NCBI GenBank assembly: GCA_963575745.1
Contig: CAUYUJ010000048.1
Span: forward strand, 496,001 to 560,000
DNA: 64,000 bases
Origin: Prorocentrum cordatum
Lineage: Eukaryota
Direction: 5' to 3'
In this document: positions 1 to 64,000 of the stretch, in pieces
Position numbering within the stretch: position 1 is the stretch's first letter
How the letters are laid out: every line of letters begins with the position of its first letter
Made by a program: the position numbers and the translations under genes
Notes under the pieces: generated by a model
Told to the model about the DNA's origin: nothing
Databases searched by the model: none
Seen by the model: only the letters and a program-made list of their open reading frames with translations

Positions 1-1079
1 GGCCCCCCCGGAAGACTCGGGCCCTTCCCTTGTTGGGCGTTGCGTCATCCGAGGCCTCCTAGCTGGGGTCCGAGCAGATGGGGTCAGAGGATCGCGCCGC
101 ATCGGCGATGCATCAACGATGCGGCTCGATGTGGAGCCCGTGTTTCCCCACGCCGGCGTCGCCGATGCATCGCCGATGCATCGCCGATACGTCGGAGATG
201 CATTGGCGATGCGGCGCGATCCTTCGACCCATTTACCATGAGGCGTCTAGTATTGGGGGAGGCGATAAAAAGAGGGGGGGAGAAGAATGATGCGCCTAAT
301 TATCGTGCACCTCAGGGACCCTACAGGGGCCCAAAAGGGGCGCGAAAGGCGTACGCTTCTTCGCCCAGCCGTGGACTGGCTTTTCTTCCTGTTGCGGGTC
401 TGGGGCCCAAGAGTCGATTACATGTAAGAGTGGCCCTTCGCCGCAGTGGCCTCTTGGTGCGGGCCCACCGGGGTCCCACGTTCGGTGGACGCGATGCGAG
501 GGCAGCGGCTTGCTTGCGCTTGGGTTCCCCTCCCCCCCTCGCGCTGCCCCTCGGGCCCCGCACCAGAGGTCACCCTTGCCTGGGAGACCACTCCTTGCGT
601 GCAGCCGAGAGCAGAGCAGCGCCCCCCGTGTAGGCCCTTCCGCTAGCGCAGACTGCCCCTGCCTCGCCGCCGACGCGAAAAGTGTATAGCCGAGAGCAGG
701 CCCCCTCTGGAGGCCGCAAGCTGTCGAACAGGTTCCGCGCGAGCTGTACGCGACGCGAGGGGTTCGGGGCATAGCTGACTGGCACAAGGCGATCGTTTTT
801 GTTGTTCATTGCTTTGCCGATCGGCGCGGGCCCTCGCACCTCCCCCCCCCTGGAGTAGATCTTGGCTGTTTTTTTGGGGCGCCTGTTTCGAGCAGGCGGA
901 GCCCCTCCCCCACAGGACGCAGTGTCGCAAACAGTCGCACTAAGCAGAGGTCCGGAGCCAGACCCCCCCCCGTCCCCCCCTCTTTAAAGGGGCCCACAAA
1001 CACACAAATAATTACTCCGACGGTAGGACCCCGCATGAGAATCTGTTTAGCTTACCCTTTGCCCTTTCCTCGCCCTCCT

Positions 1080-3060
1080 GGGGCTCCCGCCTGAGACTTC
1101 CTCGCAATTCACTCACAGACGAGGCTCCCGCTCGAGATTTCCTCCATACTCAAGTCTCAAGAGCCCAAAAGTGACGACAGTTACACGTTGCGGATGACCC
1201 GCTCGGATTCAAACATGAAGTGCGGGCCCCATAGGGAGGGGGCTCCCGCCTGAGACTTCCTCACAATTCACTCATCGACGAGGCTCCCGCTCGAGACTTC
1301 CTCCATATTCAAGTCTCAAGAGCTCAAAAGTGACGACAGTTGCTCGTTGCGGATGACCCGCTCGGATTCAAACATGAAGTGCGGGCCCCATAGGCAGGGG
1401 GCTCCCGCCTGAGACTTCCTTACAATTTACTCACAGACGAGGCTCCCGCCTGATACTTCCTCCATATTCAGGCCTCAAGAGCCCAAAAGTGACGACAGTT
1501 ACACGTTGCGGATGACCCGCTCGGATTCAAACATGAAGTGCGGGCCCCATAGGGAGGGGGCTCCCGCCTGAGACTTCTTCGCAATTCACTCACAGACGAG
1601 GCTCCCGGTCGAGACTTCCTTCACATTCAAGTTTCAAGAGCCCAAAAGTGACGACAGTTGCACGTTGCGGATGACCCGCTCGGATTCAAACATCAAGTGC
1701 GGGCCCCATAGGGAGGGGGCTCCCGCCTGAGACTTCCTCGCAATTCACTCACAGACGAGGCTCCCGCTCGAGACTTCCTCCATATTCAAGTCTCAAGAGC
1801 TCAAAAGTGACGACAGTTGCACGTTGCGGATGACCCGCTCGGATTCAAACATGAAGCGCGGGCCCCATAGGGAGGGGGCTCCCGCCTGAGACTTCCTCGC
1901 AATTCACTCACAGACGAGGCTCCCGCTCGAGACTTCCTCCATATTCATATCTCAATAGCCCAAAAGTGACGACAGTTGCACGTTGCGGATGACCCGCTCG
2001 GATTCAAACAGCCCCATAAGGAGGGGGCTCCCGCCTGAGACTTCCTCACAATTCACTCACAGACGAGGCTCCCGCTCGAGACTTCTTCTATACTCAAGTC
2101 TCCTGGGCCCAAAAGTGACGACTGTTGCACATTGCAGATGACCCGCTCGGATTCAAACATGAAGTGCGGGCCCCATAGGGAGGGGGCTCCCGCCTGAGAC
2201 TTCCTCACAATTCACTCACAAACGAGGCTCCCGCTCGAGACTTCCTCCATATTCAAGTCTCAGGAGCCCAAAAGTGACGACAGTTGCACGTTGCGGATGA
2301 CCCGCTCGGATTCAAACATCAAGTGCGGGCCCATAGGGAGGGGGCTCCCGCTTGAGACTGCCTCACAATTCACTCACAGACGAGGCTCCCGCTCGAGACT
2401 TCCTCCATATTCATATCTCAAGAGCCCAAAAGTGACGACAGTTGCACGTTGCGGATGACCCGCTCGGGTTCAAACATGAAGTGGGGGCCCCATAGGAAGG
2501 GGGCTCCCGCCTGAGACTTCCTCACAATTCGACTCACACTCACAGGTTCCCGCTCGAGACTTCCTCCATATTCAGGCCTCAAGAGCCCAAAAGTGACGAC
2601 AGTTGCACTTTGCGGATGACCCGCTCGGATTCAAACATGAAGCGCGGGCCCCATAGGGAGGGGGCTCCCGCCTGAGACTTCCTCGCAATTCACTCACAGA
2701 CGAGGCTCCCGCTCGAGACTTCCTCCATATTCATATTTCAAGAGCCCAGAAGTGACGACAGTTGCACGTTGCGGATGACCCGCTCGGATTCAAACATCAA
2801 GTGCGGGCCCCATAGGGAGGGGGTTCCCGCCTGAGACTTCCTCGCAATTCACTCACAGACGAGGTTCCCGCTCGAGACTTCTTTTATATTCAAGTCTCAA
2901 GAGCCCGAATGTGACGACAGTTGCACTTTGCGGATGACCCGCTCGGATTCAAACATGAAGCGGGGGCCCCATAGGGAGGGGGCTCCCGCCTGAGACTTCC
3001 TCGCGATTCACTCACAGACGAGGCTCCCGCTCGAGACTTCCTCCATATTCAGGCCTCAAG
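1080..3060. repeat. Tandem satellite, 159-bp unit, ~12.5 copies
   Basis: Unit anchor (CTCCCGCCTGAGACTT or variant) recurs at 1084, 1243, 1402, 1561, 1720, 1879, 2028, 2187, 2345, 2504, 2665, 2824 and 2983. One unit carries a 10-bp deletion. Confidence 0.97.
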
Positions 3061-3787
3061 TCAGCGAGTAGTGATGATGATGATGATGATCGTTCGATGC
3101 CGATGATGGTGAGTGATCGTGGGATGGTGATGGTGATGCTGATGGTGATGATGATGATGAGTGGGGAGTGATGGTGATGGTGATGATGATGCGGAGGAGG
3201 AAGCAAAGAGGAGCAGAGGAGAGGGAGGAGGAGGAGGAGGAGGAGAGATCCTGCGCGGAGGGTGTGCAGAGAAAACAAGAACCCCACCCAGGATGTGGGG
3301 AAATACACACACATAAAATAATTACCCATCTTTTCCTATATTTTCTGGGTTTTCGTCTTCGCACCCACTTCCCATATTTTCCAGTATTTTCTGGGGAATC
3401 GACGATTAATTGTGTCTGTGTGTTTTTTCCCCTCCCCCCTCTTCGCTCAATGTCGACACGCCGAATAAAAGAAAGTTCGCAAGTTCGGGGCGCCGCGCCG
3501 GCCTCCAGCAAGACGTCCGGGCTGCGGCGTCTGGACGTGGCGCTCGCAGGGCCTGCGCGCTCGCGCTGCGGTGCCAGCGTTTAAGGCAGGCGTGCCCCTC
3601 TACAGGAGAGATGTTCAAACCTTCTGTTAAAACATAGGCTGGGGACGATGTTTCGATCATTATTGTTTTTGTTCAGTCTTCTGGGGTGTTTTCGTTCGTC
3701 TTTACTTTGTTCTCGAACATCTGCCTGTCGGAGGACGTGCCCGACCTAGTGCCAGTGATCGGGGGCGGACCTGGCCCTCAGTTCTAG

Positions 3788-3852
3788 GAGTTGGAAGCGC
3801 ACCGCCACCACCTGGTGGGTGCAGGATGAGCTGCTCTGCGGGGTGCACATGG
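3788..3852 (+). CDS. Putative exon of multi-exon host gene (SWKRTATTWWVQDELLCGVHM)
   Basis: ttctag|G acceptor, G|gc donor, unique sequence, phase 2->1, joins the next exon in frame. Confidence 0.45.
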
Positions 3853-3934
3853 GCATGATGTATCTCGAGAGCGCCCGAAACGGTATACATCACCACCACC
3901 ACATTTTCTGACCACCTGCTATTTCAACCTTCAG

Positions 3935-4032
3935 GTGGTGGCGCGGTGCGTCTCATTTTCTCTACCGGGTCGCTCGTCCCAGAAGAGCCGGCGGGGCAGC
4001 AGCTTGTCCACAGCGCCGACACCTCTCTGGAG
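3935..4032 (+). CDS. Putative exon (GGGAVRLIFSTGSLVPEEPAGQQLVHSADTSLE)
   Basis: ccttcag|G acceptor, GAG|gc donor, phase 1->0. Confidence 0.5.
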
Positions 4033-4146
4033 GCCCGTTGCCGGGCCCCGGCTGGGAAGTCGTCGAGCGCTGCGTCGGCAGAGTGCTGAGCACACCCCTG
4101 CGTGGGACGTCCGGGGAGCCGGTGCGGGGCAGGGCCGGACCTCCAG

Positions 4147-4196
4147 GCCTCGGGCGCCGACCTCCAGCCAGGGGGGCGCAGTGGGGAGGGCCCGAG
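4147..4196 (+). CDS. Putative exon (ASGADLQPGGRSGEGPR)
   Basis: ctccag|G acceptor, AG|gt donor, phase 0->2. An alternative donor near 4263 is possible. Confidence 0.35.
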
Positions 4197-4673
4197 GTCC
4201 GTGCAGGCCTGAGCTGAGGAGCAGCCGGCCGCCGTGTTCTGTTCCCGTGGCGGATGATCCGAGGTATAGTCAACCCGCACAGGAAGGACGGGCAGCCTTC
4301 CCAAGGGGGCCCTTGCATCCTTGCCTCCTCGGTGCATCCTTGGCCACTTTCGTTGGTCGCGCCCCGCTCGAAAACTTCGAAATGGGCTTCCAAGGGCCTT
4401 GCATCCTTATCGCGCAGCCTTACTCCACGGGTTCACTGAAGCGTCCGGATGCCAGCGCAGTGGTTCTCATGGGCGTGTCGTCCTCCTGTCTCTCTTCGTG
4501 CTTACGTTGCGTTGTCGCCCTCGCGGGCAGGTGTGCCTTGGAGGAGGAGGAGGAGAAGGAGGAGGAGGAGGAGGAGGAGGAGGAGGAGGGGGAGGGGGAG
4601 GAGGAGGAGGAGGCAGGGCATTCTCAGTGCGTGGCGCGCATCGAGCAGGCATGGGTCAGTCTTGAGTCCCCAG

Positions 4674-4766
4674 GGCGGCGACGGCCGCTTCGCGAAGCCA
4701 TGCGCAGTCACTGGTGGTACTCTGCAGTTCAAGCAGAGGAGACGTGGCTGGCGTGGGCGGCATCAG
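4674..4766 (+). CDS. Putative exon (AATAASRSHAQSLVVLCSSSRGDVAGVGGIR)
   Basis: ccccag|G acceptor, AG|gc donor, 93 nt. All three frames are open; phase 2->2 chosen to fit neighbours. Confidence 0.45.
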
Positions 4767-5629
4767 GCCGGGGAGTGCGAGAGACACGCGGCCGCCAGAG
4801 TGAGGGACGCGGACAGGGGCCGAGAAGGCTTGGACAGCCGAGTTTCGACCCGCGTTCGTGCCAGAATACTAGAAATAGATCTCCCCCTCCCCGCTCCTCC
4901 CCCTCCTGCCCCCCCCCCCTCAAGGGTCGCCCCCTGGAGTCCCCTTCAGAGGCCCCCAGGAAGCCCAATACAAAAACTGGTCCTTGAAGCTCGATCCTCG
5001 GACCTCAGCTCACCCCCTCCCCCCGAACGGCGTGACCTTCACGGTCCCGCGATCGGGGTTTTTTGGTCCCAGGGTGGCGGGAAAGTTCACACCTCCGTTT
5101 TGCCACCGTGCAGGTGTAAACTCCCAGCCGCACTGGGACAGGCGCCCTTGGTCGCGAACACGTTGATTCCGCTCGCCTTGCGGGGTGCAAGTCTGGCGCA
5201 CGTTAAAGACGTGGGCGTTGGGTGGTCTGCCGTGCTCGTCTGCCGAGCAGTTCTGCCGTGTCGTTCTGCCCGCCCCCGGGCGCTGCCAGCGCCACGGGGG
5301 GCGGATGCCCCCCCCCTCGTTTCGGCGCCAGGGCGCGCGTGGGAATTTTTCACGAGGGCGAGGAGCTTTTTTTCCGCGTGTCAGCACAAGGCAGTGCCGA
5401 GCTCAAGTCCCGCTGAGCATATAGCAACACCGCGCAATGCGTATACGCACTTCGGCGGGCCTCTTGGTGGTTTCTGCGGGCCGTTCGGTGTCTTGATTGC
5501 GTGTTGCGTCTTCGTTCTGGATAGAGCGCTGCGGTCGCGACCTGCCTTCCCGCCCCCCCTTCTTCTCTCGTCCCTGCTGCCTCTTACCTCGCTCCTTCCT
5601 GCCAGCCAGCTTGCCTCATACCTGGCCAT

Positions 5630-6468
5630 CTCCGTGGGCTTGCGATCTGCGACGCTGGGGGGTCCGGCGGAGCGAGGCACTACTCAGACTCATATTAGAC
5701 TTCGCCATCCCTGGGGGGCGACGAACTGCGGAACGGTCGCCATTCTCGAGGGCTGCCGAGGGGCCCAGCTGAGTTAGGCACCACCCAGTCTCAGATTAGA
5801 GGGGTTGCGATCTGCGAAACATTCGCCCCTTTCGAGGGCTGCTGGAGCTCAGCGGAGTGAGGCACCACCCAGATTCAGATTAGATCTCGCCATCCTTGGG
5901 GGGCTGCGATCCGCAAAGCTGTCGCCACTGTCGAGGGCTGCTGGTGGGTGCAGCGGAGTGAGGCACCACCCAGATTCAGATTCGACCTCGACATCCCTGG
6001 GGGTCTGCGATCTGCGAAACATTCGCCACTTTCGAGGGCTGCTGGGGGGTGCAGCGGAGTGAGGCACCACCCAGATGTAGATTCGACCTCGACATCCCTG
6101 GGGGTCTGCGATCTGCGAAACATTCGCCGCCATTTTCAAGGGCTGCTGGGGGGTCCAGCGGAGTGAGGCACCACCCAGATGCAGATTATACATCGCCATC
6201 ACTGGGGGGCTTCGATCTGCAAAGCTGTCGCCACTGTCGAGGGCTGCGGGAGGGTCCAGCGGAGTGAGGCACTACCCAGACTCAGATTATGCATCGCCAT
6301 CCCTGTGGGGTTGCGATCTGCGAAACTGCCGCCACTTTCGAAGGCTGCTGGGGGTCTGGCGGAGTGAGGCATCACCCAGATTCGTATTAGACCTCGACGT
6401 CCCTGGGGGGGTGCGATCTGCGAAACCGTCGCCATTTTCGAGGGCTGCTGGGGGGTCCAGCGGAGTGA
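5630..6468. repeat. Tandem repeat, ~101-bp unit, ~8 copies
   Basis: AGCGGAGTGAGGCAC at 5851, 5952, 6053, 6157 and 6258, with further diverged copies on either side. Confidence 0.9.
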
Positions 6469-6799
6469 AGACTTACGCGGACCACCAGGAGACCTTGCCA
6501 GCCCTGGGGTCCAGCTGGGTGACGAAGTTGTTTCGAGTTCGGCGTCGTCCGGAAGGAAACAGAGAAGCTGGAGGCCGAGCTAGGTCTCGCTCACTTCTTG
6601 CACTACTTATAAGCAGGTTTATTATTTTTGTTTCGAGCGCCGCGGCGACATGGCCCTGGCAGCGCTGCAGCTGTACCGTACGGCCGACAAAAGCAACATC
6701 CTTCGGTCTCCTCCCGTCACTTTCGTCGTCGTTCTCTGCTCCTTGCCACCTTCCCTCTGCTTCTGCCGCCTTCACGGTTCGGCCCCCCACGCGTGCTTC

Positions 6800-6975
6800 T
6801 CTTGCTCTTCGTTCCTCAAGCCTGGGCCTTCGCTCCTCGTCCTTCTGTCGTTGTCCTGTGAATCGTGCTACGTGGGCGCATCCCATGTACCTTCCACAGT
6901 ATTTGACGGCGCTTGCACTGTCAAGAACTTGGCAAGTTTGGGCCAGCTCCTCTTGTCACCCAGCGCACATGGATT
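6800..6975 (-). mobile_element. Possible Ty1/copia RT remnant
   Basis: Frameshifted SWPKLAKFLTVQAPS / GRYMGCAH resembles the copia W..L...L....P...GRYLGC.H segment. Confidence 0.3.
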
Positions 6976-7924
6976 AGGTACGTCACAGGGTAGTGCCGGG
7001 CATGCTGGAGGCGTCTTGGGGGCCCCAGGAAACCTCTTGGGGCCCCTTTGGGGCCTCTTGGGGGCCTCTTGGGCTGTTTTGGGGCGCTCTTGCGCCCCGT
7101 CCTGTGGGCCTCTCGCGGCCGCCTTGGAGCTCTCTTGGGGTTCTCTTGGGCCGTCTTGGGGTCTCTTGGACCGCCTCGCGGGGCTTCTGTGGGCTATCTT
7201 GGGGCCCTCTTGGGCCGTAGTGGGGCCCTCCTGGGAGCTTCTTGGGCCGTTGTGGGACTATTTGGATGCTGCTTGGGCCATCATGGGAGTCGACAAGGGC
7301 GAAAACGTTAGAATCACTCCAACCACCTACAGAACATACATGATTTTGGCCTCTGTAGGCGCTCTTTTGGGTTCTCTTGGGGCTTTCTTGAGCTGGGCCT
7401 CATGGGCTCTTTTGGGGACATCTTGGGCATTTTGGGCGCCGTATTGTCGGGTTTCGAGGCCATCTTGAGCCATCTTGAGGCCCTTTTGGTTTCTCTAGAG
7501 GCCCAGGAGCCCGAAATACTATATTTGCCATTGGTTTTTCGTTGCATGTTGGGCCGTGTGGTGTCCTTCCCGGCCGTCTTGGGGCCCTCTTCGGGGCCTC
7601 TGGGGTCGTCTTGGGGGCCATCTTGGAGGCTGCTTGGGCCGTCATGGGCCCCCGAGAGTCGAAATGGGCGAGAACGCGAAAATCCTTCAAACCAACGGAC
7701 AATCAATGTTTTTCGCCTCTGGAGGTGCTCTTTGGGGCCCCCTTGGGGCTCTGTGGGGCTCGGAGGCTTTTTGGATCCTCTTGGGGCCACCTTGGGCCGT
7801 CTTGGGACCGTTTTGGTCCGTCTCGGGGCAGTCGTGGGCCGTCTTGAGGCCATCTTGGGCTCCCAGGAGGCCCAAGATGTCCAGTTTCCACCGGATGTGA
7901 GGGGACGAAATCGCATTCGAAAGG

Positions 7925-9900
7925 AGAGCCCCCCACCTGGAAATCGGTTTCGTGTTCGTGTCGTGCGAGCGGTCGAGGCGAAGCTGCGTGGGCACGCGCG
8001 AGGAATGGTGCCGCCGTGGCTAGGGGCTGTGGTGCCGGTTGTCCGTTCCTCCCCCCCCTGGCGCGTGGTGGCCCGGGGTGTCCCGTCGGTGGCGCGGGGG
8101 TGTCCCGTCCGCGTCCCGTCGGTGGCGCGGCGGTGTCCCGTCGGTGGCGTGGGATGTCCCGTCGGTGGCGCGGCGGTGTCCCGACGGTGGCGCGGGATGT
8201 CCCGTCGGCTGCGCGGCGGTGAGATCTGACGTGAAATTGGTAGTGAGGTCGATTGTGTGATATCTGTTGTGAGATCGGCAGTGAGATCTGTCGTGAGATC
8301 GATGGTGGGATCTGTTGTGGCATCGATCGTGGGATCTGTCGTGAGATCGATGATGGGATCTTTCGTGAGATCTACACTGGGATCGGCAGCGATGACGATA
8401 CTGAAATCGATCGTGTGACATTGATAGTGGGCCCGAAGGTACAAGAGTGAGTTCAACTGACAGATCGATGATCAGATCGATTGGAGATCGATGGCGGGAT
8501 ATGTTGTGAGATCGCTTGTTAGACCGATAGTGCGTTCGATGGTCAAATCGATAGTGAGGTCGATTGAGAGATGGATCGTTGGATCTGACGTGGAATCGAT
8601 AGTGAGATCGATTGTGAAGTCGATAATGACATCGATAGTGAGATCGCTCGTGAGATCTATATTGGGATCGACAGTGAGACCGATAGTGAGATGGATTGTG
8701 AGATCGATTGCGAGATCGACCATAAGACCAATAGTGAGATCGCTGGTGAGATCCATTCTGATATCGGTAGTGAGACCGATCGTGAGGATGGTTGTGAGAT
8801 CGATAGTGGGCCCGAATGTAAGATCGATGTTGAGCCCGATTGTGAGATCGATTGGGAGATCGATAGTGCAATACGTTGTAAGATCGATGGTCCAATTGTT
8901 GTGAGATCGATTGGGAGATCGACAGTAGGATCTGTTGTGAGACCGACAGTGAAATCAATAGTGATATCCATTGGGAGATCGAGAGTTTGATCGATGTGAG
9001 ATCGATTGAATGAGACGTTGGTTCCCCATCTCCCCCCCCGAACCACCATATCACCCCAAGTGTGGTCGTATAGGGCTACGTGTTGGCTGGAGGTGAGGGG
9101 TTGAGATCGCAGTGGAACGGAGAGCCCCCCACCTGGAAATTGGTTTCGGTTTCGTGTTCGTGTCGTGCGTGCGGTCGAGGCGAAGCTGCGCGGGCACGCG
9201 CGAGGAATGGTGCCGCCGTGGCTAGGGGGCTGTGGTGCCAATTGCCCGTTCCTCTCCCCCCTGGCGCGTGTTGGCCCGGGGTGTCCCGTCGGTGGCGCGA
9301 GGTGTCCCGCGTCGGTGGCGCGGCGGTGTCCCGTCGGTGGCGCGGGGTTTCCCGCGCGGGCGCAAGGTGTCCCGCGCGGTGGCGCGGGGTGTCGATGAGA
9401 TCGATCGTGAGATCGATAATTTAGTGAGATCTGTCGTGAGATCGATTGTGAGATCGATGGGGAGATCCGCTGTGAGATCGATAGTGTTATCGCTTGTGAG
9501 ATCTATAGTGGAACCGTCAGTGAGATCGATTGTGAGATCGATTTTGAGATCAATAGTGAGATCGATAGTGAGATCGATTGTGGGATCGATAGTTTGCTCC
9601 ATAGGGAGAACTGTTGTGAGATCGATGAGGAGATCGATTATCAGATCGATGGCGAGTTGGATTGGAGATCCGTAGTGAGATCTGTGGTTAGATCAATCGT
9701 GAGATCTGTTGTGATAGTGAGTTCGATTTTGGATCGATGATAACATCGATTATGAGATCGATCGTGAGATCAGTTGTGAGATCGATTGTGAGATCGACCG
9801 TGAGATCTGTTGTGAGATCAACAGGTACATCGATAGTGAGATCGATCGAATGAGACATTGGTCCCCCCTCCCCCCCGCACCTCGGTATCACCCGAAGGGT
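7925..9900. repeat. Duplicated module: GC-rich GTCCCGTCGGTGGCGCG array followed by 12-bp (GTGAGATCGATT) minisatellite
   Basis: Module heads at ~7925 and ~9121; 12-mer arrays at ~8219-9010 and ~9395-9850; inverted relative at ~53500-53780. Confidence 0.9.
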
Positions 9901-10134
9901 GGTCGTACAGGTACGTTTTTGGTCCCCAGAATGAGGGTCGGAAAATTGGTACGCATATGAGGCGCGACTCCAGGGGTGGGCTAGGGGGAGACGTAATGAT
10001 TGAACATGATTCTACATTAAGCAATTATTACGCATTCGTTGGATACATGAACTCATTGCATTGCGGCGTTCGCCGAAAGCCGCTGCCCTTCTGGGCAGGG
10101 ATTCAAGAGGCTTGCGCCATTCCGCCAAGCCCAG

Positions 10135-10214
10135 GAGGAATCTGGCGGTGGTGGTGAGGACAGCGTCGATGAAGTACTGGCCGACGAAGACGTCCGCGGG
10201 TGAGGCCGTGCAGG
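10135..10214 (+). CDS. Putative exon (RNLAVVVRTASMKYWPTKTSAGEAVQ)
   Basis: cccag|G acceptor, CAGG|gc donor, phase 2->1, unique GC3-rich island. Confidence 0.5.
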
Positions 10215-11574
10215 GCACTAGGTTGGGAGTGTCTGGATGTCGTCTGGACCCGCCGATGGGCTGGTTGGAGCTATAGACCGTTGGCGAGCCGAATATGGGC
10301 GTTCCGGGATCCTTTTCTGAGCCGTCCACTCGAGGGAGGGCGCAGCCTGAGGAGTAAAAGGGAAACGAGAAGTGAAGAAAACGAGGAATGCAACTCTGTG
10401 GGTTGCATATTGAGGAACCTTGCAGCTCGTATGCGGTGCCACCAGGATGACGATGGTGGTTGTGATTAGGATGATGGGGAGGACGACGACGTAATGGACG
10501 ATGAAGAAGTGCACATTGCCTCCTGGGGACCACTTGAGGACCACTTGGGGACCACTTTGGAGCCTCTTGGGGACCACTTGGGGGCCTGTTTTGGGCCTTC
10601 TCGGGGCCTCTTTCGGCCTTCTCGGGCGCCTGCTGACGGTGTCGGGGTCCCTTTTGGGCGGAGGGTTCGGAATGTCAGCTTGAGCTACCCACTTTGGGCC
10701 CTCTGGGGCTGTCTTGATCGACTCTTGGGCAGTCTTGAGGCCTCCTTGGGGGCGTCTTGGTACGTCTTGGAGCGATCTTGGCGGCCTCCTGAGCAGTCTT
10801 GGACGCAGTTGAGGCAAAGAGGCGACCATGTCAAAACTATGCGTTTCCCGTAAGGATTGGGACGATGGTTGCTTCGTGGGACCTTCTTGGGGTCTTCTTG
10901 GAGCCTTCTTGGCGCGTCTGGGAGGCCATCGTGGTTGTGTTCGAACTCTCCTCGGCGTGTTGGAGCCCAGCTTGCGCCAGCCGAGATGGCATCATGGGCA
11001 TCTGGAAGGCCACGGAGTTTAGGTTTGGAGGCTCAGGAGGCCCTGGGGTTGCGTCGAGGAGCCCGCCCTCCCCCCCGCCCCCTGGAGATGCAATTCTGGA
11101 GCCCTGGGGGGGAGGAGGCCCAATGTTTCAGTCGCCCTTTCGACCCCGGCAGGTGGGGGTCGGCGGACGCTGTACCGTTCACCGAGCGCGCTCCATTGCT
11201 CACAAAGTGCCTCCTCGCAAACGCTAGGACAAATCATGCGATGTACCCCGATGTAACGCATCATCATGAATCACCCACGGCGGATCCAGGGCATTTGCGA
11301 GTAGATACCCTGCGCATAGTGGAACGCGCTGGTCGAACCGCTCGAGCAGGAGCTCCCGCGAAAAGCACGAATTCTTTACGCTTCGCGTATCCCCACCAGC
11401 CCAGCTCACAACAGCAACTCTTGCGAAGCATGCCGACAGTCGTGTTTTTCAGGCGTGTTTCCGCTTGCCCCCGCATATCTCCCCTGTTCCTCCTTCCTCC
11501 CGCCTCCTTGTACATCCTCCTCGTGGGGGGAGCGGGAGAAGGACGAGGCGGAGGAGGAGGGAGAGAAAGCGCTC

Positions 11575-12000
11575 CTCGTGGTTTGAGTCGTTTGGAGTTT
11601 CTCGTCCTGGTGTGAGTCGTTCGGGCCCTTCTTCCTGGTGTGAGTCGTTCGGGCTCTTCGTGGTGTGAGTCGTTCGGGCTCTTCGTTCTGGTGTGAGTCG
11701 TTCGGGCTTCTCGTGGTGTGAGTTGTTCGGGCCCCTCGTCCTGGTGTGAGTCGTTCGGGCCCCTCCTCCTGGTGTGACTCGTTCGGGCTCCTCGTGGTGT
11801 GAGTCGTTCGGGGCCCTCGTCGTGGTGTGAGTCGTTCGGGCTCCTCGTGGTGTGAGTCGTTCGGGCGCCTCGTCCTGGTGTGAGTCGTTCGGGCCCCTCC
11901 TTCTGGTGTGAGTCGTTCGGGCTCTTCGTGGTGTGAGTCGTTCGGGCCCCTCGTCCTGGTGTGAGTCGTTCGGGCTCCTCGTGGCGTGAGGCGTTCGGGC
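11575..12000. repeat. Minisatellite (24-28-bp units, core GGTGTGAGTCGTTCGGGC)
   Basis: About 16 near-identical tandem cores with short variable linkers. Confidence 0.92.
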
Positions 12001-12923
12001 ACCTCGTCCCCTTTTGGGGCGTCTTGGGGGCCTCTTGGCGGCCCCAGGGGCTTCTAGGAGCGTCTTGGGTGCCTTGGGGGAGCCTCTTCGGGCCTCTTGG
12101 GAGCCTCTTGGAGGCCGTTTGGGGCGTCTTGGGGGCCTCTTGGCGGCCCCAGGGGCTTCCAGGAGCGTCTTGGGTGCCTCGGGGGAGCCTCTTGGGGCCT
12201 CTTGGGGGCCTCTTGGGGGCATCTTGGGGGCCTCTTGGAGGCCTCTTGGGGGCCTCCTGGGGGCCTCTTGGGGCCATCTTGGGGCCTCTTGGTGCCCCCT
12301 GGGCGCTTCTTGGGGCCATCTTGGAGGGAATCGATCACAGAAGAGGGGAGCTTTAATGAGCGCTGCCCCCTCAGAAGGGCAAAATGGGGCCAAAACCTTC
12401 GTAAAATCAATGATTTTGCCTTGAAAGAAGAGGGGAGCTTTAATGAGCGCTGCCCCCTCAGAAGGCCAAAATGGGGCCAAAACCATAGTAAAATCAATGA
12501 TTTTGGCTTCAAAGAAGAGGAGAGGGGTTTTTCTGCCTCCCCCCGTCGGGGCCAGAATCCTCGTGAGGGGTGTCGTTTTTTAGCCCTCCCAGGAGTCGAA
12601 AATGACCCCCCTGACGACCCGCGAGGCGCCCTCTCCAGGCCCAGGGGGAGGGGGTAGGGGGAGGGGTAAGCCCCTCCCCGAAGGGGAAGAAGGGGGGTTG
12701 AGAACAGAGAGAGCTCGCTAAACCACTCACGCCCAAAGGGCTGGTGGGATTATGCGGTAGATAATTGTTGTAGTCGATCTCATATTCGAAACGCTCTTAG
12801 CTTGCAATGGTTTCTCCCACGGACGGCGCCGCAGGGCGGCACGATGGCGGCTCCCGGCGAGGCGGCGGCCTTCAGGCCGCGGCCGCCGCGGCGAAGCGCC
12901 CTGCCCGCACCGACGACGACAAC

Positions 12924-12977
<54 letters not shown>

Positions 12978-13063
12978 CCCGACGCCGACGCAGACGCCGA
13001 CGCCGACGCCGATGTCGACCCCCACGCCGATGCCGACGACGACGGCGACGACGAATACGACGA

Positions 13064-13095
<32 letters not shown>

Positions 13096-13359
13096 ACGAC
13101 GACCACGGCAGCGGCGGCGGCCGCTGGCGTTGACCCCGAGCAGTCTTTTGTATCGCGCTCTCGCTGGGCATTCCGTTTGCTCACTCTTCTTTGCGATCGT
13201 CCTTCTTGTTCTCTTCCCCTCGGTCGGTCATTGTGCTTGATTTCCTCGTCGTAGTCCTCCTGCTCCCTATCGCTATCCTCCTCGCCCTCAACGTTGTCCT
13301 GGTCATTTGCCCAACGAGCCCAACGCACAGAAGCGGCTCTTCCCGTTCTTATCCGCCAG

Positions 13360-13500
13360 GTTGGGCTATCTCTAGCTCGATGTGCAGCCTCTGGGGTGCA
13401 GTCCGTGAGAATGGTGCAACCCGAGCGTTGCAGCTCAGATCGTGCAAGTCCTGCCTCCGAGCCAGCGCAGCACTGTGTGGCGATGCCTGGAGCGCCGAGG
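13360..13500 (+). CDS. Putative exon (GWAISSSMCSLWGAVRENGATRALQLRSCKSCLRASAALCGDAWSAE)
   Basis: ccgccag|G acceptor, GAGG|gc donor, 141 nt, phase 1->1. Confidence 0.5.
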
Positions 13501-13509
13501 GCAGTGCAG

Positions 13510-13684
13510 TACAGTCGGGGCCCTGAAGCAGGAACCCTGTTCGTTGGGAAGTGGCTCGGTGTTCCTTGATTGTTTTACAGCTTGCCCTGGGTTCTCCTTT
13601 TCGACAGGAAATCGAAGGTTAACTTCTGGAAAAAAGAGGCCTCGTTCCTTAGTTAGGGTTCCTTAAGTCAATGCCCCGACTGTA
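13510..13684. mobile_element. Tc1/mariner-like MITE (family C)
   Basis: TA|CAGTCGGGG...CCCCGACTG|TA; homologous copies at 40205-40384 and 43564-43743. Confidence 0.85.
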
Positions 13685-14371
13685 GCACGTGGCATCGCTG
13701 TGTATCTTCCTTGGGGGCTACCTGCCTGGGCAGGTTTGGGGCTGCCTTTGGCTCCCGTGGAGCTCCTTTCGATGGGCCATTGGGCCGCCTTGGTGCTGCC
13801 TTGGGCCGTCACGGGCCCCATCTCGGGCGTCTGAGGAGTCTCTTGGGACCGTGTTTTGGGGGCCTTTTGGGGTCCTCTCGGGCTGTCCTGGCCGCTCTCG
13901 GGCTATTTTGGGGCTGTCTGCATCGGCTTCGCGAGTACAGTATGCAATATTTGATAGTTCCGACACGTGTTGTATGTGCTTGGCTTTTGTTTTGATGTTT
14001 CGGAGGCCTCTTGGGGCCCCTTTGGGGCCTCCTTTTGGAGCTGGCAGGTGCCGCTGGAGGCAATGGTTGGCCATTTGGTGGCTTTGGTGGCCGTCCTGGT
14101 CTTTCTTGGATGCCTTTGTCGGTCCGCCCATGAACCCTCGGTAGGGAGGCGAAGCGTGGTGCGTGGGGGTGGGGGCTTTGGAAGACGGGCAGGACACCAA
14201 CCAGACAGCAAGTGGCATTACCACGCCTCAACGTTCCAGGAGGTACGGTGGCAGATCTGGCGCAATGCATGTGGTGCGACATATGCCCTGCAACGTATAG
14301 GACGGCACGGATGCTGTGCAAGCTACATGGCACAAGCTATGCGGTGCAAGTTGAGCGGAGGAACCTGTGAG

Positions 14372-14523
14372 GTACCATCTCTGGGGTGCAGTTCACCCGC
14401 CGCGCAATATTCGTGCGTGACTACTCCCATGCTCGTGCGAAAATCGCATCCACCCATTCGCAACTTGTTGGCGAAGTTCACATTGCCATGACCTCAATGA
14501 GCGCAGACGAGTCCTTCTACCAG
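14372..14523 (+). CDS. Putative exon (GTISGVQFTRRAIFVRDYSHARAKIASTHSQLVGEVHIAMTSMSADESFYQ)
   Basis: ctgtgag|G acceptor, CAG|gc donor, phase 1->0, protein-like composition. Confidence 0.55.
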
Positions 14524-16614
14524 GCCGTGAATTGCTGGTGGCGACGGTAACGGGCGCGACGCCACCGACGATGGTGATGACAGTGGTGATGACGCTGATG
14601 CCAATAGCGATGACAGTGGAAATAGGGGCGATATTATGGCGACGACGACGACGGTGATGCTGATGAAAATGGTGGTGATGCGGACGACGGTTGCAACGCT
14701 GACGCGGGCGATGATCGTGGTGTTGGCTATGATGATGGGGAAGTGCCCGCGCGCAGAATTTGACTAGAGCGACGATGTCAACGATGATAGCGGTGACGAT
14801 GATCCCGACGATAGTGATGATGATGTTGCTGCTGCTAACGATGATGAAGATGATGCCGATGGCGATGACAATGATGACTGACGATTGTGATGACGATCGT
14901 CCTGCTGAGGATGATGAGAATCTGCTCGCCCGCAGAAATCCGGACGTCGTGACATGTTGTTCTTGAACACACTTTTTCGGGGGTGGACGGAACTCCCACC
15001 CTGACACGTCGACTAGTGAATTGTCCGTTTCGGTTCTCGAGAGGGCGCCGTTTCCGTCATTTTCCAGGCGTTCGCCCGCCAGGTTTGGGCCCGAGGTCGT
15101 TTTCACCAAACCACGCTTTGCTAAAGGGGGTTCTGTCCATCCCCTATCTTTGGTTTCGTATATGTCTGAACGCTTCTGTGCTGCCGGTGGAGGAGGGGAC
15201 CCGTTGGCTCCATGGGAGTGCGGAGGGCCAGGGGGTTGCGGAGGAGGAAGGGGGAGGCCGACGGGCAGGACGATGGGGGAGGCGCAGGAGCAGGAGGAGG
15301 AGGAGGAGGAGGAGGAGGAGGAGGAGGAGGAGGAGGATCGGCGAGGTTGGAGGCGGACGAGGACGCGGCCCTCCGCGGGGACGCTGCTGCGGGGAGTCCC
15401 CGTGCCACGCTGCGGCCTCGGACTGAGCGCCTCTGTGCCGAGTCGGGCGCGCGAGCTCCGCGGCGTTGGACGGCGGCTTCGCGCCTCCGCGAGCGCGAAG
15501 GGGACGCGCGCGCGTGGCCGCCGCGTGGTCCGACGGAGTTTTTGTTGGGTGGTCGCGCCCGTGGCGGTGGACTGCGTTCGGCGTGCGCGCGCAGGTGGCC
15601 CGCCTCCTCCTCCTACCTCCCCTATCTCCTGTCCCCTGTTTACCATCCTCCTCGTCTCCCCTCCTCTTCCTCCTCCTCTTCCATCACCCCCTTACCTCCT
15701 CCCTCCTCCCATGACTCCTCCTCATTTCCTACTCCATCCTTCACACTCCCCGGCATCTCCCTATATCCCTTCCACCTGTCCTCACCATCTCCTCCTTGCC
15801 CTCCTCGCCCCACTCCTCCTCCTCCTCCCTCCATCTCCCTCCTCCCTATTGTTCTGCCCCTCCTCTCGGGCCTTCCTCCTCCTCTTGCCGCTCTGCTCCT
15901 GAGTCTTTCCTTCATCTACCTCCTCCTCCTCTCCTCCTCCTCCTCCTCCTCCTCCTCCCCCTCTCCTCCTCCTTTTACCCCTCCATCCTCCTCCTTCATC
16001 CTCCTCTTCCTCCGCATCCCCCCATGCGAACTCAGTCCCCCTCCCCTCCTCCTCCCTCCTCCCTACATTCAGCCTTCTCGTCTTCCTCACACTTCCTCCT
16101 TCTTCCTCTTTTGCTGTCTCGCTCCCCTCCTACGCCCCTCCTCCTCCTCACCCTCGCCTCTTAACTCCTTCTCCTCCCAATACTCTCTCTCCTTCATCTC
16201 CTTATCCTCTTCCTTTTCCTCCTCCTTCTCCTCCTTGGTTGTGGCCTCACCTGCCTCGACTCACCACCCACCAAAACCACCCCAAACCAAACCCGGAGGC
16301 CTCAATTTTGTTTTGGACAGTGCGCCAGTGGATCACCCTGAATACCACTAAAGCGGGGGGGGGGGGGTCCAGAACCGCCCCCCCCTCCCTCCCTCAAGGG
16401 GGGAGGGGTTCCGGGACCCCCCCCCTCCCCCCCTTAGGGGGGGGGGGGGGGTCCCGAACCCCCCCCCCCTCCCTCCCTTGAAGGGGGGGGATCCGGACCC
16501 GAAATGGAACGAATTACAACCGACTAGTCCCAATTCCAACCGTTCGGAGCGAATTGCAACCAGAAATGAGACCAATTCCAACCAGAAGTGAGACCCATTA
16601 CAACCATGGATGGG

Positions 16615-17065
<451 letters not shown>

Positions 17066-17489
17066 TAGGAGGATCCCTTTCGCATATTTTAGACTCGATA
17101 CAATTCGGTGCGGTTTTGCTTACGCTTCGGTGCCCTCTTGCTCATCTTAACACAGTGCTCGTGCGCAGACCAAAACTGAGACCAATTCCAACTCTAGCAC
17201 GTATGTTTGCTTCCAGAACCTCTGCGTTGACATAAGAGGTGTCACTTGGTCTTCACAGTCGTCTTGTGCTTCTCTACAATTAAAATCCTATTGTGAGGCT
17301 ATCCCAAGCAGGTTGGGATTGGGCCCAGTTTGCTTTTCGCACTGGTTGGGATTGGTCCCAGTTGGTAGGGATTGGGCCCAGTTGGTTGGGATTCGGCCCA
17401 CATGCGTTCCGGACCCCCCCCCCCTCCCCCCCTTTGCGCTGAAAAGGGGGGGGGCGGGCCCCTCCCTCCCCTCGTGTAAGGAGTACGGA

Positions 17490-18760
17490 GTTGGGAGTAG
17501 GGCGTGGTGAGTAGTGAGTAGTGAGTTAGTGCGTAATGGGTAGTGAGTATTGGGTAGCGAGAAGTGGGTAGTGAGTGGCGAATACGGAGTAGGGAGGAGG
17601 GAGTGGGGAGTAGTGTGTAGAGAACAGTGAGTAGTGTGTACTGACAAGTGGGTAGTGAGTGGCGAGTAGTGAATAGTGAGTAGTGAGTAGCGAGTAGCGA
17701 GTAGTGAATACTGAGTACGGGGTAGGGAGTAATGATTAGTGGGTAGTGAGTACTGAGTAGTGAGTAGTGGGTGGCGAGTAGTGATTAGTGAGTAGTGAGT
17801 AGTTGGTAGTGCGTAGTGCGTAGTGCGTAGTGAGTAGTGAGTAGTGAGTAGTGAGTAGTGAGTACTGAGTATCGAGTAGTGAGTAGTGAGTAGTGAGTAC
17901 TGAGTAGTGAGTACTGAGTAGTACGTAGTGCGTAGTGAGTGGTGAGTAGTGAGTAGTGATGAATAGAGAGTAGTGGGTAGTGGCCGTGGGTAGTGAGTAG
18001 TGAGTAGCGAGTAGGGAGCAGCGAGTAGTGAGTAGTGAGGAGCGAGTAGGGCGTAGAGAGTAGTCAGTAGTGAGTAGTGGGTAGTGATTAGTGAGTAGCG
18101 AGTAGCGAGTAGCGAGTAGGGAGCAGGGAGTAGGGAGTAGTGAGCAGTGAGTAGTAAGAAGTGGGTAGCGAATAGTGGGTAGTGAGTAGCGATTGGTGAG
18201 TAGTGGGTAGTCGGTAGTGACTAGTGACTAGTGACTAGTGCCTAGGTAGTTGTGTGACTAGTGACTAGAGACTATGAAGTGATTAGTTAGTAGGGTAGTT
18301 AATAGTGAGTAGCGGGGAGTGGGTAGTGAGTATTGAGTAGCGAGTATGGGAGTAGCGAGTAGTGAGTACTGAGTACTGTGTAGTCAGTACTGTGTAGGGA
18401 GTAGGGTGCAGCGAGTAGCGGGTAGTGGGTAGTGAGTAGTGATTTGTGGGCAATGAGTAGTTAGTAGTGGATAGTGGGTAGTGAATATTGAGTAGTGATT
18501 AGTGAGTAGTGAAAAGGGAGTAGTGAGTAGTGCTTAGTGAGTAGTGAATATTGAGTAGTGGGTACTGAGGAGTGAGTAGTGAGGAGTGAGTAGGGAGGAG
18601 GGAGTAGTGAGTAGGGAGTAGTGAGTAGCGAGTAGTGGGTGGTGGGTAGTGAGTAGTGGATAGTGAATAGTGAGTCGTGGGTAGTGAGTAGGGGTAGTTA
18701 GAAGTGAGTAGCGAGTAGCGAGTACTCAGTAGTGGGTCGTGAGCAATGAGCAGTGAGCAC
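17490..18760. repeat. Degenerate 7-bp (GAGTAGT)n array
   Basis: About 1.27 kb of GTGAGTA variants. Confidence 0.95.
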
Positions 18761-19742
18761 TCTTTGGGGCTGGGGTTAGTGGTTGGGGTTAGGATTAGCG
18801 GTTTGGGTTAGGGTGAGGACTAGGGGTAGGGGTGGCGGGGGTCGGGTTCCGGAGTCAGGGGGCGTCGTGGCGAAAGGGGGGGAGGGGGGGGGGGTCGGAC
18901 CCCCCTCCCCCCTTTTTTGAAAGGGGAGGAGGGTGGGGGGGGGTTCCCCGACGACGGGGTCGGGGAAAGGGGGGGGGGGGGGGGGGGGTCCCCGACGACG
19001 GATCGGGGAAGGGGGGGAGGGGGGGGGGTCCCCGACGACGGATCGGGGAAGGGGGGAGGGGGGGGGTCCTAACCCCCCCCCCGTTGGGGAGATCCAGCGG
19101 CGCACCCTCCTCAATTTGCCCTCATTTTTCCAGTGTGGGGGGGGAATGGGGGGAGGGACGCATTAACAAAAACATGTATGGAACCCGTACCCCACCCCCA
19201 CCCCGAAGTCCGGGTCCTCGGGTTGGGTTGGGGTGGCCTGGTGGGCAGTCACTGATCTGGCAGAACGGCGACGCCTTGTGAGTTCTCGTGCGATTTCGGC
19301 GAGGGCGTGCGCGCTGCGTGCTGTTCTGTGTGAGAGCCACTGGCCTCGTGACAGTTTCCGACCAGCCACGTCTTGATCTCGTGAAGCACCCGCGGTCCTG
19401 GACGGATTTTGGCTTGCGCGCGCAGCGGCGCCCGCATATGCCCCGAAATGCGTTTGTTCAAGTGGTTCTTCGGACAAGTCACATCAGAGTTCAGCGCATG
19501 TGCATCGCGGAGTATTCTGCACAAGATGACCGGGGGTGTCGATATCAGGATGGTTGGCATGCTCTATGTTCAGGATGCACGATCGTGCAGAGCAAATGCG
19601 AACACGCAAATAATATGCGGAGGAGGGCCGTTATCCGTTATTCCTGGCCTGGGTGTGGGGGGCTGTGGATTCGTATCTCGTGGAACTTTTGCTTGGGGAT
19701 TCTCACTTCTCCCCTGAGGAACAAGGCCTCTCTGTTGGTCTC

Positions 19743-19763
19743 CCGTAGCCATTTTGGCTCAAG
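19743..19763 (+). other. Dinoflagellate spliced leader (DinoSL) copy, genomic relic
   Basis: CCGTAGCCATTTTGGCTCAAG matches the invariant 21 nt of the 22-nt DinoSL (DCCGTAGCCATTTTGGCTCAAG). It is followed by UTR and ORF, not by an SL-RNA intron, so it is not an SL RNA gene. Confidence 0.95.
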
Positions 19764-19809
19764 TCGATCCGCGCGCTGGCAGGGCCCTGCGGCCGTCGGC
19801 GGGCGCGGG

Positions 19810-21090
19810 ATGGCCGCGGTCGATATGCGTGTGCTGGCGCCAGCGGTGCGTGCCGCCGCTGCTGGAGCAGCCGAGGGAGGCGGGGGCCGCCATCAGGTGG
19901 CCGCGGCCGTCGCGGCTGCCATGCGGGTGGGGGCTGAGCTGCTGGCGGCTGGCGATAACGTTATGCTAGAGGTTCCGGAGGTCAAAGCCGAGGTGGACGA
20001 GCGCCAGCGGCTTGCGCGACCTCACCTTGTGGCAGCAGTGCAGGCCGGCGCGGCTGGGACGCCGATTCAGGTGTCGGGCCAGAGGAAGGCATTTCGGAAC
20101 GTCGCTCTCCACGACAAGCTTGGGGAGGGCGTCGATGCGCTGCCGAAGACGGGCGCGGAGGCGACGAGCATGCAGCGCAGCAGCAGGCGCCGCCGCCGCA
20201 AGCCCAAGGGCTCCCTTGGTGCGGGCTCCACCGACGGCTCCGAGGGGGTCGAGGACATGGAGCCGCAGCAGAAGCAGGAGACGATGGTGGACTACAAGCC
20301 GCTCGCCAAGCTCATCAATCAGGTGCAGGGCGACAAAGCAGAGCAGGTTTTCGACGGCAAGCAGGTGCAGCTGGCGGAGGTGCTGGCGGTCCTCGCAGGC
20401 GAGGTCGTGCAGCTCAAGGACCAGCTCGACGTGGTGAAGAAGGAGCGGAGGGAAGCGGTGCGTGTCAAGATGCCTTTGGACGAGCCCTTCCAGGCCGCTG
20501 CTCGCGCTGAATCCAGCGCGCAGGTCGACGGCATGCAGGACAAGTGCGAGAACGGTGACACCGAGCATATCGGGAAGGTTGGGGTGGAGGGCATCATCAA
20601 CCCCGTCGGTGGGCAGGACAAGCACGAGGCGAAGGACGGCCTCGTGGACGGAAGTGTAGCCAACGCCAAGGAGCAGATCGTAAAGACGGAGCAGGATGAA
20701 GTCTACGGAGAGCTGGAGGGCACCGCCAACCACATCACGATGAAGGTGTTCAAGGGCTCGGGCGGCTCGATGGCGCTGGCGATGCACGCCGATGATGCCG
20801 AGATCATCCCCGAGGTGAATATCGAGACGGCGGTGTACGATACCCTCGATTGCGTGAATAACCCCCCGCTTGCAGACGATCGCAATGTCGATAAGCGGGC
20901 GGAGCTGGAGGGCATCGTCAACCCCATCACTATGAGCGAGTTCTCCCCTGGGACAGTTTTGGAGGGCGGCGCGGCAGCTACCTTCGAGGAGCGGGTGCTG
21001 ACTCTCATGGCGGAGGAGGGCGTGACGCGCAGTGTGGCGACGCTCATCGCGGAGGCCATGGCTGAGGTCGACGCCAGCAAGGCGCGCTGA
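19810..21090 (+). CDS. Intronless retrogene ORF, 426 aa, hypothetical protein (Ala-rich N-terminus, basic RRRRRKPK patch, HSP70 C-terminal-like fragments)
   Basis: First ATG after the SL is at 19810 (MAAVDMRVLAP...), TGA at 21088-21090. Codon usage is strongly GC3-biased with no stops or frameshifts. ELEGTANHITMKVF and IETAVYDTLD...ELEGIVNPITM resemble HSP70 lid helices. Confidence 0.8.
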   Translation: MAAVDMRVLAPAVRAAAAGAAEGGGGRHQVAAAVAAAMRVGAELLAAGDNVMLEVPEVKAEVDERQRLARPHLVAAVQAGAAGTPIQVSGQRKAFRNVALHDKLGEGVDALPKTGAEATSMQRSSRRRRRKPKGSLGAGSTDGSEGVEDMEPQQKQETMVDYKPLAKLINQVQGDKAEQVFDGKQVQLAEVLAVLAGEVVQLKDQLDVVKKERREAVRVKMPLDEPFQAAARAESSAQVDGMQDKCENGDTEHIGKVGVEGIINPVGGQDKHEAKDGLVDGSVANAKEQIVKTEQDEVYGELEGTANHITMKVFKGSGGSMALAMHADDAEIIPEVNIETAVYDTLDCVNNPPLADDRNVDKRAELEGIVNPITMSEFSPGTVLEGGAAATFEERVLTLMAEEGVTRSVATLIAEAMAEVDASKAR

Positions 21091-24000
21091 GCTTGGGGGC
21101 GGCCTGTCGCTCCTCCTCGGAGCTCCCGTCCTCCCTCCTCCTGGCCAGCGCTGGCGACGGCATGGCGAGGCTCGTCGGAGGGTTGCTGGGAGTAGACAGG
21201 TTCGGTCAACGGTGGCCAAAAAAAAAAATTCTCTGTTGGTCTGGCGGCTATGTTGCCCCCGTCGCCACCGCGTCGCCGCCTCGTCGCCGCCCGTCATGTG
21301 GACATGTCTGTCCGTCTGGAGGCTATGTTGCCGCCGTCACAGCTGCGCCGCCGCTTCGTCGCCGCCCGTCGCCTGGGCTTGTCTGTCGGTCTGGCGGCTA
21401 TGTTGCCCTCGTCGCTGCCCCGTCGCCGCTTTAGACTGCACAGCATATGCAGCATCACATCGATTGCGCAAATATTGTACCGCATATATTCTCCTTTCTA
21501 AAAAGAGAAAAGATAGACTCCACCCCCCCTCCCGGAGTTATCCGTACCCCTCTCGGGTATGTAAGTCATATATGATTCTGACCACATGTCCACCCGAAAT
21601 ATAATTTACACTATCCCCGGGGGGCCGGGATCGGTCCCCCTGAGGTTCCCTGGTAAAAAACGATACGCGGGGACATGCTTTGTTCTAACATAAGACTTGT
21701 TCACGAATCCCTTGCAAAACATTGGACGAAGTGCACACGCGCGCGTCGTCGCGCGCGCATGCCGGAATCCTTCAAAAACCTTCGGTGTCGGAAGGATTTC
21801 GCAATCGAGTTTCCAACAAAACATACAACAACCACAGGGTTTCGCAACACAGATTTGCTAAAAAAGCTTACGCGCGAGCTCTTGCGAAAGCTTACGAAAT
21901 CCATCGGTTCTTTTTAAGATGTTCACAAAATGCTACCAAACGGGCTTCGCGCGCGCGCATGTCGAAATCTGTCGAACGCCCTTGTGCGTATGTCGTCGCG
22001 AGAATTCTTTGCAAAAGACGGGACGAAGTGCAGACGCGCGCGTCGTCGCGCGCGTATGCCGGAATCTTTCAAACCCATCGGCTTCCCAAGGATTTCAAAA
22101 CCGTGTGTTTAAAAAACCCACAAAAACAATGTTTCGCAACACGGATTTTCAACAAAAGCGTGCGCGCGCGCTCTTGCGTCGTCGTCGTCGTCGCCGTCCT
22201 CCCTCCTCCCGCGTCGTCGTCGTCGTCGCCTACGTCGTCCTCTGTCTTTCTTCGTGTTTGTCGTCGTTGTCCTCTTTGGCGTCGTGGTCGTTTCCGTCGT
22301 CGTTGTCGCCGTGGTCGTCCTTCCTCCTCCTCCCTCGTCGTCTTCGTCGTCGTCGTCGTCGTCCGTCGTCGGCGTCTCGTCGGCGTCCCTCCTATTTCGT
22401 CGTCGTCGTCGTCGTTGTCGTCGTCGTCGTCTTCCCTCCTCCCTCGTCGTTGTCGTCGTCGGCGTCGCCGTCCTTCCTCCTTCTTCGTCGTTCGCGTCGT
22501 CGCCATCCTCCCTCCTCCCTCGTCGTTGTCTACGTTGTCGTCGTCGTCGTCCTCCCTCCTCCCTCGTCGTGGGCGTCGTCTTCGTTGGCCACGTCGTCGT
22601 CGTCGTCGTCGGCGTCGGCGTCGTCGTCTTCGTCGTCGTCGGCGGCGTCATCCTCGTCGCCGTCGTCGTCGTCGTCGTCGGCGTCGTCGACGTCGTCGTC
22701 GTCGCCGGTGTCGTCGTAGTCGGTCTTAGGAGGTTTTGCGAACCAAGTTGCGGGTGTATGGGTGGGATGTTTGCAAGAGCATGGGATGTGTCAAATCATT
22801 TGTTAAAATCAATTGCACCACATAGACTGCACCATGTAGCTTGCACAACATAGTGCACCACGTGGATTGCACAACATTGATTGGCACAAAATCAATTGCA
22901 CTATGTAGCTTCTATTTTCTAAAGAGGAGATAGGTTCTACCACCCTCCCCCCCGACTTAATCGATTCCCGGGAACCTATGCAAAACACATCTGATTCTGA
23001 CCCAATGTCCCTCCTACCTGTGAAGTCATACTGTCCCAGCCAGGCCGGTATCGGTACCCCCTCGGTTCCCTTGCAAAAAAAATGTTGCACGCGCACTCGT
23101 TTATTAGACATCGTAAGCTTACAAGAATCTCTTGCAACAAATCTGACGAAGTGCGCACGCGCGCGTCGTCGCGCGCGCTTGCCGGAGTCCTTCAAAAACG
23201 GTCGGTTTCGGAAGGATTTCAAAATCGAGTGTCGAAAAACGTTACAAGACACATGGTTTCGCACAGGGGATGTTCAACAAAAGCGTGCGCGCGCTCTTGC
23301 GAATTCCTAAGAACATACGCTTTGTTTTCCAGCATTCTCATACATTGCTACCAAACGGGCTTCGCGCGCGCATGTCGAAATCGTGCGGACGCCCTTGCGC
23401 GTGTGCTGGGGTGGCACGATCCGTGTCAAATACTACCATGGGAGCCACTCTCGCGCGTCGGCCGCGCGCGCATTTCGAATTCCTTCCAACCTTCATCACC
23501 GACACGAAGACGCCGTCATCGTCGTCGGCGTGATCAGCATCGGCGCCGTCACTGGCTGCCCCGTTGTCGTTGCCAGCAGCATCACCAGCATCGCTACAAG
23601 CATCATAGCGTCCACCGTCGTCGACTTTGCCATGATATCGCGCACTCCCAAGTCGCCGAGTCGCACTGAAGTGCCCGTTGGGATGTGCCGAGCGGGCAGC
23701 GCCACCGCGTTCGCGTCGGTCGCGCCAAATTAGCTGGCCGCTGCGCGCGCGGGCATGCGCGGGCTAATGCGGCCGCAGAGGTGCACCAGCCAACACCCAG
23801 CACTCATCGCAACCGCTCCCGCGCGGGTTTTGCAAACCAAGCTGCGGGTGGGTGGGTGGGATGATCGCGCGAGCAGTGGGAAAAGACAACTTCAAATTTG
23901 GCAAATGAATTGCACCGTTTAGACAGGACCGCCTAGCTGGCACAACCTTTTTATTAAACTGCATATTGCACCGCCTGGCTTGTACAACATATGGTCCTTC

Positions 24001-24737
24001 ACATGGAGTGCCATACGTGGGTCTTCATGAGCATGTATATACTTTAACATACACATATATATACATATATGTGTGTATATATGTATATATATACACATTG
24101 CACCACATAGAATGTGCCGCATAGGTTGCAGGGCACACACACATACGTATATATATATGTATAACTAGATATACTCATACGTACACATATAACCTCTCAT
24201 ACGTTGTATCAGTCAGTCTGCATTGCATATGGTTCACCACATGTTTTACATTTATATATATATACATATACGTTTATACCTATATATATATATATACATT
24301 ACCAGTTATTTCAACTGTATAGATCGCATTTCAAGAATTTTTCAACATGTTTTGCACCACAGAGCGTGCACAATATATACTGCACCACGTGAGATTGCAC
24401 CATATACATTGCACAACATAGTTTGCACCACATATATTGCACAACGTACTTTGCACGACGCAGTGTTTGGGGTCCGCGCTGGCTAACAGTTTTTGTAGAA
24501 TGTTGAACTTGTCAATAATGTGGCCGCCGACTTCACTGCTCATGCAAACGCCCCACCCATCCACCCGCACCTTGGTGGCAAGACTCAATTGGGTTGCGAC
24601 CACGACGATGACGAATTGGATCCAGCCCGGAGCCTGGGTCGGACAGCGCCCCGGGACAGGTCTACGGCGTCGGAGTTTGAGGGGGCGATGCCTTCATGTG
24701 GCCCTGAAACCTTGCCGTCGCATCTTTTTCACATCAG

Positions 24738-24851
24738 GCATTTTCGATGGGCTGCGGGCACCTGGACCCTCCCGGCTCGATCTGGCTAGGGCTCTGGCTG
24801 TGCTTTTTGTTGCACGATGCTGCAATGCTTGGCGCAACGTCGCATCTCAGG
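24738..24851 (+). CDS. Putative exon (frame and donor ambiguous; donor at 24790 or 24851)
   Basis: ttttcacatcag|G acceptor, unique island, G|gc or G|gt donors available. Confidence 0.35.
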
Positions 24852-25385
24852 GTCTGGGCGTCGCATGCCGGATCGTCTTTCTCGCTGTCGTCGCCGCCGC
24901 CGCCGTCATCGTCGTCGCCGTCGTCGCTCCTGTCGTCAGCGTCGTTGTTGTGGTCGTCGTCGTCGTCCTCCTCCTCCTCGTCAGCCTCAGCTACCTCTGG
25001 CGTCGTGGAGTATCCTTCCCTCGGCGGTCGACGTTCGATCCATCTCCTTGCTTCTGCCCCCCACAGGGCGCCAGCGGGAGCGGGGCATGGCTTCTCCATC
25101 CCGCCACTCTGGCGCAAAAGACTTGGGCGTCAGCAGGGCTATGGGTAGAGCGTCGATCACCCAGAATCCCCACCACCTGGGAAGCTGGCAGCCTCCCCTG
25201 AGATGCGACGCTGCTGAAAGATTGCAACATCGGAAAAAATCACGACCAGACCCCCGGCCCCATCTTTCTGTGTCATTCTTCGCGCCGGATCGACCTGTGC
25301 GGGTCCCGGGGCCCGTAATGGAACGAAAACGCCTGGCTCGAAAAAATGGAGTCGCCAGGATCTCAGGGTCCACCATTTGGGAATC

Positions 25386-25999
25386 GGCGGCGAGCGATGG
25401 GGGGGACGTGAGAAGGAGAAAGCATTCTCAGAAGGCTCGGAAGTCCCCAGGCTTCTGAGAAGTTTCCTCTAAGCCTTCCCCGAGGACAAAAAGATCTCCT
25501 CAGAAGGCGCCAGGACTTCTGAGAAGTCCCGCCGCCTTCTGAGGAGGCCTTCCCCTGCTCACTTCCCCCCCTCGCTCGCCGCCAGGGGAGGCTGGCAGGC
25601 CGCACCCCGCAGGCTGATCCTGTCCGACGAGGCCTGCGGCGGCCAGCGCATCAAGACCTGCCGCACCCTGCCGTCCACCGTCGCGGAGCTCGTGCGCGGG
25701 CCTCGGCCGGGCCTCGCCGCCTCGCCGAGTTCTCCCAGGGCCCAGGCCTCAAGGTTCGGGGATCGAGGGTCGAGGTCCGACGAGTAATCATCGGCGGCGA
25801 GCGAGGGGGGGAAGCGAGTGAGAAGGAGAAGGCCTGCTCAGAGGGAGGTGGGACTTCTCACAAGCCCTCTTGCGCCTTCAGAGAAGCTTTTGCTTTTGTT
25901 TTTTTGGGGAAGGTTTAGGGAATTCTTAGAAGGCCTGGGGACTTCCGAGCCTTCTGGGAAGGCCTGCTCCTTCTCACTTCCCCCCGTCGCTCGCCGCCG
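25386..25999. mobile_element. Two TIR elements (family G; 25386-25583 and 25793-25999) flanking a putative exon
   Basis: GGCGGCGAGCGA.GGGGG...GTGAG / CTCACTTCCCCCC.TCGCTCGCCGCC with CTTCTGAGAAG-rich interior; relative at ~39488-39670. Confidence 0.7.
25613..25699 (+). CDS. Putative exon (LILSDEACGGQRIKTCRTLPSTVAELVRG)
   Basis: ccccgcag|G acceptor, GG|gc donor, nearly all codons end in G or C. Confidence 0.6.
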
Positions 26000-26626
26000 C
26001 AGTTGGGGGGGAGGCATCGACCCTCAATCGCCTCTATAGGGGCCTGATGCCCCACCCCGCCGTGGAGAGTGCGGGTGTGCGATCGGGGGCCAACCGTGGA
26101 TGCCCGTGCCAGGCAACATCCTGCTTGCCTCCAGGGTGCCCTGGGTTTCCTGGGTTCCGAGGTTTTTGTTTGCTGTGGAAGGCGTGACGTTCCCACACCA
26201 AGCATCCATGGCCGTCCTGGGATCTCAGGGCTGGGTTTTTCGTGGAAGGTTTCTCAGGAGGGAAAAAAACGCACAGACACAATGAATCGTCGACTCCCCC
26301 GAAAATATGGGAAAATATGGGAAGTGGTGGGGACGACAACAACCCAGAAAATATGGGAAAATATGGGGCATCCTTTTATTCGTGCCCATTTCTTTGCGTG
26401 TCCCAGGCCCCCTTCAGTTTCGTGTGGACTGACCTCCACCACTGCAGGGCACCCCCACCCACACCAAACATCGATGGGAGGGGGAGGAGGAGGAAGAGGA
26501 GGAGGAGGAGGAGGAGGACGAGGAGGAGGACGAGGAGGAGGAGGAGGAGGAGGAGGAGGGGGAGGAGGAGGAGAGGGCTGGGTTTCTTGTGGAAGCTTTC
26601 GTGTGGACTGACCTCCGCCACTGCAG

Positions 26627-26721
26627 GGGACCGACCTCCCGCCCCGCCTCCTGGAGAGTGCCGCTCTGCTACCGGGGGCCTACAGCGCCGATCCGCCGGC
26701 GACGCCTCGCCGATTCTCCAG
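26627..26721 (+). CDS. Putative exon (GPTSRPASWRVPLCYRGPTAPIRRRRLADSP, or alternative frame)
   Basis: ctgcag|G acceptor, CAG|gt donor, phase 2->1 fits neighbours. Confidence 0.45.
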
Positions 26722-26864
26722 GTCGACGCTTGGCCCAATTGAGACAGCCCCCCCTCAGCGTTTCCCTCTGCAGAAAGCGGGCGGGGAGGAGGGGGAGGGG
26801 GAGGAGGGGGAGGAGGAGGAGGGGGAGGAGGAGGAGGAGGAGGAGGAGGAGGAGGAGGAGGAGG

Positions 26865-26912
<48 letters not shown>

Positions 26913-26971
26913 AGCAGGAGGACGAGGATAGTCCAAGATTCTCGAGGGTCTCGAGAGCCTGGGCATGGCAC

Positions 26972-27133
26972 CACCCACCAAACCACCCCAACCCAACCCG
27001 AAGGCCTCAATCTGTCCTCCATTTCCAGTGGGAAGGGGGGGGGTCGGGGAACAGTGAGAAAACACACATACGGAACCCGTACCCCCCCCACCCGAAATTC
27101 GGGTCTTCGGGTTCGGTTGGGGTGGTCTGGTAG
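26972..27133. mobile_element. TIR element (family E)
   Basis: ACCAAACCACCCCAACCCAACCCGA / TCGGGTTCGGTTGGGGTGGTCTGGT. Another copy at 42065-42226 and a split copy at 16265-16308 plus 19109-19247. Confidence 0.75.
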
Positions 27134-27267
27134 ATAGTCAGGTCAGAACGAGCGCCCCCACGGACAGATCTGGACGTTGCCCCCCAACAAAAACGTGACG
27201 GCGGATGTCCTGTCATTTTCAAATGTTTGAGGGGGCTGCTTCCCAGCCCTGGGACCGTCCAAGAACG

Positions 27268-27492
27268 TCGGGACTTAAAAGACGGGGGTCAATGCAAACC
27301 GAGATCAGTCAGAGCGTCGGACCTTGCAGAATCCTGCAGGGCCAGGGTCGCATTGGCCCGGATTTGGGTGCAGGATCCTGCAGGATGTTGCAGGTTCCTT
27401 CGCATTGACCGAGGTTTGGGCGCAGGATTTTGCAGGATCCTGCAAGGCCCGGCTGGCCCGGGTCTGGATTGACCCGGGTCGGTACACCCCCC
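27268..27492. repeat. Interspersed repeat family D (GACGGGGGTCAATGCAAAC, CCTGCAGGATCCTGCAG)
   Basis: Copies at ~35985-36145, ~42535-42810 and inverted at ~43215-43358. Confidence 0.75.
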
Positions 27493-27531
27493 CCGACAAC
27501 GTCTCATGGTACAAAGCCGTTCCCGGGGAAG

Positions 27532-27664
27532 GGGTCGAGATCTTCGGCGGCCCGCGTCACGAAAGCAAATGCGTCGCCGGACGAGATAGAAATTTCATCC
27601 ACGTGCTGAGTTCTTCCCAGCCTCCCTCCCCGCGGAGCGGAGCGACATGCTATCCGCTTGCAAG
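27532..27664 (+). CDS. Putative exon (GVEIFGGPRHESKCVAGRDRNFIHVLSSSQPPSPRSGATCYPLAR)
   Basis: Weak gaag|G acceptor, AAG|gc donor, phase 1->2. Confidence 0.35.
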
Positions 27665-28430
27665 GCACAGCGCGTCGCTGGGGCCGCCGCCGCGACATAC
27701 TAAGCAACAGTTCCCGACCGCAGTTTGGGAATGAGCATATCCTCGCCCACGGACGAGGACTGGGACCGCAGAGGGGATGTGCACACCACCATCGTGCCTG
27801 GCCAGGGCCATCCATGGGCCTGGGTTGGTGTAAAGTGCCTGCTGGCCAATGCAGTGATGATACACACGCCAGGCCAGGGCCAAAGGTGGCCCTGGCCAGT
27901 GGTGGTGTACAGGTTCCTTTTTCGCGGACTGGTAGCCCGAAAAGGCCCGTTTTAGGCAATGGGGTCACCAGAAAAAACGAGCTGGAACACAAAATAGACG
28001 GTTGGGTCGAGAGTGCCAGGGGCAAAAAGGCCGCGAGGCACGTCGGAGGCAGGGAGCAGGCCAGGGTGGTGGCAAGAGGAATCGGAGGACGCGAATGGGG
28101 GGGCGATGCATGGGGTGGGCAGCGAGGGCTGCTGAAAAGAAGCCCTTCAGGGCCCCTGAAGGGGCCCTTTCGGGCCCAGAACGGGGCCCTTGGCGCCCGA
28201 AAAGGGCGCCTTTCCCTCCCCCCCCCCCCTTTGACGCCGCCCCCATTCATTCGCGCCCACGGGAACGGCAGTGACCGAGGAGCGGATGCCGTAGGTATTT
28301 TGTCAAGCGGGTCGGGTCGAGGGCTCGGGACGCCTCCGGAGGTCTGGAGGGGGACAGCCGGGCATGTCCCCAGAGACTTGCAAGCACGTCGTCGCGAGAA
28401 TTTCAGCGTGACGGCTGTTTTTCTCTGCAG

Positions 28431-28524
28431 GCTGGGCCCTTCTGGGCCCGATTCGGTCCCCAGGACCAGCAAGGATCACGGATTAGCAGGCGGGGAAGGA
28501 TGTTCTCTCCCTTGAGTCTTGCAG
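28431..28524 (+). CDS. Putative exon (donor at 28489 or 28524)
   Basis: Strong ttttctctgcag|G acceptor; CAG|gc and CAG|gt donors. Confidence 0.45.
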
Positions 28525-28909
28525 GTAGGGCCGACGCAGAGTTGTTTTTGATCGCACCCCAACCCTGTCCACTTACAGAGCATTTGGAGCATGTCTTCAT
28601 CATCCTTACCCTGCGTCTCTCCGCCCAGTTCTAGATCGACGCGCCACGGCGCTTCTTTGCTGTCCCCTGCGCCTTAGCGGCCCGGCGATATGTGCTCTGT
28701 GGTTCTTCCGCGGTTTTCGAGTTCCTCACCCATTTTGGTGTTGCTCACTCCTTCTTCTCACTCTCCCATATGTTTCTCCTCCTCTTCCTCCTGCCTAACC
28801 CTTTCTCTCTTCTTCTCCTCCTCCACCTCCTCCTTCGCGAGGTAGATGCCTTGGACCTACCGTATGTTCGCTGTTGGTTCCTGCGTCGGTGTTTGTGGTG
28901 TACCTTCAG

Positions 28910-28983
28910 GCGCTGGTGGGTGCCTGGTGCACGCGTGGCCGCTCCAGGGACCCCACGCTGCCCTGTATGCATAGCTTGCCAAG
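28910..28983 (+). CDS. Putative exon (frame uncertain)
   Basis: taccttcag|G acceptor, AAG|gc donor, unique island. Confidence 0.35.
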
Positions 28984-29070
28984 GCTGAGCGACGTCTCGG
29001 TGTGGCACACATGCTCGAGGGCCCGGTGCTGTCTTCAGGGTTGCGTTTCCTCCCCCTGCTCGCCTCCTCG

Positions 29071-29276
29071 ATGGGGTCCGAGTAGATGGGGTCGGAGGAT
29101 CGCGCCGCATCGCCGATGCATCGAGGATGCGCCTCTACGTGGGGCACGATTTGCTTCACGTCGACGTCGCCGATGCATCGCCGAGGTCGCCAGTGCATGG
29201 CCGATGCATCGACAATGCATCGCCGATACATCGCCGATTCGGTGCAATCCTTCGACCCCATCTACTCGGACCCCAT
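29071..29276. mobile_element. ~205-bp MITE (family B) with 30-bp TIRs and internal CGATGCATCG palindromes
   Basis: ATGGGGTCCGAGTAGATGGGGTCGGAGGAT / ATCCTTCGACCCCATCTACTCGGACCCCAT (1 mismatch). Other copies at ~65-235 and ~31414-31584. Confidence 0.85.
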
Positions 29277-29454
29277 CTAGGATTAAGTCGGGCCCGTCCC
29301 TCTACAGGAGGAATATTCAGAAATAGTCCAACAATAATCTGGGGATCATTTTTTGTTTTAACTATGCTTGAGCATTTCGGAGTATGTGTTTGATTTGTTT
29401 TTTATTTCTCGTCCAAAATTCCCCTGTAGGAGGACAGGCCCGACTTAAATCTAG
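29277..29454. mobile_element. ~170-bp MITE (family A) flanked by CTAG
   Basis: TIRs TTAAGTCGGGCC.GTCC..CTACAGG / CCTGTAGGAGGACAGGCCCGACTTAA. Other copies at ~3581-3749, 29605-29774, 31586-31760, 41245-41414, 43073-43212 and 61331-61495. Confidence 0.85.
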
Positions 29455-29817
29455 GAGGCGTCTATGCTCCCCTCCTCGTGTTCGGCCTGGGCTACGGACC
29501 CTCCACAGTAGTTCGTGTGTCTCGGAACTTCTCCCTCGAGGCACTGGCGTGCCGATCTCCATGGTCATTGCGCTCTGATGCTGTGACTACTCTTCACCAT
29601 GATCTTAGGCTTAAGTCGGGCCTGTCTCTCTACAGGGTGGATATCAAAAATAGTAGAAAGTATTCTGGGAACGAATTGAGTGATCATTTTGAACATGATT
29701 TGACTCTTGTTTTGGAGTGATTTCTTGTTCGTCCAAAATCCGCCTGTAGGGGGGCACGCCCGACCTAATCTTAGGCATCATCAGCCCAGCCACGCTCGAA
29801 TATTTGATGCTGTGCAG

Positions 29818-29902
29818 GCCCGGTTGCAGCAGCAGGCCAGAACATGGGACTTTCTTGTTGAGCTCATATTGGCCCCCTCACAACAAATATATACAGCGAG
29901 GG
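29818..29902 (+). CDS. Putative exon (e.g. ARLQQQARTWDFLVELILAPSQQIYTAR)
   Basis: tgtgcag|G acceptor, G|gc donor, unique island after a MITE. Confidence 0.3.
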
Positions 29903-30275
29903 GCTGACGCAGGGCCTGACCTGTGCTTGTCATTATGCGCTGGTCGTTGCAAGTAGGTATTTCTGGATTTCCAGATCGCAATCTACTTTAGCCGCCTTCC
30001 TACTTCAAGTCCCTAAGGGCTTGTCGACTTTTAGCCAATCGACTTGTGTGGGGGGATCGAGCCATATAAATCCAGGGATACAGATTAATCGAGGCACATC
30101 CAGGTGAATCGAGATAAATCACGGTGAATCTGGGTAAATCCAGGTAAATGCAGAGATCTCCAGGGAAAGTTGGAGCAACTCGCGGCCGCTCCAGCGCGAA
30201 TCGAAGGACGGCAGAAGTCGTTCGGCCTTCAACGATCGAGAGCCGAGTGGTTTTCCCTCTTCCCTCCTCTCCCAG

Positions 30276-30386
30276 GGGGCGGCCGAAGCCCAATCTGCTT
30301 CCAACACCTTCCTGCTTCGTGCTCCTATACCCACTTCTTCGGACCGACGGGTGCCCGCATTGAGTCTGCCGTGTATGCTGACTCAG
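30276..30386 (+). CDS. Putative exon (GGGRSPICFQHLPASCSYTHFFGPTGARIESAVYADS)
   Basis: Pyrimidine tract plus cccag|G acceptor, CAG|gc donor, 111 nt. Confidence 0.5.
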
Positions 30387-31303
30387 GCGATCGCAAAAAT
30401 CAGGGATCAAGGGGGCGTGGAGTAGCCACGGGTCCCGTTTCCGCGGGAGATCGCCCATCTCCGCCGCCGAGCGAGGCGGCGCCGGCCGCATCCTGGGGAG
30501 GGCACCTCCCCCGATCCACGGATCTGGCGACCGCGCGCCAAATCCAGGGATCGCTGATCCGTGCTCGTGCGCCCCCGGCGGAAGGCCTGGGTGTACAGTG
30601 TGTCGGACGGTGGGAGCGGGTTGGCGCCCTCGAGGGGCGGCGGGCTTCTCCCACCTCCCACATGCCGCTGCCGCTCTCCGCTCGGACTCCCGTCCGTTGG
30701 CCGCCCGTCCCTTGTTGGCCTGTGTCGCTACTCCTCCTGCTCCTCCTCTTTGACGTGGGTCAAGCCTTGGGACTGCGTCTGTCGCGTTCTCGCTCCTCCT
30801 CCTGCTCATCCTCCTCCTCCTCCTCCTCCGGGACTGCGTTCGCTGCGTTCTTGCTCCTCCTGCTCCTTTCTCCTCGCCTTCCTCCCCTTCATCCGCCTCT
30901 TCTCCCCCACCTGCCCCGTTGCTCTCTCTCTCTCTCTCTCTCTCTCCCTCCCACCCGCCCCTGCCCCCGTTCCCTTCCCCCCAGCAGCACGAGCGCGCGG
31001 CTTCCCGAAGAAGTTGGCAGAACAACGGCCCCCCCCCCCTCGCGTGCCGCCGACGACCTCATACCCGGGACGGGCGCGCACGCCTGGCAGGGCGCACGGC
31101 GTCGAGCATGCACGAGGAGGGCGTTGGCGCCCCGAGGCCGCAGGGCACCCCGGCCTCTGTGCACGGCCGTGCGCCCCCGTCCGCCTTCCTGGGCCTCCGG
31201 GAGGGGGTCCGAGGGCCTCCAGCTCGGACTGCTTCTGTTGGGCCGTCCCCTGCAGCTTGAGTTTGACGCGGGCGGCGTCGGCGTCCTCGTTGTCGTCGTT
31301 TTT

Positions 31304-31380
<77 letters not shown>

Positions 31381-32740
31381 AGTTTTTGTCGTCGTCGTTG
31401 TCCAAAAAAAAGGTGGGGTCGGAGGAGCGCGCCGCGTCGCCGATGCATCGACGATGCGGCTCGCTGTGGAGCCCCTGCTGCTCCACGACGACGTCGCCGA
31501 GGCACAGCCGACGCGTCGCCGATGCATCGCCGATGCGTCGGCGATGCGTTGGCGATGCGGCTCGATCCTTCGACCCCATCTGCTCTTAAGTCGGGCCTGT
31601 CCCTCTACAGGAGGAACATTCCAGAATAGCCATAGAAATAGTCTCGGGACGATTTGTTCTAGTCTTTGCTTAACTTTTCTGGGAGTATATATTTTGTGGG
31701 TATTTGTTTCATTTTCCGTCCAAAATCCGCCTTTAGGGGGGACCTGCCCGACCAACGTCTGGTCTTGCGTTGCACGCCGCCTGCTTCCTCGCTCTGCCAG
31801 GGCGGACGAACGCCTCCGTGCGCCGCTGGGGGAGCCTTCCCCCAGCCCGGCTCGGCCGCCTCGGCGGAGCTTCCCCGCCCCGCCCTGCTCGGTTCGGGCC
31901 GGACGAAAGGGGGGGATTGGGAAAGGGGGGCTAACGAAATTTGCTGCATGCAGTTTGTTTCGGCCTCATCGAGGGGCCCATTCCTCGATACATAGTCGCC
32001 TCCGGCGCCGGGAGGCGCCGGGAAAATCAGCTACGTGAGCTGCTTATCAGACCCCCTCTTTGCTATCCCCTCCTTTCGCCCGACCTGCTCGGTGCACTCC
32101 AGGGTCTGATTGGACCTTTCATCGGGGGCGGCAAAGAGGGGGGTGATGACCAGGGGGGGGGAATATCATTCGGGTATAGCCAGGACCCCGGGTAAGAGGA
32201 CCCGGTTAGTGGTAGGGCCCTGGGGCCCCTCAAGTGGCCAGATTCACTAAACGAGGTTCGCCGTAACTGGTGTTTTTCGGGTGACGGCAGTTCCGGTTAG
32301 CGGAACGGGGCGGGGGGGGGGGGGGGCGCCCCCCGGTACACATCCCTAAACCAGGTTCCACTAAACCCAGTTCTGCCAACGCCCGAATCATGGAGGAGGC
32401 CATGATATTTTCCTAGATTTTATGGCGCCTCTTCTCATTTCCTTGCGTCCCTGGTCCCCCCGCTGGGCCGCGCACATGCCGCCGGTCATGATTTGCACCC
32501 CCCCCCTCGTGGACACCCCCCTCTTGGCCCCTCCCGAGGGGTCTGATTGGGCCTGTTGCCCCGACGCGTCGATGCGCGAATTGGCCGTTTTCGGTTCGCG
32601 AGAGGGCGTCGCGGCGTCGCGGCCACCATTCTTGCGGGTCCGGGCGCATCGGTGTCGGTCCCAGGCCGCTTTCATCAAGGGGAGGTTTACGAAAGGGAGC
32701 CGTGTCCACCGCCGAGCGCTTGCGCCAGCGCTCCGCTCAG

Positions 32741-32860
32741 GCAGCTGCTGCAGGATGCGGACTTCAATCTCGAAGAGGCGTGCTCGGTCCAGGGGCTCGA
32801 CCCCAAGTCGCTCAACGCCGCCGGGGGTGGCCTCCTCGTCGTCGGCCTGAACGGCTTCAG
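32741..32860 (+). CDS. Putative exon (QLLQDADFNLEEACSVQGLDPKSLNAAGGGLLVVGLNGFR)
   Basis: gctcag|G acceptor, CAG|gc donor, 120 nt, strong GC3 bias. Confidence 0.55.
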
Positions 32861-35442
32861 GCTCCCTCGCCCTTGGGCAGTGAGGCTTCTCTGCGTGAAG
32901 AGGGGCGGTGCGGGCCTCCAGCTGCCTGAACACTTGGGGGGGGCCGATATTCGTCCTCCGGAGCCGGGTTTCGGACACCAGCAGCGTCGGAAAACCTTAG
33001 CTCAACGATGGTCCCGGGGCCGTCGAGGATACGATCGTCCTGCAGCCTGGAGCATCCAGCCCCGAGAGTGGCACGCGATGGCAGCACACGACGTCGGAGG
33101 TCTTCGAGCGGAGCTGGTGGATGTCGAAGACAGCTCGCGCTGAGGGTCACGGTGGCCCTCAGTCTGAGACCCCTGGTCTTCCCGCGCCAACAGAAAATAT
33201 TAGGAGAATTTATCTCAGTTCGAGCATCTGCACGCCTGTGTCGGACCCAGGGGCCGTCAAGCAAAAAGAGGCAGGACGAACGGAAACGCCCCTGGGATTG
33301 GGCCGAAAGTTTTGGGTGCTGTTCGGTTTGCAATCAGACCGTCGAGGGTCTGTCGGCAGCGCGCACAAGGGGTCGGGCGAGGCACGTGGCCCTGCGAGAG
33401 AAGGGATTAATGCCTAGGCGGGGCGGGAGGCTTCTGAAGAAGGCTTCCGAGAATGCAGCTGGGCTTCCAAGGAAGCCCCCCGATCTTCCTGGAAGGCTCC
33501 CCACCCTCGCCCCCCTCGCCCTCTCTTGGGGCGCCTCTCTGAGGGCTTCTGGGAGACCTCATGAGCGGGCGCTCAGGGCCTCTCGGGAGCTTTTGTTTGG
33601 TGGCAGTATTGTTGGAAAACTCTCACACGACTTCTTCGCTATCCCCGTCTTAGGCCCCTCTCGATGGTCTCACGGCTCTCCGGGGCCGTCGTGGGCCCCT
33701 CTTGGAGGCCTCTTGGGCCGTCTTGGAGCGATCTTGAGAGCCTCTATTGGGCCGTCTTCGGGTGCTGGAAGCTTGAAAACGGCGAGAACGCCGCTGACAT
33801 TGAAATTCGATATGTTTGGCCTCTTGGAAAAAACCCTCGGGCCGACTCGATGCCGTCTTGGATCGTCGTGAGGCCCTCTTGGGGCCATCTTGGGCTGTCT
33901 TCGGGCCTTCTGCCCCTCGGACAGACAAACGTCCCGCGACACCTGGGGAGTCACGCGGCACACCCCAGAAATTCCAGTTCTCGGGGGTCCACAGTCACAG
34001 GCAGCAGGGATTCTGGACGGACGCGTGGGCAACCGGGGGTACAGGGCCCCTTCAAGAGTATTCCCAGCACTCGAATGCTCGATACAGGGGTCCGTGGCTG
34101 CGGCACGGTGGCGGACGGCACAGGTTGCGAGGTGTGAAGACCATGAACAGACACTGTGCCGCTATGCTTCTGGAGATGGCCCGCCGAATCTAGTCGCTCA
34201 TCGCATTCGTTGGCTCATGGTGCATCATCGTTAGCACTCTGTTGTGTTGAGAGGTGCCGTGGATGAGAGCATCAAGCCAGGAGGGGAGATACTCGCCAAA
34301 GCGAAGCGACGAAGCGTCACCCCCCAAGCACTGCTCACTTGGAGCCCCGCTGGAGGCGTCACCCGAGGTCTACCAGCAAAGCCCCAAAGCACGAAAAGGC
34401 AAGGAACACAACGACATGGATACGTCTATCCTGTGCTGAGCCCTTTGAAGGTTTCTGGTAGCATCTTGGGTTAGCATCGGGAAGGCTTCTGAGAGCCTCC
34501 TGGTGCCTCTCAGGGGCTCACTGGGGCCTCTTCGGGGCCACGTCGGGGCTGTCTTGGGCCATGTAAGGCCACTTTGGGGCTATCTTGGGGCCTCTTCAGA
34601 TTGAGTTGGGGCCGTCTTTGGGCCCGTCACCCATTAATCATCGGTCTTGTACCGCTCTTGGGCTCCCTTGGGGCCCTCTTGGGGCGCTGCTGGGGCCTCT
34701 GGGGGACATTTAAGCCCTCGTGGAACCCTTCTGTGCTCGTTTGGATCTATCTTGGGCGACCTTCGAGTGATCTTGATGCTTGAGAGGGCCATCGGAAGCG
34801 ACCCGGGAGTAAAGCCACAACCATTGAAAACATACCTCAAGATGTTGCAGTAGTATGTTGGCCTTCCTGGAAGCTACCTTGGACATCATTGGTCCATCTC
34901 GGAGCTATCTTAGGGCCTTTTGGGGTTGTGTTGGGGCCATCTTGCGGCCTGTCACCAGTGGTCCTTGCTCTTGGGACCTCTTGGGGCCATCTTGTTTCCC
35001 TTGGGGGCTCTTGGAGCCCTCTTCTAGGGACATCTCACGCGATCTCGGAGCCATCTTGAAGCGTCAGAAGGACATGGGAATCGAATCGGGGAGAAAGCCA
35101 CAATCACTGGAACCAGGTTGCTGAATATATTCTGCCTTGCAGGCCGTTTTGTGGCCGTCCTGTGGCCTCTCGGAAGCATGTTTGAGACGAGGTGGCGGTC
35201 TGGAGACGCATCTTGGAGGCAACGTTGGTAGCTGTTTGTCGGTTTTTAAGCCGCCCGGCAGTTCCGGCATTCCGCGGCGGGATCGCCCAGGGATCTCCTG
35301 GCGATTTTCTTTGCGGGATCCCCAGGGGCCGCCACGCGAGCAAGGCGTGGACCGTACCATTTTCGGGAGCCTCGCACCAGAGATTCTAGCATGCCTTCGG
35401 CCCGCTGCGTGGGCGATTTTTTTCGCCCGGAGTGGAAATGAG

Positions 35443-35595
35443 GCTTCTTTGTCAGTATATTGGCACTCGTTCGGCCGATTATGGGGAATCCTACGGTAAA
35501 CAGAGCCTGAAGCTCAACGATGTAGTTGCAGGGGGAGCCACGACTGGCTCGGCAGTTTGCAGTGTGACGAAGAAGGATGTACAAGCCCTGGCCAG
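35443..35595 (+). CDS. Putative exon (LLCQYIGTRSADYGESYGKQSLKLNDVVAGGATTGSAVCSVTKKDVQALAR)
   Basis: atgag|G acceptor, CAG|gt donor, phase 2->2. Confidence 0.5.
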
Positions 35596-35746
35596 GTCTA
35601 CCTATGCGAGGGGGCGTCGTGGTAGGCATGTCTGTGCGCATGTTGTGTTGCACATCTGTCTTGTGCTCCCTCTCGTATGGCGATTCGCCTACCTACTATT
35701 AAGAACGTCAGCGCGCACACACTGTACATCATTGAAGGTCCATGAG

Positions 35747-35815
35747 GTATAGTGGGCAATCCTACCGGTATGGATTCGGTCCTTTTATAAATCCGCAGCT
35801 GGTGGTTGCGACAAG
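35747..35815 (+). CDS. Putative exon (YSGQSYRYGFGPFINPQLVVATR)
   Basis: catgag|G acceptor, AAG|gt donor, phase 2->2, in frame with the previous exon. Confidence 0.5.
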
Positions 35816-36307
35816 GTCTTCAGAGCTCCTGGGCGCCACCTCTGGGCCGCAGGCGGGTGCACATCAGCAGCGACGCCGCTCTGGCCGAGTTCCTCGGGAG
35901 GGCTGCAGAGACAGCGACGCCGGGAGGCTCGAGGCTTCCCTCGCTGGAGGCCGGCATGCGGGAAAGGGAATGCCGTTCGCTCTCGGGGCTCTCAAGAGAC
36001 GGGGGTCAACGCAAAGGGGGGTCAGCCAGAGCGCCAGATTCTGCAGGATCCTGCAGGGCTAGGGTTGCATTGACCCAGGTGAGCGTGCGGGATCCCGCAG
36101 CTTCCTGCAGGATCTTGCAAAAACCGTATCAGTCGGTCCCCGACGTTCGTCTGGAGTTGCCAATGTGGGCGCAAGGTGTTTCAGTAAGTTTCCCCGACGC
36201 CGGAAAGCCCGCTGCTCCCAACAGATAGCTCATGGGTGCGGGTCGGCCCTGGGCTGTCCCGTGGGCCCAAGGTGGCCCGAGGCTGCGTGTGTTCATGCGC
36301 TCTTCAG

Positions 36308-36420
36308 GCGGGGTAGTGACGCGTCGGCATCGCCCGCGTCCGCGGTTGGAGCTGCCCGAAATGGCGCCATCAAATCCCTGCAGCCGTGGCCTGATGCAGC
36401 TGCTGGTGGCGGGGTGGAAG
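36308..36420 (+). CDS. Putative exon (RGSDASASPASAVGAARNGAIKSLQPWPDAAAGGGVE)
   Basis: ctcttcag|G acceptor, AAG|gc donor, phase 2->1. Confidence 0.4.
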
Positions 36421-37139
36421 GCTCAAAATTGTCAAACCGTCCAGCACACCGAATTAGAAATCTGAACTACTGCGCAGGCAATGGCGTAGGCATGCAGCGT
36501 TCCTAAAGGGCGAGACGAGCCTTCACGCGTCTTCTGCAGGGGAAGTGGCCCAAGGAGTCTGCGTGTTCCGTATTTTCGTGTCGAGGAGGGGGTTTCGCAG
36601 GCAATTGTCATAGCATGCACCAGGTGTCCAGGATCAGCGGGTCGAACCGAGTAGTCGAATCGTCCTATTACCGCTGGGCGTCGTGGATAAAACCGTCCCC
36701 ATCAATCGATTAACGCCAGGTTAGACTTGCAGACCAGGATTGGATCTGGCGAGCTTCAGTTAAGTGAGATGCCCGTGTACGTCGGAAGGCATCAGCGAGG
36801 CAGCGTCAGAAGGCATCAGCGAGGCATCAGCGTCGGTGGCGACAGGTTTCGGCAGCTCAGAGTTTGTCGGACCATTCTCGCTGGTGTAGGCGCGTGTGGG
36901 CGAAGCGCCTTGGATAGAGGCGCTGCCATGCTCCCGTGTGTTCTGTCGATGGGGACTGCGCGCTGTGTAGATCGCACGGGAACCACAGTGGTCCCCCCGT
37001 CAGGAACCGAGCCCGCAGATGTGGTACGTTGGCATGTCGTGGGGCCGTCAAAGGTGGGAGGGTGAGGAGGAAGAGGATGAGGAGGAGGAGGAGGAGGAGG
37101 AGGAGGAGGAGGAGGAGGAGGAGTGACCCTCTTCTCTGG

Positions 37140-37330
37140 TACCCCTGCCCCGTCCCACCCCGTCGTGGTATGTGAAGCTTGTGGGTACGGTGCCAGTAAT
37201 CGGATCTTGGCCCCGCTCCTCGCCCCTTGCAATGGCAAGCCCAGCGAGCACGGAGGTCGTACCCTTAAGCAGCTGATCCAAGGTTTCATGCCTGGGTCCC
37301 GGAAGGCTGCCACCTGCTCGACCAGGCGTG
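37140..37330 (+). mobile_element. Non-LTR retrotransposon 3' remnant (Cys-rich C-terminal motif)
   Basis: VVVCEACGYGASNRILAPLLAPCNGKPSEHGGRTLKQLIQGFMPG resembles CxxCG...LxxPC...L..L..G..P tails of LINE ORF2 (recalled similarity, not searched). Confidence 0.35.
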
Positions 37331-38551
37331 TTGAGTTAGCGTTATTTGTTTGTTTTTTCTCTCGATTGGCGTTCATGGATGACCATGTTCTTCTGCAGAG
37401 CCTTGAGGAGGAGGAGGAGGAGGAGGAGGAGGAGGAGGAGGCGGAGGCGGAGGAGGAGGAGGAGGAGGGAGGAGGAGGAGGAGGAGGAGGAGGAGGGGGG
37501 AGGGAGGAGGAGGGGGAGGGGGGAGGGGGAGGGGGGGGGGGGGGGGAGGGTGGGGGGGGGGAGAGGAGGAGGAGGAGGAGAGGAGGAGGAGGAGAGGAGC
37601 AGGAAACCAAGACGGATGCCACTTGGCGGCCGCTTGCCCCCCCCCCCCCCCCTGGGCCCACTTGGCGCTTCCCGGGGGCGTCCGAGGAGCCTCTGCGGTG
37701 CCTTGGTGGGGCTTCTTGAGGCCGCGTCGGGCCTCACATGGGGCACCATATGGGTACCCTTAGAGCGCTCTGGGCCCGTCTGAAGACTTCGGAGGCTGTC
37801 TTGTGGAGCTCTCGGGATCGTCTCAGGGGCTCTTCGGGCGCTGCAGGGCCGTCTTGGAGGCCTTTCGGGGTCGTGCTGGGGCGCTAGGGTCATCTCGGCA
37901 GCCCCTTGCGCCATCCTGCGACCCTCTTGGACAGTCTCGGGGCTCTCTTGAAGTCCTCTCGGGTCGAGTGCGGTTCATGTTGGAGACCTCTGGGTCTTCG
38001 GACGCGGCCGTCTTGTAGATACCTGGGGCTTTTTGGACCCTTTCGGATGGGCCTCTTGGAGTCCTCTTGGGCCATGGGGCTTCTTGGGCCGTCTTGGGGC
38101 CATCTAGGGCCGTCGAGGGGCCATCTTTTCAGGGAGGGGGTTGGGGGGAGGAGTGAACCAGTCCCCGAGAGAAGGAGGGTGTTGTTTTGGAAGAGGTTAG
38201 CCCCAGACATCTGCGCCCAGATGGTTGATGCGAGTCAAGTGGCACCGTCGCCCATGCTCCCACTTCGCGCTGCACCTCCCCCCCCATCATTGCTCTGACC
38301 TGGGTCCGTAGCTGCCCCATACGCGTCGTCTGCTCTCGGGCCACGTCTTCCGTTCCTCCTCCCACTCTCTCTCTCTCTCTCTTTCTCTCTTTGACTCGTT
38401 TCGTTTTTTGTCTGTTGTTGTTGTTCTCGCTCTCTCTCTCTCCCTCCCTCTCCCTCTATATGTCCTCTCCCCTGCCCCCTCCCGTTGATGAGCGAAGGTG
38501 CGCCTGGTGGCACCAGCCGCTGCCACCGTGGCGCCGGTCGCCGCCAGTGAG

Positions 38552-38689
38552 GCCGTGGTTGCTTCCTCTCGCTGTCTTCCTTGAGCGCTCGGTGGCTGCA
38601 CGGTGACCGATCGAACCAGCATGGTCGCAGTGAATGGTGGTCGTGCGACGGTCCTGTGAACACCAGGAATCGCGATAGAATCACAACAG
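38552..38689 (+). CDS. Putative exon (GRGCFLSLSSLSARWLHGDRSNQHGRSEWWSCDGPVNTRNRDRITT)
   Basis: gtgag|G acceptor, CAG|gc donor, unique island; boundaries uncertain. Confidence 0.3.
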
Positions 38690-40204
38690 GCGTTTTGGCG
38701 ATTCGATAGCAGATGTCAGTGACTGGGGCTGGTTTCGGGCCATGGGTCGACCAAGGAGCGACCGGCGACGACACATCCGCTCCTAGGGCGGTCGAGGGCT
38801 CTGGGAGACAATTTTGTGAAATGGCTTCCGCATCCGAGGGCTGTGTAATTCTGGGGGGCTGAGTGGAGTCTCGGCCCTGGTGATCATGTAACCTGTTGTG
38901 TCCGTGCTAACCCAGCTTCATCTCAACGTGTTCAATCTAACTTGACCCCTTGCTCAATCTGGGTCAACCCGGCCTGACAGCACCCCATATGGTAGGATAG
39001 TTCTCAGCCGCGCCGGCGAAGACCTCCCAGCAGTTGTCCCCGAAGGACGGACGTTTGTTTGATCCAATCGAAGCGACCGCGTCATTTGGAATACGACGAG
39101 AACCCCTCATGGGCTGCGTCATGGCGCGAAATTCGAGGTGGATCTCGACTGGGCTACGAAGGCGCCCCAGGAGGCCCCCAAACGACCCAACATCGTCCAC
39201 GATCCTCGATCATCGAGTCTCGATCCTTGATCATCGATTCTCGATCCTCTAACCTTGATCTTCGAATCTCGAAGTCGACCTCCCTCTCTCTCCCCACCTC
39301 CTCACTCCTTCTTCCTCCCCACTTTCGCCGTGCACTTGCCATTCGAATGATGTGCATGACTCTGGCCTGGCAGTCTCGAGAGCCTGGTGACCTGTATAGT
39401 GGCCTTCTGGGCGTGTTCCGTCCACTTGGTTTCGCCCTTTCTCTGCCACCCGTGCGGAATCACTTCGTCGGGTCGTTCTCGGGGCGGGGAGCGAGGGGGG
39501 GAAGTGAGAAGGAGAGGGCCGTCTCAGAAGGCGGTGGGACTTCTCGGAAGCCCTCGCGACTGCTGAGAAGGTGTTGGTGTCTTCGGGGAAGGCTTAGAAC
39601 ATTTCTCAGAAGTCTGGGGAACTTCCGAGCTTTCTGAGAAGGCCCGCCCCTTCTCATTTCCCCCGGGCACGCCGCCTATTCTCGTCCCATAATGTTAACA
39701 GATTCATTTCTTCCTTGGGAATGGCCAGTTGGTGTGTAGTTTGAATGTCCCTGCCTGATCGTCGAGTCTCGCTCTCACTGGCGCTTCGCCTCGCGCGAGG
39801 GGTGGTCGTGCTCCGTGCAGCCCGCCAGTCTCCGTGATATCGCCTGCGATCTTCTCTGTCATCTTCCGCTGCCAGTGGACTTGTTGCAGGCAGTCGCCGA
39901 TCTGCAGCATTTTCCTAGGACTGGTTACCCTCGGTGACCATGGGTCTGATCCGACTGGACATGACGGTCTGCCTGGGGGGTGTCGTCTCTTTGAGGTTCT
40001 CCCTGGGTCAGGCTGCTGGCTTCCTTCGCCACTGGTGGCGTGTCGGCCAAGTTGTTGTTTTTGATGCGTTCGGTAGCCGTCGTCCCCTATCTTGAGCGCC
40101 TTTATCTTCCCTCTGTGCACCTTCGCTTGCTCGCTCAACTCGGGCGCGTCTGAGCCTGGATCTGCTTGTTTTCGAAAAGTCGGTTGTATGGAAATGAAGG
40201 CCCC

Positions 40205-40384
40205 TACAGTCGGGGCCCTGAAGAAGGAACCCTTTTCGTTGGGAAGGGGCTCCGTGTTCCTTACTTGTTTCGCAGCTTGCCTTGGATTTTCCTTAGATTT
40301 TCGATGCGAAATCGAAGTTCAACTTATGGAAAAGAGGGGCCTCGTTCCTGATTTAGGGCTCCTTAGGTCAACGCCCCGACTGTA
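40205..40384. mobile_element. Tc1/mariner-like MITE (family C)
   Basis: Same TIRs, TA flanks and internal sequence as 13510-13684. Confidence 0.85.
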
Positions 40385-40672
40385 GAGCCCAACCAGCTGC
40401 AAACCACGGGCCGAGCCTGGAGTCGGTCCGCACGCTGGGGTCTGAGCAGGAGCAGGCAGCCACGGAGAAGGACCTAAGCGCCTGAGGGCCTACGAGCAGA
40501 GTTCTTGAGGTACTCTCGTTTCTACCGTGGGCCGCTAGTCGAATGAAGTTACCCCGAGCAGCAGCAGTACGAACAAAGCGAGAGAGAGAGAGAGAAATAG
40601 AGGGATAACGATATGAAGTAATAGCGAGAGAGAGAAAGAGAGAGGGAGAGCCAGAGCCGAGCCATCTGTCAG

Positions 40673-40783
40673 GGGACGGTGATTGCCATCCCGCCGGTTC
40701 CCAACCCATGCTGGTTCTGGCCCGTCGCACAGTACCATGACAGATGCCGACAATGCGTCGACCCACGCTGCCTGCCAACGAGG
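40673..40783 (+). CDS. Putative exon (GTVIAIPPVPNPCWFWPVAQYHDRCRQCVDPRCLPTR)
   Basis: tctgtcag|G acceptor, G|ga donor, phase 0->0. Confidence 0.45.
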
Positions 40784-40873
40784 GAGCATGGAGCAAAGTT
40801 ACGATACGTACACATTCTTCTGCCACACCACTTCATTCACGGCGTCCTCTGAACCTCCGAGCGAGGTTCTGAG

Positions 40874-40946
40874 GAGTCCACTGTACATGAGACATCGGCG
40901 GAGCATTTTCAGTATCTGGCCACCTCCACCGCTCCACGGGGGGAGG
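40874..40946 (+). CDS. Putative exon (ESTVHETSAEHFQYLATSTAPRGE)
   Basis: ttctgag|G acceptor, G|ga donor, phase 0->1. Confidence 0.35.
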
Positions 40947-41554
40947 GAGCGGAGCCCCTTGCTGTCGGACACGAGACGTGACGCCTGAGGCCTCCGGTGG
41001 CGGGCGCCCGACGGCCCCCCCCTCCCCCTCTCCCCGCCGGTCGTAAGAGGTCGGTCGTTCCGTCCCCCCCTTCGCCTCTCAGGCAGCGCCTTTCCCCCCC
41101 CCCCCCCCCACCCCCACCCACCCAGGGCCGGCCGTTTCGGGCCCCGCCGCACTTCGCCGGGCCACGCCAGCGGGCCCATGGTTGATGGATGAGCATGCGG
41201 CGGGCAGCGCCCGCGCGACCAGCGCTCCGTGCAGCATAGTTCGACTAGGCTTAAGCCAGGCATGTTCATCTACAGAGGGAATATTCCAGAAATAGTCTAG
41301 ACATAGTATGTGGACGATTGTTCGACTATGTTTGATTATGTTTGATCATGTTTGGCCATTCTTAATTTTTGTCCAAGCTCCGCCTGTAAGAGGACATGCC
41401 CGACCAAAGACTAGATGTAAGAGTGACCCCTCGCCGGAGTGACCTCTGGTGCGGGCACACTGGGGTTCCCCAGTCGCCGAACGCGATGCGATAGTAGCGT
41501 CTTGCGCGCCTGTGCTTGGTCACCCCGCGGCCCCCCAAAGGCCGCGCTTGGGCG

Positions 41555-42005
41555 CCCGAGTTATCCGGGGTAACTCGGGCCCGGGGTAACTCGGGTTTGT
41601 ATTCCCAGACAAACGAACCCGAGCGAGGTAGCCCTGACCCGAGTTACCCCTGATGATTTGGGGCTCTGTACGCCCGAATTATCCTGGGTAGCTCGGGCCC
41701 TGGGTAAGTCGGGTTCGGATCTCCGAAAAACGGACCCGAGTTAGCCCTGACCCGAGTTACCCCTGATGAGTTGGGGCTCTGGACGCCCGAATTCTCCGGG
41801 GTAACTCGGGCCCAGGGTAAACCGGGCTCGGATTCCCGAAAAACGAACCCGAGGTAGCCCTGACCCGAGCTACCCCTGATGATTTGGGGCTCTGGACGCC
41901 GGAATCATCCGGGGTAACTCGGGCCACGGGTAACTCGGGTTCGGATCCCCGAGAAGCGAACCCGAGTTAGCCCTGACCCGAGTTACCCCGGATGATGCGG
42001 GGCTC
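41555..42005. repeat. Tandem repeat, 113-bp unit, ~4 copies, with internal inverted repeats
   Basis: GCCCTGACCCGAG at 41631, 41744, 41857 and 41970; CCCGAGTTACCCC and GGGGTAACTCGGG are reverse complements. Confidence 0.9.
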
Positions 42006-43563
42006 TGACACGCACCAGAGGCCAATCTTGCCCAGGCTCACGCTTGCGTGCAGCAGACTGTCACCACCCACCAAACCACCCCAATCCAACCCGAAGGCCT
42101 CAATTTGCCCTCCATTTCCAGTGGGGGGGGGGGTCGGGAAACATCGGCAAAAACACGTGTGGAACCCGTCCCCCCCCCCCAACCCGAAAGTCGGGTCTTC
42201 GGGTTATGTTGGGGTGGTCTGGCAGGTATCAGGAGGGGAAAAAACACACAGACACAATTAATCGTCGATTCCCAGGAAAATATGCAAAAGTATGGGCATT
42301 GGGGGGGAAGACGAAAACTCAGAAAATATAGGAAAATATGGGGAATCCTTTTATTTGTGTGTATTTATTTGTGTGTCCTGGGGCCCCTTCAAGGTAGTCC
42401 GACTGGTTCGCTCGCCGAGCACCAAGGAGCGCCTCCCCCCCCGCGCGGTGCCCGTCGCTCGGGCGGCGGCGCTGCCCCTGGCGCTGCGCCCGTCGCTCGG
42501 GCCCCCGGCAAGCCCAGAGCGGAGCCTGTTCGGGAGCCTTGAGACGGGGGTCAATGCAAACGGGGGTCAGCCAGGGCGCCAGATCCTGCAGGATCCTGCG
42601 AAGACCCCCTCTGACCGACCCAGGTTAGCGAGCCGCTCGTGGCCGCGAGGCGGCCGCGCATATTGGCTGACCCGGGTTTGCGAAGACCTGCGGTGCAGTT
42701 TTTGTTTTCCTGCATTGCAGTTTTTGGTTTCCTGCTGACCCGGGTCTGGATTGACCCGGGTCAGAAGATCCCCGACTTGTCGGGGCTGAAGAGACGGGGG
42801 TCAATGCACACGTTGTGGAAGTCGATTATAATGGAGAGGGAGCATGCTGCCAAACAGTTTCCAGATGCTTGAAACATGTGTCAAACACGTCTTACATTGG
42901 TAAAACATGTTGGAAACATTTGTAGAACATGTTTTACACCTTTGAACCACACCTTTAATTCAATAATAGGATTGTTAGAGTGTCCATTGCCACGGCATCC
43001 ACAATGCACACGGGGATCTGAGCGCCATAGTTTGTATTTAGTCGGGCGTCTCTCTCTCTCTCTCCCTCTCTCTCTACAGGAGGAATGTTCCAACATTACC
43101 AAACACAATTATGGGGACGATGTTTCTAGTATGTCTTGACTCTTTTAAGGCTTTTGTTGACACCTTCTTATTTTTTCCGTCCAACATCCCTCTGTAGGAG
43201 GACATGCCACACCTCAGGGTCGTGTTGACACGGGCTTGGGGGTTGGGGTGCTGGGTCCTGCCGAGTCCTGCAGGATCCTGCAGGACTTTGCAGGATCCTG
43301 CAAGGCCCGTCTGACCCAGGTTTGCACTGACCTGGGTCAGTAGATCCCCGAATTGGGGCTTGCACCCACCTGAGCTCGCAGAGGCACCCTCACGCCCAGC
43401 TCGTTCTGCTCGCCGCTTGCCGTCGGCCTGGATATGCCTCCAATGCGCCTTGGCCCGAAGAGTCTTCCTCCGCCCACCTCCTCCCTCTCACTCCTTGCTT
43501 GGACTGCGCCCGCTCCGTCTCACCCCCTCCCACCCCTGTCCCTCATCTCCACTGTTGCTCCTC

Positions 43564-43743
43564 TACAGTCGGGGCCCTGAAGGAGGAACCCTTATCGTTG
43601 GAGAGGGGCTCGGTGTTCCTTGATTGTTCTGCAGTTTGCTCTCTGTTTTCCTGAGGTTTTCCATGGGAAATGAAAGTTCAACTTATGGGAGAAAGGGGCT
43701 CCGTTCCTTATTTAGAGTTCCTTAGGTCAACGCCCCGACTGTA
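43564..43743. mobile_element. Tc1/mariner-like MITE (family C)
   Basis: Same TIRs, TA flanks and internal sequence as 13510-13684. Confidence 0.85.
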
Positions 43744-44147
43744 TCCGTCTCCGCCTCCACCCCGCTCCTCTCACTCCTCCCCCATCATTCCCGCCCCCGC
43801 CTCCCTCCCCGCGGAGACACGGCGACGGCGGCGACGGCGGCGGCTGTCCCCGCCCGCAGGAGAGAACCCTGGACAGCCTGGAGGCCGAGAGGGCCCGCCT
43901 CGCTCAGGAGCCCCCTATCGTCATCGTCGTCGTCGGCATACTGCTCATCACGCCTCTTCGTCGTCGTTCCCATCAGCGTCACCGCCATCGTCGCCATCAC
44001 AGCATCATCGTCTCGGGCTCCACGCGAGACGGTACGCTGCCGTGAGAAAGGCCCGGTGTGAACTCAGAAACAAGTTGGCGGAGGGTCGTCAGGTCAGAAA
44101 AAAAACATGAGCGCCATCATCATCACCAGTCGTTCTTCATCATCAGA

Positions 44148-44500
44148 TTTGAATATTGGGGAAGTCTTGAGCGGGGGAGCTCGGTTCGTGAGTGCGTCGT
44201 GGAGAACTCTCGAGCGGCAGCCCCCTCCTTATGGGGTCCCCGCCTTCATGTTCGAAGCCGAGCGGGGTCATCAAAACCTAGTGGTTGTCGTTACTCTAGG
44301 GCTCCCCAGGCCTGAATCTGGAGGACGTCTCGAGCGGGACGAGGAAGTCTCCAGCGGGAGCCCTCTCCCTGTGGGGTCCCCGCCTCCATGGTCGTATCCG
44401 AGCGGGCCATCTGCTTACGCTTGCAGGCATCATATTCGAGCCCCCGAGGGGGGCAAGACGTGGGGGAGTCTCGAGCGGGAGCCTCGAGTGTGCGAGTCGC
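44148..44500 (-). repeat. Degenerate inverted copy (~2 units) of the 159-bp satellite
   Basis: TTGAATAT...GAAGTCT.GAGCGGG...TATGGGG...TTCATGTT.GAA.CCGAGCGGG matches the reverse complement of the satellite unit. Confidence 0.8.
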
Positions 44501-44519
44501 GAGGCAGTCACGAGCGGGC

Positions 44520-45290
44520 GCCGTGGGCGCACAGGTCCCACGAGTCCCGTGGGCGCCATGGGCGCACAGGTCCCACAGGTCCAACATAGGCCGCAGCGAG
44601 CCTCACAGGGGCCCACGCTCCCCACGGGCCGCACAGATCCAACGGGTCCCACACGGCGCGCCGGTCCCAAAGGCCCCACAGGCCCACAGGTCACGCAGGT
44701 CCCGCAGGCGTCGCAGATTTCACAGGTCTCACAAGCCCTCCCCGGTCCCAAAGGTCGGAGAGGTCCGACGGGTGCCGCGGGCCCCACAGGTGTCAGAGGC
44801 CTCACAGGTCCTGCAGGCCCCGCGAGTCCCATCCCACACGTCCTGCAAGGTTCGCAGGTCCTGACGGGCCAACAGACCCCGCAGGCCGCACACGTTCCAC
44901 GGGCCCCACAGGTGTCACGGGGCTCACAGGCTCCACAGGTCCCACAAGTTCCAGAGGCCCCCTGAAATGGGCAAGCGCTTGTTACCCGAAAGTTTGCAAC
45001 ATTTTGCGGGGGGGCAGCCTGGGTTCCCCGATGTGTTTTTGTCTTCCGGAATCCGTGTAGCCAGCGGGCGCCCATCCCAGGGGGGTGACATGGGCACCCG
45101 CTGGTGACCCGAAGCTCGGGGACATTCGGGTGCCCCAGGTCCCACAGGTCTCGCAGGTCCCTCGGGTCCCACGGGCCTCGCAGGCCCCAGAGGTCGCACC
45201 GGCCCCGCAGGGCGCACCTGTCCCACGGGTCGCACAGGTGCCACAGGCCCCACGGTTCTCGAACACCCCACGGGCTCCAAAGGTCTCGGC
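44520..45290. repeat. Degenerate 9-bp (CCCACAGGT)n arrays
   Basis: 9-nt periodicity yields GPT/PQV pseudo-repeats in several frames; interrupted at ~44965-45130. Confidence 0.8.
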
Positions 45291-45903
45291 TGCCTGACGG
45301 GTCGGGCCCTGCCATCCCGGCGCCTTGGCATCATCACCATCGTTTGTCGTCGATGACGACGACTCTCATGAGCGCCAAGAGAGTTCCCATGCGGGGTCGT
45401 TTCGTCGGAGTAGTTACCCTGTTGTAGTTCGCAATATTCGAGTCTGTATTGTTTCAGTATAACAGTTCACGTCATGTTACGTTGTGTTCCCATCTGTCAT
45501 CGTCAAGTTACGTTGTGTTCCCATCTGTCAGATGGTAGTACTACGTTATGCCATGCTATCATTTCTTACGTGCAAATCTTTCCCATGCTATACGACTCAG
45601 CAGTATGATGTTGAGTTGTGGAATTGCATGTTTTGGGATACGCTCTTTGATGTTCGATTGTGTTCGGTCTCATCTCCCCTACTGCTATCTAGCTGCCTAC
45701 CGCAAGTCCCGCCACTGTGTCAGACCTGGCATCAAATGATTGATATGATACGTGCGCCCGTGTCTGCCGTGTGTTATGTCTGCCGTTACTCATGCCTATT
45801 TGTTCATGCGTCGTGGCGCCTGGACGGCGTGACGCCTCCCCCTCGGGGCTGTCTGGTATGCAAGGCATCGTCATTCGTCGAGGACGCGAAGCGGGATATT
45901 CAG

Positions 45904-45959
45904 GGACTCCCCGGAATCCTTGGGTTTGGCGACAGCGGTACGGTGTCGTCATCGTCGAG
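45904..45959 (+). CDS. Putative exon (GTPRNPWVWRQRYGVVIVE)
   Basis: tattcag|G acceptor, GAG|gt donor, phase 1->0. Confidence 0.4.
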
Positions 45960-46342
45960 GTCGCCAGGCGGGATAGTCAGGGATTCCTGGGATCTTGCAG
46001 GTTTGGGCGACCGCGGTATGCAGGGTGGGCACACGGGAGCCCTTTCTTTACAGTCTGTCAGCCCCAACTTGTCGGGTGGGGGAACTCATCGTCGTCGTCA
46101 GCATTATCCCTTTTTGTCGTCGTCCTCCCTTGCTTTCTTCCTCTTCCCCTGGTCGTCCTCCTGCATGCGACCGGCAGGACCGGGAGCGCACCCAGAAGCG
46201 TTTGGAGGACCACCCCGCTCCGCTCGGCTCCGCTCCAGACGCCTGCCCTCCGCACACCTCGCCGGGGCCCCACCTGAGCCTCGCCCTTCTCCTCCTGGTC
46301 CCCACCTCCTCCCCTCCTGCTCGTCCTCGTCATTATTCTCAG

Positions 46343-46399
46343 GGTGCTGCTGTGTGTAGAGCAGGTGTGTTCCTGATCCCGGTCAGACCTGTCGGCCAG
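46343..46399 (+). CDS. Putative exon (GAAVCRAGVFLIPVRPVGQ)
   Basis: ttattctcag|G acceptor, CAG|ga donor, phase 0->0. Confidence 0.35.
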
Positions 46400-47208
46400 G
46401 ACGCATCTTTATTTGGCTTTCCAGAGTCGATTGCTATTCTAGAAGCTTCGCGTAACCCCACCAGCCCAGACGAGTTGCCCTGATCAGGGATGTGGAGGAG
46501 CATGCATTGGAATGACGTACTGGGAAAGACGTCATAGTGGGAGGATGGTGGAGGAATCGGAGGAGGAGCAGGAGGAGGAAGAGGAGGAGGAGGAGGAGGA
46601 GGAGGAGGAGGAGGAGTAGGAGCAGGGAGAGGGGGAGGGGGAAGAGGGTGGAAGAAGGATGAGGAATAGGCGGATGAGGAATATGTGAATGAGGAGGGGA
46701 ATGAGGAGACGCAGGAGGAGGAGGAGGGCGAGCAGAAAGGCCAGAGGCCTCTTGGGGCATCTTGGGGGACTCTTGGCAGTCCTGGGGGCCTTTTGGGGCG
46801 TCTTGGGTGCTTCTGGGGGGCCGCTGGGGTCCTCTTGAGGGTCTCTTAGGGGCCTCTTGGGGGAATCCTGGGGGCCTCTTGGGGCCTTCTGGGCACCTCT
46901 TGGGGCTGTCTTGGACACCTTTGGGAACCTCGGAGGCCATCTTGGGGCCATCTAGGCGGCGTTCGATCAAAGAAGGACGGCACCAGGGGTCCAAACCCGT
47001 AGTAACATCAATGATTCCGGCCTTCTCGCCGAGGCCATCTTGGACGCTCCAACGACCCGCGACCTCCCCCTCTGGGTCCAGGGGGAGGGTAATTCGAGGG
47101 AGGGGTCAAGACACCCTCCCCGCCCGCAAGCTGCCTCGCTCCCTTCCACCCGCCCTGCCAACACAGACGTAGCACCCGGGCCTCAACATGCTCAGCGGTC
47201 TTGTACAG

Positions 47209-47283
47209 ATGGGCAGCTACTGGGAACCAATGCCTTGGCATCGCTCGGACGTGTGCATTTTTCCTTCGGCGAGGGCCATCGAG
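47209..47283 (+). CDS. Putative exon (MGSYWEPMPWHRSDVCIFPSARAIE, or alternative frame)
   Basis: ttgtacag|A acceptor, GAG|ga donor, 75 nt. Confidence 0.3.
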
Positions 47284-48109
47284 GAACATCCCTGACCATT
47301 TGGCGAAAAAAACACGCACGAAACCGCAAAAATACAAAAAATGGATTTCCGAGCGATGGCGAGGTGCAGACCCCACGCGTGCGGTGGGGCGCGGGGCGCC
47401 AGGCGTGCCGGGCGCTCCAGGTCTGCCAGGCGCTCCAGGTGCGCCGGGCACCCCCCGGGGCCCAGGCGTGCCAGGCGCGCCTCGCGCGCCAGGTGCGCCA
47501 GATGCGCCACGTGCGGGGGAACGTAAGACTCGGGTAAGCCGGAACTCGGGTTTGCCGACGTTTTTGGACGAGCGCGTCGCGGATGTTGACGGTCCAGTTT
47601 TCGTGGGATGTTTGCAGTGGGAGCTCGTGTCAAATTTCAGATTGCGTCTCGTCGTTTTTATGATGGACCCCGTCAGGCCAACCCGCGTCCCCCGTACCCG
47701 AGCCTTACGTCTCCCCGACACGTGCTCCACGTGCGCCATGCGTGCCGCGTGGTCCAGGCGCGCCCGGTACGCCACGTCTGGGGCACGCGCAGAGCGTGCC
47801 AGGTGCGCCCGCGCACGTGACAGCACGCATCGGGGAACATGTCGGCCCCCACCATCCTGCACACAGCGGGCAATATGCCAGCACCCCCCCTGCCCTTGTC
47901 AAACACCCATGGACAGTGATCGCGGGGCGGCCGCGCATGATCTAGATTTAGCCGCGAAGTGCATGCTGTATCGAAGACGCCTACGGCGAAACACCGCCGC
48001 CCCCTGCCTTTTTGGAAGCGCCTGTGTGGCCGAGCGTTGAGGCCAGACCTGCCAAGCTGTCGGACCATGTGTTCCCCGAGTCGGTTTGGAAAGCCTTCGG
48101 GGAACACGT

Positions 48110-49330
48110 TGGGCATCTTGAAGGTCATCTTGGCCGTCTGGAGGCCATTTTGACCCTTTGGGGCCTTCTTGGAGGACGTCTTGGAGGGCTCTTGGACCGT
48201 CTTGGAGGCCATCTTGGGCGTCTTGGAGACCTCTTGGGCCGTCTTGGGAGCCTCTTGGGGCCGTGTCTTGGGCCTCTTGGGCGATCTTTGGGGGCACTTG
48301 GGCCATCTTGGGCCGTCGGAAGGCAGAAAAAAAGCAAATGCCACAATCCTTCAAACACCAATGGACAATTAATGATTTTGACCTTTTCGGGCCTTCCTGG
48401 AGGCCCTCTTGGAGGCCTCTGGGGGGCCTCTTGGGCCGTCTTGGGCCGTCTTGAACTCTCTTGGGCCGTCTTGGAGGTCGTCTTGGACCATCTTGGGCGG
48501 ACTTGGAGGCCATCTTGGGCCATCTTCGCGATGTTTTGAGGATGCCCCGAGCGAAACGGCCGTTTTTGGAGCCGTCTTGGAGGATTTTGTGTGCACGTTG
48601 GGGTCCTGGAAGATGAATCGACAGGGGGCGGCGGGCCCTGATGGCCTTCGGCCCATCCCGCCACCGTCCCTAGGTTGTGGGTATGAAGCCTACTCGATAT
48701 TCGCTGGGATCTCATGGGAGGCCTCTCAGGGGTCTTGGAGGCAGTTTGGAGGCCTCTTGGCGGCCGTTCTGGGGCCTCTCGTGGCATCAGATGGGACTCT
48801 TGGGGGCCTCTTGGGACCTCCTCGATGCTTCTCGGGCCTCCTGATGGCCTCTAAGGGCGGAAGGTTTGGATTTTCGGTGCATGTTCCCTCTCTTGGGCCT
48901 CTTCTGGGGCCGTCTTGGGCCGTCTTGTGTGGCTCTTGAGACGCCTTGGGGCGCTCTTAGGCCGTCTTGGGGCCCTCTTGGAGGCCTCTTGAGCCGTTTT
49001 AGGAGTGGTCTTGTGGGCCTCGTGGGCCGTCAGGCTTTCAACAACTTACGGAAATCAATGATTTCTGCCTCGTGAGGTCCTCTTGGGAGGTCTCTTGGAG
49101 CGTCTTGGAGGCCTCTTGGGTCGTCTGGAGTCCATGCTGCGCGTCTTGGGGCGATCTTTCAGCGACTCGGGGCCATCTTGGACCGTCCTGGGGGCCTCGA
49201 GGGGCCCTGTTGACTCGTCGTGGAGCCCTCTTGGGACCCCAAGATTCACTAGCCACCGCGCGGGGGAGCCCAAGGAGCACACCAGGAGCCCAGCCAAATT
49301 TTGGATTTTTTGGTCCAGCCCCTTAAAAAC
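48110..49330. repeat. CTCTTGGGGC/GTCTTGG-rich interspersed repeat (representative copy)
   Basis: Same low-complexity family at ~7010-7880, 10520-11040, 12010-12330, 33510-33910, 34470-35220, 37630-38130, 46745-46950 and 57335-58620; inverted at 59640-59800 and 62950-63110. Confidence 0.85.
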
Positions 49331-49453
49331 TCTTCAGGACTGAGGACTGAGGCTCCAGGGATTCGGCAAAGGACCTGAGGACACGCCCACTCCGTGCCCA
49401 GAGGCACGGTGGCGGATTGGGACGGTGGCTTTGCGCAAAGCAGGCGATATGAG

Positions 49454-49500
49454 GGCATCCCCGCCGTCCCGGTCAAACCTCAATGCAAAGTGCTCGAGGG
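49454..49500 (+). CDS. Putative exon (GIPAVPVKPQCKVLEG)
   Basis: atgag|G acceptor (or cag|G at 49444), G|gc donor. Confidence 0.3.
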
Positions 49501-50289
49501 GCCCACGAGCATGACCCAAGATTTTGCCCCAAAGAGTGTGTGTGTGTGTGTGTTTGTATGCGTGTGTGTGTGTGTGTGTGTGTTCGTATTGTTGGATGCC
49601 CGGCGCCTGGGAGAGGAGGGGGTGTTCATTCACAGGGAACAGTGAGAAACCTTCCCCGAAGGGGGACAAGGGGGGTTGGAAGAGGAAACGTTCTACGCCA
49701 CTCGCGTCCCAAAGGGCTGGTGACATTTTTCTGCATGGTGGTGGTGCCCCCCGCCCCCACCCGATTGAGATGTGTGTATATATATATACTCACATGTATG
49801 TGTACAGATTTGGAGAGAGAGAGAGAGAGAGAAAGAGGAAACAAAACAGAGAGAGAAGAGAGAGGAGAGGGAGGCGGAATGAGAGTGCAGAAGAAAGTGT
49901 GCACAGCCTGGGGCTGAATAGTACATTTCCATCGTGCATCCAGTCAGCACCATGGCACGCTATCGGAGTTTGTGGGGCATGTGAACCATAAGAGTGAGGC
50001 CGAGAGTCAGAGAGTCCTTGCTGGAAACGCTGTGTGGACTCGCTGCAGATTCTGCCTTGACCTCTGCACTCTGTCCAGTTACCCCCGGGTCAGTCCGCCG
50101 TGGGTTTCGACCCAACTCCGAACCAATCCCGCTTCCCTCCGCATCCATCCCCACGGTGGCCTGATCTCTTGAGAGTGCCCGCCCCTCAAAAAAACGATCT
50201 CTTGATCTATCTGATCTCTGTCTCTCTGATCTCTTGCGTCCTACTCTGTCTTCTCCTCCTTTGCTTCACTCATCCGACTTCCCTTCCCT

Positions 50290-50640
50290 CTTCCCCCTCC
50301 TCGCTCCTCATGGTATTCCTGTACAGTCTGCGTTGTGAAGTCATGGTCCTAGTCCCGCTGAACCGGAATGTGGTCACTCTCACGTTCCTCCTGTTACTGC
50401 TCGAGAGTGCCGTCATTTCCCTCCTCCGTCCGCCTCCTCCCCTGGACCGACCAGGCGCGCCCGACTCAGCTCCCCCATCCTTTACTCTTCTAAGCAACTA
50501 CGTACCTTCTCTCCCTCGCCCCATCAGGCGTGTCGTCAGGTCGGTCCAGTCGTTGCGTCTAAGACCCCCTCGCCGCTTAGTTATTTTGGAGCTTCACAAG
50601 TTTCCAGCAGTCACACGGATCGATGGCTGGTCGGTGCTAA
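50290..50640 (-). mobile_element. Degraded CRE/R2-like LINE fragment
   Basis: Minus-strand peptides NDWTDL...RMGELSRARL...GNDGTLEQ resemble the pre-RT region GELSRAR...APG..TL of protist LINEs; stops and frameshifts present. Confidence 0.4.
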
Positions 50641-51571
50641 AGTAAGGTTTCCGCATGAGCACCGCGCACATTCGCCTGCAAACCGCTAATATGAGGTGAA
50701 TTGATATCACTAGGCGTGCGAGGGCCAGTTGCGCTGATGAAGGTCGATTAGTTTACAAAGCGGAACTCGCATGTTATGAAGCTCCAACCTATTTCAGCCT
50801 TGACCACCAGAAAAGAATTTCGAACACCAGAAAAATACCTCCAAACTCAAGGGTTTTCACGTGCCGGGCCCTGGGAGACACTCGTCCGACATTGTTTCGA
50901 CATTGTTTCGACACTCTTCGGGCACTTTTCTGGGTGCTCGAAATTATTTCTGGGATGTGGTCCTCAAGTACGATGGGAGCAACATAACTTTCATTTGATA
51001 CTTCCACGAACAACAGGACCCGAAGATGCTACATTGTGCGACGTACTCACGGATGTAGGGCGGCGCCTTCTCCGTTTCAGAATTGGGTTCTCGGTTGCGA
51101 CGGGTGTTGGTTTTATGACCAGAGGCTTGAGTTCGCTTTGTTGTTGTACTATGGATGACGCTGTTGTTTCAAATCGGAGGTGTCGCGTGACATGCCCTTG
51201 AGGGTTATGGTCCCACCTCGTCGCAGTCAGTGTAGTTCGATGAATGTAAGGCAGGTCCTTTTTCAAACGGGGCTCCCCCTGGAATCGCGGTCCGACGGGG
51301 CATTCGCCTTTGAAGGGGGCGCCCCCCAATGGAATCTATGTTTGTAGGGTTTTATGGAGAAGGGACTGGGGGCGGGAGGGTCAATTGCAGCATTGGTTGG
51401 TACATTTGGGGTTCGTTCTGGCGTTCCTCATCCTCCTCACTCTCCCCGTCCTCTTGCTGCTCCTACATCCCTCGCTGCCTGCAACAGGCGCAAGACCGCG
51501 TCGGTCTGCGCTTGTGCTGTTATTTCCGGAGGTTCTTGCCCACGTCTTGGGAGAGGGTTGATCCTGGTCAG

Positions 51572-51648
51572 GTTTGGCCTCGTGTCTGGCGGTCTTGCAC
51601 ACGGGACCGCTTTGGTCGCTCAAGTGCTCCGGGCAGCTGGAGCACGAG
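51572..51648 (+). CDS. Putative exon (FGLVSGGLAHGTALVAQVLRAAGAR)
   Basis: ggtcag|G acceptor, GAG|gc donor, phase 2->1. Confidence 0.45.
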
Positions 51649-51979
51649 GCCAAGTGGAAGTGCCCCCCCTTGTTCTTGGGGCCTCCCCCTTTGTTCTCTG
51701 GGCCAGCGGGGTTTTGTCTGCTGGCGTTGCTTCCATCCCATGCCATTCCATGCCGGCCACGCGCAGGGTGGGGTCGGGGGAGGGGGGAAAGCACGCGTCT
51801 TAGAGGGAGGCTGGTTCTCAGAAGGCGCGGGCCTTGCGTAACACTGTGAGGCTGGCGCCTTCGAAGAGGCAGCCTCCTTTCAAGAAGCCTTCCCCCATCC
51901 CCGTACCCCCCCCTAAGGCGCGCCGCCAAACAGAGCCGCGGCGCCCTCCTCGGCGACGGCCCCGAGCGCGAGCGGCGCC

Positions 51980-52017
<38 letters not shown>

Positions 52018-52063
52018 CCGTCGTCGTCATCGTCGCCGCCGTCGTCGTCGTCGCCGCCGTCGT

Positions 52064-52096
<33 letters not shown>

Positions 52097-52429
52097 CGTC
52101 GGCGTCGTCCCCCCCGCCACTGCGCCGCAGGAGCTCGAGCGCACGGCCCGCAGCCAGGCGCTGGAGGCCCCTGCGCGCAGCGGGTTCGGGGAGTGGGATT
52201 ATTCCTCCTCCTCTTCCTCCTTCTCCTCCTCCTCCTCCTCGTTATCCTCCTCCTCCTCCTCCCCCTTGTCCTCCTCCTCCTCCTCCTCCTCCTCCTCCTC
52301 CTCCTCCTCCTCCTCCTCTTGTTCTGACGGGCGCACGACGCTTCGTCTCCAGGGCATCTCCCGGCATCTCCTCTTGTTTTTCCTCCTCCTCCTTCCCCTC
52401 CCCCTCCCTCCCCCTCCTTCTCTGCGCCA

Positions 52430-53375
52430 GCACGGGGGACCTCGGCGCACTGAGCTCGCCAAGGGGTGCGCAATCATGAACGGCGAGCGAGTCAAGAATG
52501 GCGACGCCCTCGAGCTGGGCTCTGTGCGCGCGCTGCTCGACGAGATCGAGGAACGCGAGGGCGCTCCCGAGACCGTCGTGGCGGTCGAGCCCACCGTGGC
52601 CGTCGCCGGGGGCTCGAGAGGTCCAGGGCGAGGACGAGCCCATTGCCCAGCAGCAGGAGGAGCAGAAACGCTGAGCCGAGAGAGTCGAGAAGGCCGAGCA
52701 CCTGCTGATCGAGGTGCATTCCGAGGCCCCCGCGCACTACGCCTACCTCGAGGTGTCCAAGCAGGGGGCGGGCATGGCCGTCGAGTGCCGCGACGCCCTC
52801 GAGCAGCCGTCCGAGAACGCCGAGCGGGCCGCCGCGAGGATCCTCCGAAAGTTTGGCGCCATCGGTCCTGGCGAGGAATGCCTTGCGAGAAGCAACAAGA
52901 CGTTACAAGTAAATGGCTGGTCCAGCGGGCTCTGGGTGACGAGGTGGCGAGGTGGGTCGAGCGCGCCTTGCGCGAGATCCAAGGCGAGCGAGGGCCGCCC
53001 ACCGCCCATCAGCATCAACCAGGCGCGCGCTCGAGGCGGCGAGTGGGTCCAGAAGCTGCAGGCCACGATTGACAATCAGTCTGTTGAGGCCAAGGCCACG
53101 GCCAGGAGCAAAGGTCAAGGCCCAGCCGCCGAAGGGCCCGACCGTGCTAGAGCCGGAGCGCGAAGCTTTCGAGCGAGCCCAAGCCGCCGCGCAGGCGCGC
53201 ACGAAGCGCTCGGCCTGCGTTGTCGGCGTCAAGGGGTGGCGAGGTCGCGTGGGCGATCAGTTCGATTCGGTTCGCAAGAGGGGCTTCCTGGCGAGGGGCA
53301 CCAAGGATCTCCAGGGCGTGGGCGAGCTCTGACTGCCAGATCTCGAGGGGCGACGAGCGCCATCCGAGCGCGGAT
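52430..53375 (+). pseudogene. Decayed Ulp1/C48 (SUMO-protease-like) coding fragment, probably transposon cargo
   Basis: LLIEVHSEAPAHYAYLEV...VECRDAL...LQVNGWSSGLWVTRW follows the Ulp1 order H...D...QxNGxxCG, with Ser at the expected Cys position. It is intronless, with an in-frame stop near 52672 and several frameshifts. Confidence 0.6.
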
Positions 53376-53967
53376 CTAGAGAGGCGCCCAGGATTATCAT
53401 CGTCGTCCTCTTTACTGTCATCGTCGCGCTGCGATCTCCGGGAAAACGTGCGTTATCCCCCTGGGCCTCGAATTTTATTGCTCCCGCGGTTCAATGTCAG
53501 GGGCGCAGTGTTATCGATTTCCCAAACAATCTCACTATCGATCTCGCCGCTCTGCTGCATGACACTGGCTCGCGCCGCCCTGCTCCGTGTCGCGGAACAC
53601 ACGTGGCGCCGACGGGGCGCCCCCAGCCGCCGCGCGCCGAGGGGGGGGCCGGCAACTGGCTCCACGGCCCCTCCACGGCGGCGTCATTCCTCCCGCGTGC
53701 CCGCGCAGCTTCGCTTTGCCCGCGGGCGCGACGCAAACGCGAGGCCGAAACCGATTCCCCGGTGCGGGGCTGTCCGCTCCCTTTTGATTCCACCCCCAAC
53801 TTCCGATGCGTCTCTCTCTATCTCTCTCTCTTTCTCTTCCTCTCTTGTTTGTTTTTTTGTTCTCTCTCTCTCTCTCTTTCCAGCTCTCTCTCTCTCTCTC
53901 TCTTTCATGTTTTGCTTTTGTTTGTTTTGTGCTCCTCTTTCTCTCTCTCTCTCTCTATATATGTTGT

Positions 53968-54018
<51 letters not shown>

Positions 54019-54087
54019 TACATGTCTGGGTATCGTTCACCTATGGACATGATGTTGCATCGGAAGCTCGAATTTGGTGCAATGTAG

Positions 54088-54253
54088 GGCTTCGGCCGCG
54101 GGAGCGCGATTCAGTGCGTCATTTGCAGAGGGTGCTGGCCCAGGGTGCGAATCTGGTGCAACTTTCAGGGCGCAGCTGCCCCAGGGACGCGACAATCATG
54201 TATTTTTTGGCGTTCCATGGCCACGGGGACATCCATGAGAACCCCGAAGGGGG
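54088..54253 (+). CDS. Putative exon (GLRPRERDSVRHLQRVLAQGANLVQLSGRSCPRDATIMYFLAFHGHGDIHENPEG)
   Basis: atgtag|G acceptor, G|gt donor, phase 1->2. An internal donor at 54144 is possible. Confidence 0.45.
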
Positions 54254-54501
54254 GTTGTAAAAGAGTGCGAAGCAGAACGCGGCACGATAAGCAGGAAACC
54301 TCAGCCTGGTAGCCCGGTGGTCACAAAATGGGGGCCGGCGGATATGTGATCCCGTGTCGGGGGTTCAGAGGTCCCCCCCCCGATGGGATGGGTCCGAAGG
54401 CTTCACAGTCGCCCACCCACCCCGCCCCCCCCCCCGGTGGGATTGGGGGGGCGGGGGGACGACGGCGACGGCGACGATGACGACGACGACGCCGACGACG
54501 A

Positions 54502-54548
<47 letters not shown>

Positions 54549-54560
54549 ACGACCACGACC

Positions 54561-54595
<35 letters not shown>

Positions 54596-55827
54596 GACGA
54601 CCACGACCACGACCATGACGACGACCACGGCCACGACCACGACCACAACCACGACCACGACCCACTCCACCACGCCACGCCCACATGGCCACGACCACAT
54701 GCTGGGGGGGCGATCCCATCCGTGAGGCCGTCGCGGGGCTTACGGGGCGGGAGGGGGGTCGATCCCATGCGCTGGGTGTGGGGAGGGCGGTTATCTATAT
54801 ATATATATATATAGTACGTTGCCCGTTCCGTGTTCGGCAGACCGTAGAAGACGTTTCGTAACATCTTCCGAACCCGCGGTTCGCTGGACCATAATAGCTT
54901 CGAGTAGTGGTCAACGATTGCACCCGTCATGCGCGCGACTTGCGATTCATCAGGTGATTTGCAGCTCGGCATTGTCGATTTCGCTCGCCCACTTGGTTGC
55001 GAAAGCGAGTCATTACCAACAGGGTCTCAATGTGGGTCAGAGTCGTGATCCGTAATCGCGAACAGCGTGGCCACTCCAGGCGCTTGATGACAGGTCGCCA
55101 TGGGCCACGTGATGGGACCCAGCACCAATGCGCGACTGTCAAAGAACCGTTCCTGCCTGGCTACCCCCAGGCGCAAAACATTGTCGAGATGGCCGTGCGC
55201 GACATGACCCTCAGCCAGGAGAGGTCGGTCAAGGCGATAGAGGCCTCGGCCATGCCCGCCCGGGCCCACGGTCGTGGTGTGGGCGTCGTGCGGGTGCGTG
55301 CCCAGACATGCGACGTCCTGATTTTTTCACGACGGCGCCCAAGGAAATCCAGACCTTTTCCCCAGGGGATGAATCGTCTTTTGACCGTTCGGAGGCCCAG
55401 CGAGTGCCCCCCGAGGCCGAAAGTGGCCAAAAACCTTCCGTCCTCACTTTTTTGCGACGCGGTCGTGTCTGGGTGTGCGTGGTCCTGCCAGGCCCGCCAG
55501 TGCGCCCGCCGCCCCGGTAATTGAGACAGAATGACGGCTCCCGGGGGCAGCCCCGCTGGCGACCGCCAGCGTGGCGCGTGGCCCCCTTCGGTTCTGGGGC
55601 TGACGGGGCAAAGCGGCCGAGGAACGGCAGTGGCGGGCGTCGTCGCCGTCGTCGCCGTCTGCGGCGGCGGCGGCGGCGGCGTCGTCGTCGTCGGCGGCGG
55701 CGGCGTCATCGTCGTCGGCGTCGTCGGCGGCGTCGTCGGCGTCGGCGTCGTCGTCGTCCGCCCCTCCGCCGCGACGCCGGGGCGGCCGCGTGCGAGCGGG
55801 CCGGTCGTGTCCGGGGACATCCTCCAG

Positions 55828-55888
55828 GGAGTTTCTCGCTCCGGAGGGCCAGCTTCGTCTCAGGAGGGGCTCTGCCACGTGCCTTCAG
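55828..55888 (+). CDS. Putative exon (EFLAPEGQLRLRRGSATCLQ)
   Basis: cctccag|G acceptor, CAG|ga donor, phase 2->0. Confidence 0.45.
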
Positions 55889-56196
55889 GATGTGGTTGAC
55901 CCAGGGGGTCCAGCGAAAAGGGGGTGGTGCAATAGATTTGGTGCAATCTATCTGTAGGGTTGCAATAGATTTGGGGCGTGCTATGCATTCCGGGGCGATG
56001 CCGTATTGCTGGGTCTCCGCGTGTCATACATTAGTTGCAAACAATTGCAATACAAATTTCTGGCGCAACACATTTGCACTACGGTGGCCCCAGATTTATT
56101 GCCCCTCCCCTTTCAGCTGGACCCCTTCGCTGGGTCAACCGAACTTCGACCATGTTCGATCGCAATTCGCACTTCAATCTGCTCCTCGTGCCTGAG

Positions 56197-56213
56197 GATC
56201 TTCTGCGCCTGAG
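56197..56213 (+). CDS. Putative 17-nt micro-exon (DLLRLR)
   Basis: cctgag|G acceptor, GAG|gc donor, bridges phase 0->2. Confidence 0.25.
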
Positions 56214-56717
56214 GCGATGGAGGAGGAGGAAGAGGAGGAGGAGGAGGAGGAGGAGGAAAGGGAGGAAGAGGAGGGAGAAGGACCAGGAGGAGATGAGGAG
56301 GAGGAGGAGGAGGAGGAGGAGGAGGAGGAGGAGGAGGAGGAGGAGGAGGAGGGGCTCTGGTTTTCGGGCTGTGTCTTCTTTCCGGGTCGTGGAAGGCCTC
56401 TCATCGTGGCCGAGGCCTCGCCGTGGCCAGGACGCCACTTTTTTCGCTCCTTTGCTGCAGCAGTGTCCCCTCGTTGTGGCACGACGACTGCAGAAAGACT
56501 CCCGACAGGGGGGGACGGCGGGGCACTGCAAGGCTCATTTCGAGTTCTCCAATTCGACTCGATTCGATTTGGATGCTGATTCCTTATTGGAGGCCTACTT
56601 GCCTGCCGATCTCCGCCGATTCGGCTTCTCCCGGCTTGGCTGCCGATTCCCGCCGATCCGATTGATTTCGATCGCCGATCCGATTTATCGATTGGATTCT
56701 GGACTCTGGGTTTGAAG

Positions 56718-56815
56718 GCTCGACGATGCTGCGCTTGCTGCTTTGCAGTTGCGGCGGATGCGGCCTTCTGGTCGCGGGCTGAGTGATCGAGGAGATCTTG
56801 ATGGACGCGTGACAG
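56718..56815 (+). CDS. Putative exon (LDDAALAALQLRRMRPSGRGLSDRGDLDGRVT)
   Basis: tttgaag|G acceptor, CAG|gc donor, only phase 2 is open across it. Confidence 0.45.
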
Positions 56816-57180
56816 GCCTTCGTTCGACATCGTTTCTCTCCCCGTCCTCCCTCGTTTCCCAGGAGAGAGAGGAGGACAAGTGGAAGGAAAGGAGAACGAA
56901 GGAGCGGATGAGGATACGCACGAGGGGGCGAGGGGCGAGGGGAGAGACACGTTGCAAGGCTTTCTGTTGTATCGAAGACGCCAACGGCGAATCACCGCCG
57001 CCCCCTGCCTTTTGGGAAACGCCTCTGTGGCTAAGCCTTGGTCCCCAGCTTGGCCAAGCTATCGGACCATGTGTTCCCCCAGCCGTTTTGGAAACTCGTG
57101 ATGGAACCTATGGGAGAGGATCAGGGGGATGATCAGGAGAGGGATTAGGAGGAGGAGGAGGAGGAGGAGGAGGAAGAGGA

Positions 57181-57226
<46 letters not shown>

Positions 57227-59039
57227 CAGCAGCAGCAGCAATAGCAGCAGCAGCAGCAGTACGAGGAGGAGGAGGAGGAGGAGGAGGAGGAGGAGGAGGA
57301 GGAGGAGGAGAAGGAGGAGGAGGAGGAGGAGGGAAAGCTCTTGGGAGCCTCTTGGGGCTCAATTTTGGAGCTTCGTGAGAGCTTCCTGAGGGCCTCTTGG
57401 AGGCCTCTGGAGGGCCACCCCGGGCCTCTTGGAGGCTTCTAGGCCCCATGACCTTTTCGGCTGGCCTGGGGCGTCCCTGGCTTGTTTGACGCCGCCGGAA
57501 GCCGTCTTGGGGGCCTCTCTGAACCGACTTGGGGGGCCCTCCTGGGGCACTTCAGGGCGCCCTCTTGGGGGCCGTCTTGGAGGCCTCTTGGGCCATAGGT
57601 CCATCTTGGGGGCCACCTTGGAGGCCTCTTGGGCGATCTCGGGGCAACCTTGGGGGCCCCTTGGGCCGTCGTAGAGGCATTCTGGGGCCATCTTAGCCGT
57701 CTTGGAGGCCATCTTGGCCGTCTTGGAGGCATCTCGGATGCCATCTTGGGCCACCTTGGCTGTCGTAGAGGCGATTGGGTATTTTTTGCGGAGTGTGCGG
57801 CCTTTCGGGTGGCGGCGCAATGGACCGAACCCCCGTGGGGGGGTTTCTTGGAAAAAAGAACCCCTAACCAAAAACCGTAAACAATTCAGCGCACCAGGCA
57901 CCCCTTGGGGAGGCGAGCAGGGGGCGGCGGATCCAATGGCGTTCGGCCCATCCCGCCACCGTGCATGGTTTGTGAGGGCCATCGGCCTCCAGGATGTCCG
58001 TTGGGATGTCGCTGGGACCTCTCGGGGGCCGTTTTGACGCTTCTTGGGGCCGTGTTGGGGCCGTGTTGAGATCTCTTCGGGATCTTTGCGGGGTCTCTTG
58101 GGGCCTCCTTGGGGCTTCCTGCTGGCCTCTTGAAAGGACTCGAATTGTTGGTTCGTGCTCCTCCTCTTGGGCCCTACTTGGGGCTGTATTTGGCCGCATC
58201 CGGGGCCGCCTTTGAGCCCTCTTAGGCCGTGTTGGGGTCCTCACTGGGGGCCTCTTAGGCCGTCTTGGGGCGGTCTTGGGGGCCTCTTGGCCGTCTTAGA
58301 GCGTGGGGAGCTCACAGAGCCGAGGACCCCCACATCCTTGAACAACCAACGGAAAATCAATGATTTTGGCCTCTCGGGGCTCTCTTGGGAACGCTCTTGG
58401 GGCTCTCCGGGAGCGTCTCGAGGATTTTTGGGCCGTCTTGGGACCATTTTGGGAGTCTGGGTGCGATCTTGGGAAGTCTCCTGGCCCTCTTGGATCATCT
58501 TGTGAGTCTCGTGGGGCTTTCTTGGGCCCGTCTTCGGGTCCTCTTGGATCCGAAAAACTCACGCGAGGAGCGGTGGGGAGCGGCGCCAAGCCCAGTCAGA
58601 TTGGGCAATTTTGGGCCCAGGCTCCGTAAAAGAATCTTCAAGAGTGAGGAGGAGGCTTAGAGGAGGCGGAGGATGAGGAAGAGGAGAAGGAGGAGGAGGA
58701 GGAGGAGGAAGGAAGGCACCTGAGGGCACGCCCACTCCGTACCCACGGGCACGGTGGCGGATTCTTGATGTCTGGGAGCGCAACCTAGGGCGCAACAGAT
58801 GTAAGCCATGGTGCATTTTTATGACTCACGCCGATCATGGCGCAACATGCGCCGCAGCCAATGGTGCATCCCCTGGCGGAACTCGAGGCGCAACCCCTGG
58901 GGCAACCCGTGAATGGCGCAACCGACAGATGAGGCAGTTTTTGGCGCAACCCAGGGACGACGCAACCCATGGCGCGCCGCCTGGGTTGCACACCCCTCCG
59001 GCGCCCTGGTTAGAGCACCTGGTCCAATGTTCCCTCCAG

Positions 59040-59110
59040 GCATGCATGTGCTTCATCTCGTTGAAGTGAGCGGCCCGGGCGAAAGGCGCCTCTGGCTGCT
59101 CGCTGCCAAG
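59040..59110 (+). CDS. Putative exon (GMHVLHLVEVSGPGERRLWLLAAK)
   Basis: ttccctccag|G acceptor, AAG|gc donor, phase 1->0. Confidence 0.5.
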
Positions 59111-60221
59111 GCTGGGGCCCCCGGGAGGAGGGGATGGAGGAGCGAGGTCATGAAGGCCGTTGTATTCGTTGGGGCGTGCATGTGTGGGCAACCTTGCTCA
59201 GGGTTTTTGTTGATCAGCGTGGGGGGGTACCCCCCCGACGGGGGTCAACCTCGCCTCGTCGTTGCGCCGCGACGGGGGTCGTTGCGCCGCGCTAAGGCCC
59301 TTGGCGCGCGGTGGCTGCCCGCGACGGGGGTCGATGTGGGGCTGTCAGCGGGGGTGACGCCCCCAACGCTTATTAAGAAGCTCGGAGTACGCGGTCGAGC
59401 GTAGCGTCTCATATCCCGCTAGATCTGCCGGCCGAGGCCTTGGGCTTCTCGTCTCATCTTCCTGGTGGGCGCTGCCGCGACCCGACGAGCACATGCTACA
59501 TGCGACTTGCTCCCAAGCGGTGCACCTGGCACCCAGGTAAAAGCAGCAGTGCTCTTCCCGATGGCGCAATGCACTGCAGCGCGCGCGGTGCCCCGCTTCA
59601 CCCCCCCCAAAAACAGACGGCGCAAGAGGCCCCAACGATGGCTCCAATGAGGGGGCCCAGATGGGCGACCCGAACGAACATTTCGAGCCTTCGGCCAAGA
59701 GGGGCCCCCAGGAGACCCCAAGAGGCCCCCCAAGAGGCTCCAAGGGGCCCCCAGGAAGCCCCAAGAGGCCCAAAAATTTGTGGCCAGCTCCGAAGAGACC
59801 CCACGAAGCATCCCTGATAACTCTGACCAACACCCTAGGCACGGTGAGGCGGGATGGGCTGAATGCCATTTGATTGGAGCATAGAGGGTTGGGCCCAGGA
59901 CCTGAGGCCACACGCCTACTCCGTGCCCAGTGGTACGGTGGCGGATGTAGGCACACTGTCAACAAGATATATCAGCACGCATTGCAGATCTTGTCCAGAC
60001 AGTCGGGATTGCTGGGCACGCACAAGCCACGAGAAGCTTACACCTAAACAATCCAGCCCTTGAAACCTTGCCAGTCGTTGGCTGTTGTTCAGTTTTGCGG
60101 AAGGTCAAGGGGGAGGGGGGAGGAGGAGGAGCAGGATGATGAGAACAGGGACGAGGAATTGCAGCAGCAGGAGAGGGGAGGAGAAGAAGCAGGAGAAGCC
60201 AGAGAGGGTGCATGAGACCAG

Positions 60222-60244
60222 GCCAGACTCGACGAGCTGAAGAG
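60222..60244 (+). CDS. Putative short exon (ARLDELKR; may extend to 60275)
   Basis: accag|G acceptor, GAG|gt donor, GC3-rich. Confidence 0.35.
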
Positions 60245-60373
60245 GTCCGACAGCGCGCGCGCCAGCGTCATCGAGGACTGTGCCCTCCTCCTGTTTTCTT
60301 ATCTTCTTCCAAGGCCTCCCCTCAGGGGCTACATTTTGTCGCAGCTGCTCGGGGCAAAAGGATTGTGTTTCAG

Positions 60374-60454
60374 GTGCAGCCCGGAGATTCGTGCATGTCG
60401 GCCGGAAGAGGGACACCTTGCCGTGAACAACAAAAACAACATGTATCATCGTAG
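60374..60454 (+). CDS. Putative exon (CSPEIRACRPEEGHLAVNNKNNMYHRR)
   Basis: tgtgtttcag|G acceptor, TAG|gt donor, phase 2->2. Confidence 0.45.
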   Translation: MQPGDSCMSAGRGTPCREQQKQHVSS

Positions 60455-60951
60455 GTTTCGTGGCTGTCGGCGGGGACCTTTCAGGACGAGGTGGAGGTCA
60501 AGAACTCTGGACGCCTGGGGGCCTGTACGGGGCGTCCCCGTCGCCTCGGCTGGGTCCGTTCCAGAAGAAGTCAGTTTTTGGGGCGCGCACGTCACCAAAC
60601 ACTCGTGACGGTGGAGGTCTGGATAACGCAGCCGCTGAAACGTTCCGCCTTCCTTCGCCCTCTTCCCTTTTTGCCCGAGGAGGAGGTGGAGGAGGGCCGT
60701 GCGGCGATGTGCATGCCCAGCTGCTACCCGCTGCAGTCACACACCAGTCGATGCGCATGCCTACCGCATGCTGCCTTCCACGATCGCTTCTCTTCCGCCG
60801 CAGCACGGCAGCGGCAATTCTCACGGGCGTTCGACTTGTCGGGGATGCGCGACCAACCAGCTGTCGGCTGCAGGAGAGGGCGCGCGGGAGGAGAAGCGGC
60901 CGCAGAGGGCAGGAGGATGGAGGAGGGCACTCACGGCTGACAGCGCTTCAG

Positions 60952-61061
60952 GATGAGCGCGACGGAGATTCCAGCCAGGGCCGAAGTGATTTGGCAGAGG
61001 GCGCGGGACGGCATCACGGCCACGCCCAGGGACCGAAGCCAGGGCTGCTTCACGATCGCAG
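60952..61061 (+). CDS. Putative exon (MSATEIPARAEVIWQRARDGITATPRDRSQGCFTIA)
   Basis: cgcttcag|G acceptor, CAG|gc donor, phase 2->1. Confidence 0.45.
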
Positions 61062-61967
61062 GCTCGGAGTCGGAGAGGGGTGAGGACGAAGATGCGGAGC
61101 CTTAGGGGGGGGGAGCGGCGCAGGAGGAGGGAGGGCGATGAGGAGGGGTGAGGGAGGAGGGAGGGGACGGCGGAGGGAGGGAGGAGGGAGGAGGAGGACA
61201 TCGGAGCGTGGAGGGAGGCGGCTGACACATAGAGGCAGGGAGAGGCCGCGCCGCACTCGGCTGCCACCGCTCGTGCAGGCGCCGCGCCGCCGCGCGAGCG
61301 GCGGCGCCCCGGCCCACCGCGGCGCTTCGGCCAAGTCGGGCGTGTCCCCCCCCACAGGAGGAACACACAAGAATGGTATAGGAATCGTCTGCTGACGATC
61401 TCCGACCACCTTTGAATGTTTGTTTCGTTTGTTTTGTTTAACAAAAAACGAGAAATCTTGCAACGTCCGCCTGTAGGAGGACATGCCTGACCGAAGGCCA
61501 CGGCCGGCCGGCCACAGCGGGCTCGCCGGAGGTGCCTCGGTGTGGCGCGCGATCGCGCCGCGCCGCCCCGAGGCTCGCGCGCCGGCGCGGCTCCGCGCCA
61601 GGGCGCGTTCGTCAACGTCGTCGCCGCCGTCCCCTGAGAGCCTGGCGTCGCATTTTTTGTGTCACAGCCCTTGCGATGTCGCTCGATGTCGGCCCCGGGA
61701 CCCTCACAGAGCGATCCAGCTCGAGAGATGGCGCAGGAAGATGGGAATCGGGAGTTTGGTCTCGGTTTTTCGCGATGCTGGAGTTTCTGTTGCCATGTCG
61801 GATCTCAGAGAACGTCGTCGCCGCCGTCTTCGTGGAGCATCAGCGTCCTGGTCAGCGTCAGCGTCGTCGTCACGATCGACGTCGTCGTCGTCGGCGACAG
61901 AGGCAGCAGCAGCGTCGTCGTCAGCGTCAAAGCCGCGTCGTCGGCGGCGGCGGCGCTCCGCCGCCAG

Positions 61968-61991
61968 GATGTGAAGGCGGAGGTGCAGGAG
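61968..61991 (+). CDS. Putative 24-nt exon (DVKAEVQE, or alternative frame)
   Basis: ccgccag|G acceptor and canonical GAG|gtgag donor. Confidence 0.4.
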
Positions 61992-62209
61992 GTGAGGGCG
62001 CGGGCGGAGCAGGCGCAGCAGGCGCAGCAGGCGCAGCAGGCGCAGCAGGCGCAGCAGGCGGGCGGCAGGGGGTGCGGCGCGGGTCTCTGGGGAGTCTTTG
62101 GGAGAGAGACACCTACTGGGTATTCTGGAAGGCCCCCCTCGGTGGCGGATTCCCGGCCCCGCCCCGCCTTTGGGAAATGATCCTGACTCTTCAGAAGCGT
62201 GCTCGGACG

Positions 62210-62785
62210 CTCTCTTCCTCCTCCTCCTCCTCCTCCTCCTCCTCCTCCTCCTCCTCCACCTCTAACTCCTCTAACTCCTCTAACTCATCCTCCTCCTCTT
62301 CCTCCTCCTCCTTTTCCTCCTCCTCCGCCTCCTCCTTCTCCTCCTTCTCCTCCTTCTCCTCCTCCTCCTCCTCCTCCTCCCCCTCCCCCTCCGCCTCCTC
62401 CTCCTCCTTTCCCTCCTCCTCCTGCTCCCCCTTCTTCTCTTGCTCCTCCTCCTCCTCCTGCTCCCCCTTCTTCTCTTGCTCCTGCTCCTTCTGCTCCTCC
62501 TTCTCCTCCTGCTGCTCCTCCTCCTCCTCCTCCTCCCCCCTCCTCCTCCTCCCCATCTCCCCCTCCTCCTCCCTCCTCTCCCCTCCTCCTCCTCCTCCTC
62601 CTCCTCCCTCCTCCTCCTCCTCCTTCCCTCCTCCCCATCTCCTCCTCCTTATCCTCCCCTCATCCTCCCTCCTCCCCATCTCCTTCTCCTCCTCCGCCTC
62701 CCTCCTCCTCCTCCTCCTCCCCTCCTCCTCCTCCTCCTCCTCCTCCTCCTTCTCCTCCTCCTCCTCCTCCTCCTCCTCCTCCTCC
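62210..62785. repeat. (CCT)n microsatellite (representative of many CCT/GGA, GAC/GTC, GAT, CA and CT tracts)
   Basis: Direct inspection. Similar tracts at 12910-13110, 15600-16230, 22175-22720, 31290-31400, 54460-54660 and 63313-63470. Confidence 0.95.
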
Positions 62786-62800
62786 TTGCACTTTGGGCAG

Positions 62801-62868
62801 GACCCCCTGCTGGCGTGGTGCCTGCGCCCCCGCTGGACGGGCAGCAGGACGCCCGAGGCAGCTTCCAG
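62801..62868 (+). CDS. Putative exon (frame uncertain)
   Basis: ctttgggcag|G acceptor after a (CCT)n tract, CAG|gc donor. Confidence 0.4.
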
Positions 62869-63309
62869 GCGCAGCTCTCCTTGCACAGGGGGCCTGTATC
62901 CACGTCTCCCCCACAGTGGAAACCCATGCCAAGAATTTCCCGGTTTGCCTCCAAAGATCGTCCCAAGACGGCCCGAGAGGCCCCCGAAAGGGCCCGAAAA
63001 TGGTCCAAGAGGGACCCAAAGCGGCCCCAAAGGGCCCCAAGACGGCCCAAGAGGGCCCCAAGAGGGCCCCAAGAGAGCCCCAAGAGGGCCCAAAAAGGCT
63101 CCCATGCCAAGACATTCCCGTGGGTTTTGATGGTTTTGCGATGGAAAGCGTGACGTCCCCACACAAATCAATGGACGTCCTGGGGTCTCAGGGTTGGGTT
63201 TCTTGTGAAAGGTTTCTTGTGGTCGAGCTCCTTCCGTACCCAGATGTCAGCGAGGATGATGGGACAATTCGTTCCGTCCATGCGATGCCCAGCGGCAGAT
63301 GCAGAGGAC

Positions 63310-63413
<104 letters not shown>

Positions 63414-64000
63414 ACACACACACACACGCGCAGACATACGCGCAGACATACGCGCAGACACACACACACAGAGACAAAAGGAATCGTCGACTCCCAGGGA
63501 TGCGTGGGAAAGTATGGGAAGTGGGGGCGAAGACGAAAGCCCAGAAGCAAGGAAAATCTGGGGAGTCCTGCGACCTGTGTCTATTGATCTGTATGTCCCT
63601 GCTCCCCTTTGCGTAGGGGAGCGGGCGCCGCGCGGGACCCTCACGCGCAGGCACTGGGCGAGGGGACTCGCGGGGGGGGAGCAGCCGGGTGGCGAAGCGA
63701 GCGAGGCGCGCCCCCCCCCCAGAGATCCAACGCGGGATCCCGGCCGAGGTTTTTTCTGGGTGCTCGGCCGGTTGGGGGCCCTCGCCTGGGCCCCGGGGCC
63801 ATCAGACACTGTCTCGGGAGGAGAGACCAGTCGGGGGGGATGTCGGGGGCGGCGAAGAGGGGGGTGAGGACTAGGGGGCGGGGTGGATATCATGGCGGGG
63901 GCCATGATACTTCCCCAGATTTCAGGGCGCCTCTTCTTATTTCATTACGTCCCTGGCCCCCCCCCAAGGGCCGCGCACATGCCGCCGGCCATGATTTGCG

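What the first reader, a model, noticed from the sequence alone, without database searches (positions are those of the whole stretch)
19729..21242. Complete, apparently young retroposed trans-spliced mRNA: TSD, spliced leader, intact ORF, poly(A), TSD
Seen in sequence: an identical 13-bp duplication TCTCTGTTGGTCT brackets an unmutated DinoSL core, an uninterrupted 426-aa ORF and an A11 tail. The TSD is also the start of unit 1 of a ~75-bp tandem triplet (TCTGTyyGTCTGGmGGCTATGTTGCC at ~21232, ~21307, ~21382), so the empty site can be reconstructed. Established: dinoflagellates recycle SL-capped mRNAs into the genome, and TSD plus poly(A) is the signature of LINE target-primed reverse transcription. 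Inference: this is a recent full-length event inside an intron of a same-strand host gene, and may belong to a protein-coding, RT-less retroposon family that uses trans-splicing to define its 5' end and borrows LINE RT.
Basis: partly seen in the sequence, partly recalled or inferred. Interest (0 to 1): 0.9.

Follow-up and report, generated by a model that had tools for sequence, protein, structure and literature searches.

The report
Fresh retrocopy of a dinoflagellate mRNA
A complete DNA copy of a mature dinoflagellate messenger RNA, with its spliced leader, intact coding region, short poly(A) tail and a 13-base duplication of the insertion site, sits in repeat-rich DNA; this kind of event is already known to be common in these algae, but this copy shows its insertion marks unusually clearly.

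Summary
A 13-bp direct repeat lies at 19729-19741 and 21230-21242. It brackets an exact 21-nt DinoSL core, a 46-nt 5'UTR, a 426-codon ORF, a 127-nt 3'UTR and an A11 run. The 3' repeat copy is the start of unit 1 of a 75-bp tandem array.

Transcript contigs from four public runs lie on 19758-21216 with 0 or 1 differences. So the insert is collinear with an expressed mRNA.

Best reading (0.85): a young processed retrocopy of an SL-trans-spliced, polyadenylated mRNA, inserted by LINE-like target-primed reverse transcription. DinoSL-tagged retrogenes are well documented, so this is a new member of a known kind. The modest added value is the complete marks (full leader, tail, 13-bp duplication), which I did not find described for dinoflagellate retrogenes.

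The "RT-less mobile family" idea is not supported. There is one copy in the window and one full-length transcript per run at 85% likeness or more. The ORF belongs to an old, diverged orphan family: a conserved 130-aa helical N-domain with unrelated C-termini.

"Intron of a same-strand host gene" could not be tested. No whole genome was available, so copy number, the parent gene and read support for the junctions remain open.

The parts
19729..19741 (+). 5' copy of the 13-bp target-site duplication (TCTCTGTTGGTCT)
19742..19763 (+). DNA-encoded dinoflagellate spliced leader: C, then the exact 21-nt core at 19743-19763. TCGATCC follows it, not a GT intron, so it is not an SL RNA gene.
   Evidence: Consensus as printed in the PMC5585692 passage. 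No Rfam match in the window.
19764..19809 (+). 5'UTR of the copied mRNA (46 nt)
   Evidence: The X1 contig covers it from 19758.
19810..21090 (+). Intact ORF of 426 codons plus TGA (P0001). GC 65.7%, GC3 82%.
   Evidence: Transcript contigs show 0-1 differences.
19810..20214 (+). Coding region of the conserved N-terminal five-helix domain (residues 1-135), shared with 97 of 105 library hits
21091..21217 (+). 3'UTR (127 nt). Transcript contigs end at 21212-21216.
21218..21228 (+). A11 remnant of the poly(A) tail, followed by one T (21229)
21230..21242 (+). 3' copy of the 13-bp target-site duplication
21232..21431 (.). Pre-existing 75-bp tandem array (2.7 units). Its first 11 bases are part of the duplicated target, so the empty site can be read off.

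Best explanation
Positions 19742-21229 are a processed retrocopy. A mature nuclear mRNA was reverse-transcribed in full and inserted at a staggered break in repeat-rich DNA. That mRNA was already capped by trans-splicing of the 22-nt dinoflagellate spliced leader and was polyadenylated after ...CGGTGGCC.

The most likely route is target-primed reverse transcription, with the enzymes of a LINE-type element working in trans:
1. A nick on the bottom strand at the left edge of TCTCTGTTGGTCT.
2. cDNA synthesis primed on the poly(A) tail and carried through to the 5' end of the leader.
3. A second nick 13 nt away on the top strand.
4. Fill-in, which gives the 13-bp duplication.

Shown: the footprints, and collinearity with an expressed mRNA. 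Inferred: the enzyme, the order of steps and the young age.

The ORF encodes an orphan protein of a large dinoflagellate family with a conserved helical N-terminal domain. Its biochemical function is unknown.

Whether this copy is itself transcribed is open. Its relic leader keeps both AG dinucleotides behind a pyrimidine-rich stretch. A read-through transcript could therefore receive a fresh leader, as in the published mRNA recycling model.
For: 1. All four hallmarks are present and exact: a 13/13 duplication (1 of 200,000 random positions), an exact 21-nt leader that is unique in the window, the window's only A run of 10 or more, and an uninterrupted ORF.

2. The 3' duplication copy runs on into unit 1 of a 75-bp array. 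The 5' copy is followed by the leader instead. So the target was duplicated, not merely repeated.

3. Transcript contigs of four runs from four studies lie on the insert without gaps:
- X1: 19758-21212, 0 differences in 1455 nt. In the contig, 18 letters of sequencing adapter come directly before CTCAAG.
- X13: 19795-21216, 0 differences.
- X6: 19773-20927 and 20898-21212, 0 differences.
- X15, a poly(A) metatranscriptome: 19791-21195, 1 difference.
These contigs start inside the leader and end 2-6 nt before the A run.

4. The best of 24 listed runs hold 0.73 of the sampled words of 19500-21500. The insert is 1487 of those 2001 bases, or 0.74. That these are the same part is my inference.

5. 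The ORF looks like a real gene. GC3 is 82%. It ends in TGA, the stop favoured in Alexandrium species (PMC3229502 passage). It has relatives: 105 hits at E<=1e-3, including C-terminal matches P0002 (54% identity, query 333-426) and P0003 (60%, query 284-375). The N-domain model has pLDDT 91.9.

6. Retroposition of leader-bearing mRNAs is established in dinoflagellates:
- 22-23% of the genes of two Symbiodiniaceae genomes (PMC6050394 passage).
- The recycling model (PMC3229502, section 11 passage).
- 477 retrogenes counted in a Prorocentrum minimum transcriptome (PMC12014239 passage).
Against: - No parent gene, and therefore no lost intron, could be shown, because no genome is held.
- No reverse transcriptase or endonuclease domain was found in the 189 window ORFs scanned.
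- The nick site (...AGAGA/GGCC on the bottom strand) is not the T-rich site that mammalian L1 prefers (recalled knowledge).
- One T lies between the A11 run and the duplication, and C replaces the consensus D at leader position 1. Neither is explained.
- Identity to the transcripts does not date the event if this locus is itself the source of those transcripts.
- A genomic A-rich polyadenylation motif (AAAAG/C) has been reported at dinoflagellate poly(A) sites (PMC3229502 passage). An A run alone is therefore not proof of a copied tail. Here it is 11 A, followed by T and then the duplication.
- No DNA reads spanning the junctions were seen.
Confidence: 0.85

Rival explanations
1. One reading: the insert is one copy of a mobile, protein-coding, RT-less retroposon family. 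The family defines its 5' end by trans-splicing and spreads with borrowed LINE enzymes.
For: - The ORF belongs to a large family: 97 of 105 library hits share its N-terminal domain.
- One other member, P0084, begins LAQAILAQ. That is how the 3' end of the leader followed by a truncated relic leader would read. So at least one more member has passed through retroposition.
Against: - There is a single copy in 64 kb.
- At 85% likeness or more, one full-length contig per run lies on the insert in four runs.
- Family members are only 30-55% identical, and only over about 130 aa. Their C-terminal parts are unrelated (4 of 2701 pairs alike). A recently amplified element would give many near-identical full-length copies.
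- About a fifth of dinoflagellate genes carry relic leaders anyway (PMC6050394 passage). One more retrogene in the family is expected by chance.
Confidence: 0.06
2. This is an established retrogene rather than a fresh insertion. The locus is the working gene, possibly the only one, and the source of the identical transcripts. It would be transcribed from upstream and given a new leader at one of the AGs of the relic.
For: - The transcripts are 100% identical in runs labelled as two organisms.
- The ORF is intact, with strong coding composition and conserved relatives.
- The pyrimidine-rich duplication plus CCCGTAG resembles a splice acceptor (sequence; inference).
- The recycling model predicts exactly such reuse (PMC3229502 passage).
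Against: - The duplication, the A11 run and the 21-nt leader are all unmutated. Relic leaders are reported to decay with age (PMC3229502 passage).
- No contig with a leader followed by a truncated relic was seen for this gene. The longest contig starts only at 19758, so this is untested rather than negative.
Confidence: 0.2
3. It is an assembly or library artefact: cDNA or a chimeric read was built into the genome assembly.
For: - No DNA run holding the flanks was available.
- The insert is identical to an abundant transcript.
Against: - A contaminating cDNA would not create an exact 13-bp duplication of the flanking genomic sequence.
- The 3' copy of that duplication is continuous with a local tandem array.
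Confidence: 0.03

Closest known systems
DinoSL-relic retrogenes, also called 'mRNA recycling'. Slamovits & Keeling 2008 is cited in PMC6050394 and I did not read it. I saw passages of Jaeckisch et al. 2011 (PMC3229502), Song et al. 2017 (PMC5585692) and the 2025 transcriptome survey (PMC12014239).
   Same: A DNA-encoded spliced leader lies directly upstream of an intronless coding sequence. It arose by reverse transcription of a mature trans-spliced mRNA.
   Different: - Published cases are mostly recognised from truncated or decayed relics in transcripts or upstream of gene models. Here the whole 21/22-nt leader, the tail and the target duplication survive in genomic DNA.
- The passages I read say the reverse-transcribing mechanism is unknown, with LINEs presumed and Ty1/copia proposed (PMC5585692).
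- 'target site' and 'direct repeat' occur 0 times in PMC5585692, PMC6050394 and PMC12014239.
L1-mediated processed pseudogenes and retrogenes of mammals (recalled knowledge; mentioned in passages of PMC12014239 and PMC5585692)
   Same: A full mRNA copy, a 3' poly(A) run, a variable-length target-site duplication in the 7-20 bp range, and no element sequence of its own.
   Different: - The target here is not T-rich.
- An extra T follows the tail.
- The 5' end is a trans-spliced leader, so full-length copying can be verified to the base.
- The enzyme source in this genome is unidentified.
LTR-retrotransposon-mediated (Ty1-type) retrogene formation, proposed for dinoflagellates by Lee et al. 2014 as cited in PMC5585692 (I did not read it)
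   Same: Reverse transcription of a cellular mRNA by a retroelement enzyme.
   Different: As I recall, that route gives short fixed-length duplications and LTR-derived flanks. Here the copy abuts a 13-bp duplication directly, with a poly(A) run at the junction. This fits target-primed reverse transcription better.

Membership tests
Processed retrocopy made by target-primed reverse transcription | Collinear with the mature mRNA, with no intervening sequence | tested here: met
   Contigs of 4 runs lie on 19758-21216 with 0 gaps and 0-1 differences.
Processed retrocopy made by target-primed reverse transcription | 3' poly(A) run at the mRNA's end | tested here: met
   A11 at 21218-21228 is the only run of 10 or more A in the window. 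Contigs end at 21212-21216.
Processed retrocopy made by target-primed reverse transcription | Target-site duplication directly flanking both ends | tested here: met
   A 13/13 repeat. The control gave 1 of 200,000 random positions. The empty site can be read from the array.
Processed retrocopy made by target-primed reverse transcription | A separate, usually intron-bearing, parent gene | not testable with these tools
   No whole genome is held. Two JGI metagenome scans found no relative.
Processed retrocopy made by target-primed reverse transcription | A LINE-type endonuclease and reverse transcriptase available in the genome | not testable with these tools
   None was found among 189 window ORFs. 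The genome is not available.
Processed retrocopy made by target-primed reverse transcription | L1-like T-rich nick site (TT/AAAA type; recalled) | tested here: not met
   The target reads GGCC/TCTCTG on the top strand. Other LINE clades have other preferences, so this only argues against an L1-like endonuclease specificity.
DinoSL-relic retrogene (mRNA recycling) | A DNA-encoded DinoSL upstream of the coding sequence that is not an SL RNA gene | tested here: met
   The exact 21-mer at 19743-19763 is followed by UTR, not by GT. The consensus is printed in PMC5585692.
DinoSL-relic retrogene (mRNA recycling) | Transcripts from the copy carry a new leader in front of a truncated relic | tested here: inconclusive
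   The longest contig begins at 19758, inside the leader, behind adapter letters. The 5' end is not resolved.
Non-autonomous retroposon family | Many near-identical copies with different target-site duplications | tested here: inconclusive
   One copy in the window and one full-length contig per run at 85% likeness or more. The genome-wide count was not possible.

The most novel reading that the evidence does not exclude
The locus is a self-renewing retrogene. The pyrimidine-rich target duplication plus the two AGs of the intact relic leader would let any read-through transcript acquire a fresh leader. That recreates an mRNA that can be copied again. Repeated cycles of this kind, each landing in new surroundings, would have helped build the family of at least 97 clusters that keep one N-terminal helical domain but have unrelated C-terminal regions. 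P0084 would then show the leader-plus-relic signature of a second such cycle. The locus would also be a base-resolved case that dinoflagellate mRNA recycling runs by LINE-type target-primed reverse transcription. I found no such case in four literature searches.
Probability: 0.12. Interest if true: 0.65.

Novelty: new member of a known kind. Interest (0 to 1): 0.35.

Why it matters
Retroposition is held to be a main driver of gene number and genome size in dinoflagellates. Yet the passages I read say the enzyme and mechanism are unknown (PMC5585692).

A copy that keeps the full leader, the tail and a 13-bp duplication points to LINE-like target-primed reverse transcription rather than an LTR or integrase route. 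It also gives a template for a genome-wide search: leader ... A run, flanked by a direct repeat. Such a search could date and count recent events.

It is one locus of a common kind, so it illustrates known biology and does not change it.

The ORF's family, a confidently folding N-terminal domain with hypervariable C-termini and no Pfam or PDB relative, is a separate small lead among dinoflagellate proteins of unknown function.

Tried and rejected
Copy number and parent gene
Copy number, the parent gene and read support for the junctions therefore remain open.
- Two scans of JGI metagenome contigs found no relative: P0001 and a 9-sequence alignment, A4. Alignments A2 and A1 were too diverged for that tool.

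Sequencing runs
- None of the 24 listed runs held more than 0.73 of the words of 19500-21500.
- In the four runs laid, no contig lay on 19382-19654 or 21384-21900. Only thin, low-identity pieces touched 19291-19381 and 19655-19745, in X6.
- This absence of cover is no evidence about transcription of the flanks or about an empty allele.
- Short pieces at 19202-19253 (85-90% alike, many contigs) fall in G/C-rich low-complexity sequence. I rejected them as an upstream exon.

Protein identity
- Pfam: 0 families for P0001, and nothing shared among 32 relatives.
- PDB profile search: 0 matches.
- Foldseek against PDB: no match at E<=1e-3 for the whole model or the N-domain model.
- VIA-align wide search: best Z 7.5 and 7.1, covering only the first helical hairpin (residues 1-54). 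That is within the tool's stated background for helical models.
- Word-indexed protein search: nothing in three tries.
- The Atlas did not hold P0001. It gave nothing usable for homologue P0006.

Host gene and LINE in the window
- Of 256 ORFs of 120 aa or more, I scanned the 189 that passed an entropy filter.
- Four weak, low-complexity or sub-threshold hits appeared (DUF2457, Collagen twice, Cpta_toxin). I reject all four.

Other searches
- Rfam: 0 matches.
- ARAGORN gave three overlapping tRNA calls at 16353-16473. They lie in G/C-run palindromes and I reject them.
- Earlier findings of this scan held nothing on this genome or sequence.

Literature
- DinoSL plus 'target site duplication' returned one paper, on Amoebophrya introners.
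- dinoflagellate plus retrogene plus TSD returned 0 papers.
- Subscription-journal papers, including Slamovits & Keeling 2008, were not searchable.


Full report
WHAT IS THERE

Read on the + strand, the locus has these parts in order:
- TCTCTGTTGGTCT at 19729-19741.
- C at 19742.
- The exact 21-nt core of the dinoflagellate spliced leader, CCGTAGCCATTTTGGCTCAAG, at 19743-19763.
- A 46-nt 5'UTR.
- ATG at 19810.
- A 426-codon ORF ending in TGA at 21088-21090.
- A 127-nt 3'UTR.
- A11 at 21218-21228.
- One T at 21229.
- TCTCTGTTGGTCT again at 21230-21242.

The published leader consensus is DCCGUAGCCAUUUUGGCUCAAG, with D = U, A or G (PMC5585692 passage). The core here is therefore perfect, but position 1 is C. 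The leader is followed by UTR sequence, not by a GT intron, so this is not an SL RNA gene. Rfam finds nothing in the window.

IS IT MORE THAN CHANCE?
- The 13-mer occurs exactly twice in 64 kb, even with one mismatch allowed. 0 of 100 shuffles gave two matches.
- For 200,000 random window positions, the upstream 13-mer recurred at the same spacing (+-3) once.
- The leader is unique with up to 3 mismatches allowed. A 14-nt relic core with up to 2 mismatches is also unique.
- The tail is the only run of 10 or more A or T in the window.
- Tandem Repeats Finder reports a 75-bp array at 21232-21431, with 2.7 units and 80% matches.
- The alignment shows that the 3' repeat copy is the start of unit 1 and runs on into GGCGGCTATGTTGCC, like units 2 and 3. 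The 5' copy is followed by the leader instead.
- The pre-insertion site can therefore be read directly, and the repeat is a true duplication of the target.

RNA EVIDENCE

No whole genome is held for this window, so I used public runs.
- Of 24 runs listed for 19500-21500, 16 hold half or more of the sampled words. The best hold 0.73.
- The insert makes up 1487 of those 2001 bases (0.74). I infer that these runs hold the insert and not its flanks.
- I laid four runs from four studies on 19200-21900 at 85% likeness or more:
  - X1: a 1473-nt contig lies on 19758-21212 with 0 differences. Its first 18 letters are sequencing adapter, fused directly to CTCAAG.
  - X13: 19795-21216, 0 differences.
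  - X6: 19773-20927 and 20898-21212, 0 differences.
  - X15, a poly(A)-selected metatranscriptome: 19791-21195, with one G>A at 21016.
- No gaps or joints were reported.

The insert is thus collinear with an expressed mRNA. That mRNA begins in the leader and ends 2-6 nt before the A run. What these contigs cannot show is whether the mRNA comes from this locus or from a parent gene. They also cannot show whether genomic reads span the junctions.

THE GENE

The ORF has coding-like composition: GC 65.7% and GC3 82%. It has no Pfam family.

A full HMMER pass over 1.84 billion representatives gave 105 hits at E<=1e-3, 14 at E<=1e-10 and none at E<=1e-30.
- Seven hits match only the middle or C-terminal part. 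Examples are P0002 (54% identity, query 333-426) and P0003 (60%, query 284-375). They look like fragments of orthologues.
- 97 hits share only the first ~130 residues.
  - In 89 of them the domain starts within their first 30 residues.
  - 85 of those 89 begin with M.
- The parts behind the domain are unrelated to each other. Of 2701 pairs among the 74 remainders of 60 aa or more, 4 are alike at E<=1e-5.

With this alignment, AlphaFold models residues 1-130 as five helices with high confidence: pLDDT 93-98 in the whole-protein model and 91.9 for the domain alone. The rest is mostly below 50. No PDB relative emerged by profile, by Foldseek or by VIA-align (best Z 7.5 and 7.1, on a two-helix hairpin only).

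So the copied mRNA encodes a real but uncharacterised protein of an old, diverged family.

One member, P0084, starts LAQAILAQ. That is how the end of a leader followed by a truncated relic leader reads in one frame. That member therefore appears to be an expressed retrogene. The inference runs from protein letters back to nucleotides and is not proven.

SURROUNDINGS

The window is 60.1% G+C and full of tandem and low-complexity repeats.
- tblastn of all 106 proteins hits only the insert.
- Of 256 ORFs of 120 aa or more, the 189 that passed my entropy filter gave no credible Pfam domain. There was no reverse transcriptase, no endonuclease and no recognisable host gene.
- I therefore cannot confirm or refute that the insert lies in an intron of a same-strand gene.
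- The composition resembles the 59.7% genome and 65.9% coding G+C reported for Prorocentrum cordatum (PMC10666404 passage). That is a lead about the kind of organism, not an identification.

MECHANISM

A full-length 5' end, a 3' A run and a 13-bp duplication are the classic footprint of target-primed reverse transcription by a LINE-type endonuclease and reverse transcriptase acting on a cellular mRNA. This rests on established knowledge of L1-mediated processed pseudogenes, which I recall; it is mentioned in PMC12014239 and PMC5585692.

I infer these steps:
1. A bottom-strand nick at the left edge of the 13-mer.
2. Priming on the tail.
3. Copying through to the leader's first base.
4. A top-strand nick 13 nt away.
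5. Fill-in.

An LTR or integrase route, which PMC5585692 cites as another proposal, fits less well. As I recall, it gives short fixed-length duplications and element-derived flanks.

Points that do not fit neatly:
- The nick site is not T-rich.
- One T lies between the tail and the duplication.
- C stands at leader position 1.
- GGCC precedes both the 5' duplication copy and the A run. At 4 nt in GC-rich sequence, I treat this as chance.
- A genomic A-rich polyadenylation motif (AAAAG/C) is reported for some dinoflagellates (PMC3229502 passage). It does not explain eleven A followed by the duplicated target.

AGE AND ACTIVITY

Nothing has mutated. The duplication is 13/13, the A11 run is pure, the leader is 21/21 and the ORF is intact. 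This fits a young insertion.

The 0-difference match to transcripts is expected either for a young copy of an identical parent or if this locus is itself the source. The recycling model (PMC3229502, section 11 passage) says a copy can be re-expressed when a new leader is spliced to an AG of the relic. Here both AGs (CCGTAG, CTCAAG) are intact behind a pyrimidine-rich stretch. The available contigs do not reach far enough 5' to show a leader-plus-relic form.

COMPARISON WITH WHAT IS KNOWN, AND NOVELTY

DinoSL-tagged retrogenes are well known and abundant. That makes this a new member of a known kind.

What I did not find in print is a description of target-site duplications or retained tails for such retrogenes.
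- 'target site' and 'direct repeat' occur 0 times in PMC5585692, PMC6050394 and PMC12014239.
- Searching DinoSL plus 'target site duplication' gave only a paper on Amoebophrya introners.
- Searching dinoflagellate plus retrogene plus TSD gave none.
- The library lacks most subscription papers, and I saw no supplements.

It remains formally open until the genome is searched.

VERDICT
- Observation: confirmed.
- Interpretation: partly supported.
- It is an ordinary retrocopy with unusually clear insertion marks.
- Interest: 0.35.

Noticed in passing
window 19810-20214 (P0001 residues 1-135) and library proteins P0004-P0106: A large orphan protein family. 97 of 105 hits share a conserved N-terminal five-helix domain of about 130 aa (pLDDT 91.9) that ends in a basic RRxRGRRR-like stretch. 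The C-terminal parts are unrelated (4 of 2701 pairs alike). No Pfam or PDB relative was found.
   Followed up: partly
library protein P0084, residues 1-9: This family member begins LAQAILAQG. That is how the 3' end of the spliced leader followed by a truncated relic leader reads in one frame. It suggests an expressed retrogene with the two-leader signature.
   Followed up: partly
window 20893-20935: A 34-40-nt piece of the ORF, in the ...ELEGIVNPIT... region, is shared at about 88-95% with other contigs. In run X1 some of these are very abundant (summed depth 16019 in that bin). A similar motif recurs three times within P0001. The meaning is unknown.
   Followed up: no
window 17300-18760: A long satellite of 7/14/21-nt units of the GAGTAGT type lies just upstream of the insertion site.
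   Followed up: no
window 16350-16480, 18850-19080 and about 21520-21650: Recurrent palindrome-like elements are built of long G runs and C runs around a short TCC..GA core. ARAGORN miscalls three overlapping tRNAs in one of them. They may be a dispersed hairpin repeat.
   Followed up: no
window 6997-7660, 10516-10930, 11974-12343, 33684-33756, 46796-46975, 48130-49126, 57567-57671: An 11-nt periodic GGGGCCTCTTG-type repeat recurs in many blocks across the window, always on the same strand (families D9, D16, D19). The period is not a multiple of 3, so it is probably non-coding.
   Followed up: no
window 963-3161: A tandem array with a 159-bp period, at least 12 copies, up to 95% alike (family D12).
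   Followed up: no
window 19725-19728 and 21214-21217: GGCC stands immediately before the 5' duplication copy and immediately before the A run. This may be 4-nt microhomology, or chance in GC-rich DNA.
   Followed up: no

Follow-up and report, generated by a model that had tools for sequence, protein, structure and literature searches.

Relic-spliced-leader (relic-SL) retrogenes of dinoflagellates were reportedly first described in 2008, and the capture of gene fragments by DNA transposons is known from Pack-MULEs and Helitrons. The recycling of dinoflagellate mRNAs into such retrogenes is treated in PMC5585692, PMC6050394 and PMC12014239, and term searches of PMC12014239 and PMC5585692 gave nothing for HSP70, heat shock, chimeric genes, template switch or fusion. 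According to PMC2104539, template jumps by LINE reverse transcriptase give rise to chimeric retrogenes in mammals and Magnaporthe. While dinoflagellate mRNA recycling is a known process, its products beyond plain duplicates have been little explored. Here we describe a locus in a 64-kb stretch of Prorocentrum cordatum DNA (referred to below as the window) in which a block running from a spliced leader to a poly(A) tail encodes a protein, P0001, whose rear half is built from decayed copies of the HSP70 C-terminal lid.

The block between 19743 and 21228 represents either a dinoflagellate mRNA that was copied back into the genome as a processed retrocopy or the gene that is itself expressed (Table 1). 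It has what is expected of DinoSL-relic retrogenes, with a relic spliced leader 5' of the transcript body, a poly(A) tail and target-site duplication, and no introns, and the retrogene status assigned to it in the original prediction is upheld by the relic leader, the run of 11 A and the 13-nt duplication. The relic is the single perfect DinoSL match in the window, and none of 100 shuffles contained a match even when three mismatches were allowed. The left copy of the duplication adjoins the relic with one extra C between them (19742), and the two copies flank exactly the SL-to-poly(A) block, the right copy lying at the edge of a tandem array of a 75-bp unit (2.7 copies, 21232–21431); tandem repeats are frequent around the locus. 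A tblastn search for further copies of P0001 in the window recovered the gene itself alone, and Pfam assigned no family to 19 long ORFs elsewhere in the window.

Table 1. Coordinates of the features of the P0001 locus (positions in the window; residue numbers refer to P0001).
Feature	Position	Strand	Remarks
Left 13-nt target-site duplication, TCTCTGTTGGTCT	19729..19741	+	Exact-string search finds 19729–19741 and 21230–21242 only
Relic dinoflagellate spliced leader (DinoSL core)	19743..19763	+	21/21 nt
P0001 ORF (426 aa) with its stop codon, no introns	19810..21090	+	
Conserved N-terminal module (residues 11–132)	19840..20205	+	Basic-patch end RSSRRRRRKPK (20176–20208)
Probable decayed HSP90 fragment (residues 153–186, ...DYKPLAKLINQVQGDKAEQV...)	20266..20367	+	
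Lid unit 1 (residues 241–266)	20530..20607	+	HSP70-lid-like piece plus short ELEGxxNPI-like copy VGVEGIINPV; internal deletion
Lid unit 2 (residues 267–321)	20608..20772	+	EAKNGL-like start, decayed middle, then ELEGTANHITMKVFKGSGG
Lid unit 3 (residues 322–375)	20773..20934	+	IETAVYDTLDCVNNPPLADDRNVDKRAELEGIVNPITM
Conserved C-terminal tail (residues 376–426)	20935..21087	+	
Poly(A) tail remnant, 11 A	21218..21228	+	
Right target-site duplication copy, 13 nt	21230..21242	+	At start of tandem array

An identical polyadenylated-type transcript, from the P0001 locus or from a parent locus, is present in RNA runs. RNA-type contigs span 19752/19758 to 21211/21212 with 0 differences and no joints. 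Over all four runs, contigs of 1405–1473 nt, ending at 21195–21212, show 0–1 differences, no gaps and no joints relative to the locus, and contig cover is restricted to the SL-to-poly(A) block, with none in the rest of the compared stretch outside 19742–21290; the depth of these contigs does not rank expression. In run X1, a short and very deep contig matches 20893–20929 with two differences in 37 nt and continues upstream as QLADKDEFEA, and it appears to be HSP70 mRNA of the organism itself. The block equals the transcript exactly and many of the relatives described below come from short transcriptome-type contigs, as might be expected if cDNA contamination or a chimeric contig had produced the locus, but the block is flanked by the 13-nt duplication inside a genomic tandem array, the same contiguous sequence was assembled independently in all four RNA runs from four studies, and the captured pieces of the relatives have diverged from their sources, whereas assembly chimeras would be identical to them. 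We regard such an assembly or annotation artefact as highly improbable.

Translation of 19810–21087 and of 20530–20934 places the six motifs quoted in the original prediction in one frame within the P0001 ORF, as had been claimed (MQDKCENGDTEHIGK at residues 242–256, GVEGIINPV at 258–266, KHEAKDGL at 271–278, ELEGTANHITMKVFKGSGG at 301–319, IETAVYDTLDCVNNPPLA at 338–355 and ELEGIVNPITM at 365–375). A profile of the lid stretch combined with the relatives P0003 and P0004 gave eight hits in the PDB at E ≤ 10, and all eight were HSP70 or BiP lid chains (best E 0.025). When the lid-stretch profile was compared with 22 HSP70 lids using hhalign, a probability of 96.8% and an E-value of 2.8e-10 were obtained over 70 colinear columns. 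The reference HSP70s were retrieved by the ELEGxxNPI pattern, a choice that inflates the E-values of BLAST and HMM comparisons with them, and the result of the HSP70-lid HMM (57 distinct lids) should be read in this light: it scored 28.6 bits on P0001 where 2000 shuffles all scored 6.8 or less, with three domains that fall at the three units of the original prediction, at residues 240–265 (weak, i-E 0.063), 289–321 (3.2e-5) and 337–375 (9.2e-7). The PDB results and the tests in which the motif was removed are free of this retrieval bias.

The best matches to P0001 were found in the group of HSP70 contigs bearing the C-terminus that the original prediction had given for the HSP70 family, and this C-terminus agrees almost letter for letter with real HSP70 ORFs on the metagenome contigs L024, L031, L057, L076, L077 and L081. 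No spliced leader was found on the HSP70 reference contigs, so they may not be of dinoflagellate origin. The original prediction had proposed local alignment to HSP70 as a check at both protein and nucleotide level, and it is the protein alignment that held: likeness between the locus and the HSP70 ORFs in nucleotides is limited to the 28–29 nt motif used for retrieval and is not independent evidence of ancestry. Word-indexed protein searches found no relatives for the whole of P0001 or for residues 241–378, and matched the lid region of the relative P0085 to itself alone; the ESM Atlas returned no usable hit, and the more extended pattern ELEGxxNPIMMK had 0 loci in a viral scan.

Flanks from which the core motif had been removed were compared with the L077 lid for each unit. 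The flank of unit 3 scored SW 46 and that of unit 1 scored SW 40 (0/2000 shuffles reached the score in either case), and the downstream flank of unit 2 scored SW 31 (1/2000), with the upstream flank of unit 2 alone not significant (124/2000); with its motif included, unit 3 shares 54% identity with the L077 HSP70 over 39 aa. A likeness due to chance or composition, such as a recurring short acidic helical motif, would be in keeping with the Pfam and PDB searches in which the lid stretch and its pieces were used as single sequences and which found no HSP70 at E ≤ 10, and with a generic upstream-only lid HMM without the core motif, which was not significant on P0001 (217/2000 shuffles reached the score). 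This reading was already disfavoured and we find it scarcely credible given the uniform PDB profile hits, the hhalign E-value, the two motif-removed flanks that no shuffle equalled and the match of the relative P0085 to HSP70 (E 1.9e-9). The rear half of P0001 is thus assigned HSP70-lid ancestry on the strength of sequence comparison, in agreement with the repeated and decayed lid proposed originally.

In the rear half, the C-terminal lid (SBD-alpha) of a cytosolic HSP70 occurs two to three times, head to tail and with internal deletions. Every unit keeps the order of the HSP70 lid, the internal deletions differ from unit to unit, and the units have the same boundaries, from an EAKNGL-like start to an AGG-like end; in unit 1, hhalign takes GKVGVEGIINPVG as an insert. 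KHEAKDGL, from the start of the lid, follows GVEGIINPV, from its end, because a tandem repeat gives such an order, and of the earlier description of the pieces as shuffled but in frame, the second half can be kept and the first has to be replaced by this tandem arrangement. A full-length HSP70 HMM (30 sequences, 653 nodes) matches P0001 at nodes 572–638 only, so neither the N-terminal actin-like ATPase domain nor the beta-sandwich substrate-binding domain of HSP70 (PF00012) is present, which had been correctly noted from the translation. Homology to the helical lid is present in partial, repeated and decayed copies, and the C-terminal EEVD of cytosolic HSP70 is absent, P0001 ending in ...AEAMAEVDASKAR.

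Profile and structure prediction had also been suggested as checks, and where hhalign gave clear support, AlphaFold2 did not: the model of 20530–20946, made with three sequences, had a pLDDT of 39.2 and almost no secondary structure, and was too poor for a fold search. As the lid copies appear to be relics, with no nucleotide-binding or beta domain and no predicted folding, P0001 is probably not a chaperone. They might nonetheless have been kept as a selected functional domain, such as a helical partner-binding module or a mimic of the HSP70 C-terminus, as P0001, P0003 and P0004 each retain an intact ORF despite 40–56% divergence, HSP70-like positions are among the residues invariant in these three proteins (MKVF.G, AV.D.L.C and DKR.ELE), the tail is well conserved and the identical transcript occurs in runs of at least four studies. 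We consider this possible but on the unlikely side, since each unit has its own internal deletion, the terminal EEVD has gone and the three-sequence model is almost devoid of secondary structure.

Upstream of the lid copies, residues 153–186 probably represent an HSP90 fragment. A profile of this region with four relatives gave three PDB hits, all of them HSP90 chains (E 0.16–0.27), an HSP90 HMM scored 8.2 bits on the P0001 fragment (E 3.4e-5; 0/2000 shuffles reached the score), and the relative P0039 matches HSP82 (E 0.004). The hhalign probability was only 45% (E 2.2e-4), and with marginal E-values in the PDB and hhalign comparisons we consider the support for this assignment to be moderate. 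The C-terminal tail is 70% identical to that of P0049 and is also common to P0003, and a PDB profile search with the tail returned nothing meaningful. The resemblance between GGAAATFEE and GGAGPTVEE of the HSP70 tail is only suggestive and the overall comparison was not significant (35–780 of 2000 shuffles reached the score over seven references). A UBA-like impression of the tail found no support in Pfam.

The front of P0001 places it, by sequence, in a dinoflagellate family whose members have an N-terminal module in common followed by unrelated C-terminal "cargo". A family HMM scored 135.8 bits on the P0001 module, which has the hallmarks of the family in a helical N-module of about 120 residues with conserved E/R/R and a basic EAKRRQRGGRR-like end (the invariant columns of alignment A3 are E61, R65 and R96). 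AlphaFold2 predicted it with a 25-sequence alignment to be all helical (pLDDT 87.0), and its basic patch suggests a nuclear location. For the module, the PDB profile search gave no hit, Foldseek gave none at E ≤ 0.001, and the best VIA-align Z-score of 7.2, covering residues 1–54 only, was discounted as within noise for helical models. The module was found in 99 further credible proteins, some of which are annotated Prorocentrum cordatum models, and those that bear cargo are mostly from short transcriptome-type contigs; P0103, a 1003-aa multihaem cytochrome, was treated as a spurious hit.

The 89 cargo sequences fell into 74 BLAST components, 66 of which were singletons, and these together with the Pfam and PDB searches bear out the suggestion that family members might each carry different cargo. 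In P0085 the module is followed by a contiguous HSP70 lid piece (14 of 15 PDB hits were HSP70 or BiP, the best being that cited above), and Pfam identified partial, diverged cargo related to SAM synthetase (P0020), GAPDH (P0096), PP2C (P0084), IMCp (P0100) and Myb (P0039), as well as a pair of EF-hands and an IQ motif. The pieces captured in the relatives stem from all regions of the source sequences, 5', middle and 3', and not from 3' ends alone. In a tree of 86 rows, from which 14 partial-module rows and P0103 were left out, P0085 with its HSP70 cargo is sister to P0100 with its IMCp cargo (SH-aLRT 99). This tree suggests that the lineages of P0001 and P0085 captured HSP70 independently, but the AU test does not reject one capture common to both (a single clade, p 0.115), and the P0001/P0085 pair had been chosen for this test after the tree was seen.

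The mosaic itself is older than this insertion: P0003, P0004 and P0015 have the same repeat architecture at 44–60% identity with P0001, whereas mRNA contigs match the P0001 copy at 100%, and here the original prediction of a newly built chimera has to be corrected. We consider it likely that P0001 is an SL-to-poly(A) retrocopy or expressed gene encoding a mosaic of N-module, probable HSP90 piece, HSP70 lid copies and tail which arose by RNA-level capture, and in this account, which draws on the lid ancestry, tandem layout, retrocopy hallmarks, transcript and family membership, we infer the route of capture. An ancestor of the subfamily would have captured a 3'-proximal piece of HSP70 mRNA, and a piece of HSP90 mRNA, at the RNA or cDNA level, most likely through reverse-transcriptase template switching during retroposition. 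Tandem duplication of the lid unit followed by decay would have come next, and much later the P0001 copy would have retroposed into the 75-bp tandem repeat. Template switching is plausible because of the probable HSP90 piece in P0001 and the decayed pieces of abundant proteins in its relatives, the junctions in P0001 having decayed, and as in template-switch chimeras, P0001 has parts from at least two transcripts in the same orientation (N-module, HSP70 lid and probable HSP90).

The HSP70 and HSP90 pieces could instead have arrived at the DNA level through ectopic recombination, an exonised retro-fragment or transposon capture into the parent gene, with unequal crossing-over then producing the tandem lid units and no template switching. 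The unit boundaries held in common are as expected from tandem duplication of one unit, the cargo of relatives can originate anywhere in the donor protein and the locus is rich in tandem repeats, but all the pieces detected are from genes for which high expression is expected (according to PMC3229502, ESTs of HSP70 and HSP90 rank among those most represented in a dinoflagellate) and the locus itself shows active retroposition, so we hold a DNA-level origin to be a tentative alternative with the lesser claim. The orientation of the pieces is unusable as a test, since only in-frame sense pieces were visible to the cargo searches. As an extension of the preferred RNA-level capture, the N-module family could be a recurrent acceptor, fused in retroposition to abundant mRNAs (HSP70, HSP90, GAPDH, SAM synthetase and EF-hand), which we put forward as a rather doubtful idea, and the N-module itself might take part in capture, for example as an RNA-binding protein on its own transcript.

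If the N-module were such an acceptor, mRNA recycling would be an exon-shuffling engine making new expressed proteins. The locus and its family offer a concrete case, at the sequence level, of what appear to be fragments of highly expressed chaperone and housekeeping mRNAs lying in frame in expressed ORFs behind a common N-module, and open RNA-mediated exon shuffling to testing in a lineage whose spliced-leader relics both mark retroposition events and date them. They also flag a large uncharacterised family for functional study, with an N-module that is predicted with high confidence and matched no known fold.

Compared with the HSP70 SBD-alpha lid (2p32_A, 1ud0_A, 4kbq_D, 6zhi_A and 7n6g), P0001 has the last helices and the GG-rich beginning of the tail in colinear order, including ELEGxxNPIxxKxYxxxGG, but it differs in having no nucleotide-binding domain, beta-sandwich or EEVD, and in that the unit is repeated, internally deleted and not predicted to fold. 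Pack-MULE and Helitron capture also produces transcript families in which one common element-derived part is combined with assorted host gene fragments, whereas the carrier here is an SL-tagged mRNA retrocopy. The LINE chimeric retrogenes of PMC2104539 resemble the present case in the fusion of different transcripts in the same orientation, in having abundant RNAs as donors and in a poly(A) tail and duplication around the whole; in contrast, the P0001 fusion is old, in frame, translated into a conserved ORF and common to a gene family, one 5' partner, the N-module, is found joined to many cargoes, and the P0001 junctions are too decayed to show signs of template jumps. The closest likeness is to the relic-SL retrogenes of dinoflagellates, with which the P0001 locus shares a 5' relic DinoSL, poly(A) tail, intronless structure and target-site duplication, and the mosaic content and the family built on a shared N-module go beyond the description of those retrogenes.

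The ORF encoding P0001, which contains the stretch under study, lies in a block (19729-21242) built like a processed retrogene of dinoflagellates: a spliced-leader core and an 11-A run are enclosed by a 13-nt flanking direct repeat (see the table of features). No match to the leader core was found in any of 100 shuffles. An extra C at 19742 separates the target-site duplication from the 21-nt core; the canonical dinoflagellate leader has A, G or T at the matching position. Around the retrocopy are simple repeats, comprising (GTGAGTA)n repeated about 109 times, a 40-bp G-rich unit and an extended (CGT)n-like tract, and no Pfam families were identified in 19 long ORFs elsewhere in the window. 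Processed retrogenes of this kind are described in dinoflagellates (PMC5585692, PMC6050394, PMC12014239).

Features of the retrocopy and its surroundings, and pieces carried by relatives of P0001 (res, residues of P0001)
Feature	Location	Strand	Remarks
Simple-repeat tracts	18000-18757, 18931-19066, 22177-22722		Near the retrocopy
Direct repeat, 13 nt, TCTCTGTTGGTCT	19729-19741 and 21230-21242		Flanks spliced-leader-to-A-run block
Spliced-leader core, 21 nt	19743-19763		Perfect; sole match in the window
ORF P0001, 426 aa	19810-21090	+	Contains 20530-20934
N-module	19840-20205		~120 residues, basic end; defines a dinoflagellate family with ~100 representatives (P0005-P0108)
Probable decayed HSP90 fragment	20266-20367 (res 153-186)		Upstream of lid repeats, same ORF
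Unit 1	res 241-266		Lid-like piece, then short ELEG..NPI-like copy
Unit 2	res 267-321		EAKNGL-like start, then ELEGTANHITMKVFKGSGG
Unit 3	res 322-375		Lid-like run
C-terminal tail	20935-21087		Best-conserved section of rear half; 70% identity to P0049
11-A run	21218-21228		3' of ORF
Tandem array, 75-bp unit	21232-21431		Right repeat copy at its start
SAM synthetase piece	P0020		Pfam positions 8-47 of 99; partial, diverged
GAPDH piece	P0096		Pfam positions 2-50 of 158; partial, diverged
PP2C piece	P0084		Pfam; partial, diverged
IMCp piece	P0100		Pfam; partial, diverged
EF-hand pair	P0086		Pfam
IQ motif	P0064		Pfam
Zinc knuckle	P0105		Pfam
Myb piece	P0039		Partial, diverged

The six motifs from which the original prediction had proposed an HSP70 lid origin were all found on translation, in one shared frame. 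Searches of Pfam and PDB by phmmer at E ≤ 10 with the whole protein, the stretch and five sub-pieces found no HSP70, and three word-indexed homology searches and ESM Atlas returned no matches; taken alone, these nulls would leave the proposal with no significant alignment to HSP70 and so count against it. An exhaustive phmmer search retrieved 105 proteins (E ≤ 0.001), most aligned to residues 7-150 only, with the rear half matched by few (P0003, E 1.8e-24; P0004, E 1.3e-19; P0015, P0039, P0048, P0049 and P0077). P0003 and P0004 carry the same units in a less decayed state, and the profile of an alignment of these two alone with 20530-20946 gave eight PDB matches at E ≤ 10, all of them HSP70/BiP lid chains (top 2p32_A, E 0.025), in which both repeat units aligned to one lid region. 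When this alignment was compared by hhalign with an alignment of 22 HSP70 lids, 70 colinear columns were matched (probability 96.8%, E 2.8e-10), bearing out the lid origin of the rear half. A full-length HSP70 HMM aligned P0001 solely at nodes 572-638 of 653; ATPase and beta-domains are absent, as predicted. A further relative, P0085, combines the N-terminal region with a single contiguous lid piece, and 14 of its 15 PDB matches at E ≤ 1 were HSP70/BiP (top 6zhi_A, E 1.9e-9, residues 227-315).

The HSP70 references were eukaryote-type ORFs from giant-virus contigs plus 73 more from 77 metagenome loci picked by a GC-rich pattern for the core motif ELEGxxNPI. Seven contigs carrying six distinct lids (L024, L031/L035, L057, L076, L077 and L081) held nearly exactly the C-terminus given in the original prediction; these contigs bear no label, and a search of them for a spliced leader gave no match. 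Residues 98-135 of P0002, the translated piece with the lid repeats, share 54% identity over 39 aa with L077. A lid HMM of 57 distinct sequences scored 28.6 bits on P0001 (domains at residues 240-265, 289-321 and 337-375), with none of 2000 shuffles above 6.8 bits. Because the references had been selected by the core motif, this was removed for further tests: a generic upstream-only lid HMM was then not significant (score reached in 217 of 2000 shuffles), and against the closest reference the flanks of units 1 and 3 (SW 40 and 46) were equalled by 0/2000 shuffles each, the downstream flank of unit 2 by 1/2000, and its upstream flank by 124/2000, which is not significant. Nucleotide similarity to HSP70 was confined to the selected motif and hence gives no independent support.

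The pieces had been described as shuffled; instead, the order within every unit is colinear with the lid, and the units are tandem lid copies with internal deletions differing between copies. The hhalign comparison takes units 1 and 2 as a single lid copy with GKVGVEGIINPVG as an insert. A folded lid is not predicted for the stretch by AlphaFold2 (pLDDT 39.2, weak evidence from a shallow alignment of three sequences). The tail has GGAAATFEE at the place after unit 3 where GGAGPTVEE of the HSP70 C-terminus would be expected, a likeness that is suggestive only (35-780 of 2000 shuffles reach the score), and the full-length HSP70 HMM alignment extends up to residue 402.

Residues 153-186, on which the original prediction was silent, are probably of HSP90 origin, judging from profile comparisons. 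An alignment of P0001 residues 141-240 with P0015, P0039, P0048 and P0077 had three PDB matches at E ≤ 10, all HSP90 (E 0.16-0.27), with DYKPLAKLmkqvqGDKaEQV placed on a conserved HSP90 segment. In a search with P0039 alone, residues 43-108 matched HSP90 in five chains (E 0.004-0.044) and residues 89-119 matched Myb repeats. An HSP90 HMM built from 12 giant-virus sequences gave E 1.2e-8 on P0039 and 8.2 bits (E 3.4e-5; 0/2000 shuffles equal) on P0001 residues 153-186, and hhalign gave 45% probability (E 2.2e-4, 25 columns).

An N-module HMM recognised P0001 and 99 further credible proteins among the 106 retrieved (one cluster member in addition to the 105 phmmer matches); the bacterial cytochrome P0103 was treated as spurious. 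Named members are Prorocentrum cordatum unnamed protein products, and the remainder come from ENA, Logan and JGI contigs of 0.6-2 kb. AlphaFold2 predicted a helical N-module (pLDDT 87.0, 25 sequences), for which neither Pfam nor comparisons with PDB sequences and folds gave a match. The cargo C-terminal to the N-module is unrelated between members, the 89 sequences of at least 40 aa falling by BLAST into 74 components including 66 singletons. Pfam matches (E ≤ 0.001) were found in 11 of 98 proteins, and the pieces lying behind or beside the N-module include decayed parts of housekeeping proteins. P0005 is a phosphoglycerate kinase by UniRef name, with the PGK domain absent in the Pfam search, and P0031, annotated in P. 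cordatum, weakly resembles an earlier part of the lid (residues 104-162, HMM nodes 519-578; E 6.3e-5 for one sequence). In a tree of 86 N-modules, P0085 (HSP70 cargo) was sister to P0100 (IMCp cargo) inside a clade supported at SH-aLRT 99, with P0001 placed elsewhere; an AU test did not reject P0001 and P0085 as a single clade (p 0.115), so the two lineages may have captured HSP70 independently or share one capture.

The stretch was present in 20 of the 24 public sequencing runs listed, with at least half of the sampled words in 16, and the highest share (0.82) equals the spliced-leader-to-poly(A) fraction of the query. In all four runs whose contigs were aligned, these start at 19752, 19758, 19773 or 19791 and end at 21195-21212, show 0-1 differences from the window, contain no joints and do not reach into the retrocopy flanks; one run was a poly(A) metatranscriptome (X15), the kinds of the other three being unrecorded. 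A mature transcript identical to the retrocopy thus exists, made either by the retrocopy locus or by a parent locus. The X15 contig has a single G>A at 21016 (codon 403, Glu to Lys). Short contigs in run X1 match 20893-20929 with two differences in 37 nt, continue upstream as QLADKDEFEA, and are most readily explained as HSP70 mRNA of the organism itself (bin depth 24,610 there vs 258 elsewhere, as a hint only). A 320-nt contig from run X6 shares 38 nt with the unit 3 motif (20898-20935, two differences) before diverging into ...KVGDRVRITK, and is probably a further paralogue with the same motif. The mosaic is far older than the retrocopy insertion because relatives sharing it are only 44-60% identical.

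Our analyses establish the lid ancestry, the tandem layout, the retrocopy hallmarks and the family-wide heterogeneity of cargo. Capture would have involved RNA or cDNA, most likely through template switching by reverse transcriptase as originally proposed, and would have been followed by tandem duplication and then decay; capture may instead have taken a DNA-level route. In one dinoflagellate, the ESTs represented most often include HSP70 and HSP90 (PMC3229502). The literature searched held no account of chimeric retrogenes or template switching in dinoflagellates, nor of genes there that derive from HSP70, and the closest process described in it is LINE-mediated chimeric retrogene formation (PMC2104539).
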